A stretch of DNA of 64,000 bases, from the NCBI GenBank assembly GCA_965262725.1, contig OZ253555.1, positions 1,477,256 through 1,541,255 of the forward strand, in the 5' to 3' direction. Numbering within the stretch: position 1 is the stretch's first letter; every line of letters starts with the position of its first letter. The DNA comes from Dehalococcoidia bacterium (GTDB lineage Bacteria > Chloroflexota > Dehalococcoidia > UBA2979). Position numbers and translations under genes: made by a program. Shown in pieces: positions 1-64,000 of the stretch. The notes beneath the pieces were generated by a model, which saw only the letters and a program-made list of their open reading frames with translations, was not told where the DNA came from and searched no databases.

Positions 1-77
1 CCCCGCGCGACGAGTTCGTACGCGAGGTTGCGCGAGATGCGCAGTAGCGCGGCCGCCTCTCGCACAGTCAACAGCAT
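1..77 (-). CDS. Partial HTH DNA-binding protein, excisionase/AlpA/MerR-like (HTH_17 type). Only the N-terminus is in the window; the gene continues beyond position 1.
   Basis: Minus-strand ATG at 77..75. The translation MLLTVREAALLRISRNLAYELVAR... is the classic excisionase-family helix-turn-helix. The ORF runs off the window edge. Confidence 0.5.
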   Translation of the reverse strand, partial: MLLTVREAAALLRISRNLAYELVAR

Positions 78-913
78 GGCGTCCTCAGGCACGGGCCTCC
101 TCCCTTCCGGATGAGATCGTCGTGTCAAGCCCCGCCGTGTGGAACCGGAGGGCGGTGCCCGTCCGACGGCCATGCTCATCTGGCTCGACGTGTGGCGATT
201 GCCAGATCGGTCCCAGCAGTCCCGCCGCAACCGGTGTGCCCTGCCCGAACCGCCATTCGGCGGTGAGGCGCAGCGGCAGGCGGGTCAGTGACCCGCGCTC
301 GGCACGGCGAGCGGCGCGTGCGACGTGCTCCTCGGCGCGGTCGTCGGCGCAGACGAAGAGCAGCACCGGCTCAGCGTCGAAGTCCTGCCGCCACGCCCCG
401 GCCGCGAAGTAGCGCCGGTATCCACCGAACCGACGGGCTGAAGCGCGCGCTCCGGCACTTCGGGGCGCGCTTCGGCAACGGGCTCGGGGCCGCGCCGGCC
501 GGCAAATTCCCGGGCGGAGCCGGGGCCGCGCCCGGCGAACTGCGCCGCCGCGTGCTTCAGATCGCGGCCGGAGCCGGCGCCGACGAGGAATGCACGCGCG
601 AATGGATCGCGCGGCGCTACGGCTGCTCGCTCGACGAGCTCGACGGCCGCCGGCTGCTCGCCGCGGTGGACGCGCTCTCGCGCGGACTGCATCGCCGCAA
701 CGGGACCCGGGCGGCCTGAACCGATGGACTACCGCCCCAGCCGCGTCATCGAGACGCGCCACGGACGATACGACGTCGCCCGGATCCCGCTGCCCGAGTG
801 CCCGATCCCAGGCTTCCGGGCCTGCCTCATCCAGGCCGTCGACGCCGATCGCCCCCAGGCGCGGGCGATCCGACTCACGCTCTACGAGCGTCTCGACCCG
901 CGCCCTCGTGGGG

Positions 914-1822
914 ATGCTCCCGGTGCGGCGTAGGCAGCCGGGCGGCCGGACCGACCCCTACCAGGAGATCACCGGCCGCATCATCACCGCGCTTGCGCGC
1001 GGCACCGTGCCATGGCGCACGCCGTGGCGCGCCCGCGGGCACAGGAACGCCCGCTCCAACCGCCCCTACCGCGGCATCAACACGCTGGTCCTCCAGATGA
1101 CCGCGCTCGAGCGCGGCTGGAGCGACCCGCGCTGGCTCACCTACCGCCAGGCCGAGGCCGCGGGCGGGCACGTGCGCCGCGGCGAGCACGGCACGCGCGT
1201 CGTGCTCTGGAAGTGGACCGAGCGGAGGGACCCGGAGGACCCCGAGCGGGTGGAGCGTTTCCCGCTGATTCGCCTCTACGCCGTCTTCAACGTCGACCAG
1301 TGCGAGGGCGTGACGCTGCCCGCACGGGTGGACGGCGGCTGTCCAGATCCGCTGGAACGCGCGGAGGCGGTGATCGCAGGCTACCGGGACCCACCGACGC
1401 TCCACTGGGACGCCGAGGGCGCCTACTACGTCCCCGAGCGGGACGAGGTGCACGTGCCGCCGCGCGCAGCCTTCAGCGACGCGCACGGCTACTACGCGAC
1501 GCTCTTCCACGAACTCGCCCACTCCACCGGTCACCCCAGCCGCCTCGCGCGCGAGGGCTACCGGACCGCCGCCCGCTTCGGCTCCGAGCGCTACTCGCAG
1601 GAGGAGCTGGTGGCGGAGTTCGCGGCCGCCTTCCTCGGGAGCGAGGCCGGGATCGACCCCTCAAGGGTCGATCAGTCCGCCGCCTACATCGCCTCGTGGC
1701 TGCGCGTGCTCGACGACGACAGGCGCCTGGTCGTGGTCGCCGCCGCACAGGGACAGCGCGCCGCCGATCACATCCTCGGGCGAAGTCCCGAGACGCCGGA
1801 GCCGCCGGAAGCGGCGGCCTGA
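914..1822 (+). CDS. ardC: ArdC-like antirestriction protein: N-terminal ssDNA-binding domain plus C-terminal HExxH zinc-metalloprotease domain.
   Basis: Within ORF 590..1822; ATG at 914 lies just before the conserved DPYQEITGRIITALARGTVPW start of ArdC_N. Also seen: RGINTLVL, YRQAEAAGGHVRRGE, and the metalloprotease motif FHELAHSTGH (HExxH). The upstream 108 codons of the listed ORF are Arg/Pro-rich and probably not coding. Confidence 0.8.
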   Translation: MLPVRRRQPGGRTDPYQEITGRIITALARGTVPWRTPWRARGHRNARSNRPYRGINTLVLQMTALERGWSDPRWLTYRQAEAAGGHVRRGEHGTRVVLWKWTERRDPEDPERVERFPLIRLYAVFNVDQCEGVTLPARVDGGCPDPLERAEAVIAGYRDPPTLHWDAEGAYYVPERDEVHVPPRAAFSDAHGYYATLFHELAHSTGHPSRLAREGYRTAARFGSERYSQEELVAEFAAAFLGSEAGIDPSRVDQSAAYIASWLRVLDDDRRLVVVAAAQGQRAADHILGRSPETPEPPEAAA

Positions 1823-1947
1823 CCCACGCGGGGCCGGGGAGCGCACGGCGGGGCGGCGCATGGCGCACACCGCGGGAGATCACGCCGGACCGCCGCCCCG
1901 GTCCGGCCTCGCCATCCACGACAGCACCGAGAGAGAAGGAGAACCTG

Positions 1948-2265
1948 ATGCCACGACGGATCATCTGCTGGGAGATCACCGACGCGTTCTCGAAGTTCGG
2001 CTTCGACGACGGCGATGGTCCCAACTTCACCGACGAGGTCGCCGCCGCCATCGAGGCGGCCGGCCCCTACCGCTGCCGCACCCAGATCTGGGGGCTCCAC
2101 AACTACGGGATCGAAACCATCGAGGAGGAGGTCGCGCCGGAGGAGTGGGTGCGCGTTGCCGAGTTCGACGGCTACGAGCTGCCGCCCTGGGAGAGCCTCC
2201 CGGGTCCCGTGCGCGACGCGCTCGTCGCCCTCAACGACGGCGAGTCGCCCGCGTGGCGGCTCTGA
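1948..2265 (+). CDS. Hypothetical small acidic protein (105 aa).
   Basis: ATG at 1948 is preceded by a strong SD (GAAGGAG, 1935-1941). Amino-acid composition is diverse (MPRRIICWEITDAFSKFGFDDGDG...). No homolog recognised. Confidence 0.6.
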   Translation: MPRRIICWEITDAFSKFGFDDGDGPNFTDEVAAAIEAAGPYRCRTQIWGLHNYGIETIEEEVAPEEWVRVAEFDGYELPPWESLPGPVRDALVALNDGESPAWRL

Positions 2266-2272
2266 GCGATTC

Positions 2273-2323
2273 GCGTGCGGACGTGGCCGGACAGGCAGTA
2301 CCTGTCCGGCCACGTCCGCACGC
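2273..2323. terminator. Perfect 23-bp stem / 5-nt loop hairpin just after the stop codon at 2265; a factor-independent terminator-like structure (no U-tract, as is common in high-GC genomes).
   Basis: gcgtgcggacgtggccggacagg-cagta-cctgtccggccacgtccgcacgc, read directly from the sequence. Confidence 0.5.
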
Positions 2324-2594
2324 GATCCGGCCCCTTGCGACTGGTCCAAGGGGAAGGACGCGCAGGCGATAGAGCTCCGCGCCGGTCGCGATGACGTGGG
2401 CGTGCAAGGTGGGCGGGTCAACGACCTCGGCGGCGATCCGGGTATCTGAGAGGGTCTGATCCGACTCCGGGGCGGGAGCATTCATAGCGACCGGCGGCCG
2501 TTGCTAACAGTCGGTGAGTCGTCAGGCGAGCTACGACAGCCTCTCGAGCGCCTTGAACCTCGCGATCCCCCGCTAAGGCCGGCAACGGCCGAGC

Positions 2595-3479
2595 CTAGTC
2601 GCCGTAGGAGTCACGCGCCGTGCGAATCAGGTCTGTAAGCTCGTCACTACGCTCTTCCAGATCGTCGTCCGTGACACGCATTCGGTAGTGGTTCCAGCGT
2701 GTGTCATACGGAAGCATTTCCAAACCAGACTCTTCGAGGCGCTCCGTGAGTTCGTCGGAGCGGGGGATCTTGAACTCGGCGATCACGTGCTTTCGGCGCG
2801 GCCGAAACAGGATGAAGTTTCGTGCGACGCCGTGGCTCGCTAGCCCTACGTAGTGCTTGTTGTACTTCGGCTGGAGGTCAGGTTCGATACGCTGGATCAT
2901 CCCGGAGAATTCATCCACCAGTCGAACCGACTCGCGCGACGCTCGCCCCTCCCAGTAGGCCCGGTCGACCGTCTCCCCCTCCTCGTCCTCAGGCATTCCT
3001 AAGGCCCTGACATCGACCACTCGCGTAAACACTAGCGTGAAGGCGCCATTGACCTCGATGCCCTCCACCTGAATCGCCACGAGCGGGATGAAGCCGTTGA
3101 ACAGACTGATCACGTTGAGGAAACGGCTCGTCACGTCCTCCGCGACGAGCACCGCCACGTGGTCGTACTGAGGGTAGCGACGCTTCTCGATGTCCCAGTA
3201 CTCGATCGTGCGGACGATGTGCGACTCGTCGGTCGCGCCGAGCTGGAGCTCGACCTCATAGCGTGTGAGCGTCTCAGGGTCCGACAGCAACAGATCGAGA
3301 CGCCCAGCCCGCGGCTGGCGCCGCTCGCTGTCCCTCACCGCCAGATCGCCCAGCCCCAAGAGCGTCGGGTCGTCGATGAGCCGCTTGTGCAGCCATCGCT
3401 CATTGAGCTCCGGGTGGCCGCTCAGGCTCACACGCTTCGGCTTGTGGAACTCCATCTCGGCCCCCGAACCGCCAGCCAT
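2595..3479 (-). CDS. Hypothetical protein with an N-terminal PD-(D/E)xK-like nuclease-fold signature (ExQ variant).
   Basis: 294-aa ORF with diverse composition. GRLDLLLSD...RYEVELQLG resembles the D...(D/E)xK core of restriction-endonuclease-like folds, with Q in place of K. It lies downstream of hsdR on the same strand. Confidence 0.6.
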   Translation of the reverse strand: MAGGSGAEMEFHKPKRVSLSGHPELNERWLHKRLIDDPTLLGLGDLAVRDSERRQPRAGRLDLLLSDPETLTRYEVELQLGATDESHIVRTIEYWDIEKRRYPQYDHVAVLVAEDVTSRFLNVISLFNGFIPLVAIQVEGIEVNGAFTLVFTRVVDVRALGMPEDEEGETVDRAYWEGRASRESVRLVDEFSGMIQRIEPDLQPKYNKHYVGLASHGVARNFILFRPRRKHVIAEFKIPRSDELTERLEESGLEMLPYDTRWNHYRMRVTDDDLEERSDELTDLIRTARDSYGD

Positions 3480-4143
3480 GCCGTATCAGCATCCGTGGCG
3501 ACCCGCCCAAGGCGCAAGCAGATCCTCACTCTGGACCGCCGCCTGGAGTGTCGCCGAGTTGGTAGGTCTGTCTTCGTTAACGTAGAGGGCGCCGGTGATG
3601 ATGCTGCAATCCCATTCTGTCGGGCGTTGCCGTCGGCAGCCCCGGCGCCGCGCTGACGTCCAGCCGTCTCGCGCACATACTCTAGTCGGGCGCGGTCGCA
3701 TCGAGAGCCGGCGCACCGTCCGCGGAGGCCTGAAGGGATGACGGGCGCGCTCAGGAGCGCCCTGTTGTACGCCGCGGAGCCGTAGGGGCGGACGTCCCGC
3801 GGCGGGAGGGGCCGACGACTGCGAGGCGCACCCGGCGCCACGCGCCGCGGCCGGTGAGTGCCGCCCACGCCTGCGAGGGCGAGTCAGGTTCGGAATCGCG
3901 ACCCTCCGTCACCTGCGTGGTCGCCGGGTTGGTCAGCGCGATCGTGACTCTCGTGCCGTCGTTGTCGGTAACGGTGACCGCCGCGGAGCCGGGCGTCCCT
4001 CCCGCGCCGTGTCCGGGTCGCGTTCCAGCCACACGCCCCCGTCCGAGGTCGTGATTCGCCCCATGCCGCGGGGCTTGACCAACTGATCGAGTGCGATGGT
4101 CAGGTTCGCCGAATCGGGGTGTTCGGGTGCGGGAGATGGGATC

Positions 4144-7281
<3,138 letters not shown>

Positions 7282-7356
7282 TCCCGCCGCCTGACGCTCG
7301 CGACCAGGGTCTGCGCGCGATCAAGCACACTCAGGATCCGCATCACGGTCTCAGAC

Positions 7357-8349
7357 TTACTCGTCGCGACCTGTGTCGCGGTGGGTCACGCGTATCTCAC
7401 CTGACATGATGCGCGGTAGCACCAAGTCCCGACCACCGGCCAACGTGCGCGAGAGTTCCGAACTCGAATCTGACGATGCATAGAGGGGATCGGCTAGGTT
7501 CGCGAAACCAAGGAGTACAGACTCAGGTGGGACCACCACTGGTTGTGTCTTGAGATCCCGCTGGGTTATCAGTGGCTGAGTTGAACCGCGGTTCAAGTTA
7601 GACAGGTCCATTTCGCGGACGACTCCAAAGAGCCAGGCGAACTCGGGGTTGCCTCTGGGAATGATGACTAGCGTGTTATCTGACGGCCACACAGGGAAGT
7701 TGACACGGTGTACGACCCCGAGAGTGCCGACGCGTCCCGTGATTATGATGGGGAAGTCAAAGCGCGCGTCCGTGGTGTACGCCATTGCTCCCGCGCCCCC
7801 GAAGACAGGGACGTCGGCCTCGACCCCAGGGCACGAATGCCGTTGCTCCGGTCGCTTCCCACTGAAGATGTCAGCCACGTCGCCCAGCGTTTTCGCCTCC
7901 CACCCCGCCGGTATCTCCCCCAGCTCTGATGTCTCGAACGATGCGGGGAACAGCGCGTCGAGGTTGGGAAGGAGGCCCGAGGACCGACCCTCGGCCTTCG
8001 CGCGCACTGGGTCGAAGTCCACGAACCACGACCGAAACAGCGACCGCGCCATCTCTTCGAGGGTCTCGCTCATGCGCCGGTTCATCTCGATCCGGTCGTC
8101 GAGCGCGCCGAGCACGCGCGCGATGGCGCGCTGCTCGGCGAGGGGCGGGAGGGGGAGTTCGACGAGGCCGATGTCCGCCTTCCTCAGTCCGAATCGGGTC
8201 ACACCGTTCGCGTATGCGTGAAACTGCTGCTGTACTCCTCGTGTCTTGAGCGTATAGAAGAGATATGTGCCGTCGATCTCCCGCTTGGCGCGGAGGATCG
8301 CGAGATGGTAGCCACACAGGAGGTTCGGGAGATTCTCCCGTACCAGTGC
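7357..8349 (-). pseudogene. hsdS: hsdS 3' fragment (conserved central region, second target-recognition domain and C-terminus). Separated from its 5' part by an IS5-family insertion.
   Basis: The 7357..8202 track ORF extends in-frame up to a stop at 8482-8484. From codon A(8349-8347) onward it reads LVRENLPNLLCGYHLAILRAKREIDGTYLFYTLKT...GLVELPLPPLAEQRAIARVLGALDDRIE, the canonical HsdS TRD end plus conserved spacer. Sequence 8350-8481 in the same frame is IS-derived read-through. Confidence 0.85.
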
Positions 8350-9565
8350 TGGAACCCCTATGTCGTCATGCGCCTCCGAGTCCTTAGGGCAAGTCTGGAC
8401 AAGTGGGTCTGGCGGCGCAAAACGGGCGCGAGGAGCGCTTCTCGCGGGCGGGTTCGATGAAGTGAGCCATGTTCGGCCCTCTCAGGGCCCCTGCGGCTTC
8501 CCGTCCTCGCCTCTCTGGGGCGAGGTGGGCACACTCCACCCACGGTCAGGCACAGTGCGGCTTTGCGGTGAGCAGATTATGGACCCCCAGCAAGACCGCA
8601 CACCGCTCGTGGTTCTTGAAGAGGCCCCGGTACCGCACCTTGGCGTAGTCGAAGCGCCGCTTCACCGTATAGAACGGGTGCTCCACCAGCGCCCGCGCCG
8701 ACGCCTTCCGTTTCTCCTCGACGGCCTCAGGACTCTCCGGGTCGAGCTGACGCCGTAGGCCCGGGCGCATCGCCACGTTCCAGTTGTCGACCCCCGAGTC
8801 CGCGTTCTCGGGTCGCTTGTCCACGCCCCGGTATCCGGCATCGCCGTAGACTTCGGCTTCCTCGCCGTGCAGCAGACGGTACGTCTCCGACACGTCCGAC
8901 ACGTTCGCAGGCGTCGTCGTGAAGCTGTGGACCAGGCCCGTGTCCCTGTCCGCGCCGATGTGCAGCTTCATCCCGAAATACCACTGGTTGCCCTTCTTGG
9001 TCTGATGCATCTCGGGGTCCCGCGCCCGCTCGCGATTCTGCGTCGACGACGGCGCCGAGATGATGGTCGCGTCCACGATGCTGCCCTCGCTCAGCTTCAA
9101 TCCCTCGCTCGCAAGGTGCTCGTTGATGAGCTCGAAGATCCTGCTCCCCAGGGAGTGGCGCTCGAGCAGGTGACGGAATGTGAGGATGGTCGTCTCGTCG
9201 GGGATCGGCCCGCGCAGGGTGAGGTGGCAGAAGGCTCGCACCGACTCGGCCTCGTGGAGGAGGTCCTCCGTGCCGGGGTCGCTGAGGTTGTAGCAGAGCT
9301 GCACGATGTGGATGCGCAGCATCACGGAGAGAGGGTAGGGCCTCCGCCCGCGGCCGGGTTTCGGGTAGTGGGGCCCGATGGCTGCTTCGAACCTCTCCCA
9401 CGGGACGAGGCCGTCCAGCCGCTCGAGGAACTTCTGGCGGCGCGTCGTGTAGCCATCCTGCTCGAACTCGACCCTGGCGAATGTGGGCTGATGCATGGCA
9501 CGCTCCCATCCCTGTTACGCGTCAGGATCTCACCTGATCAGCAGAGTGCGCAATACTCTGCTGTC
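8350..9565 (-). mobile_element. IS5-family (IS5-group) insertion sequence, 1216 bp, inserted into hsdS with a 4-bp target duplication GTGC (8346-8349 and 9566-9569).
   Basis: Joining the flanks after removing one GTGC copy restores an uninterrupted HsdS reading ...GDVIITKGALGKLA|LVRENLP... The transposase ATG lies 70 nt from the right end, as in IS5. No clear terminal inverted repeats could be found by eye. Confidence 0.8.
8546..9496 (-). CDS. IS5-family DDE transposase (InsH-like), 316 aa.
   Basis: RRPYPLSVMLRIHIVQLCYNLSD, DATIISAPSSTQN, KKGNQWYFGMKLHIGADRDTGLVHSFTTTPANVSD and C-terminal KRRFDYAKVRYRGLFKN parallel IS5 InsH. Confidence 0.9.
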   Translation of the reverse strand: MHQPTFARVEFEQDGYTTRRQKFLERLDGLVPWERFEAAIGPHYPKPGRGRRPYPLSVMLRIHIVQLCYNLSDPGTEDLLHEAESVRAFCHLTLRGPIPDETTILTFRHLLERHSLGSRIFELINEHLASEGLKLSEGSIVDATIISAPSSTQNRERARDPEMHQTKKGNQWYFGMKLHIGADRDTGLVHSFTTTPANVSDVSETYRLLHGEEAEVYGDAGYRGVDKRPENADSGVDNWNVAMRPGLRRQLDPESPEAVEEKRKASARALVEHPFYTVKRRFDYAKVRYRGLFKNHERCAVLLGVHNLLTAKPHCA

Positions 9566-10130
9566 GTGCCAACTTTCCCAGAGCTCCCTTAGTGATGATC
9601 ACATCGCCCTCGTAGAGAGAGCACCTGCTGATCTCGCGATCGGTAGCGGTCGCGGGCATGAAGGCCATGTCCGCATAGATGAAGTCGTAGTTATACACGT
9701 CCGTGTAGTTGCAGAGCAGAACCGGACGCTCGCCGGCCTTCGACTTCTTGTCGACACTGCTGAGCGTGAGTTCCACGACCTCGCCGAGAGCCACCGCCGG
9801 CCACTCAGCGTCCCGTGGAGCTTCCTGCATCACTACGCAGTCCGACTCGATCGCCTCACGGAAGCCGTCCGCGATGGAGTGCCAGTCGACCACGTCCACC
9901 CGCATGGGCAGCCGGGACTCTTCGAAGGCCTCCTTGAGCCGAGCGAGAGCCCCGCGTGGTAGCGGCCCCTCACCGACGACGGCCAGGTCGAGGTCCGAGT
10001 AGTCCTTCGCGTTCCAGATCGCCCGGGATCCGAATGCTCGCACCTCGCACGCCGGCACATGCTCGGCCAGGATGCGCGCGACGATCGCCAGATCGGGGGG
10101 GCTGAGGTCAACCGAGACCTTCACTCCCAC
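9522..10130 (-). CDS. Minimal nucleotidyltransferase (MNT/MntA-like antitoxin, aa 1-100) reading in-frame, without a stop, into the hsdS 5' fragment (HsdS aa 1-88; first TRD N-terminus), then into IS-derived sequence up to the stop at 9522.
   Basis: NTase motif AFGSRAIWNAKDYSDLDLAVVGEG. From M101 (ATG 9830-9828) it reads MQEAPRDAEWPAVALGEVVEL...GDVIITKGALGKLA, a typical HsdS N-terminus with the GDxLxxxxGxxGK TRD motif. The HsdS part ends at 9567; codons 9566-9525 come from the IS. Confidence 0.7.
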   Translation of the reverse strand: MGVKVSVDLSPPDLAIVARILAEHVPACEVRAFGSRAIWNAKDYSDLDLAVVGEGPLPRGALARLKEAFEESRLPMRVDVVDWHSIADGFREAIESDCVVMQEAPRDAEWPAVALGEVVELTLSSVDKKSKAGERPVLLCNYTDVYNYDFIYADMAFMPATATDREISRCSLYEGDVIITKGALGKLARQQSIAHSADQVRS

Positions 10131-10543
10131 GCCTCTCCGGTAAGAGCCCCGTGGAGCTGGACGGCGTCCGACACGAACTCCGGCATGACCGCGATGGCAT
10201 TCGCCGCCTTCGCCCTGTCGTAGTCATGGGTCGTGTCGATCCGTGTCTGGATGTAGCGCTCCCACTGCCGACCCCCGGCCGCCAGGAGACCGTTCTCGTC
10301 AGCCATCCGGAAGACAGGCCTAGGGCTGTTGGGAACCTCGACGATGCCGAGCGACTCGACCAGATGGCGCCGGAGCACCTTCCACAGCACGTCGTAGCAA
10401 GTCTCGAAGCGCTGAATCACCGACTCGGCCATGGCCTCGTGGACGAACGACGGATAGTCCGGCGACAGATGCAGCAGGTGCGCGTGCTGCATCTCCAGGT
10501 TCTTCAGTGACTTCCGGAAGTTTCCGTAGTCGATCGCCATCTT
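10121..10543 (-). CDS. HEPN-domain protein (nucleotidyltransferase substrate-binding / HepT-like toxin family), partner of the downstream MNT.
   Basis: Rx4HxY HEPN motif RIDTTHDYD. Overlaps the MNT start by 10 nt, a typical toxin-antitoxin operon arrangement. Likely start is the ATG at 10543 (MAIDYGNF...); the track ORF begins 13 codons further upstream. Confidence 0.7.
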   Translation of the reverse strand, partial: KMAIDYGNFRKSLKNLEMQHAHLLHLSPDYPSFVHEAMAESVIQRFETCYDVLWKVLRRHLVESLGIVEVPNSPRPVFRMADENGLLAAGGRQWERYIQTRIDTTHDYDRAKAANAIAVMPEFVSDAVQLHGALTGEAWE

Positions 10544-10627
10544 GTTTGCGCCGCCTCTGGTCCGATCCGCCTCGACCGCCATTCTAGGACCCGGAGCGCG
10601 GGGCGGTGATGACGCGGCCCCTCCGTA

Positions 10628-12225
<1,598 letters not shown>

Positions 12226-12229
<4 letters not shown>

Positions 12230-12462
12230 CGCACCTCACCGCCCTCGGCGCGCCACTTCGCCACCTCATGTCTGGCGCTCTTGCCCCCGGGGCCGTAGCC
12301 GTACCTAATCAGGAACTCAGGAACGCCGCCATACTCGATCGAGATGACGGCGGACTCAGCGGTCTTGTCGTGGCCGGGCAGGAAGAAGGAGCCGATCGTC
12401 GTCTCGGCACCGCAACCGCACCAACACTCACCAGTCGGCAGCAGGCGTTCTGATGAGGCCAC
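12226..12462 (-). CDS. Small Cys-rich hypothetical protein (78 aa), translationally coupled to hsdM (ATGA overlap).
   Basis: [22 protein letters not shown] looks like a zinc-ribbon-like cluster. The stop overlaps the hsdM start by 4 nt. Confidence 0.5.
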
Positions 12463-12916
12463 TCGGGTTGTCTCCTCCGGGAAAGGTCTGCCTCAGCAGT
12501 CTTGGACGATGCCCAAGGATATGCTTCTGGATCAGGGTCGTCCAAGGCAGCGAGCGATCGTGTGCGGGCCGGTCGCGGTCGTCGTCGAGGTCGCGGCGCA
12601 GCGCCTGATGAGCACGCTTGAAGCCAGCCGTGAAGCATCCCTCGGCCGTCAACACCCGATGGGCGGCTCACTCCCGGCAACGGGAAACCTGACCGCCCAC
12701 GCCGCAGTCCGACGCGTCCCGCCCCATGGCGGATCGATGCTCGGCGCACCGCCGCGGAGCTTGCTCGCATGTCGGTCGATGTGATCAGCTGCGCTCAAGA
12801 AGACGCGAACGACGCACCGCCGCGGCGCGCCCCCCGGCAGGTGGCGAGATTCTCGCCACCCCCCTCGACGGCCTGCTAGCATCAGCGCCTGCTCGACATC
12901 CCCCCGGGAGGCGGCG

Positions 12917-14920
12917 ATGGTTCTCTGGGCGATCATTCCCGGCCGGGGCGGGGAGTACGAGGCGGACTTCCTCGAACACCAGCACGTCGGGGTCGGCTAC
13001 GGGTACGAGCAGGATCTCCGGGCGGTCGCGTCCAGGGACGAGCTGAGGGACGAACACGACGAGGGCCCCGACTCGCTCTGGCGCTTCTACGCGGAGCTGG
13101 AGACGGGTGCGCTGGTGGCGGTGCCGTTCACCGGGTCGCGAGTCTACGTGGGCGAAATCACCGGGGACTACGAGTTCCGGCGGGATGTCGCCCCCTACCA
13201 CATCCGCACCGTGCAGTGGTGGGCGGAGGACATACCGGACGGCGAGCTCGACAGCGACCTCTTCCATTCAATCAGGAGCGAGCAGGCCGTGCACCGCGTG
13301 CAGGTGCCCGGCGCGGAGCAGCGAGTGCGCAGGCTGGCGTGGGGCCGGATCGACTCCTGGCTCGAGCGGGCACAGGCGTTCACCGGGTCCGGGAAGCTGG
13401 ACGCCGACGAGATGGCGTACAAGCGCGAGATCATCGCGGCCCTCCGCCGGGCGCGCGACGCCGTGATCTCAGGCGACGGCGACTGGCCCGCGCTGATCAG
13501 GACGGCGATAGGCGTCCCCGGAAGTCCCATGGACTGGCGCGCCGGGCAGCCGCTCTACGCCTGGTTTGCGTCCGAGCCCGCGAGCGCGCGTGCCGCGATG
13601 CGTGCCTTCTGGGCGAATGACGAGACGCCGCTCGGGGAGCGTATCCGCGCCCTCGTCCGCCGCATCCCCGAGACCGGCGGGTTCACGAAGTCGCAGGTAG
13701 GGACGACGCTCCGGCCGGTTGCGGCCCTGCTGATGGCGCTGGGGCCCGAGTTCCCGCCCTTCGCGAGATACTCGTTCGACGAGGCCTACAAGCTCACGCG
13801 CTATCCGCGCTCGCGCGCGGGCGCGGACCAGGGGGCGATGTACGAGCACGCGCTGGGCTTCCTCGACCGGCTCGTCGAGCGCGCTGGCGAGCTGGGCTAC
13901 GAACGTCCTGCGGACCGCCTTGAGGCGCAATCAATCGTGTGGATGATGCGCGACGATCAGGGGGAGGAGGACGAACGCCGACCAACGCCTCCGGGCACGC
14001 GCGCGGAACCCGTATGCGATCTGGATGCGCTGGCGGGCGAACTCCTGCTGCCTGCCGCCTTCCTGCGGACGATCGAGCGATTGCTGGCCGACGCGCGCAA
14101 GCCGCAGGTCATCTTTCAGGGACCACCGGGGACGGGAAAGACCTACGTCGCGCGGAAGCTGGCGGAGTGCCTGGCCGGCGCGCCGGATCGCGTGCGGCTC
14201 GTCCAGTTTCACCCCTCGTATGCCTATGAGGACTTCGTGCAGGGCTACCGGCCGGTAGTCGACGCGGAGGGCCGCGCGGGCTTCCGCCTGCGGGACGGGC
14301 CGCTGGTGCAAATGGCGAAGCGCGCGCTGGCCGACCATGCGCACGGCCTCACGACGAAGTACTTCCTGGTCGTCGACGAGATCAACCGAGGGAACCTCGC
14401 CAAGGTGCTGGGCGAGCTCTACTTCCTGCTTGAGTACCGGAACGAGACAATCGAACTTCAGTACTCCGCCGAGCCCTTCGCGCTGCCTCCGAACCTACAC
14501 ATCATCGGCACGATGAACACCGCCGACCGTTCGATCGCGCTGGTCGATCTCGCACTTCGCCGCCGCTTCCACTTCGTCGAGTTCCATCTCGACAGGAAGC
14601 CCGTCAAGGGCCTGCTGAGGAGGTGGCTCGAGGCGAACGCGGGCGGCATGGAGTGGGTCGCCGACGTCGTCGACCTCGCCAACGAGAAGCTCGCGAACAG
14701 GGACGCCGCCATCGGCCCGAGCTACTTCATGCGGGAGGGGATCGATGAGGAGCAGGTCAGACTCGTCTGGAAGCATGACGCTCCGGCGGCGATTCGACAT
14801 CCCCCTGCCAGTCGACGTGCGCTACGACGACTTCACGGACGACATCACCGCCAACCGGCTGGTGAAGGCAGCATGCGCGCGTCTCGGGGGGATGCGCATC
14901 GGGGACCGCCGGTCACGTGA
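12917..14920 (+). CDS. mcrB: McrB-like GTPase (AAA+ motor of a modification-dependent McrBC restriction system) with a ~330-aa uncharacterised N-terminal domain. The 3' end is probably aberrant.
   Basis: VIFQGPPGTGKTYVARKLA (Walker A). FHPSYAYEDFVQGYRP. YFLVVDEINRGNLAKVLGELYFLLEYR (Walker B / McrB signature). NLHIIGTMNTADRSIALVDLALRRRFHFVEF. After IGPSYFMREG the last ~45 codons become Arg/Pro/His-rich and overlap mcrC by 176 nt. Confidence 0.85.
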   Translation: MVLWAIIPGRGGEYEADFLEHQHVGVGYGYEQDLRAVASRDELRDEHDEGPDSLWRFYAELETGALVAVPFTGSRVYVGEITGDYEFRRDVAPYHIRTVQWWAEDIPDGELDSDLFHSIRSEQAVHRVQVPGAEQRVRRLAWGRIDSWLERAQAFTGSGKLDADEMAYKREIIAALRRARDAVISGDGDWPALIRTAIGVPGSPMDWRAGQPLYAWFASEPASARAAMRAFWANDETPLGERIRALVRRIPETGGFTKSQVGTTLRPVAALLMALGPEFPPFARYSFDEAYKLTRYPRSRAGADQGAMYEHALGFLDRLVERAGELGYERPADRLEAQSIVWMMRDDQGEEDERRPTPPGTRAEPVCDLDALAGELLLPAAFLRTIERLLADARKPQVIFQGPPGTGKTYVARKLAECLAGAPDRVRLVQFHPSYAYEDFVQGYRPVVDAEGRAGFRLRDGPLVQMAKRALADHAHGLTTKYFLVVDEINRGNLAKVLGELYFLLEYRNETIELQYSAEPFALPPNLHIIGTMNTADRSIALVDLALRRRFHFVEFHLDRKPVKGLLRRWLEANAGGMEWVADVVDLANEKLANRDAAIGPSYFMREGIDEEQVRLVWKHDAPAAIRHPPASRRALRRLHGRHHRQPAGEGSMRASRGDAHRGPPVT

Positions 14921-15572
14921 GGGCCTTCGCCGCGTCGAGGCGACGCTCGCGAACGTCGCCCTGGTGCCGTTCAGTCCGCGCGACGTACCGGCCGTCGCGT
15001 TCGACCGGCTGAACGAGCACTACCGCGAGGTCGTGGACCTGTCGCGGCTCATCCTGCGCCACTGGACCCTCGAGGCGGTGCGCGGAGATGTGCGAGCATC
15101 CGGCTTCCTCATGGACATGAATGTCGTCTTTCAGCAGTTCGTGACGCGTGCGCTGCGGAGCGAGCTCCGCCTCTCGGAGCGAGCGTTCCGCTCGGACAGC
15201 CGCGCCGCCGGGACGTTCGACACGACGGGGCGAAGGCAGATTAAGCCCGACTTCTCTTGGTGGCTGGGTGCGCAATGCGTGTTCGCCGGGGATGCAAAGT
15301 ACAAGCGGGCGGATGACGGGCGCGTCCCCAGCGCCGACCTGTACCAAGCGCTCGCCTATGCGACCGCGCTCAATATCCCCGGCGCATTGCTGGCCTACGC
15401 CGAGGGCGCGCCCGAGGTGTACGACGTGCGCCACTCCAGCAAGCGGCTGGAGGTGGCAACGGTGAGCCTCGCCGGGACGATCGATGACCTGCGAGCCTCC
15501 ATCGTGGGGCTCGCGGAGCGCGTCCGCCGCTTGCGTGCCAAAACGCTGCGTCAGCGGCGCCGCGCAGCTTAG
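14745..15572 (+). CDS. mcrC: McrC-like nuclease subunit (PD-(D/E)xK). It appears N-terminally truncated relative to canonical McrC (~350-450 aa).
   Basis: DDITANRLVKAACARL aligns with E. coli McrC EDTLANRIIKSTLAIL (~residue 105 there, residue ~35 here). LMDMNVVFQQFV and the catalytic IKPDFSWW...VFAGDAKYK (D...D-x-K) are present. The start is uncertain (ATG at 14745 or 14775). Confidence 0.75.
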   Translation: MRSRSDSSGSMTLRRRFDIPLPVDVRYDDFTDDITANRLVKAACARLGGMRIGDRRSREGLRRVEATLANVALVPFSPRDVPAVAFDRLNEHYREVVDLSRLILRHWTLEAVRGDVRASGFLMDMNVVFQQFVTRALRSELRLSERAFRSDSRAAGTFDTTGRRQIKPDFSWWLGAQCVFAGDAKYKRADDGRVPSADLYQALAYATALNIPGALLAYAEGAPEVYDVRHSSKRLEVATVSLAGTIDDLRASIVGLAERVRRLRAKTLRQRRRAA

Positions 15573-15790
15573 CGAGAAGCCCTCCGGGTTGTTCTGCAGC
15601 ACTCATGGGGTGTCGTGCCAGGAGCACTGATCCATTAGGCCGTCGCAGGAACCAACCCGCCGGGTCGCACGAGCAGCGCGAAGCGGGAGAGGAACTGAGA
15701 CACGATGGCCTTGTACCTGGGCGGAGGTACTGGAGCTGCCACGGACCTGAGGACTGGCACCGGGCCATCGCCGCGGAAGGGGGTGAGCTG

Positions 15791-16603
15791 GTGTGGGAGG
15801 ACCCGCTCGCCGAGCTGCCTCGTCGGAGTAATAGCGCGGATTGGGACGCAAGCCTGGGCGGAGTGAGCCCAGACGGCCAGACGCTGGTGGCGCATGTCTG
15901 CGAGCGAGGAGTCTGTTGGGAGTTCGATCGCCCGCCGAGCGAGGATGCAGTAGAGGGGCTCTGGGCTTCTGTCGACGGGGGCGAGACGTGGGAGAGGTGG
16001 GGCGACTTCCCGAAGGGGCTGGTGCGGGAGTGGGTCTCGGTCGTGACGGAGGAGGATGTCGTTGTCTTCTCGCCCTCGGACGCAACTGACGCGTACCGGG
16101 CGTGGTGGTTCCGCTCGGGGGAGGACATGGCGCCGCCGGAGGGCATCGACCACCCGCGCATCCTGGGGTGGCGCACCGGCGGAGACGCCCCCGAGCCCAT
16201 CTGGGAGGATGGCGACGGCACCGTCGCTGTCTCTGCCTCCGGTGATGATCTTCCCAGGCCTCCCGGCTATTCGTTCGCGATCCCCCTTCCCGACGGCTCG
16301 ATGCTGTGGAGCGAGGTCACATTGCGCCATGGGAACCGGGAGAGGCCGGGGGCGCGAGACCTCGTCCTTTACCTGAGCGACCAGGGCGAAACCGTGTGGG
16401 CGTATTCGTGGGACGGGCCGCGCTCGCTTGTGCTGATCGGCCACGTGGAAGGGCAGCTCTTTGCGGGATTCCTCGGAACCTGGTCATGCGGGGACGGAGT
16501 GGACGCGGTCCTGGTGGACCTGGGGTCGCGCTCTCTCCATACCCTCCTCGGGATCGAGGGGGGCACCGTTGTTCCCTTCGCGGCGCGGCCGGCACCCGAC
16601 TAG
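15791..16603 (+). CDS. Hypothetical protein (~270 aa), Trp/Asp/Glu-rich, no recognised domain.
   Basis: Long ORF with non-repetitive composition. A GTG at 15791 is preceded by SD GGAAGGGGG. The track ORF starts at 15605, but its first 60 codons are Arg-rich. The overlapping minus-strand ORFs are Pro/Ser/Arg-rich artefacts. Confidence 0.5.
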   Translation: MWEDPLAELPRRSNSADWDASLGGVSPDGQTLVAHVCERGVCWEFDRPPSEDAVEGLWASVDGGETWERWGDFPKGLVREWVSVVTEEDVVVFSPSDATDAYRAWWFRSGEDMAPPEGIDHPRILGWRTGGDAPEPIWEDGDGTVAVSASGDDLPRPPGYSFAIPLPDGSMLWSEVTLRHGNRERPGARDLVLYLSDQGETVWAYSWDGPRSLVLIGHVEGQLFAGFLGTWSCGDGVDAVLVDLGSRSLHTLLGIEGGTVVPFAARPAPD

Positions 16604-17138
16604 CCTCCCGCGTTGACTCCTGCTGCCCGCGCGCGCCCTGCGCGTGACGCGTGCCTCCGGGCTTGCTCATCCCTCGAGGCGCACGCCGTCGGAATGCCAG
16701 CGGAGGTCGTCGCCGTGCGCGCAGCCATCGACGCCGTCGTCGGTGCGGATGTGCATCCAGCCGCGGGAGATGCCGTCGGGCTCGGCGACCGTGCGGTTCG
16801 GCAGGCACGCCACGATCGGCGCGGCGACCGAGTCGCCCTTCGCACACGGTCAGGCACGTGTCGACGGCGACCTCGACCGGCAGGCGATCGTCGAACCGCG
16901 CTGACGCTCCCCGTCTCGATCTCGGCACCTGCGAGTGGACAATTTACCAGCTGCGCGCTGATCCCCCCAAATCGGGATCGTATCGGTCCCCCGAAGATCT
17001 GGGAGGACTCGCCCCGGAGTGTCAGTCGGGAGCGACCGCCCGGGGCAACCGACCTTCGTCGCGCAACCGCATTCCGGGACCTCTGGTGGTCGCGCTCGCC
17101 GCACGCGGCGTCGACATCCTGAGTGCGAGCGCGCCGCG

Positions 17139-19670
17139 CTACGCCTCCTCGAGGTCCTCGGTGAGGGCGGACGCGAGCTGCTCGCCCCCGGACTGGGAGC
17201 GGACCCCGTCGACGAGATCGAGGTCGCCGAGGCGCCGGATCGCCCGCACGAGCGGGGCGACTCGCTTGCCCGTGGGGGAGGAGAAGAGGCGCTCGATGAT
17301 CTCCTTTCCGTCACGCGAGGGCCTCCCGGAGGCACCCAGCACGGCCCGCTCCCTGGGCGTGGACCACCTCAGGACCTCGTAGAGCCAGTCCCCGAGGGCC
17401 GCGTCGTCGCCCGCTGCACCGGCGAGACCGACGTACTCGAGCGCCGGCCCCTCACGGGCCAGAGCCGCTCGCTCCGCGGTCGAGCCACCCTCCGCTGCGC
17501 GCAAGATTCCCAGCAGGCTCCGCGACTCCTCGGCGCTCGTCTGCAGTGCCCTCCCCCGCGACGGCGCGTACTCGGTCAGCCGCCCCGCGGCGGCCGCCGC
17601 AAGCGGCTCCCATGTGATATCCGGGTCCGCGCGTGAGAGCACCTCGAGCGCGCGCAGGGTCTCCCCCGGCTCCTCCGCCACGCGCTTCGCGAGCGCCTCC
17701 TCGAACGTCGGCCGGTCCGCCGGCTCGACCGAGAGCCTCGCAGCGCAGTCCTCCCAGCCCGGCAGCGCGGCGTAGGCTGCGAGGGCGTCGCAAACTCGCT
17801 CCGCGTCGCCGGACGCCCGCACCGTCAGCCACTCGAACCGGCGCAGGAGCGCGTGCGCTCCCTCGGCCCAGCCCGCACCGCCGCCTGCGTCGATAGCGAC
17901 GGCCGTCGCCCTCGCCGCGATCGCCTCCGCGTCGGCCCGGCCGACGAGCGAGAACAGATCCGCGAGGCGCGCGGCCACCGAGGGAGTCAGCGGCGGCCAC
18001 ACCTCGGCCTCGCGCCCGCCCCGGGCGAGCAGCTCGGTGACGTCTCGCCATTCGTCGTCGGGGCGGAGCTCCTCCGGGATCTCCGCAAGGCGGCTCGCGG
18101 CGAGCAGAAGGGTGGGCGGCGACGACGAGGGCACCCGCATGAACCCGGACCCGGCGAGCGCTTCCCAGAACCCCGTCCGGCCGGCGAGCTCCACGAGCCC
18201 GTCCGCCTCCTCCCGCATCAGGGAATTGTCGATGAGGGGTCCGTAGAGCAGCTGCAGCGCGCGCTCCGGAGGAGCACCGAATGCGATGGCCGCGAGATGC
18301 GCCTCGACGCGCGCATCGAGGAGAGGAGCGACGCCGGGCAGAATCGGATCCTCCCGGCGCAGGTCGGCGGCCACCTCGGGGCCCTGCTTCCGCTGGCTCG
18401 CGTAGTACGCGAGGCTCGCGATCGGGAGGTCGTGCTGCCAGCGCCGGTGCAGCGCGCCGATGCCGTTGACGTAGAGCTTCAGCTCTCGGGGACTCGGCGC
18501 CCGATCGCCTCCCGCAAGCTGGTGCTGGTAGAGGCGGTAGAGAGCGTAGTGGTCGGTGTCGTGCTCCGGGAGTGCGCGGCGCAGCAGCGAGGCGAGGTAC
18601 TCGCGCCAGTCGCTGAGCAGCAGCAGCGGCACCTCGAAGTGCACCTGGATGCTCTTGTCGAGGAAGGACTCCGCCAGCGTGCGCGGCGGTGATCCTCCCA
18701 CCTCGGGGCGGGCGACCAGGCCGTCCCACAGGCGGTCGATAGCGCCCTTGTCGTACGGCAGCAGCACCCAGAGCGAGTCGAGCCAGGGCGGGCGCGGATC
18801 GCTAGTGTGGTGCAGGAACGTCTGTAGCGTCGCCCACACCGCGCGTGCGTCCTCGGGAGCCACGCGGTCGAGGTTGTCGACGACGAGGACGAGACGTCTC
18901 GTGGGATGACCATCGAGCGCGGCGCACATGAGGTCGCCGAACTCGCGCTCGAACTCGACGGATGTCGGGTCCGGCGTCTCGACCGTCTCGCGGTCGGACT
19001 GCGTGACCGACTGCACCGAGAACAGCTCGAGCCACCGGGCGGCGGAGTCGTCCCGCCGGAGGCAGTGGGCAAGCCCCGCTACGGCGAGCGCGAAGACCGC
19101 CAGCCCGCCGAGGATCCCGGCACCCGAGCGCCAGGTGGCGGGATCGCCCGAAGAGAGCCCCGCGTTCAGCAGCGCGACGCCCGACGGCACCAGGACAGCG
19201 AAGAGGACGCCTGCCACGATGCCCGCCGGCGTGATCCTGGGCCGCGTGTGCTCGACGCGGTCCCTCCTGGAGAGGCTCTCACGCCGTTCGCGCCACTTCT
19301 TGCCGTCGACCCACTCCTTCTCACCGAGCAGGATGTCGATGAGCGTCTCGAGAAAGGAGCGGCGCAGGGGATCGCCCTCGTGCGCCCAGGCGTCGAAGAC
19401 CGCGACGCGCTCGTCCTGGCCGCTCATGCGCTCGGCGAGGAGCCGGACGACCGTGGACTTCCCGGAACCCCAGCGGCCCTCGAGCCCGATCGTGCGCCCG
19501 CCGTCCTCACGGGTGATCAGCTCATGGATGGCGGCGGCGATCGGCTCGTGCGATCCGAACTGGTCCTCGTCGACCGGCGCATCGTCGAGCGTCCACGTGG
19601 GGCACGACGCACCCGGACGCGCATCGTCAGCGATGGCGGGGCTCCTGTCGGGCGGGGAGAGGCCGGCCAT
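17139..19670 (-). CDS. KAP-family P-loop NTPase (843 aa from the ATG at 19670) with two transmembrane helices inserted in the NTPase domain.
   Basis: Walker A GLEGRWGSGKST. Hydrophobic inserts ITPAGIVAGVLFAVLVPSGVALL and ILGGLAVFALAVAGLAHCL. Walker B LVLVVDNLDR. The track ORF extends to 19982 through a (GT)n-encoding hexanucleotide repeat; that Arg/Gly/Pro-rich extension is unlikely to be coding. Confidence 0.85.
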   Translation of the reverse strand: MAGLSPPDRSPAIADDARPGASCPTWTLDDAPVDEDQFGSHEPIAAAIHELITREDGGRTIGLEGRWGSGKSTVVRLLAERMSGQDERVAVFDAWAHEGDPLRRSFLETLIDILLGEKEWVDGKKWRERRESLSRRDRVEHTRPRITPAGIVAGVLFAVLVPSGVALLNAGLSSGDPATWRSGAGILGGLAVFALAVAGLAHCLRRDDSAARWLELFSVQSVTQSDRETVETPDPTSVEFEREFGDLMCAALDGHPTRRLVLVVDNLDRVAPEDARAVWATLQTFLHHTSDPRPPWLDSLWVLLPYDKGAIDRLWDGLVARPEVGGSPPRTLAESFLDKSIQVHFEVPLLLLSDWREYLASLLRRALPEHDTDHYALYRLYQHQLAGGDRAPSPRELKLYVNGIGALHRRWQHDLPIASLAYYASQRKQGPEVAADLRREDPILPGVAPLLDARVEAHLAAIAFGAPPERALQLLYGPLIDNSLMREEADGLVELAGRTGFWEALAGSGFMRVPSSSPPTLLLAASRLAEIPEELRPDDEWRDVTELLARGGREAEVWPPLTPSVAARLADLFSLVGRADAEAIAARATAVAIDAGGGAGWAEGAHALLRRFEWLTVRASGDAERVCDALAAYAALPGWEDCAARLSVEPADRPTFEEALAKRVAEEPGETLRALEVLSRADPDITWEPLAAAAAGRLTEYAPSRGRALQTSAEESRSLLGILRAAEGGSTAERAALAREGPALEYVGLAGAAGDDAALGDWLYEVLRWSTPRERAVLGASGRPSRDGKEIIERLFSSPTGKRVAPLVRAIRRLGDLDLVDGVRSQSGGEQLASALTEDLEEA

Positions 19671-19920
19671 CGGCGTGAGAGCGAGATCATACGCCCGGCC
19701 GCGCGGGCGGCACACCAAGGGGAGGGCTCCTCCGCGCCTCCCTCGCCGGTGCGCGTGCGGCAGGGGTGAGCAGCCGGCGCTGCGCCCGGGCGAGCGAGAG
19801 GAGGCGGGCGGCCGCGGTCGCCCGCCCGCCGTACACGCCCCGGCGAGGCGCCGGCTGAGCCGCCCGCTCCGCGGGCCGGGCACCGCGCGTCGGCTGCCCC
19901 GCTCACGTCCCGATCCCCCG

Positions 19921-19968
19921 CCCGTGCCGGTGCCCGTGCCGGTGCCCGTGCCCGTGCCCGTGCCCGTG
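19921..19968. repeat. Tandem hexanucleotide repeat (CCSGTG) x8, immediately 5' of / overlapping the extended KAP NTPase reading frame.
   Basis: cccgtg ccggtg cccgtg ccggtg cccgtg cccgtg cccgtg cccgtg, read directly. On the minus strand it is in-frame and encodes (GT)8. Confidence 0.9.
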
Positions 19969-20119
19969 CCGCGAAGCCTCAACGGCGCCGGAGGACGTGG
20001 CGACCCCGTCCGTCTCAGGGCGTGCGAGGGGAGGGGACGTCACAACCGACCGCGCAGCCGGCGCGTCGGCCGGCTAGACCCAAGCCGGCTGCCGGTCCAG
20101 GGACGAGCGGCGAACTGCC

Positions 20120-20469
20120 GCGTCGGGGACGTGCCGGGCCGTGACGTCCGTGACGAGATCGAAGAACCACGAGCCAGCTCCCGGTGCGACGATCACTTCC
20201 CCGATGAGCAGGCCCAGGTCGACCCTGTCCCGGACGCCGGGGGCTTCAGCCTTGTCGTACACGAGGGCGGCAGCGTCGAAGAACTTGTGGCCTGCGCCCA
20301 GGGCCTGCACGTCACGGCGCTCTACGCGCTGGTCGAGGGCGAGTACGTCTCCTACATCCTCGGCGCGCCGCAGTTCGTGAACGAGGACTTCGCCGGGCTC
20401 TTCGCCGACAGCGTTCCCCCGCTCACGCCGTTCGTCGTCAAGAGCGAGGGGCCTCCCGCAGCCAACTGA
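20120..20469 (+). pseudogene. Possible 5'-truncated gene remnant (C-terminal ~110 aa of an unknown protein).
   Basis: The tail of the artefactual ORF 18928..20469 switches to protein-like composition: ...GGFSLVVHEGGSVEELVACAQGLHVTALYALVEGEYVSYILGAPQFVNEDFAGLFADSVPPLTPFVVKSEG. An overlapping minus-strand ORF 20074..20310 is an alternative reading. Confidence 0.25.
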
Positions 20470-20942
20470 TTTCTCCCTACAGGCCCTGCGTCCGCCGGTT
20501 CGCGATCGCGACCCGATGCAGGTTCAGCCGGGCCGCGCGGCCCGGGCGCTCTCGATAATCAGCATCGAGCGAGACACGTGCGCGCTCACCGAGGGCGTCA
20601 CTGAGCAGGTTGGACCTCTCTTTCCAGTTGAAGGACTGAAGGCGCGCGCTCAGGCGGGACACTTCTTGCTCCGCCCACGCCTGAGCATGCCGCTCCAGCC
20701 AAGCGGGCCGATGCCGCGACTCGCGTGCTGCTGACTCTCCGGGGCGGTGTACGGGGGTGCCCGAACCGCCTGACGCGTCCCCGGCATGTGAATCGCCAGG
20801 ATCTATAGACCAGCAAACGGCCAGATCGCCAGGGTCATTGATCCACTTCGCCAGGGTCATTGAGCCACCCCTCCGGGGGGTCTGACCACTCGGGCCGCCG
20901 GTACGGCCACCATCGCCTGCATCCCCAGCGGAGGGAGCAGCG

Positions 20943-22523
20943 ATGGCCTACCGGGAGGTACACGGGGTGGAGATCCAGGAGATCATTCGACGCTGGCAGG
21001 CGGGGCTCAGCCAGCGCCGCATCGCCAGCGGGATGGGGTTGTCGCGTCAGACGGTCCGCCGCTACATCGACGCGGCCGAAGCGGCCGGCCTCACACCTGA
21101 CGGTCCCGAGCCGAGTGAGGAGCAGCTCGCCGCGCTGGCGACGCTGAGCCTCTCCGGCCCGCGGCAGGTCGAGGCGCCGAGCGAAGAGCTGCTCTCGCCC
21201 TGGGCGGAGCAGATCGAGCGCTGGCTTGAGACCGACCGCCTGCAACTGACGCGCATCCAGGAGCTCCTCGCCGGACGAGGCTGCGAGGTCTCCTACACCA
21301 CGCTGCGGCGTTTCATCCGGCGCCGCGGCTGGCGCCACCGGCTGCCGTCGACCGTGCGCATGGACGACGGGCCGCCGGGCGAGGTGGCGGAGATGGACTT
21401 CGGCCGCCTCGGCTTCATCCGGGACCCCGAGAGCGGCCGCCGGCGCGCGGTGTGGGCGCTGGTCGTCGTCTGGCGCTACTCACGCCACTGCTTTGTGTGG
21501 CCCACCACCAGCCAGACGCTGGACGCTGTGATCGAGGGCCTGGAGGAGGCCTGGGCCTTCTTCGGGGGCGTGCCGCGCTACCTCGTCATCGATAACTTCC
21601 CGGCCGCCGTCGCCGGGGCCGACGCGCTGCACCCGCGCTTCACGCGGGGCTTCCTCGAGTACGCCCGCCACAGAGGCTTCATCACCGACCCCGCGCGCGT
21701 GCGTCATCCCCGCGACAAGCCGCGCGTCGAGCGCAGCATCCCCTACGTGCGCGAGCGCCTCTTCAAGGGCGGCGACTTCCGGGACGTCGTCGACCTGCGC
21801 TCCGCCGCCCGCAGCTGGTGCCTGGAGGTGGCGGGACAGCGCATCCACGGCACGACCCGCCGCCGGCCGCTCGAGGTCTTCCGGGAGGAGGAGCTCCCTC
21901 TCCTCGCTCCCTGGGACGGCGAGCCCTACGAGGTCCCCGACTGGCGGACCGCCACGGTCCATCCCGACCACCACATCGCCTGCCAGTACGCGCTGTACTC
22001 GGTGCCGTCCACGGCCTGCCCGCCCCGCCAGAAGGTCGAGGTGCAGCTCGGCTCGAAGCTGGTGCGCATCTACCACCGCGGTCAGCTCATCAAGGTCCAC
22101 CCGCGCCAGCGCCGGGGCGGCCGCGCCACCGACCCGAACGACTACCCGGCCGAGCTCACCCCCTACACCAGGCGGGCGCCCGACTGGATACAGCGCCGCG
22201 CCGCCGAGCTGGGGGAGGCCGTGGGCGCCTACGCCGAGCGTCTCTTCGAGGGCTCCCTGCCCTGGGCGAAGCTCCGGCAGGGCCACAAGCTGCTGCGCCT
22301 CGCCGAGCGCTACTCCCCGGACCGCCTCGACGCCGCCTGCCGCCGCGCGCTCGAGGTCGACCTCATCGACGTGCGCCGCCTCGAGCGCATCCTCGTCCGC
22401 GCCCTCGACCAGGAGAGCACCCCAGACCAGCCCGAGCTGCCGCCTCCTCCGGGGCGCTTCGCCCGCTCGGGCTCCGTCTTCGCCCAGTCCCGCACGCAGA
22501 CCCCGACAGGAGCACCACGATGA
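20943..22523 (+). CDS. istA: IS21-family transposase IstA (HTH plus DDE integrase core), 526 aa.
   Basis: N-terminal HTH (LSQRRIASGMGLSRQTVRRYI). rve-type catalytic region. IstA-typical length and IstA-IstB ATGA overlap. Confidence 0.9.
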   Translation: MAYREVHGVEIQEIIRRWQAGLSQRRIASGMGLSRQTVRRYIDAAEAAGLTPDGPEPSEEQLAALATLSLSGPRQVEAPSEELLSPWAEQIERWLETDRLQLTRIQELLAGRGCEVSYTTLRRFIRRRGWRHRLPSTVRMDDGPPGEVAEMDFGRLGFIRDPESGRRRAVWALVVVWRYSRHCFVWPTTSQTLDAVIEGLEEAWAFFGGVPRYLVIDNFPAAVAGADALHPRFTRGFLEYARHRGFITDPARVRHPRDKPRVERSIPYVRERLFKGGDFRDVVDLRSAARSWCLEVAGQRIHGTTRRRPLEVFREEELPLLAPWDGEPYEVPDWRTATVHPDHHIACQYALYSVPSTACPPRQKVEVQLGSKLVRIYHRGQLIKVHPRQRRGGRATDPNDYPAELTPYTRRAPDWIQRRAAELGEAVGAYAERLFEGSLPWAKLRQGHKLLRLAERYSPDRLDAACRRALEVDLIDVRRLERILVRALDQESTPDQPELPPPPGRFARSGSVFAQSRTQTPTGAPR

Positions 22524-23293
22524 CCGCCACCACCTCAGACCTCCGCCCGCTGCTCAAGCGCCTCAAGCTCGGCCGTATGCTCGACACCCTGCCCGAGCGC
22601 ATCGCCCTCGCGCGGCGCGACCACCTCGACTACGCGGACTTCCTGCAGATCCTGCTCGTCGACGAGGTGAGCCGCCGCGACCACGGGCGGTTGGAGCTGC
22701 GCCTGCGCCAGGCCGGCTTCGAGCAGCTCTGCCGCCTCGAGGACTTCGACTGGGCGGCCGCCATCCGGCTCGACCGCCGCCTGCTCGACGCCGCCTTCTC
22801 GCTGCACTTCCTCGATCGCCGCGAGCACGTCCTGCTCGTCGGCCCCGTCGGCGTCGGCAAGAGCTTCTTAGCCCAGGCGCTCGGCTACTCAGCCGTCCGC
22901 TCCGGACGCAGCGTCCGCTTCGCCCCGGCCGACCACTACTTCCGCGAGATGGCGCAGGCCCGCGTCGACCACTCGGCCGAGAAGGTCTTCCGAAGCTTCC
23001 TCGCGCCCGACCTGCTCATCCTCGACGACCTCGGGCTCCATCGCCTCAGCGCGCAGCAGTCCATCGACCTCTACGAGCTGGTCATCGGGCGCCACCGCAG
23101 CTCCAGCTTCGTCATCACCTCGAACCGCGCCGTGGAGGAATGGCTGGGTCTCTTCGACGACCCGATCCTCGGCAACAGCGCCCTCGACCGCCTCGCCAAC
23201 GCCAGCTACCAGATCGTGATCGAGGGCGATAGCTACCGCCAGCGGCTCTCGCCGCACCGCGCCCTGCTCGAGGCGCAGACGGGAGGTGATTGA
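22520..23293 (+). CDS. istB: IS21-family ATP-binding helper IstB (DnaC-like AAA+), 257 aa.
   Basis: Walker A LVGPVGVGKSFLA. Walker B LLILDDLG. The start ATG overlaps the istA stop (ATGA at 22520-22523). Confidence 0.9.
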   Translation: MTATTSDLRPLLKRLKLGRMLDTLPERIALARRDHLDYADFLQILLVDEVSRRDHGRLELRLRQAGFEQLCRLEDFDWAAAIRLDRRLLDAAFSLHFLDRREHVLLVGPVGVGKSFLAQALGYSAVRSGRSVRFAPADHYFREMAQARVDHSAEKVFRSFLAPDLLILDDLGLHRLSAQQSIDLYELVIGRHRSSSFVITSNRAVEEWLGLFDDPILGNSALDRLANASYQIVIEGDSYRQRLSPHRALLEAQTGGD

Positions 23294-23485
23294 CGCGCTA
23301 GACGCTCACTGATATCAAGCCGCCTACCGGCGTCCCGGGTGGTCTAATGACCGTGGCGACGCGTGGCTCAATGACCCTGGCGATCGACACGGCACTATGT
23401 TGGCACGTATAAATTCACATAGATTCACGTCTAATTCACTGACAGTAGGCCGACAACCGGTCAGAATCCCATCTCGTTACGGGCA

Positions 23486-23800
23486 GTGCGCTTGCACGGG
23501 GTGCTCGCCGGGTTTGCCCAGGGCGCTAGCTACGACGTGCAGGTACGCGCAGTCGCGGACGTCGAGGGAGCCTGGTCCGGGAGCCGGACGGGAACGCCCG
23601 CCGAGCCCGGCGGCTCGACCGCGACGGCGGCGACCCTGGCGCTCGACGCCCCGCTGGGGGGCATGATCGAGCCGGGAACGGACACCGACTACTTCAAGCT
23701 CGTGTTGAGCAGTGCGGCCACGATTCTGATCTGGACGTCAGGAGACCTCGATACGGTGGGGGTATTGCTGGACAGCGGCGGCGCGGAGCTGGAGTCATGA
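23486..23800 (+). pseudogene. 5'-truncated remnant of a secreted protein: C-terminal bacterial pre-peptidase (PPC)-like domain.
   Basis: ...ASYDVQVRAV then GSTATAATLALDAPLGGMIEPGTDTDYFKLVLSSAATILIWTSGDLDTVGVLLDSGG. There is no signal peptide or N-terminal domain. The frame opens only 50 nt downstream of the IS21 right end. Confidence 0.4.
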
Positions 23801-23852
23801 CTAGCGCATCCCTATCTCACGAAGTCCATCGCAGTGCGAGCGGATTGCCCAA

Positions 23853-26558
23853 GTGACGAGTCTGCTGCGGCTTCTCGATCCGAACGAGCCTGACTCGGCG
23901 GCGCGAGCTGCCGGGGCTGTCGCCGCCCTGCTCGACCGCCTGCCGTCACCACGCTCAATCGCCGAACTTCGTCTCGGGCCGGAGGACGTTGAGTGGCTGC
24001 GAGTGTGGGCGGGCGGGATGTCCGCTGCAGCGGCGAGGTGGAGCGGCGACCGGCGGCTCCTGGGCGACCTGGGGGCCGCGCGCCAGCAGGCGTTCGGGCT
24101 GGTCTTCCTCGCACTCGCGGCTGAGACGGCGCGGCGGGATGCGGCCGAGGGGCACGTGTGGGGCCCCGTCCGGCGCCGCGTATCCAGCGCGGCCGCCTCG
24201 ATGCTCTTCAGTCAGGGGCAACCGAAGCAAGCGCTCAAGGACGCGCTGGAGTCCGCGTGCAGGCGCTGGCAGTTGCGGCATGTCTTTGGAGAGGAAGGCC
24301 TGCAAGCCTGGTACGCCTCGGTCTACCTTCAGTTCGGGTTCACGGAACGGACCATCGAGTCGCGACTGCCGGCGCGGCTTGCGAATGCCGAAGCGCTGCC
24401 CATAGCGGTTCACCACCTGCTCCACGACCGGAGACTGAAGTCCGACTCGTTCGCGTCCCTCTGGAACACCCTTATCGGTGTGCGCCGTCGCAACGTATCG
24501 GACTTGAGAGCCCGCCAAGTGCTTGCGGGGAGCCCGTGGATTCTGCCGGAGTGGACTGACGCGCTCCTCGAGGCTGCCGTGGCGCGCATGGAGTTGACGC
24601 CGTCGGGCCTGTCCGATGAAGAGGTTGCGCCCTCGCTCTTCACCGTTCCGCGTCTGGAGTGGGTCGGTCAGCAACCGCGCTTCATCGCCGAACTGGTCAA
24701 CCTTGCCGACGTCGCCGGCGAGTTGGAGCCGGGTGCCTACCGATTGCGGGCCGGCACGGTCAGCGTGGAGTTCACGATCGACGACCTCGGCACCCCTCAC
24801 GGCCTGCGCCCGGTGGGACTTCCACTGTGGCCAGCCCGGCTCACCGCCACAGTTGAGCAGCACCACGGTGAGGACTCATGGGATCCCGTCGCTGGCGAAG
24901 AGATGGTCCTGTGGGAACCCTCCGACGAAGTCGCCGCCTTCCGCGACGACGGGTTCCCGCTGGACGCCTGGAGCACCGCGCTGCACCCAAATCAGCCCTA
25001 CACACTCGTGCTTGCACCGGGACTCGACGTCAAGCCCGTCCAAGACCGTTGGGCGCATGCGGATGGATGCCTCGCGGTCCAGTTGCCGGCTGGCTGGGCG
25101 GAGGATACGGGCGTGTACCTCGATGGCGAGAGAATCTGGGATCCGCTCGTCACCGCCGATGGCCAGAAGACGCTTGCTGGGCTGTCTATGCCTCCCGCTG
25201 GCACGAGGCTGGGTGAAGCACCGAGGATTCAGTTGTTCGGCCTGTCGGAGCGGGTCACTGAAGTAAAGGCCGATCGGCGTGCAGTGGCCTTCGAGCAGCA
25301 CGGGGGGAGCATCGAAGCGTTCCTTTCCCCCGGCGAGCACGCCGCCCGCCCCTCCGTGCTCGTCCGCACCAAAGACGCAAGCGGAGAGGTTAGGGCGGGG
25401 CGGATTCAGCTCACCTGGTTCGGGGCCCAGCACCTTCGCCCGTACGGCTGGGCGCCGTTCCCGGTCGGTGTGATCGATGAGCGCGATCTCGGTCAGCGCA
25501 TCCGCGCGTTCGCGCCGGAGTGGCGTGAGCCGACATTGCTGGTTGGCAACCGTCCGATCGGGCGGATCGGCAGCCGCGGTCGAGCACGGGGCTCGGTGGG
25601 AGCGTGGGGCGCGCCGCTTCTCATCGCCGATGGGCAGTTCAATCGCGAGCCCGACCGCCAACTGCTGCTGGCCGATGCCATCACGTCTCGCGGCGTCATC
25701 CTGGACATGAACGATGACGACTTCGGAGGCGCGGCCCTGGTCACCCTCCGGCAGCCCGTCAACCTCGGCGAGGTCAGAGTCTTCGGCATCGATCGCGGCG
25801 GCGCTGTCGACGACATCCGGCCCACCCCAACGGGTGAGCGGTCGTGGGTGATCGAGGTGCCTCCAGAGAACGCCCTGGCGATCGTCTACGGGGAGGAATG
25901 GATTGGGGGGTGGTGGTGGCGGCCCCCCGTACCGCCCCAGTCGGCCGAAGGTGCCGTTCACCTGATAAGGCTGCTGCGCGACGCGCGGGCTCCGCTGCTC
26001 TCGCGTGACTATGGCGGTTGGGCGCGGGGAGCGCTGCGCGCGCACCCCGCCAGCGCGCTCGTCTGGCTCTTCAACCTCAGCGAAGCTGGAACGCTCTCCG
26101 CCGCGCCGCCGGAATCAGACGACTTCGCTCCAGTGGTTCGCGACCTGCTCGACGGATGGGAGCCGGACCACATATGCGTCGCTCACCTTGCCCGAACTCT
26201 GCGTGACTCAAGCGAGGAGTTCATCGAAGGGCTCGCCGACACTGCTCTGCGAGCGCCGGGCCCGACCGCACGCCTGCTCAGTTCAGTCTTCGAGGACTCG
26301 GGGCTCCGGCGGCGTGTCCGCGGAGCCCTCCTTGAGGCGCTTGGTTGGGGAGACGCATCGAGCGCCGGCGTGCTCAATGAGATCGGATGGCAGTTCGATG
26401 TGGACAGCGGGTTCCTTGAACGTCTCGGGCGGTTAGCGAACGATGGGTTGCGCGGGCAACCGATTCCCCGCGTGCAGCGGCAGAATCTGCTCGTGGCGAT
26501 GAACCTGAGCGGCGACTTTCGGCGGTGGCTCGCCGGACGCCTGATCTCGGAGGACTGA
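23853..26558 (+). CDS. druH: Large (901 aa) protein with no recognisable domain: a DruH-like partner of the downstream DUF1998 helicase (Druantia type III-like architecture).
   Basis: GTG start at 23853, stop at 26558. Composition is non-repetitive and Trp-rich. No known motifs were recognised. The stop lies 4 nt before the SD/GTG of the next gene. Confidence 0.8.
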   Translation: MTSLLRLLDPNEPDSAARAAGAVAALLDRLPSPRSIAELRLGPEDVEWLRVWAGGMSAAAARWSGDRRLLGDLGAARQQAFGLVFLALAAETARRDAAEGHVWGPVRRRVSSAAASMLFSQGQPKQALKDALESACRRWQLRHVFGEEGLQAWYASVYLQFGFTERTIESRLPARLANAEALPIAVHHLLHDRRLKSDSFASLWNTLIGVRRRNVSDLRARQVLAGSPWILPEWTDALLEAAVARMELTPSGLSDEEVAPSLFTVPRLEWVGQQPRFIAELVNLADVAGELEPGAYRLRAGTVSVEFTIDDLGTPHGLRPVGLPLWPARLTATVEQHHGEDSWDPVAGEEMVLWEPSDEVAAFRDDGFPLDAWSTALHPNQPYTLVLAPGLDVKPVQDRWAHADGCLAVQLPAGWAEDTGVYLDGERIWDPLVTADGQKTLAGLSMPPAGTRLGEAPRIQLFGLSERVTEVKADRRAVAFEQHGGSIEAFLSPGEHAARPSVLVRTKDASGEVRAGRIQLTWFGAQHLRPYGWAPFPVGVIDERDLGQRIRAFAPEWREPTLLVGNRPIGRIGSRGRARGSVGAWGAPLLIADGQFNREPDRQLLLADAITSRGVILDMNDDDFGGAALVTLRQPVNLGEVRVFGIDRGGAVDDIRPTPTGERSWVIEVPPENALAIVYGEEWIGGWWWRPPVPPQSAEGAVHLIRLLRDARAPLLSRDYGGWARGALRAHPASALVWLFNLSEAGTLSAAPPESDDFAPVVRDLLDGWEPDHICVAHLARTLRDSSEEFIEGLADTALRAPGPTARLLSSVFEDSGLRRRVRGALLEALGWGDASSAGVLNEIGWQFDVDSGFLERLGRLANDGLRGQPIPRVQRQNLLVAMNLSGDFRRWLAGRLISED

Positions 26559-26562
26559 CGTA

Positions 26563-29500
26563 GTGCCGGGGAAGCTGGACTCACTCGGGCTCGCGGAGTC
26601 GCTGCGGCGACGAATGGCCGACTTCGCGTCGGCGGACCTGTACGTGACGGACCCCGAGATTCAGCGCGCCGCCGGGGCCGTATGGGAGGACGAGGAGTCG
26701 GGGCTGGTTGGCGAACTGTGGGTCGAGGGGATCATGCCGCCAATGCCCGGTCAGCGCCTACAGAAGATCGCGGAAGCGGGCGGGTTCGACCAAGACTTGC
26801 TCGGGCGCCTGACGGAGTCTGGCGCTTGGGGCGACTGGCGGCTTCACGAGCACCAGGAGCGCGCCATTCGCGCTGCCTCGAGCGATCTAGGCGGCGCCGT
26901 CATGGTTTCTGCGGGCACTGGCGCTGGGAAGACGGAGAGCTTCCTGTTGCCGCTCGTCGACCGGCTGTGGAGCGCGCCTCGCCGCGGTTCCGGCATGCGC
27001 GCGCTCATCCTCTACCCCATGAACGCTCTCGTCCGTGACCAGATGGATCGCCTTGATGCGTGGCTTGGCGGTCAGTCCCGGCTCACCTATTTCCACTTCA
27101 CGAGCGAGACACCCGAGACTGAGTCCGAGGCGGACCGGCGTGGGATAGCGAAGCAGTTCGCGAGCCGCGTTCGATCGCGGGACGAAGCGCGGCGCGCTCC
27201 TCCCGACATCTGCGTGACGAACTACTCGATGCTCGAGTACATGCTCGCTAGGCCGCAGGACGCACCATTCTTCGGCGAGGGGCTCGAGGTCGTCGTCCTC
27301 GATGAGGCGCACCTCTACACGGGGACGCTCGCGAGCGAGATCATGTTCCTGCTGCGCCGGGTGCTGCTCCGCTGCGGACTGACCGCGACGGACATCCTGC
27401 ACCTCGCAACGTCGGCGACGCTCGGCGGCGACGACGACGAACTGCGGGCGTTCCTCTCCCAGCTCACGGCCACGCCGCCCGGGCGCGCCTGCGTCATCCG
27501 GGGGCGACCTCAGCCGTCCGCGCCGCTGCCTGCGTCAGGCAGCGACCAACGTGCCGGAGCACTCGTGCAGCTCGATGGTAGGCTCCCTTCCAACGCTGGT
27601 GGGACCGATGTGTTGTCAATACTGGGGGCGGAGACTGACGACGACTCCGACGCGCCGATCGTGCTTGGTCGGCGGTTGGCGGACTGGCCCGCCACGGAGC
27701 GCCTGCGGTCCGCCCTGCACGCCGAGCCTGGAGTGCCACACCTTCTAGTCGAACTCGCCGAGAAGGTGTGGCCTCACGGCGGCAAATCGAATGTCGCTGC
27801 CACCGCCGCTCTGCTGCGCTGGACGTCAATAGCTCAATCGGGGCCGGACGCTCCGCTGCTCGCGCATCGGCTGCATCTGCCGCTGCGCGGCCCTGGCGGG
27901 TTGGGCCTCTGCCTCAACGGCGACTGCTCAGGCCCCGAGGAACGGCAGAAGACCGGATGCGGCGCTGTCCAGGATGCCCGTGGCGACCGATGCCGCTGGT
28001 GTTCCTCTGTCGTCCTGCCGATCGCGCGCTGCGAGGGCTGCGGGCTCGTGGTGCTCACCGCGCGGCAGCAACACGCGAGATTCGTGCCGGAACCCGTTCC
28101 TGGTCGCGGTACGAGGCGAACCGCGATGGAAGTGCGCGGCTTACTGCTCGGGTTCGCCGACCCTGCACCGGGGGCGGTGGAAGTGCTCCCGGACGGTTCG
28201 GTGGGAGGCGGAGGCGTGCGCCTGCGCCCCCTGCCGCCGCTCGATGCTGACACGCCGTACGAGACGGGCTGCGCACACGAATTATTCGAGCCGCTCGCGC
28301 GCGGCGCCGGGTTGCTGCTGAGCGTGATCGCCGAGACATCTCTCGCCGCTATGCCGCCGGACAGCGACCCCGATCGCGCCCGCACGCGGCCCGCCGGGGG
28401 CAGGCGGCTGCTGGTGTTCAGTGACAGCCGCCGGGAGGCTGCCCGGCTCGGGCCGGCGCTCACCTGGGGCCATGAGGTGCAGCTAGTTCGGGCGGAGATC
28501 CTGCGGCTGATGGACGCTGCATCCCCGGACGATGTGTCTGCAACCCGCGAGTACCTCAAGTCTGACATTGCTCGCCTGCAGAATCTGCTGGAGCGGGATC
28601 CCCCATCATCGACGCGCCAACTCATCGAGCGGGACTTGGCTGACCGGGTGACGGACCTACGGGCGCACATCCTGGGCGGGCCCATGCACGACTGGGAGCG
28701 CGCCTTGGCCCGTTCGGACAAGCTCGCTGAGATCCTGTCGTTTGACGGGGCGAGCATCCACCGGCGGGCCGAGTGGAGTGACGAGTCGTGGAGCGAGAAT
28801 CACCGGGCGAACGGCAGGCGCGCCCGCGCGTTGCTGGCGCGTGAGTTCGTCGCCCCACCCGGTCGGAGCGCCGGCGCGTCGCTCGAGGCGCTGGGGCTGG
28901 CGCTCGTGGACTATCCGGAGCTGCGTGAACTGCCGCCGCCAACGCTCGGCCAGTTGCCGAGTACGATCCGCGAGCGTGCGGTCGAACAGTGGCCCCAGTT
29001 CGTCGCAGCCCTGCTCGACTCGCTTCGCGTTGACGGCGGGATTACAACGGGCGAACAGGAACTCGACGACTACTACTCCGAGGACCATGCGCCGATCGGA
29101 AAGTGGATCAGCTTCGAAGGCCCGGACCGGCGCGACCGCGCCCGGTTCCGCGGCGCCACCTCGCGGCACAGGCGGAATGCCTTCCTCATCCGATTGCTGC
29201 TCGACTTCGGCGCGACGGGCGAGCAGCTGGATGAGTTCGAGCCGTTGCTGGCGCGCGCCGCCTTCGACTGGTTGCGAACCGCGGAGCCACGCCCCGAGTG
29301 GCTGGAGCGCCACCAGACCGAGCCCTGGTTCCGCGTGCGGTTCCCCGATCTCGCGCTGCGCAGGCCGGACGAGGTCTGGCTGGACGAGAGCCGCCTCATC
29401 GTCGGGTTCGTAGTGAATGGCCGCCATCCGCGGGGAACCGGCCGCTTCGTGCAGCGGAGGCAATCCGAGCTTGACGCCGATCCCCGCTTCCAGCGCCTGC

Positions 29501-31686
29501 GGTCGGAGCTCCGTGAGGAACCGTCGCTCCGTGTCGGCCTGTGGGCGGAGGAGCACTCCGCGCAGCTTTCGCCGGAAGAAGCGCGGCGTATTCAGGATCT
29601 CTTCGAGAGCGGGGTCCGCAACGTGCTGAGCTCGAGCACGACGATGGAGCTGGGTGTCGACATCGGCGGCCTGAGCGGCGTCCTCATGACCAACACGCCG
29701 CCCAGCCGCGCCCGCTACCTACAGCGAGCCGGGCGCGCGGGACGGCGCGGCGAGGGAGCCTCGGTCACCCTGCTGTTCGCCCGCAACCAACCGTTCGACC
29801 AAGAAGTCTTCCGGAACTTCGCGCAGTATCTCAGTGCCCCGATGCGGCCCCCGTCGGTACTGCTCGAACGGGACCGTCTGTCGCTGCGGCACGCCTACTC
29901 GCACGTTCTCGGCAGCTTCTTCCGCGCGCTGTGGGAGCCGGGCCAGAGTACGAGCACCATGGGAGCGTTCCGTCAGATGGGGGACTTCACAGGCAGCCCG
30001 TCGACCGTGCGGTGGCGATCCGGCCCCAAACCCGGGATCAGCGATCAGCCGCACCCGCCCGATCCCGCCTCGCCACCTGCCTGGTGGACCGCCGATGGCG
30101 GCCCACTCGAGGCACAGTTTCGGCGGTACATCGAGCACCTGGCCGGCCACCCGGGCGGGATCGCCGCCGACCTTCGGACCATCTTGTCCAACGCGAGAGC
30201 CGAGGAGCAGCTCGACGACTGGCCAAGATTCTGCGAGGAACTCCTCGACCGCTTCGACGAGTCGACCGCCGCATGGCGCGGCGAGTTCGACGAGTTCCTC
30301 GCCGCATGGGACCTGGCTGGGACAAGGCCGCTTGCTAACTTTCTCCACTTCCAGCTCGCCGAGCTGCGCGGGCGACCGGTGATCGCGCATCTCGCCGAGC
30401 ACCAGTTCCTGCCTCGCTTCGGTTTCCCACTGGGAGTCCTGCAGCTTCGCATCGACACCGACCGGGCCAATGGTGATTCCTGGGCGCTCGATCGGTCCGG
30501 GGCGTTGGCGCTGCGGGAGTACGCGCCGGGTGCGAAGGTGCTGGCGGGTGGACGGCAGATCACCTCTCGCGGGCTCGTCAAGCACTGGGTCGGGGAAGAC
30601 GAACAAGCGCTCGGTGCCCAGCGCCGCCTCCTGACGTGCTCCGAAGAACACTCGTATCTCTCAACCGGCGTCGCGCTGCACGATGAGTGCCCGTACTGCG
30701 GGGCAGCGCCGTCGGGGTCGGGAAACCAGGTCATCAGGGTCGCGCGCGGCTTCAAGACCGCGGCGTGGGATCCTCCGCGGCGCGCACGAGGAACGGAGCT
30801 CGTTGGCATGATCGAGGTCGTGCCGCCCGCCATCGGTCACGCGATGTCCGGCGAGCACACGGATGTCGAGATCGAGTCCGTGCCCGGCCTCCGCGCGGTC
30901 CACCTCGAGGGTGCGCAGCTGATCACCCTCAATGCCGGGGAGCACGGCTTCGGATTTCACATCTGCTATCGGTGCGGCTACGCGGGCTCCGAGCTTACGC
31001 GAGCGGCCACCGGGGCTCAGAACCTGCCGCCCGCGGCTCAGGATCACTCGCCCCTCTGGATGCGCCGCCGCCGCCGCGCTTGCTGGACCCAGGGCGCGCT
31101 GTCTTCGTTCGCTCGCAACCGTGTCCTGCTGCACGAGGAGACGACGGACGCGCTCGTGCTGGACTTCCGGGGCTGGAGTGTGGACCTGCGGGCAGAACGC
31201 GGTGCCCTGCTCGCCTGGGCTGCCGGATTGCCGCATGCGGTCGGGCAGACGCTCGACCTCGACGCCGGGGATGTCGCCGCCTCCCCGTACCCATTCAGCG
31301 ACGGCGTGGGCATCATCCTCCACGACACGGCTGCGGGCGGCGCCGGCCATGTCTCCGAACTGCTGCGAGGCTCCATGGCGCGCGATGTCCTCGAAGCCCT
31401 CCGCGTCCGCCTGTACGTCGACGAGGCGCACAACGCCCGATGCGTGCAGGGCTGCCTCTCGTGCGTGTTGAGCTACGAGGCGCAGCACTTGGTCGAAGTC
31501 GGCCTCGATCGCCCGCGTGGGCTCGCGCTCCTCGACGCGCTCCTCTCGGGCGGCGCAGGCACCATGCCGGAGCCCAGCCCCGCGCCGGCCGATGGGACAC
31601 CGATGCTGCAGCACGATGCGGAGGAACGGATAGCTCACGCTGCGGCGCGCAGACGCGGGCGATCCCGAAGGCGGACTTCAGGGTGA
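26563..31686 (+). CDS. druE: DruE-like SF2 helicase (1707 aa) with a C-terminal DUF1998 zinc-binding domain.
   Basis: Motif I VSAGTGAGKTESFLLP. Motif Ia LYPMNALVRDQ. TNYSMLEYML. Motif II VVLDEAHLYTG. Motif VI YLQRAGRAGRRGEG. C-terminal Cys clusters CPYCGAAPSG, FHICYRCGYAG and CVQGCLSCV match the DUF1998 4-Cys motif. GTG start with SD GGAGGA at 26549-26554. Confidence 0.9.
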   Translation: MPGKLDSLGLAESLRRRMADFASADLYVTDPEIQRAAGAVWEDEESGLVGELWVEGIMPPMPGQRLQKIAEAGGFDQDLLGRLTESGAWGDWRLHEHQERAIRAASSDLGGAVMVSAGTGAGKTESFLLPLVDRLWSAPRRGSGMRALILYPMNALVRDQMDRLDAWLGGQSRLTYFHFTSETPETESEADRRGIAKQFASRVRSRDEARRAPPDICVTNYSMLEYMLARPQDAPFFGEGLEVVVLDEAHLYTGTLASEIMFLLRRVLLRCGLTATDILHLATSATLGGDDDELRAFLSQLTATPPGRACVIRGRPQPSAPLPASGSDQRAGALVQLDGRLPSNAGGTDVLSILGAETDDDSDAPIVLGRRLADWPATERLRSALHAEPGVPHLLVELAEKVWPHGGKSNVAATAALLRWTSIAQSGPDAPLLAHRLHLPLRGPGGLGLCLNGDCSGPEERQKTGCGAVQDARGDRCRWCSSVVLPIARCEGCGLVVLTARQQHARFVPEPVPGRGTRRTAMEVRGLLLGFADPAPGAVEVLPDGSVGGGGVRLRPLPPLDADTPYETGCAHELFEPLARGAGLLLSVIAETSLAAMPPDSDPDRARTRPAGGRRLLVFSDSRREAARLGPALTWGHEVQLVRAEILRLMDAASPDDVSATREYLKSDIARLQNLLERDPPSSTRQLIERDLADRVTDLRAHILGGPMHDWERALARSDKLAEILSFDGASIHRRAEWSDESWSENHRANGRRARALLAREFVAPPGRSAGASLEALGLALVDYPELRELPPPTLGQLPSTIRERAVEQWPQFVAALLDSLRVDGGITTGEQELDDYYSEDHAPIGKWISFEGPDRRDRARFRGATSRHRRNAFLIRLLLDFGATGEQLDEFEPLLARAAFDWLRTAEPRPEWLERHQTEPWFRVRFPDLALRRPDEVWLDESRLIVGFVVNGRHPRGTGRFVQRRQSELDADPRFQRLRSELREEPSLRVGLWAEEHSAQLSPEEARRIQDLFESGVRNVLSSSTTMELGVDIGGLSGVLMTNTPPSRARYLQRAGRAGRRGEGASVTLLFARNQPFDQEVFRNFAQYLSAPMRPPSVLLERDRLSLRHAYSHVLGSFFRALWEPGQSTSTMGAFRQMGDFTGSPSTVRWRSGPKPGISDQPHPPDPASPPAWWTADGGPLEAQFRRYIEHLAGHPGGIAADLRTILSNARAEEQLDDWPRFCEELLDRFDESTAAWRGEFDEFLAAWDLAGTRPLANFLHFQLAELRGRPVIAHLAEHQFLPRFGFPLGVLQLRIDTDRANGDSWALDRSGALALREYAPGAKVLAGGRQITSRGLVKHWVGEDEQALGAQRRLLTCSEEHSYLSTGVALHDECPYCGAAPSGSGNQVIRVARGFKTAAWDPPRRARGTELVGMIEVVPPAIGHAMSGEHTDVEIESVPGLRAVHLEGAQLITLNAGEHGFGFHICYRCGYAGSELTRAATGAQNLPPAAQDHSPLWMRRRRRACWTQGALSSFARNRVLLHEETTDALVLDFRGWSVDLRAERGALLAWAAGLPHAVGQTLDLDAGDVAASPYPFSDGVGIILHDTAAGGAGHVSELLRGSMARDVLEALRVRLYVDEAHNARCVQGCLSCVLSYEAQHLVEVGLDRPRGLALLDALLSGGAGTMPEPSPAPADGTPMLQHDAEERIAHAAARRRGRSRRRTSG

Positions 31687-32208
31687 TCAACAGCCGTCGT
31701 GTAGTTGGCGGTATAGCCGTACCACCCTCCCAAAGCAGCGCTCAGAACGAGAGCGCCAGATACAACCTGGCACATCCCTTTTCCCTTTTCGCACGACCGC
31801 AGCTTCATACCGATGTTTGCCCGGTGGTGACACCAGACGGCAGCGGCAGAGCCAGTGCCAAGGGGCCTCGTCTCCGTAGGCATGCGTGGCGCAAGGGAGT
31901 GGTATGAGCCAGGACGGAACGTCATGTGAGTCCGTCATGTCAGGTTCAGAGAGGGCTCCAAGACGAGTTGGTGGCACAGGCTGGGACGGCTGGCGGCGAA
32001 CTCAAAACCCGTTGGGGCCTCGAATTGTCGGCGACGGCAAACTGGCAAGAACACAATTGCTAAGGAAGGCAGCAATTGGGGACCAGTTTGGGGATCAACA
32101 CGGGGGCACAGGACGGTACGACAGGGGACGCGGAGTGACGGCGACCGCTCGATTCACGATTGGAGCGGGACCAGATCGCACGTCCGGGGACCAATCAACA
32201 CCGATTCT

Positions 32209-32264
32209 GGGGGCTTCATAAGCCCTTGGTCGCAGGTTCGAATCCTGCCCCTGCTACCAACCTT
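32209..32264 (+). repeat. 3' half of tRNA-Met(CAT) (tRNA positions ~26-76, plus CCA and 5 downstream nt). An att-site-like partial copy of the tRNA gene found at 54441..54516.
   Basis: gggggcttcataagcccttggtcgcaggttcgaatcctgcccctgctaccaacctt matches the tRNA gene at 54441..54516 (opposite orientation) except for one base in the anticodon stem. There is no D-arm or 5' acceptor strand upstream. Confidence 0.8.
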
Positions 32265-32271
32265 CGCGCTC

Positions 32272-32586
32272 TTGCTGGCCGCGTGCGATTCCGGGTCCGG
32301 GGACTCCTCGGCGAGCGCGCCCGCCGCGACTTCCGATGGCCCCACCGGCGAGCTCTCCGCGAACGACGCGACGGAGGCAGAGCTCGTTTCGGCCTTCGAA
32401 GCAGCGGGTATCACCAACGCCAGCCAGTGGGCGCACGAGGTCGAGGAGTACCGCCCCTACCCGGCGGACGACCCCGACTTCGCCGCCGGCGGCCACCTGA
32501 ACGAGCTGAGCTTCCACACCATCGCCTTGTACGCGTTCGAAGAAAATGAATGGCGTGACAGATCGCCAGATCCCCGATCGGAGTAG
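32272..32586 (+). CDS. ComEA-like helix-hairpin-helix lipoprotein fragment. The lipobox LLAAC is present but there is no room for a signal peptide, so it is probably 5'-truncated at the att-like repeat.
   Basis: The reading frame opens inside the tRNA fragment (TFALLLAAC DSGSG...). NDATEAELVSAFEAAGITNASQWAHEVEEYRPY resembles the ComEA HhH DNA-binding region. Only a TTG start is available. Confidence 0.4.
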   Translation: MLAACDSGSGDSSASAPAATSDGPTGELSANDATEAELVSAFEAAGITNASQWAHEVEEYRPYPADDPDFAAGGHLNELSFHTIALYAFEENEWRDRSPDPRSE

Positions 32587-32634
32587 GGACCGAATGGCAC
32601 GTCCGGGGAGTACGCGAGACGACTTCTCGAGACC

Positions 32635-33375
32635 TCAGATTGTTAGTCGCGGGCCCAGCTCCCGAAGCCGGTCGCGGCGGCGGAGGTAGTCCGTCACCGC
32701 TTGCGCGACGATGGCCCAGTACTCGGACGTGTGGCCCCGGACGCGCAGATGGGCGAGTTCGTGAGCGACGATGTAGTCGATGATCGCGGGCGGGGCCATG
32801 ATGACGCGCCAGTTGAAGCGCAGCGTCCCGTCAGGGGAGCAACTCGCCCAGCGCTTGCGCTGACCCCGGATCAGAGTCGCCTTCGGATGGACGCCGAGGA
32901 GGCCTGCCATTCGCTCGATACGGGGCGGGAGCTCCAGGGCGGCGCGTTCGCGGTACCACGCCTCGAATGCGGCGCGTACGGTCACTATCCGCTCTTCGCC
33001 CCGCACGGTCCGCGGCACACCCACATCGAAGTGCCAGTGGCGAAAGCGGATTGCGACCCCATCGTCGTCGGTCGGATGGACGGTCATCGCCACGGACCGC
33101 CCTAGGTACGGGAGCGACTCCCCGCTCACAAACCGCCGAGGCGGCGGAGCGGCAGACGCCGCGCCGTCGTGCCGCATGATCCACCGTGCGCGGCGCCGCA
33201 CGGCCGCTTCGAGATGGTCGGCCGGCGTGTCGGCCGGCGCCGCCACGGTGACCGATCCTGGCTCATCGACTGTGATCTGGATCGTCTTGCGCCGCCTCCG
33301 GCTGCGGACGACCTGGTAGCGGATCCGGGCGTCGCCGAAGTCGACCTCGCCACGCTCTGTCATGCGAGGCGTCAC
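32635..33375 (-). CDS. YgjP-like zinc metallopeptidase (DUF45/WLM-like; HExxH), 246 aa.
   Basis: HELAHL plus a downstream E/H. Overall similarity to UPF0054/YgjP hydrolases, a family often linked to R-M loci. Confidence 0.8.
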   Translation of the reverse strand: MTPRMTERGEVDFGDARIRYQVVRSRRRRKTIQITVDEPGSVTVAAPADTPADHLEAAVRRRARWIMRHDGAASAAPPPRRFVSGESLPYLGRSVAMTVHPTDDDGVAIRFRHWHFDVGVPRTVRGEERIVTVRAAFEAWYRERAALELPPRIERMAGLLGVHPKATLIRGQRKRWASCSPDGTLRFNWRVIMAPPAIIDYIVAHELAHLRVRGHTSEYWAIVAQAVTDYLRRRDRLRELGPRLTI

Positions 33376-33529
33376 CGTGCCACCTCAACGACCTGTCTGA
33401 AGAGCTCGTCGAGATCGCCCTCGTCGTAGCGGTTGGTTCGGCGGAGCAGCCGCTTGATGTCGCGTCGCATCTCCTGCTGGACATCGAGGTGCTCGCGCCA
33501 GTCGATGATCGAGCGATGCTGTTGGCGTG

Positions 33530-34513
33530 TCACGGCAGAATCTCTCTCAGTACAGCCGCTTGTGTTTCGGTCGCCCGCATGTTCTGGAGGTCTCGGCGAA
33601 TCGCGGCTGCAGGGTCCTCCTGATCCGCTTGCAGGACGCGGACGATGGCCTCGAACGGCGCCGAAGCGAGTTCAGCGAGAGCGGGCATGGCCGCGATCTC
33701 CTCGGGGGAGATTCCTCTGCGGTCCCGATACCCAGCGAGGAACCCGCGGGCAAAGACCGGCCGCAGGACTCGAGAGCCTCGTCGCTCACGCCCGAAGCTG
33801 AGAACGCCGCGGACGATGTCTGACGCCCGCGGGCCACGTTCCAGCTTGTCGAAGTCAAGCAACGCGACCATGCCATCGTCCCTGAAGAGTGTGTTTCGCC
33901 CGTGGTAGTCGTTGTGCAGCCAGCCAGTTGGCAGGGCATCGAGGAGCCCGGAAGGCAGTGAGACCGAGATGGCCTCGAGTCGCCGCCGGTAGCGCCGGAA
34001 CTCGGGCTCCAGCGGCGAGCTGCCGAACGCGCGCCGGAGTTCGTCCACCACCTCGCGTGGTGTCGCCACGAAGCGACGCACGTCTTCCTCCACGTGCGAG
34101 GCCTTGGCGGCAGCAACGAAGCGGTCGGCCAGGTCGTGGAACTCGGCGAGGCGACGTCCGGCTTCCCGCGCCTGGTCGAGTCGCGCAAAGTCGAAGTGCT
34201 CGCCGTCCACGAGCTCGAAGAGGGTCCATGGGAACCCTTCTTCGTCCACCACGACAGGGTCGGCGGTCCTCGATTCGATGACGCGCGCGACCGGGAAACC
34301 GAGCGCGTCGAGGTGCTGCTGGAACCGAATCTGGAACCGCACTCGCTCGGGATCGCGATTGCGCCGGTACCTCCGGACCGCGAACGAACGCCCGCGCGAG
34401 TCGACGACACGCAAGTTGTCGTTGCGGGTGCCCGCGTCGAATGCCCCAACGAACCGCGGCTGGTCGAGCGCGTAGCGGGCGAGCACCGAGGTTAGGGCGG
34501 CTGGTGAATCCAC
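33530..34513 (-). CDS. Phosphotransferase-family protein (APH / homoserine kinase II / choline-kinase-like), 327 aa.
   Basis: Catalytic loop HNDYHGRN (cf. HGDxHxxN). DFD metal-binding motif LLDFD. Confidence 0.8.
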   Translation of the reverse strand: MDSPAALTSVLARYALDQPRFVGAFDAGTRNDNLRVVDSRGRSFAVRRYRRNRDPERVRFQIRFQQHLDALGFPVARVIESRTADPVVVDEEGFPWTLFELVDGEHFDFARLDQAREAGRRLAEFHDLADRFVAAAKASHVEEDVRRFVATPREVVDELRRAFGSSPLEPEFRRYRRRLEAISVSLPSGLLDALPTGWLHNDYHGRNTLFRDDGMVALLDFDKLERGPRASDIVRGVLSFGRERRGSRVLRPVFARGFLAGYRDRRGISPEEIAAMPALAELASAPFEAIVRVLQADQEDPAAAIRRDLQNMRATETQAAVLREILP

Positions 34514-34981
34514 GGCTGTTCGGTGTCGCTCCCATCAGGATCGTCTACAGGTTAGGGCTGCCGCGTGCATCGCCCAACGGGAGGTCGTACTCCCGAGAGG
34601 ACCACACCGTGGTGGCGTGGTTCTGGTCGCGTGCGCACCGAGGTGCCGCCTGCAGCAGTCTCAACGGGACGGAACCATCAGGGCTGTCGCCCTCCAACCA
34701 CAGCTCCGTCAAGCCCGTGAGCTCTCCCCGAGAAGGCCGCCCAGGGGCTCCGATCGTGATGCTCCGCCACATATAGCCTCGGTGAGCACGAGGCCGAACT
34801 GTACGGGGCGGAGGCGAGGAGTCTTCAGCGCGCAGTGACCTCGAGCGAGCATTGAGCCGACACCGGCATCGATGGGGACACACACTGAGAAGGCACAGGC
34901 GGTCCTAGGAGTGGTGGACGAGTGTCGATCTGCTCCTGCTCAAGGGGCGTGCGGGGCGATGTCGGCAGCAGAGGGTGAACA

Positions 34982-35419
34982 GTGATGCCCGGTGACCTCG
35001 TCCAGCTAGACCGAGTAGACGTCATGTATGTGCGCGAGTACGGGAAGCCGAGCGAAGAGGCCTTCGCTGAATTGGAAGAGGTGGTGGGGCTGAAAGGAAG
35101 GCGCTTCTACGGGGTCGTCAACGAGGGTGCCGGGCAGTACCGGGCATGCGTCCGACGCCGGAAGCAAGACGACCCCTCCAGTCTTGGCCTCAGAACAGGC
35201 GCTATCGAGGGTGGACTGTACGCATTTGAACGGCTGATCGGCGACTACAAGGCCCTGATCGCCCTCATCGGCCCTACGTTCGAGGGAATGCGCGCCCGGC
35301 ATCCCGTCGACTCGTCAAGGCCCTCTATCGAGTTCTATCGTCGGCACGACGAGATCGTGCTGTACCTTCCCGTTTCTGAATCGGAATCTAGCGGGATAGC
35401 AGGTCAGACTGGGGACTAG
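34982..35419 (+). CDS. GyrI-like small-molecule-binding domain protein, 145 aa.
   Basis: FYGVVNEGAGQYRACV...GLYAFERLIGDYKALIALIGPTFEGMRARHPVDSSRPSIEFY follows the GyrI-like/SbmC effector-domain pattern. Confidence 0.65.
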   Translation: MMPGDLVQLDRVDVMYVREYGKPSEEAFAELEEVVGLKGRRFYGVVNEGAGQYRACVRRRKQDDPSSLGLRTGAIEGGLYAFERLIGDYKALIALIGPTFEGMRARHPVDSSRPSIEFYRRHDEIVLYLPVSESESSGIAGQTGD

Positions 35420-35548
35420 TGGCCGCCTGTGTGCGGGCTCGAGCGGAACACCAAGCAGCGCCGCACATCCACGAGGCCGGCAGCGGCGTGAGTCACCGCA
35501 AGCCGCGTTCAGCAGCCACAGCGACGCCTATGCGCGGGTACTGAACCC

Positions 35549-35897
35549 GGAGCCGCTCGGTGTGTAAGGATTCTCCGTGTGAACGTGAGTCCCCCGCCCG
35601 CCGGGCTGTCTCGACGAGTCGCGAGGCTCATGGGCTCGGCGGTCGAGTCCGGTTGTCCGGCCGCGGGTGGGTACACCCCTGCCGAGCGTTGGTCTCTGAC
35701 CCTTGCGGACGGGCGGCGTGTCTTCGCCAAGACCGGCGCAGACACACCGCAGTCTGCGGTCGCCAGCTGGCTGCGTCGCGAACACCAGGCCTACCGAGAC
35801 ATCTCCGCACCCTTCATGCCGGCGCTGCTTGGATGGGACGACGACGGTCGTCACCCCTTGCTCCTCCTGGAGGAGCTCAGTCACGGGAAATGGCCCC
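35549..35897 (+). repeat. Copy A of a ~350-bp inverted repeat (upstream region plus first ~106 codons of the 35579 phosphotransferase gene).
   Basis: ~95% identical to the reverse complement of 40597..40946. The track ORFs 40572..40916(-) and 40302..40886(+) reproduce the sense and antisense translations of 35579..36505(+) and 35528..36199(-) almost residue for residue. Confidence 0.8.
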
Positions 35898-36505
35898 CTC
35901 CATGGAGTGCAGAGCAGATTGCCGCGGTCCGATCCACCGTGGAGGACGTTGCGCGGACGCGACCACCGGTGTGGGCTGAGGACATCGAGGAACGAGAGCG
36001 AGGGCACCTCTCCGGGTGGCTCCGAGTTCGGGAGGACCCCGCCCCCTTCCTCAGCCTGGGGCTCAGCGACGAACGGTGGCTGCGCACGTGTCTCCCAGCC
36101 CTCATCGAGTCGGCCGAGTCGGCACAACTCGATGGCGGCTCGCTCGTTCACTTCGACGTGCGCAGCGACAACCTCTGCTTCGTGAACGACGATGTCCACC
36201 GACGCGTGACGCTCGTCGACTGGAACTGGTGCGGACGCGGGAGTCCGTTGCTCGACCTCATGTCATGGCTCCCGAGCCTGCATTCCGAGGGAGGACCAGC
36301 CCCGTGGGACATGGTCGAGGAATCCAGGGGTTTCGCAGCGCTGCTCAGTGGGTACTTCGCGGCACAAGCCGGGCTGCCACCGACCGGCAGCGGCACACGG
36401 GGCCGACAGTTGCAGCTGGCCTGCCTCCGCAGCGCTCTTCCGTGGGCAATTCGAGAACTTCGGTTACCGGAACCACCTATCGAGCGATCATCGGTCCCTG
36501 ACTAG
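35579..36505 (+). CDS. Phosphotransferase-family protein (aminoglycoside/antibiotic-kinase-like), 308 aa. Its 5' ~320 bp is duplicated in inverted orientation at 40597..40946.
   Basis: HFDVRSDNLCF (catalytic loop). DWNWCGRGSPLLD (DxD-type metal site). Confidence 0.8.
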   Translation: MNVSPPPAGLSRRVARLMGSAVESGCPAAGGYTPAERWSLTLADGRRVFAKTGADTPQSAVASWLRREHQAYRDISAPFMPALLGWDDDGRHPLLLLEELSHGKWPPPWSAEQIAAVRSTVEDVARTRPPVWAEDIEERERGHLSGWLRVREDPAPFLSLGLSDERWLRTCLPALIESAESAQLDGGSLVHFDVRSDNLCFVNDDVHRRVTLVDWNWCGRGSPLLDLMSWLPSLHSEGGPAPWDMVEESRGFAALLSGYFAAQAGLPPTGSGTRGRQLQLACLRSALPWAIRELRLPEPPIERSSVPD

Positions 36506-36584
36506 GAATGGTGCGGGTGGGAATGATGCTTACATCTGGCCCCACTTTGATCCTCTGATCTGGCCCCACCCCCGGGGACCGGGA

Positions 36585-37367
36585 TCAGGTCGTTGGGGCA
36601 CCTCCTCTCGGGGAGGTCGAGGCCCGGAGCCGGTAGGACTCGGTGCCGGTCTCGATGATATGGGCACGGTAGGTGAGGCGGTCAACGACGGCCGCGGCGA
36701 GACGAGGGTCGGTGAAGATGCGGCCCCACTCGGAGAACGGGGAGTTGGAGGCGACGGCGACCGATGCCCGTTCCTCGCGCTCGGTCAGGATCTGGAACAG
36801 CATTTCGGCACCGCGCGGGTCGAGGTGGACGTACCCGAACTCATCCAGGCAGAGCAGGTCGAGGCGGCCGTAGCGGGCGACGAGGCGTGAGAGCGCGCGA
36901 TCATCCGACGCTTCGGCCAGTTCATTCACCAGGGCGGCCGTGGTCATGTACCGCACGCGCAGCCCCAGGTGGCAGGCGGCCATGCCGAGGCCGATGAGCA
37001 GGTGTGACTTCCCGGTGCCGCTGTCACCGAGCAGGACGACGGGCTCGCCCCTTTCGACCCAGTCGCAGCGCTCCAGCGTGGCGAGCGCCGGCGCGTCGAC
37101 TGTCGGCGCCGCCTCGAGGTCGAAGTCGGCGAGGTACTTGAAACGCGGGAACCGCGCCTCGACGATACGGCGCTGACGGCGCCGCTCCTCACGGTCATCG
37201 CGTTCGGCTCCCAGCACTTCGGCGAGATAGCCCAGATGGGTGATCCGGTCTCGGACCGCGGCTTCGGCGAGCGGGAGCGCCTGCTTCCTGACGGTGGGGA
37301 GACGGAGCTCGCGGCAGATCGCCTCGATTGTCAGCTCCGCGGCCTGGTCGGTGAGGGGTGCTGTCAT
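36585..37367 (-). CDS. istB: IS21-family IstB helper ATPase, 260 aa.
   Basis: Walker A LLGDSGTGKSHLL. Walker B LLCLDEFG. ATG at 37367 follows RBS caggaggcac. The track ORF start at 37526 adds 53 improbable codons. Confidence 0.85.
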   Translation of the reverse strand: MTAPLTDQAAELTIEAICRELRLPTVRKQALPLAEAAVRDRITHLGYLAEVLGAERDDREERRRQRRIVEARFPRFKYLADFDLEAAPTVDAPALATLERCDWVERGEPVVLLGDSGTGKSHLLIGLGMAACHLGLRVRYMTTAALVNELAEASDDRALSRLVARYGRLDLLCLDEFGYVHLDPRGAEMLFQILTEREERASVAVASNSPFSEWGRIFTDPRLAAAVVDRLTYRAHIIETGTESYRLRASTSPRGGAPTT

Positions 37368-37383
37368 CGGGTGCCTCCTGTGG

Positions 37384-39018
37384 TCAGCGTGCCGTCGACA
37401 CCGCAGCGGTGACGGCGGTTGTGGTGGTGTGCGACGCGTTCTCGGCAGACCGCGGAGCGCGGGAGCGCCCGCCCGGCGACGTGCCGGGCCATCGGGAATC
37501 ACCCGAGAGCAGCGCATCGTAGCCATCGAGGAGCGGGGCAGGTCGGTCGTAGCGCTCCAGGTGCGGTCTCTCGACGGCGGCGTCTGGTGGCCTGCGGTCG
37601 GCGAGACGGCGCGCCTCGATGGCGACCAGTTCGGGGTTCACCGACTGGATCCTGTTGACCGTCCCGAGCGCGGCGTGCACCGCCGTGAAGGGAAGATGGC
37701 GATGCAGGAGCAGGACCTCGATGTACGCCTGCGTGCCCGCGCGGTCGCCGAGCTTGCGGCGGGCGCGGTCCCAGAAGCGCTGATGCTCGGCTGTGACGTG
37801 TCCCTTCGCACGCGCCTGCTGGAGCGCCACCGAGCCCGGGACCGCCCCGGGCTTGCGCGCGAGCACCTCCAGATAGTGGTCGAGCAGCAGGACCTCTGCT
37901 CCGGTGCGGGCGCTGCGCTCGTGGTGGGCGACTTCACGCCCCTCGGCCCACACGGTCAGGCTGTTCCCGGACAGCCGCACGTCCAGCTTCCGGCCTGCAT
38001 AGGCCGCCGGGACCGAGTAGCGGGAGCTACGCACGGCGATGCGCGCCTTGCGGTCGACCTTCGCGCGCAGCGGGATTGACGGGTCGAAGCGCTCCGCCGG
38101 AAGCGGACGCAGCGAGGCCTTCTCGTTCTCTCCCATCTCGCCGACGGTGGCGAGGCGGCTCTCGATGTGCCGGGCGTCGTCGGTGCGGTCCGCCTCCCGC
38201 ACTCGTTCGTTCAGCTCGCCGAGGGTCGCCACCTTCGGGACCGGCACGAAGTGCCGCCGGCGGAAGCGGCCGACCTCGCCCTCCACACCGCCCTTCTCGT
38301 GCGCGCCCTCGATGCCGGGCTCACAGAAGAAGCTGTCGAAGCCGTAATGCGAGCGGAGCGCGATGAAGCGCTCGGTCTGCAGGCGCTCGCGTCCCTGCAG
38401 CACGGTGGTGACGGCCGCCGTCAGATTGTCGTAGCGGATGCGCCGCGGCACTCCGCCGAGCCGCTCGAAGGCGACCACGTGCCCCTCGAGCAGAGACTCC
38501 TGGCCCTCGCCGACGAAGCAGACGTGCGCCGCCCGCCCCGAATGCGAGAGCCGCATCACGAACATCGCCAGCCGGGTCTCGACGCCCTCCAGCCACACCG
38601 TCACCGTGCCGAAGTCGACCTCCGCCTCCTCGCCGGGAGGATGGACCTGCGGGATCGTCACAACCGCGCGCCCGCCCTGGATCTCGCGACGCAGGCGCGC
38701 GACGCAGGCGCGGACCGTGGGCTCGGCCACCGTCGCCCCGTGTTCGTCGACGAGGCGCTCCCAGATGCGCCGGGCCGTGTGCCGCTGCTTGCGCGGCGCG
38801 CTGAGGTCGTCCACGAGCCAGCCCCGGATGACCGAGACGTACGGCCCGAGCTTCGGGGCCACGCGGGTCGCCTGCTTGCGTTCCGGGGGTATCGCCGACC
38901 CAAGAGCCTGCCGCACCGTGCGCCGGTGCACGCCATGCCGGCGTCCCAGCTCATGGATCGACAGCTCCTCCTCCCTCGCCATCCGTCGGATAGACTCGAA
39001 CAGCTCCACTCTCGACAC
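37384..39018 (-). CDS. istA: IS21-family IstA transposase, 544 aa.
   Basis: N-terminal HTH (LSIHELGRRHGVHRRTVRQAL), DDE integrase core, IstA length. Confidence 0.9.
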   Translation of the reverse strand: MSRVELFESIRRMAREEELSIHELGRRHGVHRRTVRQALGSAIPPERKQATRVAPKLGPYVSVIRGWLVDDLSAPRKQRHTARRIWERLVDEHGATVAEPTVRACVARLRREIQGGRAVVTIPQVHPPGEEAEVDFGTVTVWLEGVETRLAMFVMRLSHSGRAAHVCFVGEGQESLLEGHVVAFERLGGVPRRIRYDNLTAAVTTVLQGRERLQTERFIALRSHYGFDSFFCEPGIEGAHEKGGVEGEVGRFRRRHFVPVPKVATLGELNERVREADRTDDARHIESRLATVGEMGENEKASLRPLPAERFDPSIPLRAKVDRKARIAVRSSRYSVPAAYAGRKLDVRLSGNSLTVWAEGREVAHHERSARTGAEVLLLDHYLEVLARKPGAVPGSVALQQARAKGHVTAEHQRFWDRARRKLGDRAGTQAYIEVLLLHRHLPFTAVHAALGTVNRIQSVNPELVAIEARRLADRRPPDAAVERPHLERYDRPAPLLDGYDALLSGDSRWPGTSPGGRSRAPRSAENASHTTTTAVTAAVSTAR

Positions 39019-39144
39019 ACTCCTCTTCCCTCGCTCCGGGAGTCATGCAGTCACCCGAGCGTAGGTCCTGGATGGGTCGGGGGTGGTGTCCCCATGTTCT
39101 TTGTCAAGGGCCAGCGCCACTGATCCGGGATGGCCGGCGCAGCG

Positions 39145-40361
39145 TCAGGCAGCCACCGACCCGTGACGAGGAGCCTCCTCGGCGCGGTACGGTTCGCGCG
39201 AGCGCAGCATGGCCAGGATGACGTCGCAGCGACGACGCGCGAGGCAGATGACGGCTGCGGTGTGTTTCTTTCCCTCGGCCCGCTTGCGGTCGTAGAACGC
39301 CCGCGAGACGGGGTCGCGCAGCGAGGCGAAGGCGGAGAGGTACATCGCGTTCTTGAGCCGGTGATTCCCGCGGCGGCTCCGCGTCTGCCCCCGGATGCTG
39401 CTGCCGGACTGGCGGGTGACCGGGGCAAGGCCGGCGTAGCTGGCCAGCCTCGATCCGTTCGCGAAGCGGGAGATGTCACCGATCTCGGCGAGCATCCGCG
39501 CTCCCGTCCTCGGCCCGATCCCCGGCAGGGAGCCGAGGATGGGGCCGAAAGGGTGGGCCTCGAAGAGCTCCCCGATCTCCGCGCCGAGCCGCTCCCGCCG
39601 CTGCTGCGTGCGATCCAGCTCGGTCGCGACCTCGGCGATCACCCGACCCATCGCGACCGAGCCGGGTACGACCACGGTCTGGGCGCCGAGGGCCCCGGTG
39701 ACGGCCTCGGTGAGCGTCTTCGCGAGGCGCGGCGAGCGCTTCCGGAGCGTCCGCGCGATGCGGCCGCGACCCGCCGTGGCCAGCGCCTGCGGTGTCGGGT
39801 AGCGGGCGAGCAGGTCCCGTGCCCCCGCATTGTGGAGCCTGGGGCCCAGTACGCGCTCCAGGGCCGGGGAGAGACCGGTGACGGCGTCGCGCAGCCGGTT
39901 CGTGAGCCGCGTGGCATCGGCGGCGAGGTCGGTGTCGTAGCCGTTGAGAACGCGCAGCTGCTCCAGGAGTTCGTCGTCGCCGGCGTCGAGCCAGTGCACC
40001 TGGTGGCGCCGGGTGCGGCCGGTGTCGGCCAGCACGAACGCATCGCGGCGGTCGGTCTTGGACTCACCCGGGTAGAGGTCGGCGGCACGGCGCATGACCA
40101 GCCCCGGCAGTATGCCACCGGCACGCCGCGGCGGGCGGCGACGGCGAGCACGAGCCGGGCCAGCGAGCCGGGCTGGTCGACGACCAGTGCCGGGGAGCCG
40201 AAGGACTCCGCGCGAGCGAGGAGCGCCTCGATGTCGGCCTCGTCGTTCGCGACGGCGACGGCGAACAGCGGCGCGCCTGCCGCGTCCAGCACATCGGCGA
40301 AGTGCTCTGTCTTGCCGATGTCGAGGCCGATCCACACGGTGGTTTCGTCGGGCGTACCCAC
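39145..40361 (-). pseudogene. IS110-family transposase, frameshifted (N-terminal DEDD domain in one frame, C-terminal domain in another).
   Basis: Frame A (40361..~40100): MGTPDETTVWIGLDIGKTEHFADVLDAAG...RRGVPVAY. Frame B (~40100..39145): LPGLVMRRAADLYPGESKTDRRDAFVLAD...ILGSLPGIGPRTGARMLAEIGDISRF. The two frames are joined by a -1/+1 shift near 40100. Confidence 0.8.
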
Positions 40362-40596
40362 TGCAACTCCTTCCGGGGTTTCCCCCTCATTCCAGCAGGA
40401 AGGCCGCAGGCGCGCTCGCCGTCATCCACCTTACAAATCAGCGATTGGCTCGCATGTCCCCATCAGAGGTTCACGCGCCGAACAGTGCCGGTGGCAACAC
40501 CACCCGAGCCGTCCGTTGCGGCAGGGCCATTTGAGCCATGCCGGCACTGCTGGGCTTCCCGGGCTCAGAGGTTACTGAGCTCGTTTGAAGAAGGTA

Positions 40597-40946
40597 AGGG
40601 GCCATTTCCCGTGACTGAGGTCCTCCAGGAGGAGCAAGGGGTGACGACCGTCGTCGTCCCATCCAAGCAGCTCCGGCATGAAGGGTGCGGAGATGTCTCG
40701 GTAGGCCTGGTGTTCGCGACGCAGCCAGCCGGCGACCGCAGACTGTGGTGTGTCTGCGCCGGTCTTGGCGAAGACACGCCGCCCGTCCGCAAGGGTGAGA
40801 GACCAACGCTCGGCAGGGGTGTACCCACCCGCGGCCGGACAACCCGACTCGACCGCCGAGCCCATGAGCCTCGCGACTCGTCGTGACAGCCCGGCGGGCG
40901 GGGAAGTCACATTCACACCGAGAATCCTACAGGTGCACCGGCGACC
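40597..40946 (-). repeat. Copy B of the ~350-bp inverted repeat (inverted duplicate of the phosphotransferase gene 5' end).
   Basis: See copy A. It diverges from copy A immediately after the shared ...gggaaatggcccc. Confidence 0.8.
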
Positions 40947-41247
40947 GGGAATGGGAGCGGGGTGCGCACTCTTCGCGAAAGGGCGTCACGGGCCACGGAG
41001 GTTACGGGCCGGTCCACCGATCGTCCTCCACGGGATGCTTGATTGCGAGAACTGCGGGAACGCGCCGCATCCCGCCCGCAATCACGCACTGTCCGCTCTT
41101 CCGCGAGTGCTCGGTTGGCGCGGCGGGACCACGGCGAGGCGGTTGACGCCGCATCCTTGACGCGATGGCGGCCCGTCGGCATGTTCGTTCCCGGGGTCGG
41201 CGGGCTCGGCCTTCGAGCCGACGTGAGCGGATGTCGGAGGCGCAGCG

Positions 41248-42012
41248 ATGACGTCCTACGTCGACCGCCTCGCCCGCCGCAGCCGCGCGGTTGGCAGCTT
41301 CGTCTGCGTCGGCCTCGACCCGCCCGGCGACCTGCCTGTCGAGGAGGTCGCGCGCCGCAACCGCGCGCTGATCGAGGCGACCGCGCCCTACGCCGCCTGC
41401 TTCAAGCCCAACCTCGCCTTCTACGAGCAGTTCGGCATCCCCGGCCTGCGCGCCCTCGAAGCGACTCTCGAAGCTATCCCCGGCGGCATCCCTGTCATTT
41501 GCGATGCCAAGCGCGGCGACATGAACAACAGCGCCGCCGCCTACGCCCGCGCCCTCTTCGAGGTCTGGGGCTTCGACGCCGCCACGGTGAATCCGTACCA
41601 GGGGCGCGACGCCGTCGCGCCCTTCCTCGCCTACGAGGACCGGGGCGTTTACCTCCTCTGCCGCACCTCGAATCCCGGGTCCGCCACCATCCAGAACGCC
41701 ACCCTCGCAGGCGGCCTGCCGCTGTATGAACGCCTCGCGGCCGAGATGCCCTCGTGGGGCGCGAACGTCGGCCTCGTCGTCGGCGCGACGGCGCCGACCG
41801 AGCTCGCCCGGGTGCGCGCGCTCGCTCCGGAGACCACGATCCTCGTGCCGGGCGTCGGCGCGCAGGGAGGCGACCCGGCCGAAGTGGTGGCCGCGGCGGG
41901 ACGGGCGCCCGGCCTCATGGTGGTGAGCGCCTCCCGCAGCATCGCGAGCGCGCCGGACCCGGCGGCCGCGGCGCGAGACCTGCGCGACGCCCTCAACGCC
42001 CCCGGTCGGTGA
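41248..42012 (+). CDS. pyrF: Orotidine 5'-phosphate decarboxylase (type 2 PyrF), 254 aa.
   Basis: FVCVGLDP. Catalytic DAKRGD. Overall OMP decarboxylase similarity. Confidence 0.9.
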   Translation: MTSYVDRLARRSRAVGSFVCVGLDPPGDLPVEEVARRNRALIEATAPYAACFKPNLAFYEQFGIPGLRALEATLEAIPGGIPVICDAKRGDMNNSAAAYARALFEVWGFDAATVNPYQGRDAVAPFLAYEDRGVYLLCRTSNPGSATIQNATLAGGLPLYERLAAEMPSWGANVGLVVGATAPTELARVRALAPETTILVPGVGAQGGDPAEVVAAAGRAPGLMVVSASRSIASAPDPAAAARDLRDALNAPGR

Positions 42013-42146
42013 ACGAGGGGGTGTCGCCGTCGGCCGGGCGTGCCACATGTGCCGCCACGCAGCCTATATCCACTGCCTATGTTCGAGGGCCCGACGAACG
42101 GCATCCCAGAAGGCCGCTCCGAGGCTGACTACAGGAGGTATCGAAG

Positions 42147-42674
42147 GTGAGTGAGCACTTGAACCGTGAGATCAAGGCGTACTGTCCCGACTTTGCGCCC
42201 GTCCGGCAGCTGCTCCGCGATGGTGGGGCGAGGTTGGTCGCGGTCAAGGAACAGGTGGACCACTACTATCACCTGCCCGCGATCGGAACCGAGGAGGGAA
42301 CACGGCGACTCAAGCTTCGTATCGAAGGCGAGAAGAGGCAGCTCATCTTCTACCGTGACCATCAGGAAACAAATGCCCGGATTAGTCGAGTCCACATCTG
42401 GGAGGTACACGATCCTCAGGTCACGGATGTACTAGACATCGCGTTGGGCAATCGAGTCACGGTCCGTAAGCAACGCGAACTGTGGTCCACGGACAACGTC
42501 GAATTCAACCTGGACACGGTGGAGAGCGTCGGGCAAGTCTTCGAGTTGGAGGCACAGGCGGAGGATGGTCGTGACATCGCAGCCCAGGTGGAGGACTGGC
42601 GCCGCCGCCTGGGACCCTACCTTGGTTCTTACATAACTGGTTCGAATGAAGATTTGGTTCTGACTTCCAGATAG
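42147..42674 (+). CDS. CYTH-domain protein (class IV adenylate cyclase / triphosphate tunnel metalloenzyme-like), 175 aa.
   Basis: N-terminal EIKAYCPDFAPVRQLL, then alternating acidic/basic beta-strand pattern (RLKLRIEGEKRQLIFYRD...) typical of CyaB/CYTH. Confidence 0.7.
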   Translation: MSEHLNREIKAYCPDFAPVRQLLRDGGARLVAVKEQVDHYYHLPAIGTEEGTRRLKLRIEGEKRQLIFYRDHQETNARISRVHIWEVHDPQVTDVLDIALGNRVTVRKQRELWSTDNVEFNLDTVESVGQVFELEAQAEDGRDIAAQVEDWRRRLGPYLGSYITGSNEDLVLTSR

Positions 42675-43029
42675 GTGACACGCCGAGAAGACTAGGTAGA
42701 CGGGGCGTACCGGTTGTCCCGGGGTCCGAGCAGCACGAGGAGTGGCAGGTGGCGGACGAGCCAACGCGCGCTGGATGGCTGGCGCGGCGACTCACGCGCA
42801 TGCCGGCGGTGCCGTCGCGGTTAGCATCGTCGACACTCGGCGAGGGATCCTAGTCACAGCGCAGGTGTAGGGCGGAGCTGGGGCCGGGCATGATGCCTGA
42901 CGAGGACAGTGTGAAGGCAGGCATCGAAGTCGCCCCGCAGCAGATTGGCATGCCGATCGGCGTGGTGCTCGGGAAGCAGGCGATCCGAGGCGGCGGAATC
43001 CACATCGGCGCCGTCCTCGGAGCACGGCG

Positions 43030-43488
43030 ATGATGACGATCCGGCGGTATCGCGCGACCGACCACGATGCCGTTTGGGAACTCCACAACCTGGCGTTGCT
43101 GGACGTTGCGGCGCACCCGGGAAACGGGTCATGGGACGATGACCTGCATCAGGTCGAGACGGTGTACATCGCAGAGGGCGGGGACTTCTTCGTTGGTGTA
43201 GTCCGTGAACGGGTCGTGGCAATGGGAGCGCTCAAGAGGCTCGCCGGCAACCGAGCAGAGATTTGCCGGATGCGAGTAAATCCCAGCCTCCAGCGAAGGG
43301 GCCTGGGAAGGGAGATGCTGCTGGCGCTAGAACAACGGGCGGCGGCGCTGGGATTCCAGACCCTGACGTTGGAAACCACGGTCAGGCAGGTGGCTGCCAT
43401 GGAGATGTACGTGAAGGCCGCATACCAGGAGGTCCGTAGGTATCGACACGCCGGCTTCGACATCGTTGCGTTCGAGAAGCATATCTAG
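43030..43488 (+). CDS. GNAT-family N-acetyltransferase, 152 aa.
   Basis: Acetyl-CoA motif A: CRMRVNPSLQRRGLGREMLLALEQRA. Confidence 0.85.
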   Translation: MMTIRRYRATDHDAVWELHNLALLDVAAHPGNGSWDDDLHQVETVYIAEGGDFFVGVVRERVVAMGALKRLAGNRAEICRMRVNPSLQRRGLGREMLLALEQRAAALGFQTLTLETTVRQVAAMEMYVKAAYQEVRRYRHAGFDIVAFEKHI

Positions 43489-43550
43489 GCCCGCGGCGAG
43501 GGGGCGCTGCCCACATTGGCCGCACGAGCGGGAACCGACCGCATGGGAGC

Positions 43551-44405
43551 GTGTCCGTGACTGAGCGAGCCACGTTCGGTGACTTCATCCTCGGGTTCGA
43601 GGGTCTCGGGATCTTGCGCTCCTGGATGCTGGACCCGGCTGCTGTCAGGGCGAGAAGGAACAACATCGTTCGGATCGTCACGCAATTCGAGGAGGCGCCC
43701 TGGTCAGACCCCGTCGTCGCGGAGGAGCGGACAGTCACCGCCGGATACGCCGAATGGGTCGCTACATACGACAGGGGTGACAACGCGGTGATACTCGCGG
43801 AGGAGCCCGTGGTACGTGGACTCCTCGCCCGCTACCCGGTTGGTGTCGCACTGGACGCAGCCTGCGGCACGGGGAGGCATGCTGCGTACTTGGCCTCGCT
43901 GGGCCATCAGGTGACCGGCATCGACTCGACGCCTGCCATGCTTGACGTCGCACGGGCGACGGTGCCCACCGCACGCTTTGCGACGGCGGACCTGGCGGCG
44001 CTTCCTCTACCTGACGAGGCGATGGACCTGGCCGTCTGTACGCTCGCACTGAGCCACTGCGCCGATCTGGGACCACCAATTCGGGAGTTGGCCCGGGTCA
44101 TGCGTCCTGGAGGGTCAGTGATCGTCTCTGACGTCCATCCGTTCATGGTGATGCTCGGTGATCACGGCGTGTATCCGCTGAGCGACTCGGCGAGCGCGTT
44201 CGTTCGGAGCTACGTCCATCTGCCGTCGGCCTATCTCAGGGCCTTCCGCGAGGCGGGACTCCGGGTCGTTCAGTGTATTGAGCCTCTCCACGGAGATAGG
44301 GAGATCGCCACGATCGGATTCGCGGAGCGGATGCCCGACCTGGCGGAGGCTGCTGTCCGGGGTCTTCCGATCGTGATCGTGTGGGAACTCGAGAGGGTCG
44401 CCTGA
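43551..44405 (+). CDS. Class I SAM-dependent methyltransferase, 284 aa.
   Basis: Motif I VALDAACGTGRHAAYLA. Motif II/post-I DLAVCTLALSH. RPGGSVIVSD. Confidence 0.85.
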   Translation: MSVTERATFGDFILGFEGLGILRSWMLDPAAVRARRNNIVRIVTQFEEAPWSDPVVAEERTVTAGYAEWVATYDRGDNAVILAEEPVVRGLLARYPVGVALDAACGTGRHAAYLASLGHQVTGIDSTPAMLDVARATVPTARFATADLAALPLPDEAMDLAVCTLALSHCADLGPPIRELARVMRPGGSVIVSDVHPFMVMLGDHGVYPLSDSASAFVRSYVHLPSAYLRAFREAGLRVVQCIEPLHGDREIATIGFAERMPDLAEAAVRGLPIVIVWELERVA

Positions 44406-45020
44406 CGGGGGGAGTTTGTCGGATGCCGCCGAGGGAGGAACGCACACCCAGTGTCCTAGCCGGCGCTGCATATTCGACGCTCGGTAACGACGAAGACGGA
44501 GTCGCGGTTGTTCTTGAGCAACTGGTGCAGGAGGTCGGGTAGTGCATAGGGGACGGGCGTCGGAGGTCACCAGTTCCACGTAACGCTGCGGTCAATCGCT
44601 GAGTACGCTGGGAGCTTGCCGAGAAGTCGGGGGCGGGTCACTTGTCTAAGCTCGAATCCAGAGCGCCAGGCTAACTGGCGAGTAGGCAGGAGGTGGAAGT
44701 CCTCTATGGCAAAGAGCTAGCCACTCATGTCATTCCGCGAGCCGTGCGCGGGTCGTCGCGAGGCGGCTTGTGAAGCGTCGGCAGCGGGGTGTGCGGGCGG
44801 GGCTAATGAGCATCGAAAGGGCCATTTGGGGTGCCGAGGCTCTTGGATTGGTCGAAGGCAATACCGGCGACGGCGCTACTGGCGAGTCGTGGTCGGGCCC
44901 CACGGTGTCGAAGACCCCATGCACGCACACACGTCTATCGCCGGGACTTGGGAGAGCTGCGCGTTGTCCCGACGAGTCGTACGCCGGGACCGCGTCGGGA
45001 AGGGACGTAAACCGTAGCCG

Positions 45021-45517
45021 ATGATGAACGATGCGCAGCAGTCTGATGGGGCCGTACGAGCGATGAAGGCGGCGAACAAGGGGGCGCGAGCCCCGGCGGA
45101 GTCGCTGGAGCAAAGGGCCCCAACCGAGAGGAATCCTCAAAGCACCGGCACGGTCCGGACGCAGAGTCGGGGTGCGGTGTCACCCGGAGCGGAGAGGATA
45201 CGGCAGTTCGTGGAACGGAAGCCGGGAGAGAAACTCACCGCGCTCTTGCACCACATCACGCCGGAGGCGCTGCGGGAGGCGTATCTCGCGTTGAAGCGGG
45301 ATGCGGCTCCGGGCGTGGACGGGGTGAGGTGGCGAGAATACGGGGACGGGCTGGACGAGCGATTGCTCGACCTGCATGGCCGCGTACACCGTGGAGCGTA
45401 CCGGGCGAAGCCCGTCAGGCGGGTAGAGATACCCAAGCCGGACGGGGGAATACGGCCGCTCGGTATCGTCTCGCTGGAGGACAAGATCGTTCAGCGGGCG
45501 GTGGTGGACAATCTTTT
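45021..45517 (+). pseudogene. Group II intron reverse transcriptase, N-terminal part (RT domains 0, 1, 2a), cut by an insertion.
   Basis: LTALLHHITPEALREAYLALKRDAAPGVDGV (RT0). YRAKPVRRVEIPKPDGGIRPLGIVSLEDKIVQRAV (RT1/2). The last 17 codons of the track ORF (GTSKNDYIVGMVNDIL) belong to the inserted DNA. Confidence 0.8.
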
Positions 45518-46800
45518 GGGCACTTCGAAGAATGACTATATCGTCGGCATGGTGAATGATATACTGTAGCCATCAGTGTCATGGTTACGGGGGATGATAT
45601 GGGCCAACTTGGGTTCTTCAATGTGGACGACCGCTACGACGCTCTCGACGCCAAGGGCGACCCACTCGCCAAGCTCGACCAAATCATCCCGTGGGAGCAG
45701 TTCAGACCTCAGTTAGAAGCCGTCTGGGCCACGCCCGAAGAAGAGCGTAAATCACCGGCCGGACGCAAGCCATGGGACGCAATCGTCATCTTCAAGGGAT
45801 TGATACTCGGCGTACTCTACAACCTCTCCGATGAACAGATTGAGTATCAGATCCGCGACCGTCTCTCCTTCTCCCGCTTCTGCGGCACAGGCATCGAAGG
45901 CCGGGTGCCCGACGCCACCACCTTCTGGCTCTACCGCGAGCAGTTGACCAGGGCGGGCGCCATCGCCGAGTTGTTCCAGGCCTTCGACCACTATCTCGCC
46001 AGCCAGGGCTACCGCGCCAGTGGCGGACAGATCGTCGACGCCTCGATCGTCTCGGTGCCGATCCAGCGCAACAGCCGCCGGGAGAACGAGTCGCTCAAGC
46101 AGGACCTCATTCCCTCGGAGTGGGTCTTCAATCCGGCGAAGCTGGCCCAGAAAGACCTCGACGCCCGCTGGACGAAGAAGCACGGGAAGAGTCACTACGG
46201 CTACAAGAACCACATCACCATCGATCGGCGCCACAAGCTGGTGCGTTCCTACGCCGTCACCGATGCCGCGGTCCATGACAGCCAGGTGATCGACCAGCTG
46301 CTCGACTCTCCGAACACGTCACCCGATGTGTGGGCAGACCGTGCCTATCGGTCGCGGGCGATTGAGGCAATGCTCACGGAGAAAGGTCTGACGAGCCGCA
46401 TCCATCGGAAGGCCGCTGCCAACCGGCCGTTGACGGCGGCTGAGGAGGCGGTCAACCGGGGATGGTCGCAAGTACGGGCCCGGGTTGAGCACATCTTCGG
46501 CTCGCAGACGAACGAGATGGGCGGCACGCACATCCGTACGATCGGCGTGCGGCGGGCAGTGACGCAGATCGGCTTCAAGAACCTGGCGTACAATATTCGC
46601 CGTCTGGCGCACCTCGAACACCGCCGTACGGCTGCCGCGGCCTAGCTTGCCGCCACCCGTCCACAGACCTCACACCAGCCTCTAGTTCGGTGCTTTGACA
46701 GTCCCGTTTAACTGTCAATTATCCCGCTTCACCTATGCTCTCGCGGACTCACCCACACCCCCTGGGGTCTCCTCAGCTACGCCCTCTGCCCCCTCGTGCC
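45518..46800 (+). mobile_element. IS5-family insertion sequence inside the intron RT gene. The left end is about 45518; the right end is uncertain (~46750-46850).
   Basis: A transposase ORF starts ~80 nt after the RT disruption point, matching the IS5 layout. A 24-bp palindrome ttgacagtcccgtttaactgtcaa sits at 46694-46717. Confidence 0.6.
45581..46645 (+). CDS. IS5-family DDE transposase, 354 aa (probable true start at the MGQLGFF Met, 45599).
   Basis: KGLILGVLYNLSDEQIEYQIRDRLSFSRF. DASIVSVPIQRNSRRENE. DARWTKKHGKSHYGYKNHITIDRRHKLVRSYAVTDAAVHDSQV. These follow the IS5 InsH pattern. Confidence 0.9.
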   Translation: MVTGDDMGQLGFFNVDDRYDALDAKGDPLAKLDQIIPWEQFRPQLEAVWATPEEERKSPAGRKPWDAIVIFKGLILGVLYNLSDEQIEYQIRDRLSFSRFCGTGIEGRVPDATTFWLYREQLTRAGAIAELFQAFDHYLASQGYRASGGQIVDASIVSVPIQRNSRRENESLKQDLIPSEWVFNPAKLAQKDLDARWTKKHGKSHYGYKNHITIDRRHKLVRSYAVTDAAVHDSQVIDQLLDSPNTSPDVWADRAYRSRAIEAMLTEKGLTSRIHRKAAANRPLTAAEEAVNRGWSQVRARVEHIFGSQTNEMGGTHIRTIGVRRAVTQIGFKNLAYNIRRLAHLEHRRTAAAA

Positions 46801-47730
46801 CTCACCGATACCTTCATCAACAATCGCGAGTTCTTCGAGGTGCCCTTTTGAACCCGATTTACGAGTCGGGCTACGTGCGTCCGGAAGTCGAAGGGGTGGT
46901 GACGTGATGACGTGACCGGTCCGGAGACATGCTCGTTGCTGCCAGCCGGTGAGAGTCCGGCACGGGTAACTGTCAGGAGGCCCGTTAGCAGGTCGGCGGC
47001 GTGGACGGGAAACGGTCTGCGTCGAAGCCCGACGTCAAGAGCCCTATGAGGGGGAGCAAACGTGCGGTCCGCAGCATGACGCGAAGTCTGCCGCGCCGTG
47101 AGACTCGCCTGTCTATTGACAGGACCAAGGAGGAGCCGAGCCCGGGTGGTCAGGGCGAAGGCCATGGACGAGGTGAAGATCCTGGAATGCAGCCTCAAGA
47201 AACCTCCCGGCGTATGGGACGTGGAACGTACGGAAGGTAGCGACGGGAACCGGAGAAGCCCTCCCCGGCCCGGCACCCTGTGAGAGGGCGTCGGAGCGAG
47301 GCGTCCTATAACCGGTCAGAGCCGGGAAGTGGACAGCCAGCCGGAAGGGTGGCGGAGGGGGTCGTAGTACCGCTGGAGCCGGACGGACAACATAACCGCC
47401 GGTGATGGGAAGGACCCCTACTTTGTCCGTGCATGTTGCTGGGGGTGTGGACTGGTGAGTGCCCCTCGGGGCTAGCAACCACTTGGTAGGGTTCGAGGCT
47501 CTCCGCACATGCTGTACCGGCTGGCCAAGGCACGACCCACGTTGTGGGGAGCGCTGCATGCCATCTGGTGAAGGGCATCGGTGAGCCGGATGAGGGAGAA
47601 CCTCACGTCCGGTTCGATGTGGCAGGGGCTGGAGACGGACGCTGCTATGGCCGTGGAGTTGGGCACCACCGGGAAACCGGCTTGGAACTGATGCGCCACC
47701 GCCTACGGCTCGCACCGCGCCAGCCCCTGA

Positions 47731-48699
47731 CCCTACTACGGCTTCTCGCATGGCTTCAGGCCGGGGCGTTCGGCGCATGACGCGCTGGACGCACTGGCCT
47801 ACGCGGTCGAACGGCGCAAGGTCAGCTGGATTGTCGAGGTGGACATCCGGGAGTTCTTCGGCAGCATCGACCGGGGGCGGCTGATGTCGTTTCTGGAGAT
47901 GCGCATCGGGGACCAGCGGGTGTTGCGCCTGATACGAAAGTGGCTGAGCGTCGGCGTCATGGACGCGGAGCCGGAAGTCGATTTCGTGCGGGGGATGCCG
48001 CAGGGGGCGCCGATATCGCCGCTGCTTGCGAACGTGTACCTGCACAACGTGCTCGACGACTGGTTTGCGCGCGAGTGGCGACCGCGGGAGGTCCGGGGCG
48101 AGGCGTACATCGTGCGGTATGCCGATGACTTCGTCCTGGGGTTCCAGCACCGCAGCGATGCGGTGCGGTTCATGGAGGCACTCCGGGAGCGGTTCGCGGC
48201 CTACGGGCTGGAGCTGCACCCGGAGAAGACCCGTCTACTTGAGTTCGGCAGGTTCGCGCTGGCGAACAGGCGGAAGCGCGGGGAGGGCCGACCGGAAACG
48301 TTCGACTTTCTCGGCATGACGCACTACTGCCGGACCCGACGCGACGGGAGATTCGGGCTGGGGCGCAAGCCCGTTGCGAAGCGGATGCGCCGGACGCTGA
48401 AGGCCATCAAGGCCGAGTTGTGGCGGCGCATGCACGACAACCCCGTGACGACGGGGCAGTGGCTGGGGCGGGTACTGCGTGGGTGGCTTGGCTACTACGC
48501 GGTGCCGACCAGCTCGCCGGCGCTCACGCGGTTTGTCCGTTTCGTGAAGCGGCTCTGGCTGCGCGTTCTCCGACGGCGGTCGCAGCGCGACCGTTTCACG
48601 TGGGAGCGCATCCTTGCCCTGTGCCAGGGACACTGGCCCCGAATCTCCATCCTTCACCCGTGGCCTGCGGAGCGATTTGCCGTCACGCACTTGAGGTAG
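47731..48699 (+). pseudogene. Group II intron reverse transcriptase/maturase, C-terminal part (RT domains 2b-7 and X domain).
   Basis: The in-frame reading from 47731 gives PYYGFSHGFRPGRSAHDALDALAYAVERRKVSWIVEVDIREFFGSIDRGRLM..., then PQGAPISPLLANVYLH and YIVRYADDFVLGF (YADD). The maturase region is WLRGWLGYYA. The track ORF lists it from the GTG at 47839. Confidence 0.85.
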
Positions 48700-48772
48700 G
48701 AGCCGGATGCCCGAGAGGGCACGTCCGGATCTGTGCGGGGGGTGCCGGGCAACCGGCATCCCTACCGCGAAC
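48700..48772 (+). ncRNA. Group II intron domain V (48700-48731) and domain VI with bulged branch-point A (~48764).
   Basis: DV: gagccggatgccc-gaga-gggc-AC-gtccggatc (AGC triad, GNRA-like loop, 2-nt AC bulge). DVI: ggggtgccgg-gcaa-ccggcatccc with an unpaired A at 48764, 8 nt before the putative 3' splice site. Confidence 0.65.
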
Positions 48773-48983
48773 CGAACGAAGCTTGACGAGGCGGGGTGCC
48801 GGGCTGCCGGAGAGTTCGACGGGTGTGTCGGCGTTCGCCGGGCGGCGCCGGGGGCGGGCCGGAGCCAAGAGTCGTCGCTCAGCGCCGCTCGGGGGCGCTG
48901 AGGGTGCGGGCGCGAGGGTGCGCGAGGCGTGCGCGGGCATGCTGGCGCGAGCTTCGGCTCCGGGTCGGCGCTGTGAGCGGGCG

Positions 48984-49427
48984 TCAGGCCGGAAGCGGTA
49001 TCGCCCGTAGTCGCGCGAGCGCGGCTGCCAGCTGCCCGGCCCAGGGCCAGCGCTTCGGGAGGTGCAGGGTCCACCGCCGGGCAGAGTGGGTGAGCCGTCC
49101 GGCGAGAGAGAAGTAGCGTCGCCTGAGCGTCCTGGTCGTCACGATCCCCTCGCCGAGCCCGAGGCGTGCCATCCAGCGGGCGAGGTTGTGCGCGATCACC
49201 TGCACCGCGAGCCACGCCGCGTTCGCGGCGAAGCGGCCCGAGGGGAGATGGTTCAACCCGACGCCGTACTTGAGGTCGCGGATCGCGTTCTCGATCTCGG
49301 CGTGACGGCGATGGTCGTGTTCCGATTGTCGTTGAGCAGCGATTCCGTCAGTAGTTAACGGAGCAGCGAATCTGTCAGTCCCCAGCCAGCGAGCAGGGGG
49401 TGACAGTGCAACAGTTCGAAGAGGCAC
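48984..49427 (-). pseudogene. C-terminal fragment of an IS1380/IS4-superfamily-like DDE transposase.
   Basis: HAEIENAIRDLKYGVGLNHLPSGRFAANAAWLAVQVIAHNLARW is the conserved C-terminal block of IS1380-like transposases. The N-terminus is missing (overlapped by the next element). Confidence 0.55.
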
Positions 49428-50932
49428 GACGCTACGTACTCGACCGGGTGATCGCCGGAGATCTGCAGGTCTCGCAGGCCGCCGAGATCCTGAGCATCAG
49501 CGAGCGGCACGGGTGGCGGCTCCTCGCCGCCTACCGTGCGCGGGGAGCCGCGGCGCTCGCCCACGGCAACCGCCGGCGCCGGCCGCACAACGCCGTCCCG
49601 GCCGATGTCGCCTCGGCCGTGGTGCGCCTGGCCACCACCCGCTACCCGGGAGCGAACCACACCCACCTCGCCGAGCTGCTGTGGGAGCACGAGGGCCTGG
49701 ACGTGAGCAGTTGGACCGTCCGCCGGATCCTGGCGCGGGCCAGCATCCCGAGTCCCCGCCGCCGCCGGCCGCCCGAGCACCGCGTCCGGCGTGAGCGGAT
49801 GCCCCGCGAGGGGATGCTGCTCCAGGTCGATGGCAGCCATCACGCCTGGCTCGAGGGACGAGGCCCGCGCTTCGCCCTGCTGCTCGCCGTCGACGATGCG
49901 ACCGGCGCAGCCGTGCACGCGCTCTTCCGCCCCACCGAGGACGCGCGCGGCTACTTCCTCCTGCTGGAGGAGGTCGTCCGCGGCTGCGGCATCCCGCTCG
50001 CCCTCTACAGTGACCGCCACGGCGTCTTCAAGGCCTCCCCCGACGGACGGCGCGGACTGAAGGTGTCCACCCAGTTCGCACGGGCGATGCGTGAACTGGG
50101 GATCACCCAGATCTTCGCGCGATCACCGCAGGCGAAGGGGCGCGTGGAACGTGCCGCAGGTACGTTCCAGGACCGGCTGGTGACCGAACTGCGCCACGCT
50201 TCCGCCTCCACCATCCCCGAGGCACACGCCGTACTCGAGCGCTTCCTGCCGCGCTTCAACGCCCGCTTCCGGATCCCGGCAGCGCAGCCCGTGGTGGCCT
50301 ACCGCCCGCTCGATCCCGCGCTCCCCCTCGCGTCCATCCTGAGCTTCCGGCACCCCCGCACCGTCGCGCGCGACAACACCGTCAAGTACCACTGGCGCAC
50401 GCTGCAGCTGCTGCCCGGGCCCGAGCGGAGAAGCTACGCCGGGACGCAGGTCGAGGTGGTGGAGCGGCCGGCCGGCGAGCTCTCCGTCCAGCACCAGGGG
50501 GAGACGATCCCCTCACGCCCGGCACCGCCGCGCGCGGGCGTGCTGAGAGCGGTTCGCTCCGAGCTGACCCAGAACCCCGACCACGAGCGCATCGCCTCAG
50601 GGCTCGGCTCCGGCGGCGCGCTCCGGCGGCTGCCTGCACTCCTGGCTGCTGCGGCGGTGGATGCGACGCGCAACGGCGCTGCGGTCAGGTCGGAGACCAG
50701 CGGCAAGCAGCTCCGGGCTCCGACTCCTCGGCAGCTCGCCCGCTGGAAGGCGATCCAGCAGGCGCAGCTGCAGGGACTGTCCATGCGGGCGACCGCCAGG
50801 CTGCTCGGGATCTCCCGCGACACCGTCAGCAGCTACGTCCGCGCCAACGGCGTCCCTGGACGCCGGAACGGTGCCGCGGCATCCTCCGACGACCAGGGCG
50901 GTACTGACGGAGTCGCTGCTCCGTTGCACTGA
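49400..50932 (+). CDS. DDE (rve-superfamily) transposase, IS481-like family, 510 aa.
   Basis: N-terminal HTH (LQVSQAAEILSISERHGWRLL). Integrase core LLQVDGSHHAW...LLAVDDATGAAVHALF...ALYSDRHGVFK...QAKGRVERAAGTFQDRL. Confidence 0.75.
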   Translation: MTVQQFEEARRYVLDRVIAGDLQVSQAAEILSISERHGWRLLAAYRARGAAALAHGNRRRRPHNAVPADVASAVVRLATTRYPGANHTHLAELLWEHEGLDVSSWTVRRILARASIPSPRRRRPPEHRVRRERMPREGMLLQVDGSHHAWLEGRGPRFALLLAVDDATGAAVHALFRPTEDARGYFLLLEEVVRGCGIPLALYSDRHGVFKASPDGRRGLKVSTQFARAMRELGITQIFARSPQAKGRVERAAGTFQDRLVTELRHASASTIPEAHAVLERFLPRFNARFRIPAAQPVVAYRPLDPALPLASILSFRHPRTVARDNTVKYHWRTLQLLPGPERRSYAGTQVEVVERPAGELSVQHQGETIPSRPAPPRAGVLRAVRSELTQNPDHERIASGLGSGGALRRLPALLAAAAVDATRNGAAVRSETSGKQLRAPTPRQLARWKAIQQAQLQGLSMRATARLLGISRDTVSSYVRANGVPGRRNGAAASSDDQGGTDGVAAPLH

Positions 50933-51392
50933 CGGAATCGCTGCTCGTCGACACCATCTGCTCACCGAGAACCGTCACGGCCTGGTGCTGGACGTGGAGC
51001 TGACCGAGGCGAACGGGTACGCCGAGCGCGAGGCGGCGGTCACGATGCTGGAGCGCAGCGTGAGCGGCTGCGGGACGCTGGGCGCCGACCGCGGCTACGA
51101 CACGCGCGACTTCGTGGCGGCGCTGCGCGCTCGCGGTGTGACGCCGCACGTGGCGCAGAACGACCGCCGCCGCCGCAGCGCCGTGGACGGGCGCACCACG
51201 CGGCATCGCGGCTACAGGCAGAGTCGGAAGCGACGCAAGATCGTGGAGCAGGTCTTTGGCTGGATGAAGACCGTGGGCGGCGGGCGCAAGCTGCGCTTCG
51301 TGGGCCGCGAGCGCAACCGCGGCTGGCTGGAGCTCACCGCCGCCGCCTACAACCTGGTGCGCATGGCCACGCTCGAGACCGCCGCGACGTAG
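50933..51392 (+). pseudogene. C-terminal fragment of an IS5-family (ISL2/IS1182-like) transposase.
   Basis: ADRGYDTRDFVAALRARGVTPHV...RKIVEQVFGWMKTVGGGRKLRFVGRERNRGWLELTAAAYNLVRMA is the conserved C-terminal region. The N-terminus is replaced by the preceding element. Confidence 0.6.
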
Positions 51393-51537
51393 GCGCAGTG
51401 CGCCCTCCGCCCCGCCGGGGAGCCCTCAGAGGCACCCGGGGCAGGTCAGGAGGCCACAATCACGAAGCCGGACGCGGCCTCAAGCCGCCCGGCACCGCTC
51501 CGAGGCTCCCGGAAGGAGCTTCTTCAGCACCCTGCTA

Positions 51538-52711
51538 GTGTCCTGATTCGTAATAGCGACAGATAACGGGTATGGTGGCACAGCGGGGTTTTGCCCCATG
51601 GGGCAGACTCTGGAGTGTCATGAGCACCCGAATCGGACGGCCGACGGTCGCGATCGTCCTGAGCGACGAGGAGCGTGAGACGCTGGAGCGGTGGGCGCGC
51701 CGGCCGACATCGGCCCAGGCGCTGGCGCTGCGCTGTCGCATCGTCCTGGCAGCGGCCGAGGGGACATCGAATAAAGCGATCGCCGCGGCGCTCGATTGCC
51801 ATCCGGTCACCGTCGGCAAGTGGCGCCGGCGCTTTGCGCAGGGGCGGCTCGATGGGCTACAGGATGAGCCGCGCCCCGGGGCGCCGCGCACGATCGCCGA
51901 TGCACAGGTGGAAGCGGTGATCGTCACGACGCTGGAGGAGCAGCCTCCCAACGCGACGCACTGGTCGACCCGATCGATGGCAGCCGCGGTCGGGATGTCG
52001 CAGTCGGCGATCTTCAGGATCTGGCGCGCCTTCGGCCTGAAGCCGCACCTCGTGGAGAGCTTCAAGCTGTCGCCCGACCCGCAGTTCATCGACAAGGTGC
52101 GCGACGTGGCCGGGCTCTATCTCAACCCGCCCGACGCGGCGGTTGTGCTGTGCGTGGACGAGAAGACCCAGATCCAGGCACTCGACCGCACCGCGCCGAC
52201 GGTGCCGATGATGCCCGGCGTCCCCGCCCGCCAGACGCACGACTACATCCGTCACGGCACGACGAACCTCTACGCGGCGCTCGATGTCGCCTCGGGATGC
52301 GTGATCACGGAGATGACCCCCCGGCACCGGGCTCGGGAGTTCCAGCAGTTCCTCGCCCTCATCGACCAAAGCGTTCCCCGTGAGCTGGCGGTGCATGTCG
52401 TGCTCGACAACGTCTCCACGCACCGCACGCCCGCCATCCAGCGCTGGCTCCAGCGCCATCCCCGCTTCACCTTCCATTTCACGCCGACCTACAGCTCCTG
52501 GATGAACCTCGTGGAGCGCTGGTTTGCAGAGCTCACCAGCAAGTGGCTCCGGCGCGGCACGCACCATAGCGTCCCTGATCTGATCCGCTCAGTGGAGATG
52601 TGGGTCGCCAGCTGGAACGAGAATCCGAGGCCCTTCATCTGGCACAAGTCCGCGGACCAGATCCTTGACAACCTCGCCGGATATCTAGAGCGCATCCCTG
52701 AATCGGGACAC
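51538..52711 (+). mobile_element. IS630-family insertion sequence (1174 bp) with 13-bp imperfect terminal inverted repeats and a TA target-site duplication.
   Basis: Left: TA(51536-37)|gtgtcctgattcg. Right: cgaatcgggacac|TA(52712-13). The transposase lies inside. Confidence 0.85.
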
Positions 52712-52714
52712 TAG
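51620..52714 (+). CDS. IS630-family DDE transposase, 364 aa.
   Basis: HTH regions (LSDEERETLERWARRPTSAQALALRCRIVLAAAEGTSNKAIAAAL). Catalytic core VLCVDEKTQIQA...VLDNVSTHRT...YSSWMNLVERWF. ATG at 51620 (MSTRIGRPT). Confidence 0.85.
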   Translation: MSTRIGRPTVAIVLSDEERETLERWARRPTSAQALALRCRIVLAAAEGTSNKAIAAALDCHPVTVGKWRRRFAQGRLDGLQDEPRPGAPRTIADAQVEAVIVTTLEEQPPNATHWSTRSMAAAVGMSQSAIFRIWRAFGLKPHLVESFKLSPDPQFIDKVRDVAGLYLNPPDAAVVLCVDEKTQIQALDRTAPTVPMMPGVPARQTHDYIRHGTTNLYAALDVASGCVITEMTPRHRAREFQQFLALIDQSVPRELAVHVVLDNVSTHRTPAIQRWLQRHPRFTFHFTPTYSSWMNLVERWFAELTSKWLRRGTHHSVPDLIRSVEMWVASWNENPRPFIWHKSADQILDNLAGYLERIPESGH

Positions 52715-52849
52715 ACTCCGGTCTGCATGCGCGGCGAGCGGCTTGGCGCCTGGCGGCGGACATAGCGCCCGGGCGCCGGACCGGACCCCATCCGGCCGCC
52801 TGAGGCCCAGGGCTGGTGGTCTTGGGAGGGCGCCATCGACTCGATAGCG

Positions 52850-54115
52850 GTGTCCCCGGCGGCGCGTGTCGAAGCCGAGATCGATCTCCCGGGATCGAAG
52901 AGCTACAGCAACCGCGCTCTCCTGTTGGCTTCGCTCGGCGAGGGGCGTTCGGAGCTCATGCGCGCGCTCTTTTCCGACGACACGCGATACATGCATCGGG
53001 CCTTGACCGCGCTCGGGATTCGGGTCGACGCGGACGAATGCGGGCAGCGGTACGAGGTGGAGGGGGGTGCTGGCGCGTTCCCGTCCCGCGGCGCTGCGCT
53101 GTCGGTCGGCAACGCCGGCACAGCGGCGCGATTTCTTACGGCTGCGCTGGCGATCGGCGACGGGGTCTTCTCCGTGGACGGCTCCTCTCGCATGCGCGGG
53201 CGGCCCATCGAACCTCTCCTCAACGGCCTGCGCCAGCTGGGCGTCGACGTCAGGTCCCGGTTCGGAAACGGGTGCCCGCCGGTTGACATTCGCGCTAGCG
53301 GCATCCCCGGTGGTCGAGCCCGGGTGAAGGGGGACATCTCGAGCCAGTTCCTGAGCGCGCTCCTGATGGCAGCCCCCTATGCGCGACGTGACGTGTCGCT
53401 GGAGGTGGACGGCGACCTCGTATCCGCACCCTACGTCGACCTCACGCTGGACGCGATGCGCGCGTTCGGCGTGCACGTTGACCGCGACGGCGATCATCGC
53501 TTCCGGGTCGCCGCGGGCCAGCGATACCGTGGTCGGGCGTACGAGATCGAGCCGGACGCGTCAGGCGCCTCGTACTTCTTCGCGGCCGCGGCGGTGACCG
53601 GCGGGCACGTGAGGGTGCTCCGCCTGGGACGAGGCTCCGCGCAGGGAGATCTGGGGCTGCTCGACGTTCTGGAGCGCATGGGATGCACGGTCTCCCGCGA
53701 CCGCGATGCCATCGATCTGTGGGGACCGGAACGGCTTCGGGCCGTCGATGCGGACTTCACGCGGATGGGCGATGTCGCCACGACACTCATGGCGATCGCG
53801 CCGTTCGCCGACGGACCCGTGACGATTCGGGGCATTGCGCAAACTCACTATGAAGAGAGCGACCGGCCGGTGGCGGCGGTAACGGAGCTTCGCAGGATGG
53901 GAATCCGGGTCGAGGCGGAGTGGGACAGCGTCACCGTCTATCCGGGCCTGCCACAACCCATCGAGGTGGCTACATACGATGATCACCGCATCGCCATGAG
54001 CTTCGCGTTGGTCGGGCTACGAGTCGCCGGGATCACAATCGCCGACCCGGGTTGCGTCACGAAGACATTTCCTTCGTTCTTCCGCGAACTCGGACGAATT
54101 GCATCCGTGGACTGA
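52850..54115 (+). CDS. aroA: 3-phosphoshikimate 1-carboxyvinyltransferase (EPSP synthase).
   Basis: LPGSKSYSNRALLLA. SVGNAGTAARFL. RMRGRPIEPLLNGLRQLG. Typical length of 421 aa. Confidence 0.9.
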   Translation: MSPAARVEAEIDLPGSKSYSNRALLLASLGEGRSELMRALFSDDTRYMHRALTALGIRVDADECGQRYEVEGGAGAFPSRGAALSVGNAGTAARFLTAALAIGDGVFSVDGSSRMRGRPIEPLLNGLRQLGVDVRSRFGNGCPPVDIRASGIPGGRARVKGDISSQFLSALLMAAPYARRDVSLEVDGDLVSAPYVDLTLDAMRAFGVHVDRDGDHRFRVAAGQRYRGRAYEIEPDASGASYFFAAAAVTGGHVRVLRLGRGSAQGDLGLLDVLERMGCTVSRDRDAIDLWGPERLRAVDADFTRMGDVATTLMAIAPFADGPVTIRGIAQTHYEESDRPVAAVTELRRMGIRVEAEWDSVTVYPGLPQPIEVATYDDHRIAMSFALVGLRVAGITIADPGCVTKTFPSFFRELGRIASVD

Positions 54116-54440
54116 GACGCTTCTCCGCGAAGGAGGGGCTTCCGGCAGCATCGGAGCTGTCACCGTCGCGTGGCCCTCGGGATGTGCCGCGTCGCGTGAT
54201 GTCGAGGCGATGGTGTATGACGCTGCGGTCGTGCGAAGAGGGGTGCGCGAGGTTGTATCTGGCGCTCTCATTCCTAGGCTCTGACTGCGGTGCATCTCGC
54301 TACGGCATGCGCATCGGGATACGTCTGCGCCGTGCGCGAATCGCGGGAGTTGATCCCCATTTGATCCCCAACTGATCAGGTACGTGATCGCCACGTGAGG
54401 TTTCACAGAACATAATTACTAGTTAATTCTAGGTAAAGGT

Positions 54441-54516
54441 TGGTAGCAGGGGCAGGATTCGAACCTGCGACCAAGGGCTTATGAATCCCCTGCTCTACCA
54501 CTGAGCTACCCTGCCG
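54441..54516 (-). tRNA. tRNA-Met (anticodon CAT), 76 nt with encoded CCA.
   Basis: The reverse complement reads ggcagggtagctcagtggtagagcaggggattcataagcccttggtcgcaggttcgaatcctgcccctgctacca. It has a D-arm gctc/gagc, a TTCATAA anticodon loop and T-arm gcagg-ttcgaat-cctgc. There is an A-G mismatch at 31:39 of the anticodon stem. Confidence 0.9.
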
Positions 54517-54818
54517 GGCTCTCGGGAGGCGCCGGGGCGCCGTCCGCGAGCCGAGTCTACACGCGGCGCGGCTCGGTCGCTCCCATCCAGCCGACCTGCT
54601 CCTTCTCTCTACGTCGCGGGCCGCCGGGACGGGAGCCCGGTCCGTCGATGGGTCTCTAAGTCGGGAGCAATCGCGAGCCGAGACGCCCGCCCGCGTGCCG
54701 GTGTGCCCGGCTCCAGATGTCGAGGGAGGGCGGCTCGCGCGTGTCCAGCGTAGGACGGGCGGGCTGTATCATCTGGTCGTCGACGCGCTAGGCGGCGCTC
54801 GGCGAAGGAGGTGAGGGA

Positions 54819-56273
54819 GTGGCGCGATTTGACACCGTGGTGACCGGCGGGGACCTCGTCATCCCGCACGTCGGCACCATCCGCGCCGACCTGGGCATCC
54901 GTGACGGGCGCATCGCCGCGATCGAGGATGCGATCCCCTCGACCGAAGGTGACCAGGTGATCGACGCGCGGGGCCGCGTGGTCGCACCCGGTGCGGTCGA
55001 TGCGCACTTCCATATCGGGATCTACAGGCCCATCGAGGAGGATGCCGAGAGCGAGACCCGGTCCTCCCTCGTCGGCGGTGTGACCTCGGTGATCAGCTAC
55101 TTCCGCACGGGAAGCCACTACCTGAACCGGAGCGGCTCCTACCGCGAGATCCTGCCCCAGGTCATCGAGCGCACCAGCGGGCACTCCTACACCGATTTCT
55201 CGTACCACATCGGCATCATGGAGGAGTCCCAGCTCGACGAGATCCCCTGGCTCGTCGAGCAGGGCATCGGTTCCTTCAAGTTCTTCATGTTCTACAAGGG
55301 GCTCAATCTCGAGGGAAGCTCGACGGACGGGCGCGCCCTCACGATGGCCGAGAACTACGACCTCGGCCACCTCTACCGCTACATGGTGCGCGTGCGCGAG
55401 GCGGCGACCCGGCACGCCGCGGCGGGCCGGATCTCACTCTCGTTGCACTGCGAGCAGTCGGAGCTGCTGCGGATCTTCATCGAGGACGTGCAGGCGAAGG
55501 GCATCGATGGCCTTGAGGGCTACCACCTCGCGCGGCCGCCGCTGACGGAGCGGCTTGCGATCAGCGAAGCCGGCGTTCTGATCGAGGCGACACGGTGCCC
55601 GGTCAACTTTCTTCACCTCTCGAGCGCGCTCGCCTTCCAGACGGCTGACGAATTCCGGCGCTCGCACCCCGATACCGACCTGAGGCTCGAGACGACGCTG
55701 CACCACCTCGCGCTCACGTGGCAGACCGCGGCGGGCGGGCTTCAGGGGAAGGTCAATCCGCCGATCCGCGAGCAGGCGGATAACGACGCGCTGTGGGCCG
55801 CCGTGATGGATGGCCGCATCGACCACGTCGTCTCCGACCACGCCTGCTGCTTCGAGGAGGACAAGGCCGATCTGTGGGGCGCGAAGGCCGGCTTCGGCGG
55901 CACGGCGCTGCTCTACCCGCTCCTCATCTCCGACGGCTACCACAAGCGAGGGCTTCCGCTTCACCGCGTCGCCGAGCTGGTCTCGGCGAGCCCGGCTCGC
56001 TCCTTCGGGCTCTACCCCCGCAAGGGGACGATCGCCGTCGGCTCGGATGCCGACCTCGCCATCATCGATCTCGACAAGGAGCAGGCCATCACGAGCGAGC
56101 TCCTCCTGGCGGCGCAGGACTTCACGCCGTTCGAGGGATATGCGGTGAAGGGCTGGCCGGTGATGACGATTCGACGCGGCGAGCTCATGTACCGCGACGG
56201 CGCCGTGCTCGGCGGCACGACGGGCGAGTTCCTCCGGCGCCCCCACGCGCTGGATGCCGCGAGGGCAGGCTAG
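54819..56273 (+). CDS. Cyclic amidohydrolase (D-hydantoinase / dihydropyrimidinase / allantoinase family).
   Basis: Metal ligands DAHFHIG, HCE and VVSDHAC. 484 aa. Confidence 0.85.
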   Translation: MARFDTVVTGGDLVIPHVGTIRADLGIRDGRIAAIEDAIPSTEGDQVIDARGRVVAPGAVDAHFHIGIYRPIEEDAESETRSSLVGGVTSVISYFRTGSHYLNRSGSYREILPQVIERTSGHSYTDFSYHIGIMEESQLDEIPWLVEQGIGSFKFFMFYKGLNLEGSSTDGRALTMAENYDLGHLYRYMVRVREAATRHAAAGRISLSLHCEQSELLRIFIEDVQAKGIDGLEGYHLARPPLTERLAISEAGVLIEATRCPVNFLHLSSALAFQTADEFRRSHPDTDLRLETTLHHLALTWQTAAGGLQGKVNPPIREQADNDALWAAVMDGRIDHVVSDHACCFEEDKADLWGAKAGFGGTALLYPLLISDGYHKRGLPLHRVAELVSASPARSFGLYPRKGTIAVGSDADLAIIDLDKEQAITSELLLAAQDFTPFEGYAVKGWPVMTIRRGELMYRDGAVLGGTTGEFLRRPHALDAARAG

Positions 56274-56275
56274 CC

Positions 56276-57502
56276 GTGGCCCCGATCGAGGGAGCGTCGT
56301 CCGGCAGCGGCGGCCCTAGGGGCCTTGCCGGTGTTCGCGTCGTGGATGCCGCGACGCTCTTCGCGGGCCCGCTGATGGCGACCGTGCTCGGCGACTTCGG
56401 CGCGGATGTCATCAAGGTGGAACACCCGACCCGTGGCGACCCGGTCCGGGATCACGGGGAGAGCAAGGACGGCCACGGGCTATGGTGGAAGCAGATGTCG
56501 CGCAACAAGCGCGCCATCTCGCTCAACCTTTCGAACGAGACCGGCCAGGAGTTGATGCTGGAGCTCCTGAAGACGGCCGACGTCTTCATCGAGAATTTCC
56601 GCCCCGGCACCCTGGAGCGGTGGAACCTCTCGCCCGAGATGCTCCTTGAGGTGAATCCGCGCCTGATCATCATGCGCTGCACCGGCTTCGGGCAGTTCGG
56701 CCCCTATGCGAGTCGGCCGGGGTTCGGCACGCTCGCAGAGGCGATGAGCGGCTTCGCCGCCATCACGGGCCTGCCCGACGGGCCTCCGACATTGCCGCCG
56801 TTCGGGCTCGCGGACGGTATCGCCGGGCTCGCCGGTGCCAACGCGCTTCTGATCGCGCTCTACTGGCGAGACGCGCAGGGCGGCCGCGGTCAGGTGATCG
56901 ACCTCGCGCTGATCGAGCCGATCCTGACGGTCCTCGGCGCCCAGCCCATCATCTACCAGCAGCTGGGCCTCAAGCAGACCCGGCACGGCAACCGCTCCGT
57001 CAACAACGCGCCCCGCAACACCTACGAGACGCGTGACGGGCGGTGGGTTGCCGTCTCGACGAGTGCGCAGGCGATCGCCGAGCGCGTGATGCACCTGGTG
57101 GGCCACCCTGAGGTCATAGACGAGCCGTGGTTTGCCGGAGGCGTGAGCCGGGCCAGGCATGCCGACGAACTCGACGAGATGGTCGGAAGCTGGATCGCTC
57201 AGCGCGATTTCGACGACGTGGTCGCGAAGTTCGAGGAGGCGCAGGCTGCAGTCGCGCCGATCTACGACGTTGAGGACATTCTCAACGACCCACAGTTCCA
57301 GGCGCTCGACTCGATCACCACGGTCGACGATCCGGACCTCGGACCGCTGCGCATGCAGAACGTGATGTTCCGGATGTCGGAGACGCCCGGTGAGATTCGC
57401 TTCCCCGGTCGCCCCCGCGGCTCCGACAACGAGGAAGTCTTCGGCGAGCTCGGCGTGACCCCGCAGCAGCTCGCGGAGCTCCGCGAGCGGGGCGCCGTCT
57501 AG
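56276..57502 (+). CDS. Family III CoA-transferase (CaiB/BaiF-like).
   Basis: LAGVRVVDAATLFAGPLMATVLGDFGADVIKVE...FRPGTLERW. GTG start 3 nt after the upstream stop. Confidence 0.85.
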   Translation: MAPIEGASSGSGGPRGLAGVRVVDAATLFAGPLMATVLGDFGADVIKVEHPTRGDPVRDHGESKDGHGLWWKQMSRNKRAISLNLSNETGQELMLELLKTADVFIENFRPGTLERWNLSPEMLLEVNPRLIIMRCTGFGQFGPYASRPGFGTLAEAMSGFAAITGLPDGPPTLPPFGLADGIAGLAGANALLIALYWRDAQGGRGQVIDLALIEPILTVLGAQPIIYQQLGLKQTRHGNRSVNNAPRNTYETRDGRWVAVSTSAQAIAERVMHLVGHPEVIDEPWFAGGVSRARHADELDEMVGSWIAQRDFDDVVAKFEEAQAAVAPIYDVEDILNDPQFQALDSITTVDDPDLGPLRMQNVMFRMSETPGEIRFPGRPRGSDNEEVFGELGVTPQQLAELRERGAV

Positions 57503-57506
57503 GCTC

Positions 57507-58436
57507 GTGGCTGGCGAGCGGCCGGACGGCCTCGCCCCTCTGCGCCCGGTCCGCAGTCATCTCTATGCGCCCGGCAACAGCGAGAAGCTGCTGGACCGCG
57601 TGATGTCGGCGGGCGCCGACGCCGTCGTGCTCGACCTCGAGGATGCGGTGCCGCCGCCGGAGAAGGAGCGGGCTCGCGAGCTGGTGGCGGCGACTGTCCG
57701 TGCACGCGCGGCCGATCCGGATCCGCTCGTCTTCGTCCGCGTCAACCATCCGTCGACGGGACTGACCGCCAACGAGGTGGCGTCCGTCGTGTGCGCCGGC
57801 ATCGCCGGCATCCGCGTGCCCAAGACGGAGAGCGCCGGCGACGTGCGACAGGTTGCGACATGGATCGCGAAGGCGGAGCGTGAGGTCGGGCTGCCCGCCG
57901 GCTCCGTGGCGCTCATCCCCATCATCGAGAGCGCGAAGGGCGCGTGGCGGGCCGAGGAGATAGCAGGCGCCGATCCGCGCGTGCTCGCGCTCGCCTACGG
58001 CGCTGCCGATTTCGTGCGGGATCTCGACGCCAGGCCCGGCGCGGGCGGCACGGAGACCCTCTACGCCCGCTCGCGGCTGGTGCTCGCTTCGAGGGTCGCG
58101 GGAGTGCGGCCTCCCATCGATTCGGTGCTGACGAGGCTCGACGACGAGGCGGCGCTCCGCGCCGAGGCGGCGCAGGCGCGCGCGCTCGGCTACTTCGGCA
58201 AGTCGGCGATCCATCCGCGCCAGCTCCCCGCGATCCACGAGGCGTTCACTCCGACTGCGGAGGAAGTCGCTCACGCCCGCGCCATCCTCTCTGCCCAGGA
58301 CGCGGCAGAGCGCACCGGCTCCGGTGCGACCACCACCGCGGCGGCGGGAGGTGCGGGGCGCGAGTTCGTGGATGTGGCGGTCGTGCGTCGCGCCAGGCAG
58401 ACGCTCGAGCTCGCGGAGCGGCTCGGCGTCGGCTAG
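57507..58436 (+). CDS. HpcH/HpaI aldolase / citrate-lyase beta-subunit (CitE)-like acyl-CoA lyase.
   Basis: LYAPGNSEKLLDRVMSAGADAVVLDLEDAV...ESAKG...IHPRQ is the pattern of CitE/malyl-CoA lyase enzymes. Confidence 0.8.
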   Translation: MAGERPDGLAPLRPVRSHLYAPGNSEKLLDRVMSAGADAVVLDLEDAVPPPEKERARELVAATVRARAADPDPLVFVRVNHPSTGLTANEVASVVCAGIAGIRVPKTESAGDVRQVATWIAKAEREVGLPAGSVALIPIIESAKGAWRAEEIAGADPRVLALAYGAADFVRDLDARPGAGGTETLYARSRLVLASRVAGVRPPIDSVLTRLDDEAALRAEAAQARALGYFGKSAIHPRQLPAIHEAFTPTAEEVAHARAILSAQDAAERTGSGATTTAAAGGAGREFVDVAVVRRARQTLELAERLGVG

Positions 58437-58460
58437 CGCGACGGAGGGTGGGAGGCGGCG

Positions 58461-59294
58461 ATGAGCACGAGCGGAGCGCCGGAGAGCGTGGGGGAGCAGC
58501 TCGCCGCGCTCGTGGCGCGCGCGCGTGTATTTGACCTCGGTCATCCGCTAGAACCGACGATGCCGATCTCGCCGAACCATCCCGGCTATCGGATGGCCCT
58601 GCTCAGGCGCCACGGCGACATGGTGCGCCCTGACGGCGGATCCGCCGCAAATGAGATGATCGTGATGGGGGGACACACCGGCACGCACTTCGATGCGCTG
58701 TGTCATGTCTCGCACCAGGGAAAGCTTCACGGCGGCATCGACGCGGCCTCCGCGCAGACCCATGGTTCGCGCTTCTCTCAGCTCGGGGTCGAGACCGTCG
58801 AGCCGATCGTCTGTCGGGGTGTGCTCCTGGACATCGCGGCGGCGCGTGGGGTGGACGTGCTCGCCCCCGGCGAGCCCATCACGGCCGGGGATCTTGCCGC
58901 CGCCGCCGAGCGGGCGGGGGTCGAGGTGGGGGCCGGAGATGCGGTCCTCGTGCGCTCCGGCTGGGCACGCTACTGGGACGATCCTCCGCGCTACATCGGT
59001 CACGATTCGGGCGTGCCCGGCCCGGAGGAGGGCGCCGCGCGATGGCTCGCCGATCGCGGCATCCTCGTCACCGCGCACGACTCCATGGCATACGAGCATC
59101 TGCCGCCCGGGTCCGGTCACCGCCTGCTTCCCGTCCACCGTATCCTGCTCGTGGAGGCGGGCGTCTTCATCATCGAGAACGCGAACATGGAGGCGCTCGC
59201 CGCCGCGGGCGTGTGCGAGTTCCTCTTCTCCGTGAGCCCGCTTCCCTTCGTCGGCGGGACGGGCTCCCCGGTCCGCCCCGTCGCCGTCGCCTAG
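58461..59294 (+). CDS. Putative cyclase-family protein (kynurenine formamidase-like).
   Basis: HTGTHFDALCH metal-binding motif. 277 aa. Confidence 0.8.
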   Translation: MSTSGAPESVGEQLAALVARARVFDLGHPLEPTMPISPNHPGYRMALLRRHGDMVRPDGGSAANEMIVMGGHTGTHFDALCHVSHQGKLHGGIDAASAQTHGSRFSQLGVETVEPIVCRGVLLDIAAARGVDVLAPGEPITAGDLAAAAERAGVEVGAGDAVLVRSGWARYWDDPPRYIGHDSGVPGPEEGAARWLADRGILVTAHDSMAYEHLPPGSGHRLLPVHRILLVEAGVFIIENANMEALAAAGVCEFLFSVSPLPFVGGTGSPVRPVAVA

Positions 59295-59338
59295 CGTCGG
59301 CGACCGGCGCGCGCGCCCAGGCAGGGGGGAGGCGATGC

Positions 59339-60754
59339 ATGGCTAAGCAGGGCGATGAGACGATCCTGCGCACGCTCTCCGAGTTCATGGTGGGGACGGC
59401 GCCGGAGACCCTGCCGGCGGACGTCGCCTCGAGCGCCCGGCAGCGCGTCCTCGACGCGCTCGGGATCTGCCTGGCGGCCGACGCCCTGGGGCTGGGCGAC
59501 GGGGCGTGGGAGATCGTCCGGGAGTGGGGCGGCCGCGGGGAGTCGAGCGTCGTCGCTCGCGAGGGCCGCTTCCCGGCCCCGCAGGCGGCTCTGGTGAACG
59601 GGACGCTCGCGCACAGCCTCGACTTCGACGACACCCATCTCCCCTCGGTTCTGCACCCGAGTGCCTCCGTCGTGCCGGCCGTCTTGGCACAGGCGGAGGC
59701 ATCCGGCGCAAGCGGCGCGCAGGCGCTCGCGGCCGTGGCGTCGGGCCTCGAGGTCTGCGTGCGGCTGGGGATGGGTGGCTACCTCGAAGAGGAGGGGAAC
59801 ATCTTCTTCGAGAAGGGGTGGCACGCAACATCGATCTGCGGCGCGATCGCGTCGGCCGCAGCGGGCGCCCGCCTGCTCGGCCTCGACGCAGCCGGTATCG
59901 GCCACGCGATGGGTATCGCCTCGAGCATGGCGGGCGGTCTCATCGAGTCCAACCGCGCCGGCGGCACCGTCAAGCGTCTGCACTGCGGGTGGGCGGCACA
60001 CTCTGGCCTCACGGCCGCGCGGCTCGCCCAGCACGGCTACACCGGCCCCCCCACCGTTTTCGAGGGCCGCTTCGGCTTCTACAACGCCTATTGCGACGGT
60101 CGCTACGACAAGGAGGCGATCCTCGGCGGACTCGGCGAACGCTGGGAGGTTCCCGGGATCTTCTTCAAGCCCTACCCGGCGAATCACTACACGCATGCGG
60201 GAATCGACGCGGCACTCACCATCCGCGCGAGGCATGGCGTGGACGCGGACCGAATTGCGCGGATACGCCTCGGAGGAGCGACGTCCGCACTCCGCACGAT
60301 CGGTGAGCCCCGCGAGGAGAAGCTGCACCCGCAGTCCGGGTACCACGCGCAGTTCAGTGGGCCGTTCACGGTCGCGGCCGCATTGCTAGGGGGCGGCGGT
60401 CTGGGGCTCTCCTTCGAGGACTTCACCGACGAGCGCGCCGCCGATCCCCGCGTGCTCGCGCTCGCCGCGAAGGTGGAGACCTACGCCGATCCGGAGTGTG
60501 ATCGCATCTTCCCGATGCAGTTCCCCGCCGTGCTGAGCGTGGAGATGGATGACGGGACCGTCTTCGAGGAGCGCGTGCTCGTGAACCGCGGCGGCCCCGG
60601 TAATCCCCTCACCGACGGCGAGCTGCGGACGAAGTTCCGGATCAACGCGGAGCGAGCACTCCCGGCGGGGCGCGTGCAGGAACTCGCCGCGGCCTGTGAC
60701 GCGCTCGCGGATGCACCGGGCGTCGCGGGGCTGCTCGACCTGACGCGGTCTTAG
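59339..60754 (+). CDS. MmgE/PrpD-family protein (2-methylcitrate dehydratase-like).
   Basis: ATG at 59339 with SD GGGGGAGG. MmgE/PrpD length and patterning (VNGTLAHSLDFDD, GWHATSICGAIASAAAG). The track ORF 58700..60754 has an artefactual N-terminal extension. Confidence 0.85.
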   Translation: MAKQGDETILRTLSEFMVGTAPETLPADVASSARQRVLDALGICLAADALGLGDGAWEIVREWGGRGESSVVAREGRFPAPQAALVNGTLAHSLDFDDTHLPSVLHPSASVVPAVLAQAEASGASGAQALAAVASGLEVCVRLGMGGYLEEEGNIFFEKGWHATSICGAIASAAAGARLLGLDAAGIGHAMGIASSMAGGLIESNRAGGTVKRLHCGWAAHSGLTAARLAQHGYTGPPTVFEGRFGFYNAYCDGRYDKEAILGGLGERWEVPGIFFKPYPANHYTHAGIDAALTIRARHGVDADRIARIRLGGATSALRTIGEPREEKLHPQSGYHAQFSGPFTVAAALLGGGGLGLSFEDFTDERAADPRVLALAAKVETYADPECDRIFPMQFPAVLSVEMDDGTVFEERVLVNRGGPGNPLTDGELRTKFRINAERALPAGRVQELAAACDALADAPGVAGLLDLTRS

Positions 60755-60828
60755 CGGGGGTCCTCGGCGCAACTTCTAGCGAACATGGACGGTTCGATGC
60801 CCCCGGGTCCCCGGGGAGCCTGGCGCTG

Positions 60829-61098
60829 CTAGACTCCGGGCGGGTAGGGAGGTTGCCGCTGGGCTTCCTCCCACGCCTCATCGCTGAGCCCGGGCTGCCC
60901 GGTGCGGCCCTCTCGAGGTAGGTGCGCGTCGCTCGCGGGGCTGCGCGATGCGGGCACCGCGCTCAGAACGACGGCGATCGCGCCGAGCAGGAGGAAGCAG
61001 ACGATCCCCGCGACGCCCCAGGGCTCGGGGATCGCCCAAAGTGAGAGCCCGATGGCGAGCGCCAAGACGGCGGTGACGTTGCGGATGCGCGTGCGCAT
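60829..61098 (-). CDS. Small putative membrane protein (two predicted TM helices).
   Basis: VTAVLALAIGLSLWAI...GIVCFLLLGAIAVVLSAV. Confidence 0.4.
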   Translation of the reverse strand: MRTRIRNVTAVLALAIGLSLWAIPEPWGVAGIVCFLLLGAIAVVLSAVPASRSPASDAHLPREGRTGQPGLSDEAWEEAQRQPPYPPGV

Positions 61099-61151
61099 GG
61101 GTCAGTCTCCGCGTCGAGCGTAGCAGCACGCGGTGTTGCCGTGGCGCCAGG

Positions 61152-61562
61152 ATGATGAGGAGGATGCGGGTGCGCAAGCTGAGCCGTGACGAACTAGTCT
61201 CACTTGTCGTCGGCGACTACTTCGGTAAGACCGACGTGCGGCGGCTCGACGAGGTGCTGGAGACGATGCAACCCGACGTGACGTTTACGATCCCCACCCA
61301 CGACATTCACCACGCCGGACGCGACACTGGTATCCGCACGATGTTCGAGCGGCTCTTCCAAGAGCACGCCGCCGTGTGGCACGGGGATTTCCACCATGTC
61401 GTCGATGTCGACGAGCAGTGGATATCAAGCCAGTTCACCGTCCGGAACACCGAGCACGACGGCTCGGTGACGGAGAAGCACAACTGCAATTTCTTTGAGG
61501 TCGTCGACGGGAAGTTCAGCCGCGTCTGGGTCTACATGCAGGGAGAGAACACGCTCAACTGA
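61152..61562 (+). CDS. SnoaL-like / NTF2-like polyketide-cyclase-fold protein, 136 aa.
   Basis: The VTFTIPTHDIHHAGRDTGIRTMFERLFQEH...FEVVDGKFSRVWVY pattern is typical of the NTF2-like fold. Confidence 0.65.
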   Translation: MMRRMRVRKLSRDELVSLVVGDYFGKTDVRRLDEVLETMQPDVTFTIPTHDIHHAGRDTGIRTMFERLFQEHAAVWHGDFHHVVDVDEQWISSQFTVRNTEHDGSVTEKHNCNFFEVVDGKFSRVWVYMQGENTLN

Positions 61563-61772
61563 CTCGGCACTCGGGCTGGGATCAGGGGCGGAGGCCCGTC
61601 CCATCGGCGTGTGCACCGGACACGGCGAGGGGGACGCACGCGAGGACCGGTCCCTGAGGATGTCCCCTGCACTACCGCGCTCCGTGCGGGGGCATCGCTT
61701 CTGGCTCCTACCCTGCAGCGGGCCGATCGCTATCTCCGCGCCCGCTCTCGGCGTACGCTCGTCCGGCACTCG

Positions 61773-61849
61773 GGGCGATTAGCTCAGCTGGCGAGAGCAT
61801 CCGGTTTACACCCGGAAGGTCGGAGGTTCGAGTCCTTCATCGCCCACCA
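61773..61849 (+). tRNA. tRNA-Val (anticodon TAC), 77 nt with encoded CCA.
   Basis: gggcgattagctcagctggcgagagcatccggtttacacccggaaggtcggaggttcgagtccttcatcgcccacca. Anticodon loop ttTACac. T-loop ttcgagt. Confidence 0.9.
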
Positions 61850-61925
61850 TGACGTAGTGAACTGCGAACTCCGCCGCTGAAGGCGACCTCAGCGTTGTCC
61901 AGAGCGCCGTTCTCAACAAGGACAT

Positions 61926-62114
61926 GTGTTAGACCATGCCCGACCGAGGAAACACAGCATGCGCGCAAATCGGGCGATCGGTTTGGGCATCGCTCTCGGA
62001 GCTGGAGCAGGCGTAGGCATCGGCGCGGCACTCGGCAACATCGGCGTCGGTGTGGCAGTAGGAGTTGCCGTGGGCGTAGCGCTCAGCGCAAGTTGGGGCC
62101 GACATCGTCGCTAG
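61926..62114 (+). CDS. Small Gly-rich membrane protein (transglycosylase-associated / GlsB-YeaQ-like?).
   Basis: GLGIALGAGAGVGIGAALGNIGVGVAVGVAVGVAL hydrophobic GxxxG repeats. Confidence 0.3.
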   Translation: MLDHARPRKHSMRANRAIGLGIALGAGAGVGIGAALGNIGVGVAVGVAVGVALSASWGRHRR

Positions 62115-62395
62115 GGTCGGTGCTAGCATTCCCTGGTCCAAGGCACCCTCACTGAATCCTCATAGCAGAACCTCCCACCAAAAAAGTTCGCAGTTCGGTA
62201 CGCCCTGGCCCACCGACACGTACCGTACTCACAACTCGGCCCGATAAGGCGACCTCCGCGGCGTCGGCGCCCCCGATGGGGCTGTCCTTCGGCGTTGGAA
62301 TCGCGTAGTGCAGATGGCCACGCGGATCCGGCAGGCGGCCGCCCTGCCCGGGTGGCGCGGGTTCTGGCGAGCCGCGACGTGTAGGCCCGCAGCCA

Positions 62396-63988
62396 CTAGC
62401 GAGCAGCGCCTCCGCGCGGTTCCCCGCCCGCTGCTTTGTCGCCGGATTCACCTTTCGCCCCCACGGGGAGGTGGCGCGCCGGCATGAACCTCCCGACGAG
62501 CACCGCGCCCGCGAGGGCGACTCCCGCTCCCGCGAGCACGGCGACGCCGAGCGCGTCGGTGAACGCGATCTGCGCCGCGTCCTCGAGCTCGCGGGCGGCC
62601 TCGGCGGGCAACATCGACGCCACCCTGATTGCGGCTCCCACCGAGTCGCTCGCGGGCTCGGCGGCCTGCGGCGGCAGGCCGGCGACGGCCGCGTCCATGC
62701 GACCGGCGTAGGCGGTGTTGATGACGGAGCCGACGACGGCGACGCCGAAGGCTCCCGCCACCTGGCGCGTCACGTCGTTCATCGCCGAGGCGATGCCGGC
62801 GTTGGCCTCGGGGACCGCTCCCATCACCGAGTCGGTGGAGGGCGCCATGACGTTGCCCATGCCGAAGGCGAGCAGGAAGAAGGTCAGGCCGACGATTGCG
62901 TAGGGCGTGTCCGGCTGCCAGAGGCTGATGCTCACGAGGACTCCGGTCACGACGACAAGGCCCATGGCCACCACCCTGTTGGTGCCCAGCCTTCCGACCA
63001 AACGGTCGCTCATGCCCGCACCGACCGCGACGCCCAGCGCTACCGGAACCATCCTCAGGCCCGCCTCGAGCGGCGTGTAGTTCTGGACGAACTGCAGGTA
63101 CTGCGTCATCCCGAAGATCATCCCGAAGAGGGCGAAGAACCCGACCGCGATCGCCCCCGCCCCCGCCGAGAAGCGCAGGTTCCTGAAGAACGCGAGGTTG
63201 AGCATCGGGTGGTCGGTGCGGAACTCCCAGTAGAGGAACGCCGCGACGAGAACCACGCCGCTCGCAAGGCCCCCGACGATCAGGACGTCCGTCCAGCCCC
63301 TAGCCGGGGCCTCGATGATCGAGTAGACGAGCGTCGTCACGGCTGCGATTGAGAGCCCGGCGCCGGGGAGGTCCAGCGACGGCGCATGCGGGTCCTTGCT
63401 CTCCGGGACGAGGAGGAGTCCGGCCACGAGGGCGACCGCGACAATCGGGATGTTGACGAAGAACACGGACCCCCACCAGAAGTGCTCCAGCAGGAAGCCG
63501 CCGGTGAGCGGGCCGAGTCCGACGCCCAGCCCGGAGATCGCCGCCCAGACGCTGATCGCCCGGCCGCGCTCCTCCCTGGGGAAGACGTCGGTGAGGATCG
63601 AGAGGGTGGACGGCATGATCAGCGCGCCGCCGATGCCCAGCAGGGCGCGGGCCGCGATGAGCTGCGCGCTCGACTGCGAGTAGGCCGCGAGGAAGCTCGA
63701 CACCCCGAAGGCGACGAGCCCCACCTGCAGCGCGCGCTTGCGGCCGAAGCGATCGCCGAGCGACCCCATCGTCAGTAGCAGTCCGGCGAAGACGAGGATG
63801 TAGGCGTCGACCATCCACTGCAGGGCGGTGGCGCTCGCATCGAACTCCCGCTGAAGCGTCGGGAGCGCGACATTGAGGATCGTGTTGTCGAGCCCGATGA
63901 TCAGAAGGCTCATCGAGAGGATGCCGAGGGTCCACCAGCGCCTGCCGTACGCAGTCGACCGAGCCGAGTCTGAGTTCGCCTCCGTCAC
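62396..63988 (-). CDS. MFS transporter, DHA2 (14-TMS drug:H+ antiporter, EmrB/QacA) family, 530 aa.
   Basis: GLDNTILNVALP. GRKRALQVGLVAFGVSSFLAA. Multiple TM segments. The track ORF overlaps the + frame 62471..63352, which is an artefact. Confidence 0.9.
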   Translation of the reverse strand: MTEANSDSARSTAYGRRWWTLGILSMSLLIIGLDNTILNVALPTLQREFDASATALQWMVDAYILVFAGLLLTMGSLGDRFGRKRALQVGLVAFGVSSFLAAYSQSSAQLIAARALLGIGGALIMPSTLSILTDVFPREERGRAISVWAAISGLGVGLGPLTGGFLLEHFWWGSVFFVNIPIVAVALVAGLLLVPESKDPHAPSLDLPGAGLSIAAVTTLVYSIIEAPARGWTDVLIVGGLASGVVLVAAFLYWEFRTDHPMLNLAFFRNLRFSAGAGAIAVGFFALFGMIFGMTQYLQFVQNYTPLEAGLRMVPVALGVAVGAGMSDRLVGRLGTNRVVAMGLVVVTGVLVSISLWQPDTPYAIVGLTFFLLAFGMGNVMAPSTDSVMGAVPEANAGIASAMNDVTRQVAGAFGVAVVGSVINTAYAGRMDAAVAGLPPQAAEPASDSVGAAIRVASMLPAEAARELEDAAQIAFTDALGVAVLAGAGVALAGAVLVGRFMPARHLPVGAKGESGDKAAGGEPRGGAAR

Positions 63989-64000
63989 ACGTCGCTCCTT

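What the first reader, a model, noticed from the sequence alone, without database searches (positions are those of the whole stretch)
23853..26558. 901-aa domain-less protein as candidate sensor/effector
No Walker, nuclease, methyltransferase, HTH or TM motifs could be recognised by eye in 901 residues. Composition is Trp/Arg/Leu-rich and non-repetitive. It is the obligatory partner gene of the helicase. In Druantia the function of this component is unknown, so any detectable remote fold would be informative.
Basis: inference. Interest (0 to 1): 0.6.

Follow-up and report, generated by a model that had tools for sequence, protein, structure and literature searches.

The report
Divergent DruH partner of compact Druantia
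The 901-residue "domain-less" protein is a very divergent version of DruH, the DNA-engaging partner of the Druantia type III anti-phage helicase DruE. It is ordinary in kind, but current annotation models do not detect it.

Summary
The ORF is real: 23853-26558 (+), 901 aa. It sits 4 nt upstream of a 1707-aa DruE helicase that has no PLD nuclease domains. The pair is a self-contained two-gene cassette, found in the same order in 16 of 21 related loci with no third conserved gene.

No Pfam, NCBIfam, PADLOC or PDB sequence model matches the protein. It is not structureless, though. A confident AlphaFold2 model shows a helical N-domain, about five Ig-like beta-sandwich modules and a helical C-domain. 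That is the architecture reported for DruH in 2026 cryo-EM preprints.

Profile-profile comparison with genuine E. coli-type DruH gives one colinear match, in the N-domain (E=1.4e-3, z=6.4). It places the family's near-invariant F85/E91/R94/R95/W103 on EcDruH F69/E75/R78/R79/W88, residues whose mutation abolishes defence.

The family has at least 870 clusters at 50% identity. Some members duplicate the N-domain or fuse DNA-binding domains to it.

The best reading is a divergent DruH in a III-B-like Druantia system. It most likely engages phage ssDNA or 3' ends and licenses DruE.

The parts
23853..26558 (+). druH-like gene (901 aa, GTG start, TGA stop at 26556-26558)
   Evidence: ORF list and translation. 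Full-length homologues P0001-P0022. 870 representative clusters found by profile search.
23853..24602 (+). N-terminal all-helical domain (aa 1-250). It is the most conserved part and carries a net charge of +5.
   Evidence: AF2 models (the domain alone has pLDDT 89.2 and pTM 0.88). 22 of the 42 columns that are >=90% conserved lie here. Charge. No solved structural relative.
24096..24161 (+). Signature motif, aa 82-103: G-LVF-LALAAE-TA-RR-DAAEG-HVW (G82, F85, E91, R94, R95, E99, G100, W103)
   Evidence: Invariant or near-invariant across 143 family members. Aligns to EcDruH F69/E75/R78/R79/G84/H85/W88. Mutating those EcDruH residues abolishes defence (PMC13192584).
24645..25928 (+). Central beta-rich region (aa 265-692), about five Ig-like beta-sandwich modules
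   Evidence: DSSP strand pattern of the AF2 model. Foldseek matches only strings of Ig/FnIII/Big domains in PDB and BFVD.
25938..26555 (+). C-terminal helical domain (aa 696-901) with conserved R709, W738, N878 and R890
   Evidence: AF2 model. Conservation analysis.
26549..26554 (+). GGAGGA Shine-Dalgarno sequence for druE, inside the 3' end of the druH-like gene. The stop and the next start are 4 nt apart.
   Evidence: Read directly from the sequence.
26563..31686 (+). druE: compact YprA/MrfA-like helicase (1707 aa) with DEAD, Helicase_C and MZB/DUF1998 domains and no PLD nuclease domains
   Evidence: PADLOC DruE3 at 5.9e-188, with profile coverage ending at 1677 of 2055. Pfam hits. GAGKT and DEAH motifs and Cys pairs are present; no HxK(x4)D motif.
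20943..23293 (+). IS21 element (istA and istB) immediately upstream. It is not part of the system but it abuts the cassette.
   Evidence: Pfam rve, Mu-transpos_C_2 and IstB_IS21 hits. Homology with relative L003 begins only at 23842.

Best explanation
The gene encodes a highly divergent DruH. DruH is the non-helicase component of a two-gene Druantia type III anti-phage system. This one is the compact kind, III-B-like, whose DruE has no PLD nuclease domains.

Shown here:
- It is co-transcribed with DruE and probably translationally coupled to it.
- The two genes move together as a cassette.
- It has the DruH architecture: helical N-domain, Ig-like array, helical C-domain.
- It keeps the N-terminal E/RR/W patch that genetics shows is essential in E. 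coli DruH.

Inferred by analogy with characterised DruH:
- The basic N-domain engages exposed ssDNA or 3' ends of phage replication or recombination intermediates, and possibly trims them 3'-5'.
- That step recruits or licenses DruE, which unwinds the phage DNA 3'-to-5'.
- The variable Ig-like array provides recognition or scaffolding.

Because this DruE has no nuclease domain, any DNA cleavage must come from the DruH-like N-domain or from host nucleases such as RecBCD-type enzymes.
For: - DruE identity: PADLOC DruE3 at 5.9e-188; Pfam DEAD, Helicase_C and MZB. No PLD motif, and the DruE3 profile is covered only to 1677 of 2055.
- Synteny: homologue followed by DruE in 16 of 21 genome loci. Only these two genes are conserved across the 22 loci that include the window.
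- Cassette: DNA homology to L003 spans 23842-31665 only.
- Coupling: SD sequence and a 4-nt spacer before druE.
- Architecture: AF2 pLDDT 85.6, pTM 0.73. It matches published DruH cryo-EM descriptions. Foldseek returns only Ig-like strings such as NCAM and DSCAM, as reported for DruH.
- Remote homology: hhalign of 143 family members against 44 genuine DruH sequences gives one colinear N-terminal hit, 35-109 to 30-94, with E=1.4e-3 and z=6.4 against column shuffles. Reciprocal HMM hits fall in the same region.
- Functional mapping: F85/E91/R94/R95/W103 align with EcDruH F69/E75/R78/R79/W88, all of which are loss-of-function sites.
- DNA link: other family members fuse RNA polymerase alpha-CTD/HhH or sigma-70 region 4 DNA-binding domains to the N-terminus. 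The N-domain is the only net-basic part of the protein.
Against: - No DruH model detects the protein or 27 relatives that were tested: PADLOC DruH3 models and NCBIfam NF038336 YjiT_fam gave nothing.
- The Ig-like and C-terminal regions show no sequence similarity to DruH (z about 0). The published ssDNA/ATP pocket residues (N672, Y733, R1031, H1062, R1064, K1067) could not be mapped.
- The N-domain match is marginal (E about 1e-3) and covers about 75 residues.
- The model has about five Ig-like modules, not the six reported.
- The biochemical role of DruH itself is disputed between the 2026 preprints.
Confidence: 0.75

Rival explanations
1. It is a phage-protein sensor and toxin, not a DNA-end processor. 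The Ig-like array recognises a phage structural protein (tail or baseplate). Recognition releases the protein from DruE. The free protein is toxic and causes abortive infection.
For: In M. smegmatis, DruH alone is toxic, DruE neutralises it, and a phage minor tail protein activates the system (PMC13316683). Wu et al. propose that DruH senses phage through Ig-like/baseplate-J-like parts. In this family the Ig-like modules are more variable than the N-domain. The protein diverges faster than DruE: 62 vs 71%, 43 vs 51% and 29 vs 37% identity. BFVD hits are phage tail and baseplate Ig strings.
Against: The BFVD and PDB matches are generic Ig-like similarity with TM<=0.14. The most conserved and only basic part is the N-domain. 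DNA-binding fusions in relatives point to DNA. This reading is not exclusive of the best explanation.
Confidence: 0.3
2. It is an analogous, non-homologous DruE partner. It would be an independent family that converged on a helical/Ig/helical layout and only resembles DruH, and its biochemical role would differ.
For: Every DruH HMM fails. Full-length profile comparison is insignificant. About 70% of the protein has no detectable similarity to DruH.
Against: The single significant match is colinear and at the same distance from the N-terminus. It superposes the conserved residues of both families on experimentally essential DruH sites. Gene order, partner and domain order are the same.
Confidence: 0.15
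3. It is a decaying or silenced cassette. The IS21 immediately upstream has cut the pair off from its promoter, so the gene is intact in sequence but not functional in this genome.
For: IS21 istA/istB end about 560 nt upstream. Homology with the closest related locus starts only 11 nt before the start codon, so no conserved promoter is visible.
Against: Both ORFs are intact over 901 and 1707 codons, and every conserved residue is preserved. Outward promoters from IS elements, or read-through, are common (general knowledge).
Confidence: 0.1

Closest known systems
DruH of Druantia type III-A (YjiT / STY4851-ECs_5259 family, NCBIfam NF038336; PADLOC DruH3). Example: E. coli plasmid CP057056.1 QMC18434.1, 1119 aa.
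   Same: It lies immediately upstream of druE on the same strand. The layout is the same: helical N-domain, tandem Ig-like modules, helical C-domain. The N-terminal F..AAE..RR..G..W patch is conserved, and genetics shows it is essential in EcDruH. No known nuclease or DNA-binding fold is detectable.
   Different: It is 901 aa rather than about 1120 aa, with about five Ig-like modules rather than six. It has no HMM-level similarity to DruH, and the Ig and C-terminal regions cannot be aligned. Its partner DruE lacks the two PLD domains. It occurs in Chloroflexota, Verrucomicrobiota and Acidobacteriota rather than Enterobacteria and Pseudomonas.
Druantia type III-B (compact DruE plus DruH; Bell et al. 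PMC12458937; Himpich et al. 10.64898/2026.05.13.724758; M. smegmatis MSMEG_1253/1254, PMC13316683)
   Same: It is a two-gene system. DruE is about 1670-1760 aa with DEAD, Helicase_C and MZB domains and no PLD nuclease. The partner is a large unannotated protein.
   Different: I could not test whether the published III-B DruH proteins, such as the 1132-aa M. smegmatis one, belong to this sequence family. No phylogenetic placement of this DruE was done.
MrfA/MrfB (YprA/YprB) repair pair
   Same: A YprA-family helicase with an MZB domain is paired with a second protein that, for DruH in one study, acts as a 3'-5' exonuclease.
   Different: MrfB is a DnaQ-like exonuclease. No such fold or motif is present here.

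Membership tests
DruH (YjiT/STY4851 family; PADLOC DruH3) | Scores above threshold with the family's sequence models (NCBIfam NF038336, PADLOC PDLC00038-50) | tested here: not met
   No hits for the protein, for 18 close relatives even at E<=10, or for 9 distant relatives. The E. coli control scores 953 bits and E=0.
DruH (YjiT/STY4851 family; PADLOC DruH3) | Encoded directly upstream of druE and co-oriented with it, as a two-gene unit | tested here: met
   A 4-nt spacer with an SD sequence. Same arrangement in 16 of 21 loci. Only two conserved genes across loci. Cassette-limited DNA homology.
DruH (YjiT/STY4851 family; PADLOC DruH3) | Architecture: N-terminal helical domain, array of Ig-like domains, C-terminal helical domain | tested here: met
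   AF2 model with pLDDT 85.6: helices 15-243, strands 267-688, helices 698-900. Foldseek finds only Ig-like strings. Compared with the published descriptions. It has about five modules rather than six. No coordinate superposition was possible.
DruH (YjiT/STY4851 family; PADLOC DruH3) | Conserved N-terminal functional patch (EcDruH F69, E75, R78/R79, W88; PaDruH E64) | tested here: met
   hhalign of the N-domains gives E=1.4e-3 and z=6.4 against shuffles. F85/E91/R94/R95/W103 align to these residues and are >=90% conserved except F85, which is L or F. The equivalence with PaDruH E64 is inferred.
DruH (YjiT/STY4851 family; PADLOC DruH3) | ssDNA/ATP pocket at the Ig5/C-domain interface (Y670, N672, Y733, R1031, H1062, R1064, K1067) | tested here: inconclusive
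   The Ig and C-domain regions show no alignable similarity. Conserved N597, R709, N878 and R890 exist, but their equivalence could not be shown.
DruH (YjiT/STY4851 family; PADLOC DruH3) | ssDNA binding, 3'-5' exonuclease activity, requirement for defence | not testable with these tools
   Needs biochemistry and phage assays.
Druantia type III-B system | DruE with an SF2 helicase core plus MZB/DUF1998 and without C-terminal PLD nuclease domains | tested here: met
   Pfam DEAD, Helicase_C and MZB. The DruE3 profile is matched only to 1677 of 2055. No HxK(x4)D motif.
Druantia type III-B system | DruE falls in the III-B branch of the YprA phylogeny | not tested
   No tree was built. The reference sequence GIH50614.1 could not be retrieved with these tools.
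Other Druantia/ARMADA accessory proteins (DruA-D, DruF, DruG, DruM, BrxHII, PglX) | Sequence match to the corresponding PADLOC models | tested here: not met
   No PADLOC family matched at E<=10.

The most novel reading that the evidence does not exclude
This is a large DruH-like clade that annotation tools cannot see: at least 870 clusters at 50% identity, in Chloroflexota, Verrucomicrobiota, Acidobacteriota and some Proteobacteria. Its helical N-domain has no solved structural relative. In the most novel reading, that N-domain is a new nuclease or DNA-end-processing fold and supplies the only catalytic DNA-degrading activity of PLD-less Druantia systems. The N-domain would then be the true effector. 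The N-domain duplications and the alpha-CTD and sigma-r4 fusions would be ways of tuning its DNA engagement.
Probability: 0.25. Interest if true: 0.6.

Novelty: new member of a known kind. Interest (0 to 1): 0.35.

Why it matters
PADLOC-type tools need a DruH hit to call Druantia III, so they would leave this system uncalled. The same would apply to hundreds of similar systems in poorly studied phyla.

The comparison also sharpens what is universal in DruH. Only the short N-terminal E/RR/W patch and the overall layout survive across the two families. That points to the N-terminal patch, not the published C-terminal ATP/ssDNA pocket, as the core of the mechanism.

Because the partner helicase has no nuclease domain, this subtype is a clean test of whether DruH itself is the nuclease. 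The 2026 preprints disagree on that point.

Tried and rejected
- **Direct family searches:** Pfam, NCBIfam and PADLOC on the protein gave nothing.
- **PDB by sequence:** a profile search gave only noise.
- **Shallow profile comparison:** full-length hhalign with a shallow profile was insignificant. Only the deeper, domain-wise comparison gave a signal.
- **Ig and C-domain comparison with DruH:** z about 0. A weak C-terminal HMM hit to P0201 (5 bits) was not trusted.
- **Third word-indexed protein search:** the 106-sequence alignment added almost nothing.
- **Cluster names:** uninformative, all 'hypothetical protein'.
- **tblastn against plasmids:** no match for the protein or for a 1135-aa relative. 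The link to actinobacterial III-B DruH stays untested.
- **Third conserved gene:** looked for and none found.

Full report
**1. Observation**

The window is high-GC, 63-73%. The ORF at 23853-26558 (+) starts with GTG, encodes 901 aa, and is the longest ORF possible in that frame. It is a real gene:
- 22 clusters of full-length homologues at 42-92% identity share the same start.
- Codon-position GC (0.74/0.52/0.78) matches the neighbouring gene.

The next gene, 26563-31686 (+), encodes 1707 aa. It begins 4 nt after the stop and is preceded by a GGAGGA sequence inside the first gene. It is a DruE helicase:
- PADLOC DruE3 at 5.9e-188, and Pfam DEAD, Helicase_C and MZB/DUF1998.
- GAGKT and DEAH motifs and zinc-ribbon Cys pairs are present, but there is no HxK(x4)D PLD motif.
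- The DruE3 profile is matched only to position 1677 of 2055.

The 901-aa protein matches nothing in Pfam, NCBIfam, PADLOC or PDB sequences. It has no TM segment. Its Arg and Leu richness matches DruE and reflects genome GC. Only Trp (3.6%) is really enriched.

**2. Context**

The surroundings are a defence island riddled with insertion sequences:

| Feature | Coordinates |
|---|---|
| Type I R-M HsdR | 4144-7281 (-) |
| HsdS | 7357-8202 (-) |
| DDE transposase | 8546-9496 (-) |
| Nucleotidyltransferase | 9522-10130 (-) |
| HsdM | 10628-12229 (-) |
| McrB-like AAA_5 | 12917-14920 (+) |
| McrC | 14745-15572 (+) |
| KAP NTPase | 17139-19982 (-) |
| IS21 istA/istB | 20943-23293 (+) |
| The pair described here | 23853-31686 (+) |
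| YgjP-like peptidase | 32635-33375 (-) |

**3. The pair is a two-gene cassette**

A scan of one genome per species found 21 related loci. The closest are in Dehalococcoidia and Caldilineaceae (Chloroflexota). Others are in Verrucomicrobiota, Acidobacteriota and one Alcaligenaceae genome.
- In 16 loci a DruE homologue follows directly on the same strand. The exceptions are contig ends, one divergent arrangement (L010), and L012, where an ISL3 transposase follows the homologue and no DruE is present.
- Clustering all ORFs from 22 loci gave only two conserved families, this protein and DruE. Every other cluster was a shadow ORF inside those two genes.
- Nucleotide homology between the window and L003 (85% identity) runs from 23842 to 31665. 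That is the two genes and nothing else.
- The protein diverges faster than DruE: 62 vs 71%, 43 vs 51% and 29 vs 37% identity. Wu et al. report the same for DruH.

**4. Size and variation of the family**

The word-indexed search suggested a tiny family of 22 clusters. An exhaustive profile search found 870 representatives at E<=1e-3, of which 727 were at E<=1e-10. Most are 940-990 aa.
- Forms of about 1130-1240 aa carry a second copy of the N-domain. Both copies usually keep the signature residues.
- Longer forms (1460-2170 aa) have N-terminal extensions containing RNA polymerase alpha-CTD/helix-hairpin-helix repeats or sigma-70 region 4 HTH domains. These are DNA-binding modules.
- A 1403-aa 'hypothetical protein' next to a 1755-aa DruE on a Roseomonas mucosa plasmid is also a member (deep HMM, 1.6e-59). 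It lacks the E-RR motif.

**5. Structure**

AlphaFold2 with a 19-sequence alignment gave a confident model with pLDDT 85.6 and pTM 0.73. It has three parts:
- helices at 15-243;
- about 40 strands at 267-688, grouped into about five 6-9-strand modules;
- helices at 698-900.

**6. Comparison with what is known**

Five 2026 studies characterise DruH, so the component is no longer of unknown function.
[quoted passage not shown] That is the layout and the search behaviour found here.
- Hu et al. find an ssDNA-binding pocket at the Ig5/C-domain interface that ATP competes for, and no nuclease activity.
- Loeff et al. find 3'-5' exonuclease activity and an N-terminal cleft with R22, K28, E64 and E220.
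- Wu et al. propose a phage sensor with dimer-dependent nuclease activity. They show that F69A, E75A, R78A/R79A, H85A/K87A/W88A, L129A and G136A/G137A abolish defence.
- Li & He show that M. smegmatis DruH is toxic alone and is neutralised by DruE.
- Bell et al. and Himpich et al. define subtype III-B as DruH plus a compact DruE without PLD domains.

**7. Direct membership test**

I retrieved a genuine DruH from E. coli plasmid CP057056.1 (L023:2199-5555). It is 1119 aa and lies upstream of a 2104-aa DruE. PADLOC DruH3 gives E=0 and NCBIfam NF038336 gives 953 bits. I built a 44-sequence alignment of this family.
- BLASTP of the 901-aa protein against it is insignificant. One of the small hits pairs LVFLALAAETARRDAAEGH with VLFSIYAAEFIRRTHTVGH.
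- With a 143-member profile, hhalign's only hit is colinear: residues 35-190 against EcDruH 30-194.
- With the N-domains alone, the match is residues 35-109 against 30-94, with score 29.8 and E=1.4e-3. Column-shuffled controls gave 14.3 +/- 2.4 with a maximum of 22.1, so z=6.4.
- Reciprocal HMM searches hit the same N-terminal stretch in several members of each family at E about 1e-3.
- The alignment places F85, E91, R94, R95, G100, H101 and W103 on EcDruH F69, E75, R78, R79, G84, H85 and W88. Of these, F69, E75, R78/R79, H85 and W88 are among the loss-of-function positions of Wu et al.. E91, R94, R95 and W103 are 98-100% conserved among 143 family members.
- The Ig-like and C-terminal regions show no sequence similarity (z about 0). 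The ssDNA/ATP pocket residues could not be mapped.

**8. Interpretation**

The protein is best read as a very divergent DruH in a III-B-like Druantia system. The following are shown:
- the gene pairing and cassette behaviour;
- the domain layout;
- conservation of the genetically essential N-terminal patch;
- association of the family with DNA-binding fusions;
- a basic N-domain (+5) on an otherwise acidic protein.

The mechanism is inferred. The N-domain engages exposed ssDNA or 3' ends of phage intermediates and may trim them. That licenses DruE to unwind. The Ig-like array mediates recognition or scaffolding. Because DruE here has no nuclease, any cleavage must come from this protein or from the host.

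The main rivals are these:
- A phage-protein sensor and toxin model. This is compatible with the best explanation.
- Convergent, non-homologous similarity. The colinear match on functional residues makes this less likely.
- Silencing by the upstream IS21.

**9. Verdict**

The feature is a new member of a known kind. Interest is modest for three reasons: current HMM libraries miss this large clade, only the N-terminal patch is universal across DruH-like proteins, and the PLD-less subtype offers a clean test of whether DruH is the nuclease.

Noticed in passing
window 20943-23852: An IS21 element (istA 20943-22523; istB within the 21818-23293 ORF) ends about 560 nt upstream of the druH-like start. 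Homology with the closest related locus begins only 11 nt before the start codon, so no conserved promoter is visible. A 104-aa ORF at 23486-23800 in the gap has no Pfam match and may be a gene remnant.
   Followed up: partly
window 4144-12229 (-): A type I restriction-modification system (HsdR 4144-7281, HsdS 7357-8202, HsdM 10628-12229). A DDE transposase (8546-9496) and a nucleotidyltransferase (9522-10130) sit between hsdS and hsdM, so the operon looks disrupted by an insertion.
   Followed up: partly
window 12917-15572 (+): A McrBC-like pair. The AAA_5 McrB-like ORF (12917-14920) overlaps a McrC ORF (14745-15572) by 176 nt. The McrC ORF matches only positions 105-317 of the McrBC profile, which suggests a frameshift or truncation.
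   Followed up: no
window 17139-19982 (-): A 947-aa KAP-family P-loop NTPase lies between McrBC and IS21. It may be another defence-island component.
   Followed up: no
window 37384-39018 (-) and 45581-46645 (+); 42000-48000: More transposases: a Mu-transposase_C/IS21-like one and a DDE_Tnp_1 one. There is also a lower-GC stretch (0.63-0.64 against about 0.69) with strong positive GC skew at 42-48 kb, which suggests recently acquired DNA.
   Followed up: no
family members P0033, P0042, P0087, P0141, P0052, P0061: Relatives of about 1130-1240 aa carry a tandem duplication of the N-terminal domain. In most of them both copies keep S35/E38/G82/E91/R94/R95/W103/Q160. In P0052 the first copy is degenerate (Q-A-R).
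   Followed up: partly
family members P0058, P0155, P0095, P0100, P0049: Long relatives (1238-2171 aa) have N-terminal extensions with repeated RNA polymerase alpha-CTD/HhH domains or sigma-70 region 4 HTH domains. These are DNA-binding fusions.
   Followed up: partly
L022 (Roseomonas mucosa plasmid NZ_CP034905.1) 1764-5975: The 1403-aa partner of a compact DruE is a family member by deep HMM (1.6e-59). The E-RR motif is replaced by A-Q-S, and the protein has a roughly 460-aa N-terminal extension of unknown nature. An IS21 lies next to this cassette too.
   Followed up: partly
L012 (Blastocatellia MAG) 9890-19274: Here the homologue is followed by an ISL3 transposase and then a 1273-aa ORF with no Pfam match. 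No DruE is detectable. Upstream is a 1646-aa STAND-TPR-FHA-GGDEF protein.
   Followed up: partly
L023 (E. coli IncY plasmid CP057056.1) 2199-18660: A canonical Druantia III-A pair (DruH 1119 aa, DruE 2104 aa) sits on a conjugative IncY plasmid. Directly after it come another DEAD/DEAH helicase and a class I SAM-dependent DNA methyltransferase, an arrangement that looks like ARMADA.
   Followed up: no

Follow-up and report, generated by a model that had tools for sequence, protein, structure and literature searches.

An inverted half-copy of a tRNA(CAT) gene as a likely attachment-site relic of a defence island in an uncultured Chloroflexota lineage

The tRNA(CAT) half-copy and tRNA-targeting islands

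Fragments of tRNA genes left behind by integrating elements are documented and common, and one such element, PYG1 of Pyrococcus yayanosii, has 44-bp repeats at a tRNA-Gln gene (PMC9897764). Islands, ICEs and prophages of this type, P4-like elements and PYG1 among them, use tyrosine integrases to enter the 3' part of a tRNA gene; they restore the gene at their near end and leave at the far end a partial second copy of it, from the anticodon region to the 3' end. When a circle integrates, the resulting repeats are direct, and many tRNA-targeting integrases prefer to cross over in the anticodon loop. Chromosomes can undergo inversion when inverted repeats, for example IS copies, prophages or rRNA operons, recombine with each other.

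We analysed a 64,000-nt stretch of DNA (the window) from an uncultured Chloroflexota lineage whose nearest genomes are labelled Tepidiformaceae or Dehalococcoidia. It holds an intact tRNA(CAT) gene at 54 kb and, at 32 kb on the opposite strand, a copy of the 3' part of that gene. The locus resembles the known islands in having this 3'-part copy at one end and an intact gene at the other, an empty site in relatives, variable accessory cargo, and a tRNA which is a hotspot in sister species, where an integrase adjoins it; the short motifs repeated in both arms may be a further likeness. It differs in that the repeats are inverted rather than direct, the readable part of the element has no integrase gene, and the island looks degenerate. 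We consider it likely that the half-copy is the attR relic of an island of ~32 kb which integrated into this same tRNA(CAT) gene and was later inverted by recombination between two copies of a short repeat, here called S. Two ordinary processes, integration at a tRNA gene and then inversion, would thus explain an odd inverted half-tRNA, and the half-copy would be an ordinary by-product of mobile DNA, left by a known kind of island and not by a new kind of element.

Window positions 32210-32264 (+ strand) are the reverse complement of 54436-54490, with 54 of 55 bases identical and 22,171 nt between the arms. Within this match, the 45 nt from the anticodon loop to CCA form two exact copies in the window with no mismatch, where shuffled sequences (n=100) give an expectation of 0.00, and the T-arm motif GGTTCRAWTCC is confined within the window to the half-copy and the intact gene. 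The latter lies at 54441-54515 (- strand; ARAGORN and Rfam, 69 bits) and is called Met by ARAGORN; the anticodon CAT fits the elongator Met or the lysidine-modified Ile2 type. A preliminary description of this DNA had given the inverted match as 56 nt covering tRNA positions ~26-76. The inverted match stands, but base 32209 is mismatched and the repeat is therefore 55 nt long, covering positions 27-76 and 5 nt past CCA. We designate 32210-32264 as the putative attR core, a displaced tRNA(CAT) 3' part, and 54436-54490, the 3' part of the intact gene, as the putative attL core.

The two copies differ solely at position 31, which alignment confirmed to be C in the half-copy and A in the gene. The anticodon stem-loop of the half-copy reads GGGGC-TTCATAA-GCCCT, and the gene has an A31-G39 mismatch, also as previously described. 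A31 was present in all seven tRNA(CAT) copies compared, from the same species and two sister species, and C31 was confined to the half-copy, so the mismatch is the native state of this tRNA and C31 is peculiar to the half-copy. Throughout the strains and sister species the G1-U72 pair is conserved along with the A31-G39 mismatch. C31 does not represent a functional allele; a crossover in the anticodon loop, with C31 on the side derived from attP, is its simplest explanation, and the fully paired stem would then simply be dyad symmetry of the attP core of the island and not an improved tRNA.

The half-copy at 32210-32264 is not a functional tRNA gene. ARAGORN called no tRNA at 32.2 kb, and the DNA upstream of the half-copy gave no alignment with the 5' half of the intact gene, which agrees with the earlier reading by eye that neither a D-arm nor an acceptor strand is found there. 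In annotation, this sequence should be marked as an att relic, and neither as a tRNA nor as a pseudogene.

Empty and occupied sites in related strains

Same-species assemblies were recognised next to the tRNA, where the amidohydrolase is 100% identical and the DNA to the right of the tRNA is 99.1-99.5% identical. Two of these assemblies, L001 and L030 (ERZ26167216 ctg495494, a 1.46-Mb contig), have an empty site, in which the tRNA is directly followed by a lipoprotein gene remnant, a YgjP-like peptidase gene and an APH kinase gene. Over 349 nt, comprising the tRNA and 270 nt upstream of it, L001 differs from the window by 2 mismatches, and directly past ACCAACCTT its sequence runs into window position 32265 onward. 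L030 matches the window from 34977 to 32210 (reverse complement) and then from 54436 to 64000, with 96% and 99.4% identity, and the two matches overlap within the 55-nt core. Window positions 32265..35762 (+) are thus collinear with the DNA directly past the intact tRNA in both strains, and lie in the opposite orientation to 54516 onward. As the empty-site junction links the right flank of the half-copy to the tRNA(CAT) gene at 54 kb, it proves, by sequence comparison, that this flank is the ancestral downstream flank of that gene. Since the empty-site tRNA has the upstream flank of 54516 onward, the half-copy derives from the same gene. The preliminary description had called the half-copy att-like, and the empty sites, together with the island DNA on its left, bear this out.

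Both arms of the island are absent from the empty sites L001 and L030. The P arm of the proposed attR, beside the half-copy, extends over 31811..32209 (+) and contains a tandem TGGGGACCAG / TGGGGATCAA pair at 32077-32098 and GGGGACCAA at 32186-32194; over positions 31981-32079 it has 81% identity with an arm in L026, a 3x long-read contig of a related strain, which has tandem GGGGCCGAA repeats of its own. The arm beside the tRNA 3' end, which we term EL (the P' arm of the proposed attL), extends over 54274..54435 (-), with AT-rich sequence close to the core and a tandem TGGGGATCAA pair at 54350-54370. It is present by the tRNA in four occupied strains (L029, L031, L032 and L033), all of which keep the motif pair despite differing in the core-proximal 60 nt. 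Across the 64 kb, 0.34 copies of the motif TGGGGAYCAR are expected and four are present, each of them within one of the two arms, as one tandem pair per arm with both pairs in the same orientation relative to the core. These pairs look like putative arm-type integrase binding sites. The small ORFs of the arms, and the proteins of unknown function in L026 and L029, gave no Pfam or PHROGs matches.

A 48-nt direct repeat of ~78% identity (GAT.C.CGAT.GGAG..GGGACC..AT.GCACGTCCGGGGA) was also noted, with one copy at 32143-32190 in the island arm just upstream of the half-copy and the other at 32561-32609 in the ancestral flank, before the YgjP stop. It may have been left by an earlier integration at this tRNA.

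At the four occupied sites, the EL arm and then S follow the tRNA 3' end. In L029 (ERZ25069191 ctg586123) and L031, S is followed by a 3.9-kb island with a 176-aa ORF and Rad52-like, Uma2 and McrB-like genes, past which the YgjP/APH flank continues in un-inverted orientation; the P arm, the half-copy and the lipoprotein remnant are deleted in these two strains. The un-inverted flank at an occupied site suggests that ordinary integration is older than the inversion. The genes at the left end of the window match those that abut the tRNA-side S in L029 (176-aa ORF, 62% amino acid identity; Rad52-like, 80% nucleotide identity; McrB, 65% amino acid identity), which indicates that the window island is collinear with that of L029. 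This gene order is as expected if window positions 1-31744 are the cargo of a larger version of the L029 island, read from the tRNA side towards the half-copy.

The presence of the island varies within the species, with none in L030 and a smaller related one in L029. In sister species, the same tRNA has either a tyrosine integrase (Phage_integrase and DUF2924; L036-L038) immediately downstream or another defence island, which makes the tRNA(CAT) gene a recurrent hotspot, at which an island is present, absent or variant in natural populations. Tyrosine integrases that include a DUF2924 region, and faintly a RAMA one, are located at L036 3143-4450, L038 3123-4445 and L034 10571-11677, and those directly downstream of the orthologous tRNA(CAT) in sister species are a candidate integrase family for this site. 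Downstream of aroA, L026 has two more tRNA-like 3' halves (T-arm, acceptor and CCA) at 7470-7517 (-) and 7700-7750 (+), along with several short tandem motif sets; this region resembles an accumulation of att relics left by other elements.

Repeat S and the inverted orientation

Two copies of S are present in the window. One lies at 31745..31810 (+), between the druE stop codon (31686) and the P arm, and is inverted relative to the other, at 54187..54273 (-; 54187/54215-54273), between aroA and the EL arm. They are 87-93% identical, differ by a 7-nt indel, and have in common an exact 20-mer that the rest of the window lacks; the core of S, ~35-66 nt, is GCGCACCCCTCTTCGCACGACCGCAGCGTCATAC. Homology between strains repeatedly breaks at S. 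Through aroA and as far as position 54260, inside S, the window and L026 are 97% identical, after which L026 continues into unrelated DNA. L029 is 99% identical from the tRNA side to position 54187, the far edge of S, and then continues into island cargo. In the 74 nt common to L026 and L029, the window is L029-like on the tRNA side and L026-like on the aroA side, with a clean single switch of SNPs within GCGCACCCCTCTTC, although the L026 contig has a depth of only 3x and some of these informative SNPs may be errors. Read from these alignments, the 54-kb copy is a hybrid of the island-linked S of L029 and the aroA-linked S of L026. Homology breakpoints and a SNP switch inside S identify this copy as a rearrangement junction, and we propose it as the inversion junction.

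Since integration of a circle yields direct repeats, a second event is needed to give inverted copies. The likely history would begin with integration of the island in tRNA(CAT) by site-specific recombination of the tyrosine-integrase type. The attP of the island would have had its own copy of 55 nt of the tRNA, reaching from the anticodon stem to 5 nt past CCA. Crossing over within the anticodon loop, or to the right of it, would have rebuilt the tRNA from the chromosomal 5' part (A31) and the island 3' part, and the original 3' part of the tRNA would have been displaced to the far end of the island and joined there to the left edge of attP (C31). The order would then have been chrA' - tRNA - EL - S - cargo - S - P arm - half-copy - lipoprotein remnant/YgjP/APH ... 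aroA - inverted S. If the EL-linked S later recombined with the inverted S downstream of aroA, the block between them, consisting of the cargo, the P arm, the half-copy and the chromosomal stretch to aroA, would flip and give the order cargo, S, P arm, half-copy (+), chromosomal stretch, aroA, hybrid S, EL, tRNA (-). This history predicts a further S copy (5'-GAGAGCGCC...CATAC-3', +) immediately to the left of window position 1. In the alignment with L029, window base 1 falls at the inner edge of S, and only ~12 nt at the window edge are S-like.

The inverted orientation is accordingly best explained, on the alignments, by a later inversion of at least 54 kb between S copies and not between tRNA copies. 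The preliminary description had offered, as one of two readings, an inversion between the two tRNA copies, with a 22-kb segment between them; an inversion is retained here, but the evidence places its crossover in S, and the flipped block would be ~54 kb or more. Like other repeat-driven chromosomal inversions, this one would involve a large flipped block and has a hybrid junction copy. It differs in that S, with a length of only ~66-90 nt, is not an IS or a gene, and in that one predicted breakpoint lies outside the window. The S homology, ~74 nt at roughly 90%, is short for recombination of the RecA type. No assembly with a complete un-inverted island was found, L029 being without the P arm and half-copy. 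The two IS21 copies and the two IS5-like copies were considered as inversion substrates and rejected, as no long DNA repeat links them.

Other histories have to be weighed against integration followed by S x S inversion. The island, either circular or a nearby segment and with attP intact, might first have joined the chromosome at the S past aroA, its integrase then recombining attP with the inverted attB of the tRNA, flipping the 22 kb between them and leaving attL and attR inverted to each other; in that case the 22-kb segment might flip reversibly. The end product would be topologically the same. Un-flipping 32265-54435 on paper restores both attB, as the L001/L030 junction, and attP, as P arm - core - EL arm, and both arms bear the same putative arm-site motif. 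However, L029 and L031 have EL and S on the tRNA with YgjP/APH un-inverted, which is the intermediate of the other route, and the hybrid SNP pattern is in S and not in the core. There is also no integrase in the window to drive such a flip, and no contig was found to join the P arm through the core to the EL arm. We hold this history to be unlikely. It is quite improbable that the inverted arrangement is an assembly artefact in which two strains or loci of a metagenome-derived genome were joined at S or at the 55-nt repeat. Related strains with differing arrangements do share public metagenomes, and the junction does fall in a repeat, but repeats of 55-90 nt are far below long-read length, the source contig is 3.67 Mb long (as identified by protein search), the hybrid S copy has a clean single switch, and an independent contig, L032, covers 54249-60755 at 99.3% identity.

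The opposite strands of half-copy and gene would be explained with no rearrangement at all if the half-copy marked a separate second tRNA-Met gene hit by the island, with its intact attL tRNA lying to the left of the window, as the preliminary description had entertained. This claim found no support. The tRNA to which L001 and L030 join the right flank of the half-copy is the one with the upstream flank of the 54-kb gene, as the 2 mismatches in 349 nt attest; the EL arm at the 54-kb gene shares the motif of the P arm; and the left end of the island matches the genes abutting the tRNA-side S in L029. A second locus is thus very unlikely. More improbable still is that, instead of being an att relic, the half-copy belongs to a tRNA pseudogene, complete but divergent or decaying. 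When the Rfam tRNA model was forced over 32182-32256 in a search of 651 nt, the full cloverleaf scored 25.1 bits (E = 0.0075), below the gathering score of 29. ARAGORN makes no call there, homology to a D-arm or 5' acceptor is lacking, and the DNA upstream is the island arm which the empty sites do not have.

The occurrence of S at the edges of both arms, past aroA, around a segment in L026 and by a restriction-modification (R-M)/YgjP locus in L004 raises the question of whether it could be a dedicated recombination site. S might then serve an unrecognised recombinase that swaps or flips cargo between fixed att arms, with the inversion as one of its products, although we regard this as decidedly doubtful. 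In L026, inverted S copies (2238-2284 and 4020-4077) surround a 1.7-kb segment with 309- and 180-aa ORFs of unknown function. In L004 (Tepidiformaceae), an S-like sequence is located at 10951-11020, ~220 nt past the type I R-M/YgjP locus, and L002 has a weak one. Hin/Gin-type switches and shufflons likewise have short inverted end sites, as around the two-gene segment of L026. Unlike in those systems, no invertase gene adjoins S, the S copies are only 80-93% alike, and no strain among the assemblies has both orientations of one segment; in the assemblies of other strains the flank is in the other orientation, but the island is lacking or different.

Other identities for S were also considered. 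A protein-coding function was rejected, because of a 7-nt indel between the copies and because the ORFs overlapping them have nothing in common. S as a structured RNA was rejected as well: it had no Rfam match at E = 1 or below, and its fold z-scores ranged from -2.0 to +0.1. No match to S or to the tRNA core was found in IMG/VR, or to the tRNA core in the JGI metagenomes. A degenerate S pattern gave 58 matches in the JGI metagenomes, nearly all in one unrelated, highly conserved coding sequence, indicating chance coincidence. S is the sole element of this locus possibly worth more work.

Island cargo and the DNA between half-copy and gene

The proposed island cargo, at 1..31744 (+), was annotated with Pfam and PADLOC and is homologous to L029 at its left end; it includes the 176-aa-like ORF and a Rad52-like remnant. 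An ArdC-like gene (590-1822) and a DUF5655 gene are also within the cargo. A type I R-M system follows, with hsdR at 4144-7281, hsdS pieces and hsdM at 10628-12229, and an IS5-like insertion lies within it (8546-9496). Between hsdS and hsdM, at 9522-10582, a nucleotidyltransferase and NTase-substrate-binding pair resembles toxin-antitoxins of the MNT/HEPN type. The remaining cargo consists of McrBC (12917-15572), a KAP-family NTPase (17139-19982), an IS21 element (20784-23390) and a Druantia type III-like druH/druE module (23853-31686). This module encodes a 901-aa protein (23853-26558), for which no family match was found, and a 1707-aa helicase (26563-31686) with a DruE match at 5.9e-188 and an MZB domain.

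The Druantia cassette is also present in a JGI contig (L035 3228-11065, 86% nucleotide identity) beside hsdM, ThsB-TIR and AbiE genes, indicating that it travels as a unit between defence islands. Its homology in L034 and L035 ends before S at 31745. The cargo is of the same kind as in defence islands at other hotspots (type I R-M, McrBC, KAP NTPase and Druantia type III), and other strains and species, such as L029 and L039, carry different defence cargo at the same tRNA. Nothing sets the island apart from these save its host, an uncultured Chloroflexota lineage related to Tepidiformaceae. The sites described here set the borders of a ~32-kb defence island in this poorly studied lineage.

No integrase or excisionase gene was found anywhere in the window, and outside IS elements neither positions 1-32209 nor 52.8-54.4 kb contain a Phage_integrase, serine-recombinase or rve-type integrase. 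With no integrase in the window, the island looks immobilised, and the Rad52 remnant and IS insertions make it look degenerate. The same IS21 (95-99% identical) is located at differing places among strains of the species, from which we infer that it is active in the population. Copies are found at L030 4279-6883, within the YgjP/APH flank, at L033 684-3289, 5616-7705 and 9383-9905, and at L026 8025-8764.

The ancestral flank to the right of the half-copy begins with a remnant of a ComEA-like lipoprotein gene (32265-32586), which lacks its start and its C-terminus. The reading frame of the remnant begins inside the half-copy; in full-length homologues a normal signal peptide is present and the C-terminus is ComEA-like. 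The remnant has no start codon or n-region, its C-terminus is divergent, and L001 has a 31-nt indel within it. As the same truncated remnant follows the tRNA in empty-site strains, the truncation is older than the island. Next are the YgjP-like peptidase gene (32635-33375, -) and the APH kinase gene (33530-34513, -). A scan of GTDB genomes by YgjP found only relatives of at most 79% identity, with no tRNA nearby. The YgjP-like gene is directly 3' of a type I hsdR in all relatives found (L002-L014, at about 6900-10730). No hsdR lies upstream of it in the window, which suggests that the window YgjP is the orphan of an older R-M locus, and probably the last piece of one at this hotspot.

Beyond this flank, the window diverges from L030 (after 35762) and from L029 (after 34880), and 35.8-52.7 kb is full of IS elements, so more than one rearrangement may separate the half-copy from the tRNA. 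Between 32265 and 54435, genes of recombinase type are limited to IS transposases and a group II intron reverse transcriptase. A pyrF-like gene is located at 41248-42012, consistent with the earlier placement of pyrF inside the 22-kb interval, and is followed by CYTH, GNAT and methyltransferase genes in an IS-rich mosaic. The core gene aroA (EPSP synthase; 52850..54115, +; Pfam 2.6e-109), whose homologues are named 3-phosphoshikimate 1-carboxyvinyltransferase in the source records, is separated from the tRNA by ~320 nt of non-coding DNA.

Further features of this interval were noted. The 5' part of an APH-like gene is present twice, in inverted repeats of 331 nt with 97% identity (35567-35897 and 40598-40928), between which lie an IS21 (36585-39018) and an IS110 (39145-40335). 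L030 has ~125 nt extra at the 35566/35567 boundary, suggesting further local rearrangement. A group II intron at 44696-48700, with Rfam domains at 44696-44917 and 46943-47079 and a reverse transcriptase/maturase at 47839-48699, is split by an IS5-like transposase gene at 45581-46645.

What the first reader, a model, noticed from the sequence alone, without database searches (positions are those of the whole stretch)
35549..40946. About 350-bp inverted repeat bracketing a 4.7-kb IS21 plus IS110 block; an invertible / recombinogenic segment
The promoter and first ~106 codons of the 35579 phosphotransferase gene are duplicated in inverted orientation at 40597-40946 (~95% identity). The copies enclose the rest of the gene, an IS21-family element and a frameshifted IS110. 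Homologous recombination between the copies would invert the segment and swap which copy drives the full-length gene. It may also record an IS-mediated duplication/inversion next to pyrF.
Basis: seen in the sequence. Interest (0 to 1): 0.55.

Follow-up and report, generated by a model that had tools for sequence, protein, structure and literature searches.

The report
IS110 rearrangement scar, truncated kinase copy
The inverted repeat is real, but it is most likely a scar rather than a switch: one arm is the start of an intact kinase-like gene, and the other is a stump of an older second copy of that gene, cut exactly where an RNA-guided IS110 insertion sequence found a look-alike of its normal target.

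Summary
The repeat exists: arms 35567-35897 (+) and 40598-40928 (-), 331 nt, 11 mismatches, and it is the only repeat of 60 nt or more in the window. It covers 12 nt upstream of the GTG plus 106 codons of an APH-family gene, so it holds no promoter. Between the arms lie the rest of the gene, an IS21 (36518-39086) lacking the outer 68 nt of its left end, and an IS110 (39087-40597) with a 1-nt frameshift.

The IS110 carries a bridge-RNA-like left end. In related copies its guide segments track the flanks, and this lineage usually sits in terminal repeats of IS21-family elements. Here the right end sits on that canonical IS21 half-site (6/6). The left end abuts the APH site AAATGGCCCC, which matches the left guide 9/9 and occurs only at the two arm edges. 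The flanks therefore come from two loci, which indicates a rearrangement at the IS110 ends.

Outgroup-polarised substitutions show arm B split from the A lineage before a sister strain did, so it is not a fresh copy. An inverted tRNA-Met att duplicate supports an inversion nearby.

I found no invertase, no homogenisation of the arms and no isoforms. A metagenome mis-join across the IS110 remains possible.

The parts
35567..35897 (+). Arm A: 12 nt upstream plus codons 1-106 of the intact APH-family gene
   Evidence: It is identical to sister contig L001 apart from one base (35638) and differences at the first bases (35567-35572) that look like low-coverage contig noise. Its upstream flank is syntenic with relatives L002-L004.
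35579..36505 (+). APH-family phosphotransferase gene (308 aa), intact copy A, substrate unknown
   Evidence: Pfam PF01636 at 26.3 bits. There is no specific NCBIfam equivalog. An identical protein is on L001. A 97% orthologue, P0001, sits in the same context in L002-L004.
35888..35897 (+). Intact pseudo-target in copy A: AAATGGCC-CC, followed by CTCC. It matches the IS110 left guide 9/9 but the right guide only 4/6.
   Evidence: The 10-mer occurs only here and at 40598-40607 (expected 0.03).
36518..39086 (-). IS21-family element. The right end is intact, with two 22-nt terminal repeats at 36524-36545 and 36548-36569. The left end lacks its outer 68 nt. Maximal ORFs: istB 36585-37526, istA 37384-39018.
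   Evidence: Complete copies in L001 and L050 define the ends GGGAATGATGC...GCATCATTCCC and a 7-bp target duplication in L050.
39087..40597 (-). IS110-family element (1511 bp). The left end is at 40597 and the right end at 39087. The transposase is frameshifted by a 1-nt deletion at about 40110.
   Evidence: The ends are defined against copies in L005, L006, L052 and L053 at 96-97% identity. Pfam DEDD_Tnp_IS110 plus Transposase_20. NCBIfam 'IS110 family RNA-guided transposase' at 216.7 bits on the frame-corrected protein.
40362..40597 (-). 236-nt non-coding left end of the IS110, a putative bridge RNA. Left target guide 40524-40532 (AAATGGCCC), right target guide 40500-40505 (GGGTGG), left donor guide 40455-40463 (ATGGGGACA), right donor guide 40429-40434 (GTAAGG).
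   Evidence: The guides match the flanks and the element's own ends. Among five copies, variation in columns 40-200 is confined to the two target-guide spots.
40598..40928 (-). Arm B: a 5' stump (12 nt plus 106 codons) of a second, older copy or allele of the APH gene, ending at the IS110 left end. The truncated ORF 40572-40916 reads 8 codons into the IS110.
40929..41131 (.). About 200 nt of unmatched sequence between arm B and the conserved pyrF upstream region. The first ~20-30 nt next to arm B weakly resemble the native APH upstream.
41248..42012 (+). pyrF (orotidine-5'-phosphate decarboxylase), divergent from arm B. In relatives a HAD hydrolase gene occupies arm B's position.
32210..32264 (+). 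55-nt copy (54/55) of the 3' half of tRNA-Met, an att-like island border. It is inverted relative to the tRNA-Met gene at 54441-54515 (-).

Best explanation
The inverted repeat is a by-product of a rearrangement at the ends of an RNA-guided IS110 element. It is not a dedicated invertible switch.

What is shown:
- Arm A is the start of an intact APH-family gene in its ancestral context.
- Arm B is the first 106 codons of a second, older copy or allele of that gene.
- Arm B ends precisely at the IS110 left end, on the only sequence in the window that matches the element's left target guide (AAATGGCC-CC).
- The IS110 right end sits on the element's canonical target, the inner terminal repeat of the neighbouring IS21 (CC-ACCC).
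- The outer 68 nt of that IS21 end are missing.
- The IS110 therefore has a left flank from one locus and a right flank from another.

What is inferred:
- An IS110 resident in the IS21 end (or in the APH copy) exchanged one of its junctions with the other site.
- This happened in one of two ways. The first is recombinase/bridge-RNA 'half-site' or 'direct-transfer' recombination of the left junction to a new left target. The second is ordinary homologous recombination between two IS110 copies.
- The exchange inverted or deleted the intervening DNA, separated the stump from the 3' part of gene copy B, and brought the stump to lie inverted 4.7 kb from copy A.

The repeat could still support rare RecA-dependent inversion, but nothing indicates that this is used.
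For: 1. The repeat is real and unique in the window.
2. The IS110 ends are defined by four other copies. Homology stops at 40597 and 39087.
3. The left end shows bridge-RNA logic. The 9-nt segment at LE 66-74 equals the copy's own left flank 9/9 in the window and L005, and 7-8/9 in L006, L052 and L053. The segment at LE 93-98 is the reverse complement of the copy's own right flank 6/6 in 4 of 5 copies, with the variable dinucleotide tracking it (CC, TC, TT, CC; own match 2,2,1,2,2 against 0.75 for mismatched pairings). ATGGGGACA and GTAAGG match the element's own right and left ends.
4. Across five copies the LE is invariant from column 40 to 200 except at those two target-guide spots.
5. This architecture is the published one: a 9-base LTG equal to the LT top strand, a 4-base RTG plus core, and the bRNA in the LE of IS110-group elements (PMC11208160).
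6. Other copies (L053, L005, the L001 stub) sit in terminal repeats of IS21-family ends. The uninterrupted IS21 repeat has 4 C where the interrupted one has 4+2, which gives a CC core duplication.
7. AAATGGCCCC occurs only at 35888-35897 and 40598-40607 (expected 0.03).
8. Arm B is old. Six substitutions are shared by A, B and L001. Three are shared by A and L001 only, with B keeping the outgroup base. Eight are private to B. By contrast, the IS21 is 99.9% identical to a copy in a ~90%-identity genome.
9. The tRNA-Met gene and its 55-nt att copy are inverted relative to each other. A block adjacent to tRNA-Met (54187-56852) is inverted relative to the APH block when compared with the IS-free relative L003.
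10. Published biochemistry allows such events. A half-match of core plus one arm suffices for recombination (bioRxiv 10.64898/2026.08.31.748434). Transfer of the LT-RD junction to a new LT is ~10x more active than the follow-up transfer of the other end (bioRxiv 10.1101/2025.10.25.684509).
Against: - The reciprocal junction (IS21 outer repeat joined to APH codon 107 onward) is not in the window and was not found in JGI metagenomes. Inversion versus deletion, and recombinase versus homologous recombination, are therefore unresolved.
- No full-length copy B, or any APH gene next to pyrF, was found in any relative. The origin of the second copy is unknown.
- The left-guide/left-flank match is weaker in three metagenome copies, at 5-7 of 9.
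- No Rfam family matches the LE. The predicted fold has no covariation support.
- This copy's transposase is frameshifted, so any recombinase step needs either an earlier date or an enzyme supplied in trans.
- The outer edge of arm B (40928/40929) is unexplained.
- The window appears to come from a metagenome assembly. I saw no reads.
Confidence: 0.72

Rival explanations
1. Assembly artefact. Two real loci were mis-joined by the metagenome assembler through the 1.5-kb multi-copy IS110. The first locus is APH-A-IS21::IS110. The second is pyrF-APH-B::IS110, in the same genome or in a co-occurring strain about 3% diverged. On this reading the arms are real but are not 4.7 kb apart in any cell.
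For: - The switch between the two contexts lies within a repeated element whose protein cluster has 236 members.
- Arm B differs from arm A by about 3%, a strain-level distance.
- Related contigs come from long-read metagenome assemblies, some at 2-3x coverage.
- The window's exact proteins, other than APH-A, are not on record elsewhere.
Against: - Both IS110 junctions are biologically well formed.
- The two halves of the window both belong to the neighbourhood seen contiguously in L003, namely the tRNA-Met block and the APH block.
- The inverted att copies are what a true inversion predicts.
- Long reads normally span 1.5 kb.
- This model also needs an APH-B::IS110 allele, so the biology of the junction is unchanged.
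Confidence: 0.13
2. Functional invertible segment. Recombination between the arms flips the 4.7-kb block and alternates which upstream region drives the full-length kinase gene, giving phase variation.
For: - The arms are inverted, 331 nt long and 97% identical, with perfect blocks up to 57 nt. That is enough for RecA-dependent exchange.
- The arms include the ribosome-binding region and the start codon. Inversion would therefore give an in-frame gene with 5 amino-acid changes under a different upstream region.
Against: - There is no invertase or tyrosine/serine recombinase in or beside the segment. The only recombinases are IS21 and a frameshifted IS110.
- The promoter is not within the repeat, and none was detected.
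- The arms carry 11 scattered fixed differences with a clean phylogenetic pattern and no conversion tracts.
- Relatives with the same gene have no second arm.
- The contents of the segment are two insertion sequences.
Confidence: 0.07
3. Recent inverted duplication of copy A itself, by fold-back or template switching or a replicative IS event. On this reading arm B is a fresh copy of arm A.
For: - The arms are each other's closest relatives compared with L002-L004, with six shared derived sites.
- One-strand transfer by IS110 followed by replication could in principle create an inverted duplication (my inference).
Against: - At three sites B keeps the outgroup base while A and the separate strain L001 share the derived base. 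B also has 8 private changes. B therefore branched off before A and L001 separated.
- The IS21 and IS110 insertions look far younger than that. The IS21 copies are 99.9% identical across genomes of ~90% identity.
Confidence: 0.03

Closest known systems
IS110-group bridge-RNA elements (IS621; Durrant et al. 2024, PMC11208160; Hiraizumi et al. 2024, PMC11208158)
   Same: - A DEDD/RuvC-like plus Tnp-domain recombinase.
- A long non-coding left end (236 nt) against a short right end (58 nt).
- A 9-nt left target guide identical to the left flank.
- A short right target guide complementary to the right flank.
- Donor guides that match the element's own ends.
- A duplicated 2-nt core.
   Different: - The core is CC, not CT.
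- The host is a Tepidiformaceae (Chloroflexota) MAG.
- The natural targets are IS21-family terminal repeats rather than REP sequences.
- No Rfam model matches.
- RNA expression and RNA-protein binding were not tested.
- This copy has hybrid flanks and a dead transposase.
[quoted passage not shown]
   Same: A member of the IS110/IS1111 superfamily that specialises in inserting into the terminal repeats of another transposable element, which disables that element's end.
   Different: - The target here is the multiple terminal repeats of IS21-family elements.
- The element belongs to the IS110 group (guide RNA in the left end, no subterminal inverted repeats noticed), not the IS1111 group.
'Half-match' and 'direct-transfer' reactions of IS110 recombinases (bioRxiv 10.64898/2026.08.31.748434; bioRxiv 10.1101/2025.10.25.684509)
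   Same: The window element has the configuration expected after transfer of the LT-RD junction to a new left target that matches the left guide. The LD-RT junction stays on the old target. The APH site is a one-arm match, with LT 9/9 and RT 4/6.
   Different: - Those reactions were shown in vitro or in E. coli with IS621 and CazIS110-1.
- Here the configuration is only a static genomic arrangement.
- Homologous recombination between two IS110 copies would produce the same arrangement.
Inversions or deletions by homologous recombination between IS copies (general bacterial genome plasticity)
   Same: A single IS carries flanks from two different insertion sites, and orientation markers across it are inverted (att copies, syntenic block).
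   Different: The second IS110 copy and the reciprocal junction were not observed.
Programmed invertible DNA switches (fimS/FimBE, hin/hix, invertons)
   Same: Inverted repeats flank a segment next to a gene start.
   Different: - Those use short repeats (about 9-30 bp) and a dedicated adjacent invertase.
- They carry a promoter or alternative gene ends inside the invertible segment.
- None of that is present here.

Membership tests
IS110 family (IS110 group) bridge-RNA insertion sequence | Recombinase with an N-terminal DEDD RuvC-like domain and a C-terminal Tnp (Transposase_20) domain | tested here: met
   Pfam PF01548 plus PF02371 across two frames. The frame-corrected protein hits NCBIfam NF033542 'IS110 family RNA-guided transposase' at 216.7 bits against a cutoff of 140. 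In this copy the ORF is broken by a 1-nt deletion.
IS110 family (IS110 group) bridge-RNA insertion sequence | A long non-coding left end upstream of the recombinase gene and a short right end; no terminal inverted repeats | tested here: met
   The LE is 236 nt and the RE is 58 nt. The ends TTACCTTC... and ...GGGGACA are not inverted repeats.
IS110 family (IS110 group) bridge-RNA insertion sequence | Target-binding guides in the non-coding end that match the flanking target and covary with it between copies | tested here: met
   RTG against own right flank: 6/6 in 4 of 5 copies, with a covarying dinucleotide. LTG against own left flank: 9, 7, 9, 7, 8 of 9 in close copies and 5-7 of 9 in three metagenome copies. 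Variation among copies is confined to the guide positions.
IS110 family (IS110 group) bridge-RNA insertion sequence | Donor-binding guides that match the element's own left and right ends | tested here: met
   ATGGGGACA (LE 135-143) equals the last 9 nt of the RE. GTAAGG (LE 164-169) is the reverse complement of CC+TTAC, the core plus the LE start.
IS110 family (IS110 group) bridge-RNA insertion sequence | Short core duplicated at both junctions of a simple insertion, with both flanks contiguous in the empty site | tested here: not met
   The core CC is duplicated relative to the intact IS21 repeat. However, the left and right flanks of this copy are not contiguous in any empty site: the left is APH and the right is IS21. 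Copies L005 and L053 do have contiguous flanks. The element is a family member, but its present position is not a simple insertion.
IS110 family (IS110 group) bridge-RNA insertion sequence | The non-coding RNA is expressed, folds into two internal loops and binds the recombinase | not testable with these tools
   The fold z-score is -2.67. The consensus fold has no compensatory changes because the copies are 96-97% identical. There is no Rfam hit.
IS21 family | istA (transposase) followed by istB (AAA+ helper), multiple terminal repeats at both ends, and a 4-8 bp target duplication | tested here: met
   NCBIfam NF033546 at 239.7 bits and NF038214 at 248.5 bits. There are two 22-nt repeats at the right end. 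Complete copies in L001 and L050 show two repeats at the left end, and L050 has a 7-bp duplication GAAGTAT. The window copy lacks the outer 68 nt of the left end.
Programmed invertible switch (inverton / phase-variable promoter) | A dedicated invertase gene in or next to the segment | tested here: not met
   Only IS21 and IS110 genes lie inside. The neighbours are a GyrI-like ORF, an APH paralogue and pyrF.
Programmed invertible switch (inverton / phase-variable promoter) | Both orientations present in the population or in related genomes | not testable with these tools
   No reads were available. No related contig shows the alternative orientation.
Programmed invertible switch (inverton / phase-variable promoter) | A promoter or alternative gene modules carried so that inversion changes expression | tested here: inconclusive
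   Only 12 nt upstream of the start codon are shared, and no sigma-70-like promoter was found on either side. The scan covers only one promoter type.
APH / phosphotransferase enzyme family (PF01636) | A kinase-like fold domain above the Pfam gathering score | tested here: met
   26.3 bits against a cutoff of 23.2 for copy A. There are 3030 homologues at E<=1e-10, mostly unnamed or called 'aminoglycoside phosphotransferase family protein'. The substrate is unknown, and there is no NCBIfam equivalog.

The most novel reading that the evidence does not exclude
The window preserves a natural fossil of one-ended, bridge-RNA-guided recombination. The left (LT-RD) junction of an IS110 resident in an IS21 terminal repeat was transferred to a chromosomal half-site that matches only the left guide. 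The right junction never followed. The result was a chromosomal inversion that truncated a gene and left a hybrid-flanked element. This would be in-genome evidence that the 'half-match' and 'direct-transfer' activities, so far seen only in vitro and in E. coli, reshape genomes in nature. It would also show an IS110 lineage that lives by parasitising the ends of IS21 elements.
Probability: 0.3. Interest if true: 0.55.

Novelty: new member of a known kind. Interest (0 to 1): 0.33.

Why it matters
For the genome, the result is mostly housekeeping. The repeat marks a rearrangement breakpoint in a very IS-rich Tepidiformaceae chromosome and should not be annotated as a phase-variation switch.

The more useful by-product is the IS110 itself.
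- It is an uncharacterised bridge-RNA element from Chloroflexota.
- Its guide positions visibly vary between near-identical copies.
- It specialises in the terminal repeats of IS21-family elements.
- In this window it shows flanks from two loci, each perfectly matched to one guide.

If long reads and the reciprocal junction confirm a recombinase-mediated exchange, this would be a natural example of the off-target, half-site chemistry. That chemistry is currently of concern for bridge-recombinase genome editing.

Tried and rejected
- Recent duplication of arm A. Rejected by outgroup-polarised substitutions.
- The 20 nt next to arm B as a third fragment from an unrelated gene, suggested by a 31-nt match to L001:7115-7145. 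Rejected, because four other IS110 copies show those 20 nt are the element's own left end. The L001 site is an IS21-like end carrying a 20-nt IS110 stub.
- The 125-nt gap just upstream of arm A as part of the duplication event. Rejected, because L001 has the same gap.
- L050 as an inversion isoform of this locus. Rejected. It is a ~90%-identity genome with the same IS21 inserted elsewhere, in a HAD gene upstream of pyrF.
- A search for an APH gene next to pyrF in relatives found none.
- A search for the origin of 40929-41131 found no match in any fetched locus.
- Exact-protein look-ups for pyrF, the arm B ORF and the upstream APH paralogue found nothing on record.
- Rfam on the IS110 left end gave no hit, even at E<=1.
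- A metagenome scan for the predicted reciprocal junction gave 0 hits.
- Promoter and terminator scans of both upstream regions found nothing.
- One script used the wrong register for the right guide. It was corrected.
- I did not run structure prediction or fold search, because the proteins are well assigned by sequence.

Full report
OBSERVATION

A 331-nt inverted repeat is present, with arms at 35567-35897 (+) and 40598-40928 (-), 4700 nt apart. It has 11 mismatches (96.7% identity), and the longest perfect block is 57 nt. It is the only repeat of 60 nt or more in the whole window.

The arms begin 12 nt upstream of the GTG start of a 308-aa APH-family ORF (35579-36505; Pfam PF01636, 26.3 bits) and end after codon 106. 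Upstream of that point the two copies are ~64-78% alike for 20-30 nt and then unrelated. The promoter is therefore not part of the repeat, and no sigma-70-like promoter was detected on either side.

Between the arms lie:
- the rest of the gene;
- an IS21-family element on the minus strand (istA, istB; NCBIfam 239.7 and 248.5 bits);
- an IS110-family element on the minus strand, whose transposase is split over two frames.

pyrF follows at 41248-42012.

ORGANISM AND RELATIVES

pyrF relatives place the window in Tepidiformaceae (Chloroflexota, Dehalococcoidia).

Contig L001 carries an identical APH protein followed by the same IS21, this time complete. Window 35387-39086 equals L001 1-3702 at 99.8%.

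Loci L002-L004 carry a 97% orthologue. The IS-free L003 shows the ancestral order: tRNA-Met block, small variable island, YgjP, APH paralogue (-), 142-aa gene (+), APH (+), HAD hydrolase (+).

Window 32549-36505 is collinear with L003 6615-10876, so arm A and its gene are in the native context.

Arm B is not in a native context. In relatives the position divergent from pyrF is occupied by a HAD hydrolase gene. Homology to those pyrF loci starts only at about window 41132. Window 40929-41131 matches nothing fetched.

EXACT ELEMENT BOUNDARIES

Complete IS21 copies in L001 and L050 define the ends GGGAATGATGC...GCATCATTCCC. Each end has two terminal repeats containing TGGCCCCAC, and L050 has a 7-bp target duplication. 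The window IS21 is therefore 36518-39086 and lacks the outer 68 nt of its left end.

Four other copies of the IS110 (L005, L006, L052, L053; 96-97% identical) match the window from 40597 to 39087 and no further. So:
- the IS110 is 1511 bp;
- its left end TTACCTTCTTCAAACGAGC... abuts arm B directly;
- its right end ...GAACATGGGGACA abuts the inner left terminal repeat of IS21.

The transposase frameshift is a 1-nt deletion at about 40110 in a non-homopolymer context, relative to three intact copies.

THE IS110 IS A BRIDGE-RNA ELEMENT THAT TARGETS IS21 ENDS

The 236-nt non-coding left end contains four guide-like segments:
- AAATGGCCC (LE 66-74), identical to the 9 nt of left flank;
- GGGTGG (LE 93-98), the reverse complement of the right flank CCACCC;
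- ATGGGGACA (LE 135-143), the element's own right end;
- GTAAGG (LE 164-169), the reverse complement of core CC plus the left-end start TTAC.

Across five copies the LE is invariant from column 40 to 200 except at the two target-guide spots. Those spots track each copy's flanks:
- right guide against own right flank: 6, 6, 4, 6, 6 of 6, with variable dinucleotides CC, TC, (CT), TT, CC;
- left guide against own left flank: 9, 7, 9, 7, 8 of 9;
- three further metagenome copies: 5-7 of 9.

This is the published architecture of IS110-group bridge RNAs: a nine-base LTG equal to the top strand of the left target, a four-base RTG plus core, and the RNA in the LE (PMC11208160).

The L053 and L005 insertions and a 20-nt stub in L001 all lie in terminal repeats of IS21-family ends. 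The interrupted IS21 repeat shows a CC core duplication. This is analogous to IS4321/IS5075, which target Tn21 terminal repeats (PMC219399, as cited in PMC11187229).

Two limits apply. No Rfam family matches the LE. The predicted fold lacks covariation support because the copies are too similar. I therefore claim the guide logic, not a validated structure.

THE KEY ANOMALY

In the window copy the two flanks come from different loci.
- The right flank is the canonical IS21 half-site (6/6 to the right guide).
- The left flank should be the outer part of the IS21 end (GAATTGGCC-CC, 8/9). It is instead APH codon ~103-106 (GGGAAATGGCC-CC, 9/9).

The 10-mer AAATGGCCCC occurs only twice in the window, at the inner edge of each arm (expected 0.03). 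In copy A the site is intact and is followed by CTCC, which matches the right guide only 4/6. It is thus a one-arm 'half-match'. In relatives L003 and L004 the site reads AGATGGCCCC.

The inner boundary of the repeat is therefore set by IS110 target recognition, and the element's present position cannot be a simple insertion.

AGE OF ARM B

The arm substitutions were polarised with L002-L004 as outgroups:
- six are shared by A, B and L001;
- three are shared by A and L001 only, with B keeping the outgroup base;
- eight are private to B. By my reading of codon positions, these are four synonymous, three non-synonymous and one upstream.

Arm B therefore branched off before the window and L001 lineages separated. 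It is not a recent copy of A, and there are no conversion patches.

By contrast, the IS21 is 99.9% identical to the copy in L050, a genome only ~90% identical in pyrF. This implies IS21 arrived recently. I infer that a second copy or allele of the gene existed long before the IS events, and that the IS110-associated event merely truncated and repositioned it.

INDEPENDENT SIGN OF AN INVERSION

Window 32210-32264 (+) is a 54/55 copy of the 3' half of tRNA-Met (gene at 54441-54515, minus strand). Such att duplicates are normally direct repeats; here they are inverted.

The block next to tRNA-Met (54187-56852) is also inverted relative to the APH block when compared with L003. An odd number of inversion breakpoints must lie between 32.3 and 54.4 kb, and the hybrid-flanked IS110 is the obvious candidate.

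The region is otherwise a mosaic of mobile DNA:
- group II introns at 44696-44917 and 46943-47079;
- IS4/5-like and IS630-like transposases to the right;
- a 32-kb defence/mobile island to the left, with an ArdC-like gene, a type I R-M system, a McrB-like gene, a second IS21 and a 1707-aa helicase.

MECHANISM

Shown: the anatomy above.

Inferred: an exchange occurred at an IS110 end between the IS21 site and the APH-B site. Two routes give the same product.

(a) Recombinase-mediated.
- Published work shows that a half-match (core plus one arm) suffices for recombination (bioRxiv 10.64898/2026.08.31.748434).
- It also shows that the LT-RD junction can be transferred directly to a new left target. 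This needs only the target-binding loop and is ~10x more active than the subsequent transfer of the LD-RT junction (bioRxiv 10.1101/2025.10.25.684509).
- The window has exactly an nLT-RD junction on a perfectly matched new LT, with an untouched LD-RT junction.

(b) Homologous recombination between two IS110 copies, one in APH-B and one in the IS21 end.

With the sites inverted, the outcome is an inversion whose reciprocal junction lies outside the window. With the sites direct, the outcome is a deletion. I cannot discriminate between these. The predicted reciprocal junction is absent from the window and from JGI metagenomes.

RIVALS

- A mis-join across the multi-copy IS110 in a strain-mixed metagenome assembly (confidence ~0.13). 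This would change the spacing of the arms but not the biology of the junction.
- A functional invertible switch (~0.07). It lacks an invertase, a promoter in the repeat, homogenised arms and any observed isoform.
- A recent fold-back duplication (~0.03). It is contradicted.

VERDICT

The 'invertible switch' reading is not supported. The 'IS-mediated rearrangement' reading is supported and sharpened: it is an IS110 bridge-RNA half-site junction.

This is a new member of known kinds, both as an IS110 bridge-RNA element and as an IS-mediated rearrangement scar. It is of modest interest, mainly as a possible natural example of half-site bridge recombination.

Noticed in passing
window 32210-32264 (+) and 54436-54515 (-): A 55-nt copy (54/55) of the 3' half of tRNA-Met lies at the right border of a ~32-kb defence/mobile island. 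It is inverted relative to the intact tRNA-Met gene 22 kb away, whereas att duplicates are normally direct.
   Followed up: partly
L001:7101-7145: An IS21-like terminal repeat (GGGTGTGACAGGGTGAAATGGCCCC) is followed by only the first 20 nt of this IS110's left end and then unrelated sequence. This is a solo stub at a site that matches the window copy's left guide perfectly. How it was truncated is unexplained.
   Followed up: partly
L007:755-2500: [quoted passage not shown]
   Followed up: no
L003:9447-9586 and 10919-11058; also L001:4544-4685: In the IS-free relative the APH gene is bracketed by inverted ~142-nt repeats that are 98% alike (MITE-like). The window lacks them. This hints that the APH gene may sit in a mobilisable cassette, which could explain a second copy.
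   Followed up: no
window 35566/35567 versus L003:9813-9937: A 125-nt indel lies immediately upstream of the APH start. It is present in L002-L004 and absent in the window and L001. Its edge coincides within 1-2 nt with the outer edge of the repeat, so three different upstream sequences all join at AGGATTCTC. The reason for this hotspot is unknown.
   Followed up: partly
L050:6499-9124 versus window 36518-39086: The same IS21 (99.9% identical over the shared part) is present, complete and with a 7-bp target duplication, in a genome only ~90% identical in pyrF. There it is inserted in the HAD gene upstream of pyrF. This suggests recent horizontal spread of this IS21.
   Followed up: partly
L001:1135-3760: The complete IS21 in L001 has no matching target duplication (flanks TGCGGGT versus ACCGGGA), and its left flank is a group II intron RT fragment. 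L001 is therefore itself a product of recombination at an IS21.
   Followed up: partly
window 41132-42716: pyrF-CYTH is conserved with relatives, but its usual neighbours (HAD hydrolase, AddAB) are missing. There is another rearrangement breakpoint at about 41112-41131.
   Followed up: partly
window 44696-44917 and 46943-47079 (+): There are two group II intron domain 1-4 matches (Rfam RF02005 at 170 bits, RF02003 at 103 bits), among IS4/5-like and IS630-like transposases.
   Followed up: no
window 590-31686: A defence/mobile island contains an ArdC-like anti-restriction protein, type I R-M genes (HsdR/S/M, with an IS in between), a McrB-like AAA_5 protein, a second unrelated IS21-family element (20943-23293) and a 1707-aa DEAD/MZB helicase.
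   Followed up: no
window 33530-34513 (-): A second, distantly related APH-family gene (327 aa, Pfam 99 bits, weak homoserine-kinase-like hits) lies two genes upstream of copy A. It is conserved in the same position in relatives.
   Followed up: no

Follow-up and report, generated by a model that had tools for sequence, protein, structure and literature searches.

Within the 64,000-nt stretch of Dehalococcoidia DNA that was analysed (hereafter the window), a group II intron occupies positions 44661..48772 on the + strand, measuring 4112 bp as found and 1918 nt when two inserts that it carries are left out. The reverse transcriptase (RT)/maturase gene in its domain IV loop is present in three pieces: codons 1-166 (...AVVDNLL; 45021..45518, +), placed by the ORF list and translation, codons 167-174 (NPIYESGY; 46851..46874, +), stranded between the two inserts, and codons 175-494 with the stop codon (47737..48699, +), placed by translation of the rebuilt ORF. 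Codons 166 and 167 are separated by an IS5-family insertion sequence (IS) of 1326 bp (45519..46844, +), recognised by its inverted repeats, target duplication and other copies, with a transposase ORF at 45581-46645. Exactly between codons 174 and 175, in sense orientation and on the same strand as the outer intron, lies an ORF-less group II intron of 862 nt (GTGCG...CCCTAC; 46875..47736, +). The RT gene has therefore received two independent insertions only 24 bp, or eight RT codons, apart, a distance within which two independent uniform insertions would fall with a chance of roughly 2-3% by our estimate (2x24/1918). Neither reaches beyond the ORF loop of domain IV; the outer ribozyme is untouched in domains I-III, V and VI. 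IS1380-type and ISNCY transposase genes adjoin, and the region is dense in mobile elements.

A sequence-only reading of this DNA had proposed an N-terminal ORF starting at 45021 and a C-terminal part running to a stop codon at 48697-48699, and translation bears out both. It had also described the two halves as abutting perfectly around a single seamless 2.2-kb insertion. The junction 45517/47731 is, however, out of frame in the nucleotide sequence, and the NPIYESGY codons intervene; the residues PY in the proposed join "...NLL/PYYGF..." are the last 6 nt (CCCTAC) of the inner intron and not part of the RT, and the presumed single insertion is really the IS5-family element plus the 862-nt intron.

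The outer intron begins at 44661 and not at 44410, where the feature listed in the same reading starts; this end is set by alignment to relatives and by the co-variation of EBS1 with IBS1, with exon position -1 as the anchor. Two GTGCG motifs at 44744 and 44792 had been doubted as candidate 5' ends, rightly so, as they lie inside domain I, but the true end, which that reading could not pin down, can be found as a non-canonical GAGCG (44661..44665, +). The consensus 5' GUGYG is thus absent from the outer intron, where GAGCG aligns to the GTGCG of proteobacterial relatives. The family has many copies in Dehalococcoidia genomes. Of 25 outer-type copies taken from Dehalococcoidia assemblies, with flanks that vary, 22 carry GAGCG, more distant relatives having GTGCG; we treat it as a clade variant of the consensus and not as disqualifying. 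EBS1 (TGGATT; 44844..44849, +) sits in a hairpin loop and pairs with IBS1 (AATCCA; 44655..44660, +), the final 6 nt of the 5' exon, and this loop co-varies with the cognate 5' exon across eight relatives, including L024, L031, L051 and introns from Ralstonia, Burkholderia and Rhizobium.

Covariance models support the ribozyme at both ends of the gene. The core of domains I-IV (44696..44917, +) matches RF02005 (group-II-D1D4-6) over the full model length with 170 bits (E=2e-49; gathering score 49). Domain V (48700-48731) and domain VI with its bulged A at 48764 (together 48700..48772, +) follow the RT stop directly, as had been claimed, and are matched by Rfam Intron_gpII (RF00029) at 48698-48772 with 39.9 bits (E=2e-5), 0.1 bit short of the gathering score (40), the relative L011 scoring 40.1. 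These two domains, including the bulged A, are conserved with relatives through ...CCCTACCGCGA, and the 3' end, ...CCCTACCGCGAAC, was taken as the point where homology to relatives ends. Insertion in the manner of class C (IIC) introns was considered for the outer intron and is not borne out: no significant terminator-like hairpin was found upstream of 44661 (z=+0.8), unlike in the Ralstonia relative (z=-2.4), and the IBS1 pairing is 6 bp long. In being compact (~430 nt outside the ORF) and having an RT without a detected endonuclease domain the outer intron resembles class IIC, and its class is left unassigned.

Excision of both inserts in silico yields an uninterrupted RT ORF of 494 aa without frameshift or stop, which scores 326.4 bits against TIGR04416 (cut-off 300) and 126 bits against RVT_1, matches intact ltrA genes along its whole length (residues 1-494) at 52-55% identity and is 99% identical to P0001 from related genomes. 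Uninterrupted copies of the intron were sought and found in related Dehalococcoidia assemblies (L028a and L029), the assemblies of related organisms being metagenome-derived. The restored outer intron is collinear with intact L028a at 98.1% identity (34 mismatches in 1918 nt, no gaps), the two RTs differ by 6 amino acids, L029 is collinear at 94.3%, and the peptide NLLNPIYESGYYGFSHGFRP is unbroken in intact L028 and L029. The claim that both halves belong to one once-complete group II intron is thereby upheld. An origin of the halves in two different introns, joined by recombination or mis-assembly, could be imagined in view of the many mobile elements here, the neighbouring IS1380-type and ISNCY transposase genes included, and of the metagenomic origin of the related assemblies; set against the gapless match to L028a with so few amino-acid differences, the collinearity with L029 and the fact that all junctions are precise element boundaries, we regard it as highly improbable.

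The IS5-family element is bounded by terminal inverted repeats of 14 nt with one mismatch (GGCACTTCGAAGAA/GGCACCTCGAAGAA) and flanked by the target duplication CTTTTG at 45513-45518 and 46845-46850, the true length of which may be 4-6 bp. Its transposase matches NF033581 with 271 bits (threshold 140), and an identical transposase is present on at least 17 contigs. Seven other copies of the element have the same ends and are identical to it at 1323-1325 of 1326 nt (99.8-99.9%). The element probably arrived very recently.

Domains I-IV of the inner intron are matched by RF02003 (group-II-D1D4-4) at 46943-47079 with 102.8 bits (gathering score 49), and domains V/VI by Intron_gpII (RF00029) at 47581-47736 with 37.5 bits (E=8e-5). 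An insert of ~95 nt in domain VI is the main reason why the latter score does not reach the gathering score of 40; homologous ORF-less introns reach 44-48 bits on the same model. In the Rfam alignment, domain V (47583-47615) and the long domain VI together span 47583..47736 (+), with the bulged A at 47730 and the 3' end ...CTGACCCTAC. Both termini are backed by relatives with unrelated flanks: L055 supports the 5' end, and L032, whose 3' terminus is identical, the other. As judged from the alignment gap against L032 and Rhodococcus introns, domain IV is reduced to a stub (47454..47582, +) that keeps the start region of a former ORF: where these full-length relatives have an RT+GIIM ORF of ~1.2-1.3 kb, the inner intron has ~130 nt and lacks ~1.2 kb of RT ORF. 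The RT remnants are short, the longest stop-free stretch being 83 codons, and include LYRLAKARP, matching LYRAAKADP. The nearest relatives, all in other assemblies, share 79-82% identity with the inner intron in domains I-III and as much as 88% in the 3' segment, which is 87% identical to L032. No full-length intron of the inner type occurs within the 64-kb window; related Dehalococcoidia assemblies do contain such introns.

The exon-binding sites tie the inner intron to its present location. EBS2 (GACTCG; 47102..47107, +) pairs with IBS2 (CGAGTC; 46862-46867) at exon positions -13 to -8, all six pairs being Watson-Crick, and EBS1 (GTGGTC; 47146..47151, +) forms four Watson-Crick and two G-U pairs with positions -6 to -1, IBS1 (GGCTAC; 46869-46874), so that both loops pair with the 13 nt of outer RT sequence just upstream, within codons 167-174. 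Across relatives both loops co-vary with the exons cognate to them: cognate pairings average 3.6 bp for EBS1 and 4.0 bp for EBS2, compared with 1.6 and 2.3 bp for non-cognate ones. The homologous EBS1 loop reads GTCGT for exon ACGAC in an ORF-less soil family of the inner type and GGATC for exon GATCC in L032, and the soil family, whose members are 90-94% identical to one another, has three EBS2/IBS2 variants at different sites. This variation indicates that ORF-less introns of the inner type do move.

Because the RT pieces flank one contiguous stretch of 2.2 kb and the IS and the 862-nt element are merely 24 bp apart, we considered that a single foreign block, for example a composite transposon carrying intron fragments, had entered the RT gene. 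The intervening 24 bp, however, are genuine RT codons (167-174) that are unbroken in the intact copies, and the target duplication surrounds the IS alone. In the seven other IS copies the terminal bases are the same and no intron is attached, and the 862-nt element has its own confirmed ends and exon-binding sites for the 13 nt upstream. A single block is accordingly a very remote prospect.

A different objection is that the 862-nt element is a dead relic, its ORF deleted in place and its splicing lost, in which case the RT was dead before the IS arrived and the nest is not a functional twintron. A search for a second copy of the exact 862-nt intron found none, its Intron_gpII score is under the gathering threshold and its ORF remnants contain stop codons. 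Further, its domains I-III are as near to full-length L032 (78.8%) as to the ORF-less introns (76-79%), so its deletion could be independent of theirs. Against this, the deletion endpoints match those of the independently mobile ORF-less soil family, with the same left column and the right end within 5 nt. The GTGCG start, both EBS/IBS pairings, the sequence of domain V and the stem of domain VI with its bulged A are intact. Freed of its inserts, the outer RT ORF shows neither frameshift nor stop, which speaks against prolonged decay. We therefore judge the relic to be unlikely.

Taken together, our findings suggest, with a probability that we put at about 85%, that mobile elements have piled up at this locus around one group II intron, giving a twintron with an IS: an inner intron lies inside an outer one, both on the + strand, and uninterrupted versions of the host are represented by L028a and L029. 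The outer intron itself appears to lie inside another mobile element.

How the twintron arose can be outlined from these data. The RNA of the inner intron was probably reverse-spliced into the DNA site, by retrotransposition or retrohoming. Since this intron encodes no protein, it would have needed an RT/maturase in trans, and keeping in mind that its relatives lie in other assemblies, with none of full length in the window, we assume a trans-acting RT, which may have been supplied by a full-length relative such as one of the L032 type. If the inner intron were spliced out of the outer transcript, this would be expected to rejoin ...GGCTAC/TACGGC... and restore the RT frame, the predicted ligated junction being ...GAGTCGGGCTAC/TACGGCTTCTCG..., and so the inner insertion alone need not kill the outer intron. 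If the inner intron splices, it would not by itself inactivate the RT gene, and only the IS would be irreversible; as the IS cannot be spliced out, it presumably abolishes RT production from this copy. That the outer intron is now immobilised, as the sequence-only reading had concluded, is plausible. This copy might nevertheless still splice or move with the RT of a sibling acting in trans. Sibling copies in the same cell would be expected from those in related assemblies, and should the source genome encode one of the near-identical RTs known from related genomes (99%, P0001), that RT could act in trans.

The nesting is also seen in reverse. In related genomes, introns of the D1D4-6 type, that of the outer intron, lie within domain V or domain I of introns of the D1D4-4 type, that of the inner one: in the terminal loop of domain V at L031, L032, L049 and L051, and in domain I at L024. 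Among the 28 related loci examined there was no second case of an intron inserted in an RT ORF as here. It is possible, though we advance the idea only tentatively, that two distinct intron lineages habitually land in each other, in both directions and at essential sites, and that the ORF-less form is a long-lived non-autonomous parasite. If so, each host intron would work only once its guest had been spliced out, and the ORF-less form, its deletion break points conserved and its exon-binding sites re-targeted, would not be a short-lived decay product.

As nesting of introns is already known in a few microbes, the locus is a well-resolved case and not something fundamentally new. The closest precedent is provided by the TeI3/TeI4 twintrons and TeI4g::ISEL2f of Thermosynechococcus elongatus (Mohr, Ghanem & Lambowitz 2010, PMC2882425), in which intron RT ORFs are likewise interrupted, by ORF-less introns and, in another copy of the same intron family, by an IS, and where ORF-less introns with defined, retained deletion break points are mobilised in trans by an RT. 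In that cyanobacterium, the inner intron is closely related to the outer one, whose RT mobilises it (PMC2882425), whereas in the present Chloroflexota (Dehalococcoidia) lineage the two introns fall under different Rfam D1-D4 models, and between the outer RT and that of L032, a full-length intron of the inner type, identity is only ~37%. Further, the T. elongatus insertion lies between two start codons, so that RT can be made without splicing (PMC2882425); here the inner insertion falls inside the RT domain, at codon 174/175, and splicing would therefore be obligatory. The IS and the inner intron, moreover, occur here in one copy. The nested group II introns of Methanosarcina acetivorans (Dai & Zimmerly 2003, PMID 12554871; summarised in PMC4424553) are archaeal and reach up to five levels by repeated site-specific homing into related introns, as opposed to the one level of intron nesting plus an IS in this bacterial window. 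For the bacterial twintron of Trichodesmium erythraeum, sequential splicing, inner then outer, was shown in vivo (Pfreundt & Hess 2015, PMC4649490); that order was validated on RNA, while the same inner-first logic is suggested here by DNA sequence, and the T. erythraeum twintron resides in a conserved host protein gene, unlike the present outer intron with its apparent location in another mobile element. [quoted passage not shown] 2008, PMC2525955; reviewed in PMC4424553) and nearly always share a genome with ORF-containing relatives, the protein of which may function in trans (PMC2525955; PMC4424553); in the present case, the full-length relatives of the inner type are known from related Dehalococcoidia assemblies.

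According to the ORF list for this locus, the N-terminal part of an RT-like protein is encoded from 45021 onward and a C-terminal RT part runs up to 48699, with a 354-aa ORF (45581-46645) in between. At Rfam gathering thresholds a D1D4-6 match (RF02005, 170 bits) was found at 44696-44917 and a D1D4-4 match (RF02003, 102.8 bits) at 46943-47079, the latter within what a sequence-only reading had taken for a single 2.2-kb insertion splitting the RT/maturase gene of a group II intron. A permissive Rfam scan of 44000-49500 yielded two matches to the domain V/VI model Intron_gpII, one at 48698-48772 (39.9 bits, E=2e-5), directly 3' of the RT stop as that reading had claimed, and the other at 47581-47736 (37.5 bits, E=8e-5), ending at its right-hand junction of the insertion. 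Two D1-D4 matches together with two domain V/VI matches indicate that two ribozymes, not one, are present. The supposed insertion resolves into an IS5-family element (IS, 45519-46844) and an ORF-less group II intron (inner intron, 46875-47736), between which 24 nt of the outer intron's RT gene, encoding NPIYESGY, are stranded at 46851-46874. The seamless protein junction proposed earlier (45517|47731) is out of frame when joined in silico, and the "PY" of its junction peptide is encoded by the final six bases of the inner intron. When 45021-45518, 46851-46874 and 47737-48699 were joined in silico, one uninterrupted ORF of 494 aa was obtained, which scored 326.4 bits on TIGR04416, the NCBIfam model for group II RT/maturases (cut-off 300), and aligned over residues 1-494 with intact ltrA genes at 52-55% identity. 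What occupies the locus is a group II twintron that an IS has additionally disrupted; the original observation of a split but otherwise complete intron is thus upheld in part, while the single insertion is not.

The IS carries terminal inverted repeats (GGCACTTCGAAGAA / GGCACCTCGAAGAA) and is flanked by direct CTTTTG repeats at 45513-45518 and 46845-46850; depending on where the ends are drawn, the target duplication measures 4-6 bp, and every version restores the identical sequence. Its ORF encodes an IS5-family transposase (NF033581, 271 bits; Pfam DDE_Tnp_1 and DUF772), which was found unchanged on at least 17 contigs. The seven copies of the element that were read share both ends and agree at 1323-1325 of 1326 nt, so the insertion is recent. 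Copies elsewhere lie mostly at CTAG, often within a palindromic repeat, GGACACTAG...CTAGTGTCC (L001-L007, around 5939 and 7264), and the CTTTTG site used here, 24 bp from the inner intron, is atypical.

The rebuilt RT was used to search a large protein collection, and the loci of the top matches were retrieved. In named genomes, relatives of the outer RT were found in Dehalococcoidia (Chloroflexota) assemblies exclusively, apart from one in Planctomycetota at 50%, and outer-type introns occur in many copies per genome. Uninterrupted copies, a search for which had been suggested as a check, exist: proteins P0001 and P0002 are 99% and 95% identical to the rebuilt RT. The restored outer intron aligned with the copy at locus L028 designated L028a at 98.1% identity over 1935 nt with zero gaps, and with L029, a second related locus, at 94.3%; within the intron, L028a differs at 34 of 1918 nt and its RT at 6 amino acids. 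L028a is empty at both insertion sites, that of the IS and that of the inner intron, and ...NLLNPIYESGYYGFSHGFRP... is contiguous in the RTs of L028 and L029. The alternative that the two RT parts derive from two unrelated half-introns is ruled out by these intact collinear copies, and the claim of one intron holds. Twenty of the 34 mismatches fall in the first ~290 nt, the 5' ribozyme part (44661-44950), the RT gene being ~1% divergent, a clustering that points to mosaicism or to gene conversion between copies.

In alignments with complete relatives from Ralstonia, Burkholderia and Rhizobium, homology begins at GTGCGCCGGGAGACCGGC, ~35 nt before the GGTGCAAGTCC motif, and at this point, 44661, the window reads GAGCGCCAGGCTAACTGGC. 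L028a, L029 and L028b, a second copy on L028 that is 83% identical, have different flanks and all begin GAGCG, as do 22 of the 25 outer-type copies from Dehalococcoidia assemblies, the consensus being GUGYG. Because close copies with different flanks and most of the clade share this terminus, we rejected the possibility that GAGCG is a decay mutation and regard it as a clade-wide trait. The clade has evidently proliferated, and the three copies starting with GTGCG are those that sit in domain V of inner-type introns. None of the papers retrieved by a literature search appeared, judged by title and abstract, to deal with a GAGCG intron terminus. The 5' junction was fixed at 44660|44661 by EBS1, a hairpin loop at 44844-44849 (TGGATT) which pairs with AATCCA, the final hexanucleotide of the 5' exon, and which co-varies with the copy's own 5' exon in every case compared: CTCCAG with CTGGGG in the soil contig L024, CTCGCA with TGCGGG in L031 and L051 (both from one Dehalococcoidia genome), and TACTG with CAGTA, TCAGAAC with GTTCTGA and CAACTG with CAGTTG in the Ralstonia, Burkholderia and Rhizobium relatives, respectively. 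At the 3' side, homology among outer-type copies ends at ...CCCTACCGCGA(A/T), and since L024 and L028a end in AC, the outer intron ends at 48772 +/- one base. Its compact ribozyme (~430 nt outside the ORF) and its RT, in which no endonuclease domain was detected, are reminiscent of class C introns; we assigned no class, because the IIC-style hairpin upstream of the intron was not significant.

The inner intron (862 nt) starts with GTGCG and ends with CCCTAC. Up to the start of ltrA, ORF-carrying introns from plasmids of Rhodococcus and Streptomyces share 76% identity with its first ~590 nt; its positions 693-765 match the end of ltrA plus domain V of those introns, and positions 839-862 match their 3' end. 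Closer relatives occur in Dehalococcoidia assemblies, among them L032, a full-length intron whose RT+GIIM ORF encodes 460 aa; the counterpart of L032 positions 1362-2581 is missing from the inner intron. What is left of the ORF are remnants such as LYRLAKARP (vs LYRAAKADP), and the longest stop-free stretch measures 83 codons. Both boundaries are independently supported, since L055, a locus in which the intron lies within a Mutator-family transposase gene, shares the 5' end (GTGTGTCCAGAAGTCGAAGGGG...) and the 3' end (...CCAGCCCCTGACCCTAC) recurs in L032, where the sequence beyond it is unrelated. L055 (6969-7354) is also the nearest relative of the 5' part (82%); there the intron interrupts the Mutator-family (IS256-type) gene after ...LGIDVGTSEDGAFWLSF, and this is another landing of the inner-type lineage in mobile-element genes. 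A ~95-nt internal insert in domain VI of the inner intron lowers its Intron_gpII score and puts domain V ~120 nt from the 3' end (47616-47736); this spacing is similar in L032 (4576-4697), ~110 nt in the Rhodococcus intron L008 (4975-5085) and ~75 nt in the ORF-less introns of soil metagenomes.

The exon-binding sites of the inner intron match the site that it occupies. Six Watson-Crick pairs link EBS2 (GACTCG, 47102-47107) to exon positions -13 to -8, and the homologous loops pair with their own exons in Streptomyces (GAGGC with GCCTC), R. pseudokoreensis (ACTAC with GTAGT), L055 (AGCCA with TGGCT) and soil copies (CCCGC/GCGGG, CCAAC/GTTGG and CCGCC/GGCGG). An unbiased search placed the EBS1 loop between GAGCCGAGCCC and CAGGGCGAAGGCC, with GTGGTC (47146-47151) facing exon GGCTAC in the inner intron, GTCGT facing ACGAC in the soil family and GGATC facing GATCC in L032. 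GTAGC at ~47237 had been considered for EBS1 and was discarded, being conserved in L055 and L032 despite different exons. Mean pairing of cognate vs. non-cognate combinations was 3.6 vs. 1.6 bp for EBS1 and 4.0 vs. 2.3 bp for EBS2. IBS2, a one-base spacer and IBS1 immediately 5' of 46875 constitute the layout predicted by RNA-guided insertion.

We propose that the inner intron reverse-spliced into this DNA site with the aid of an RT that a full-length relative provided in trans. As it lies in sense orientation, the RT message could be restored by splicing, following twintron logic: its removal from the outer transcript would bring codon 174 back next to codon 175 at a predicted ligated junction ...GAGTCGGGCTAC|TACGGCTTCTCG.... 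The IS, 24 bp upstream, would not be removable at the RNA level and would be the irreversible lesion. IBS1 and IBS2 are spared by it, so that the inner intron could still splice, and since both inserts lie within the domain IV loop, the outer ribozyme is structurally intact. The outer intron is likely immobilized as regards autonomous mobility; sibling RTs could act in trans.

Searched for the ORF-less layout (GGTGAGTGCC-N105-135-domain V), the genome collection yielded 0 matches, the window itself not being matched either, and the metagenomes yielded 11 contigs. Among these is a soil family (L017-L023, L025-L027) of ~800-nt introns with 90-94% mutual identity, canonical ends, Rfam domain V/VI scores of 44-48 bits and ~75% identity to the inner intron across the ORF-deletion junction, the left deletion endpoint falling in the same alignment column and the right within 5 nt. 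The shared loss may reflect either one ancient deletion or recurrent deletion at a hotspot; over domains I-III the inner intron is as similar to full-length L032 (78.8%) as to the soil family (76-79%). The three EBS2/IBS2 variants of the soil family imply re-targeting after ORF loss. Complete soil copies lie mostly at a common motif, ...GCGGGAAnTACGAC^AGnGA..GACGAGGACCA..., which is not protein-coding in appearance, and no convincing protein-coding gene spans the insertion junction.

The reverse nesting was also observed. In one Dehalococcoidia genome (OZ252250.1), four loci carry an outer-type intron in the domain V terminal loop of an inner-type intron, at GAGCCGTGTGCGGG^AGAACCGCACG (junctions L031 2638/2639, L032 2638/2639 and L051 3556/3557; 3' junction of L049, 4458/4459), which may represent repeated homing or spread of the composite. 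In L024 (reverse strand, oriented 14-1927), an ORF-less inner-type intron hosts in its domain I a complete outer-type intron with an intact, 51% identical RT, inserted between GGGAACTGGGG and AGGCCCTCCCC, which are contiguous in six members without interruption; the site lies within a GGGGAGG-C-CCTCCCC hairpin. A further candidate for a split RT, P0132 (L030), from a cluster of 286-aa proteins, turned out to be a frameshifted copy and not a twintron. Cumulatively, the domain V and domain I nestings alongside the window case indicate that the two lineages invade each other both ways. The broader proposal that such mutual invasion is systematic and, jointly, that a non-autonomous intron lineage persists is tentative, and we consider it rather doubtful.

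Twintrons and ORF-less bacterial introns have been described (reviewed in PMC4424553). The closest precedent is Thermosynechococcus elongatus, where ORF-less introns split five RT ORFs, an IS splits one, and an intron RT mobilizes ORF-less introns in trans (PMC2882425). Methanosarcina introns home repeatedly into intron sequences (PMC4424553; Dai & Zimmerly 2003), and splicing of the Trichodesmium twintron is sequential (PMC4649490). In contrast to these precedents, the two introns of the window are of different structural types (the outer RT is ~37% identical to that of L032), the IS resides in the same copy as the inner intron, the host lineage is different and nesting is reciprocal in related genomes; moreover, the insertion lies inside the RT domain and not, as in T. 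elongatus, between alternative start codons. Our findings do not alter the general understanding of group II introns; they contribute, from outside cyanobacteria and archaea, a case in which the RT gene of one intron was invaded by an ORF-less intron of another type, with the reverse nesting in relatives. Should the ORF-less lineage prove to be mobile and long-lived, this would bear on the idea that bacterial non-autonomous group II introns do not persist and on models in which introns proliferate both through RT sharing in trans and through seeding of safe sites within other mobile DNA. For annotation, what would pass for a disrupted RT gene carrying a large insert is three nested mobile elements with base-exact boundaries, and the gap conceals a gene-less intron of a kind to which protein-based intron finders are blind.

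The outer intron itself apparently lies within another mobile element. Its 3' flank (48773-49427) is homologous to L029 (4559-4886) up to the C-terminus of an IS1380-type transposase (48984-49427, minus strand), and the 5' flank common to the window, L029 and L028a comprises only 15 nt (44646-44660, CTAAnCnCnnATCCA). The IS1380-type gene is truncated beside an ISNCY-family transposase gene (49400-50932), and two tRNA genes, at 54444-54515 (-) and 61773-61846 (+), are located downstream of this mobile-element cluster.
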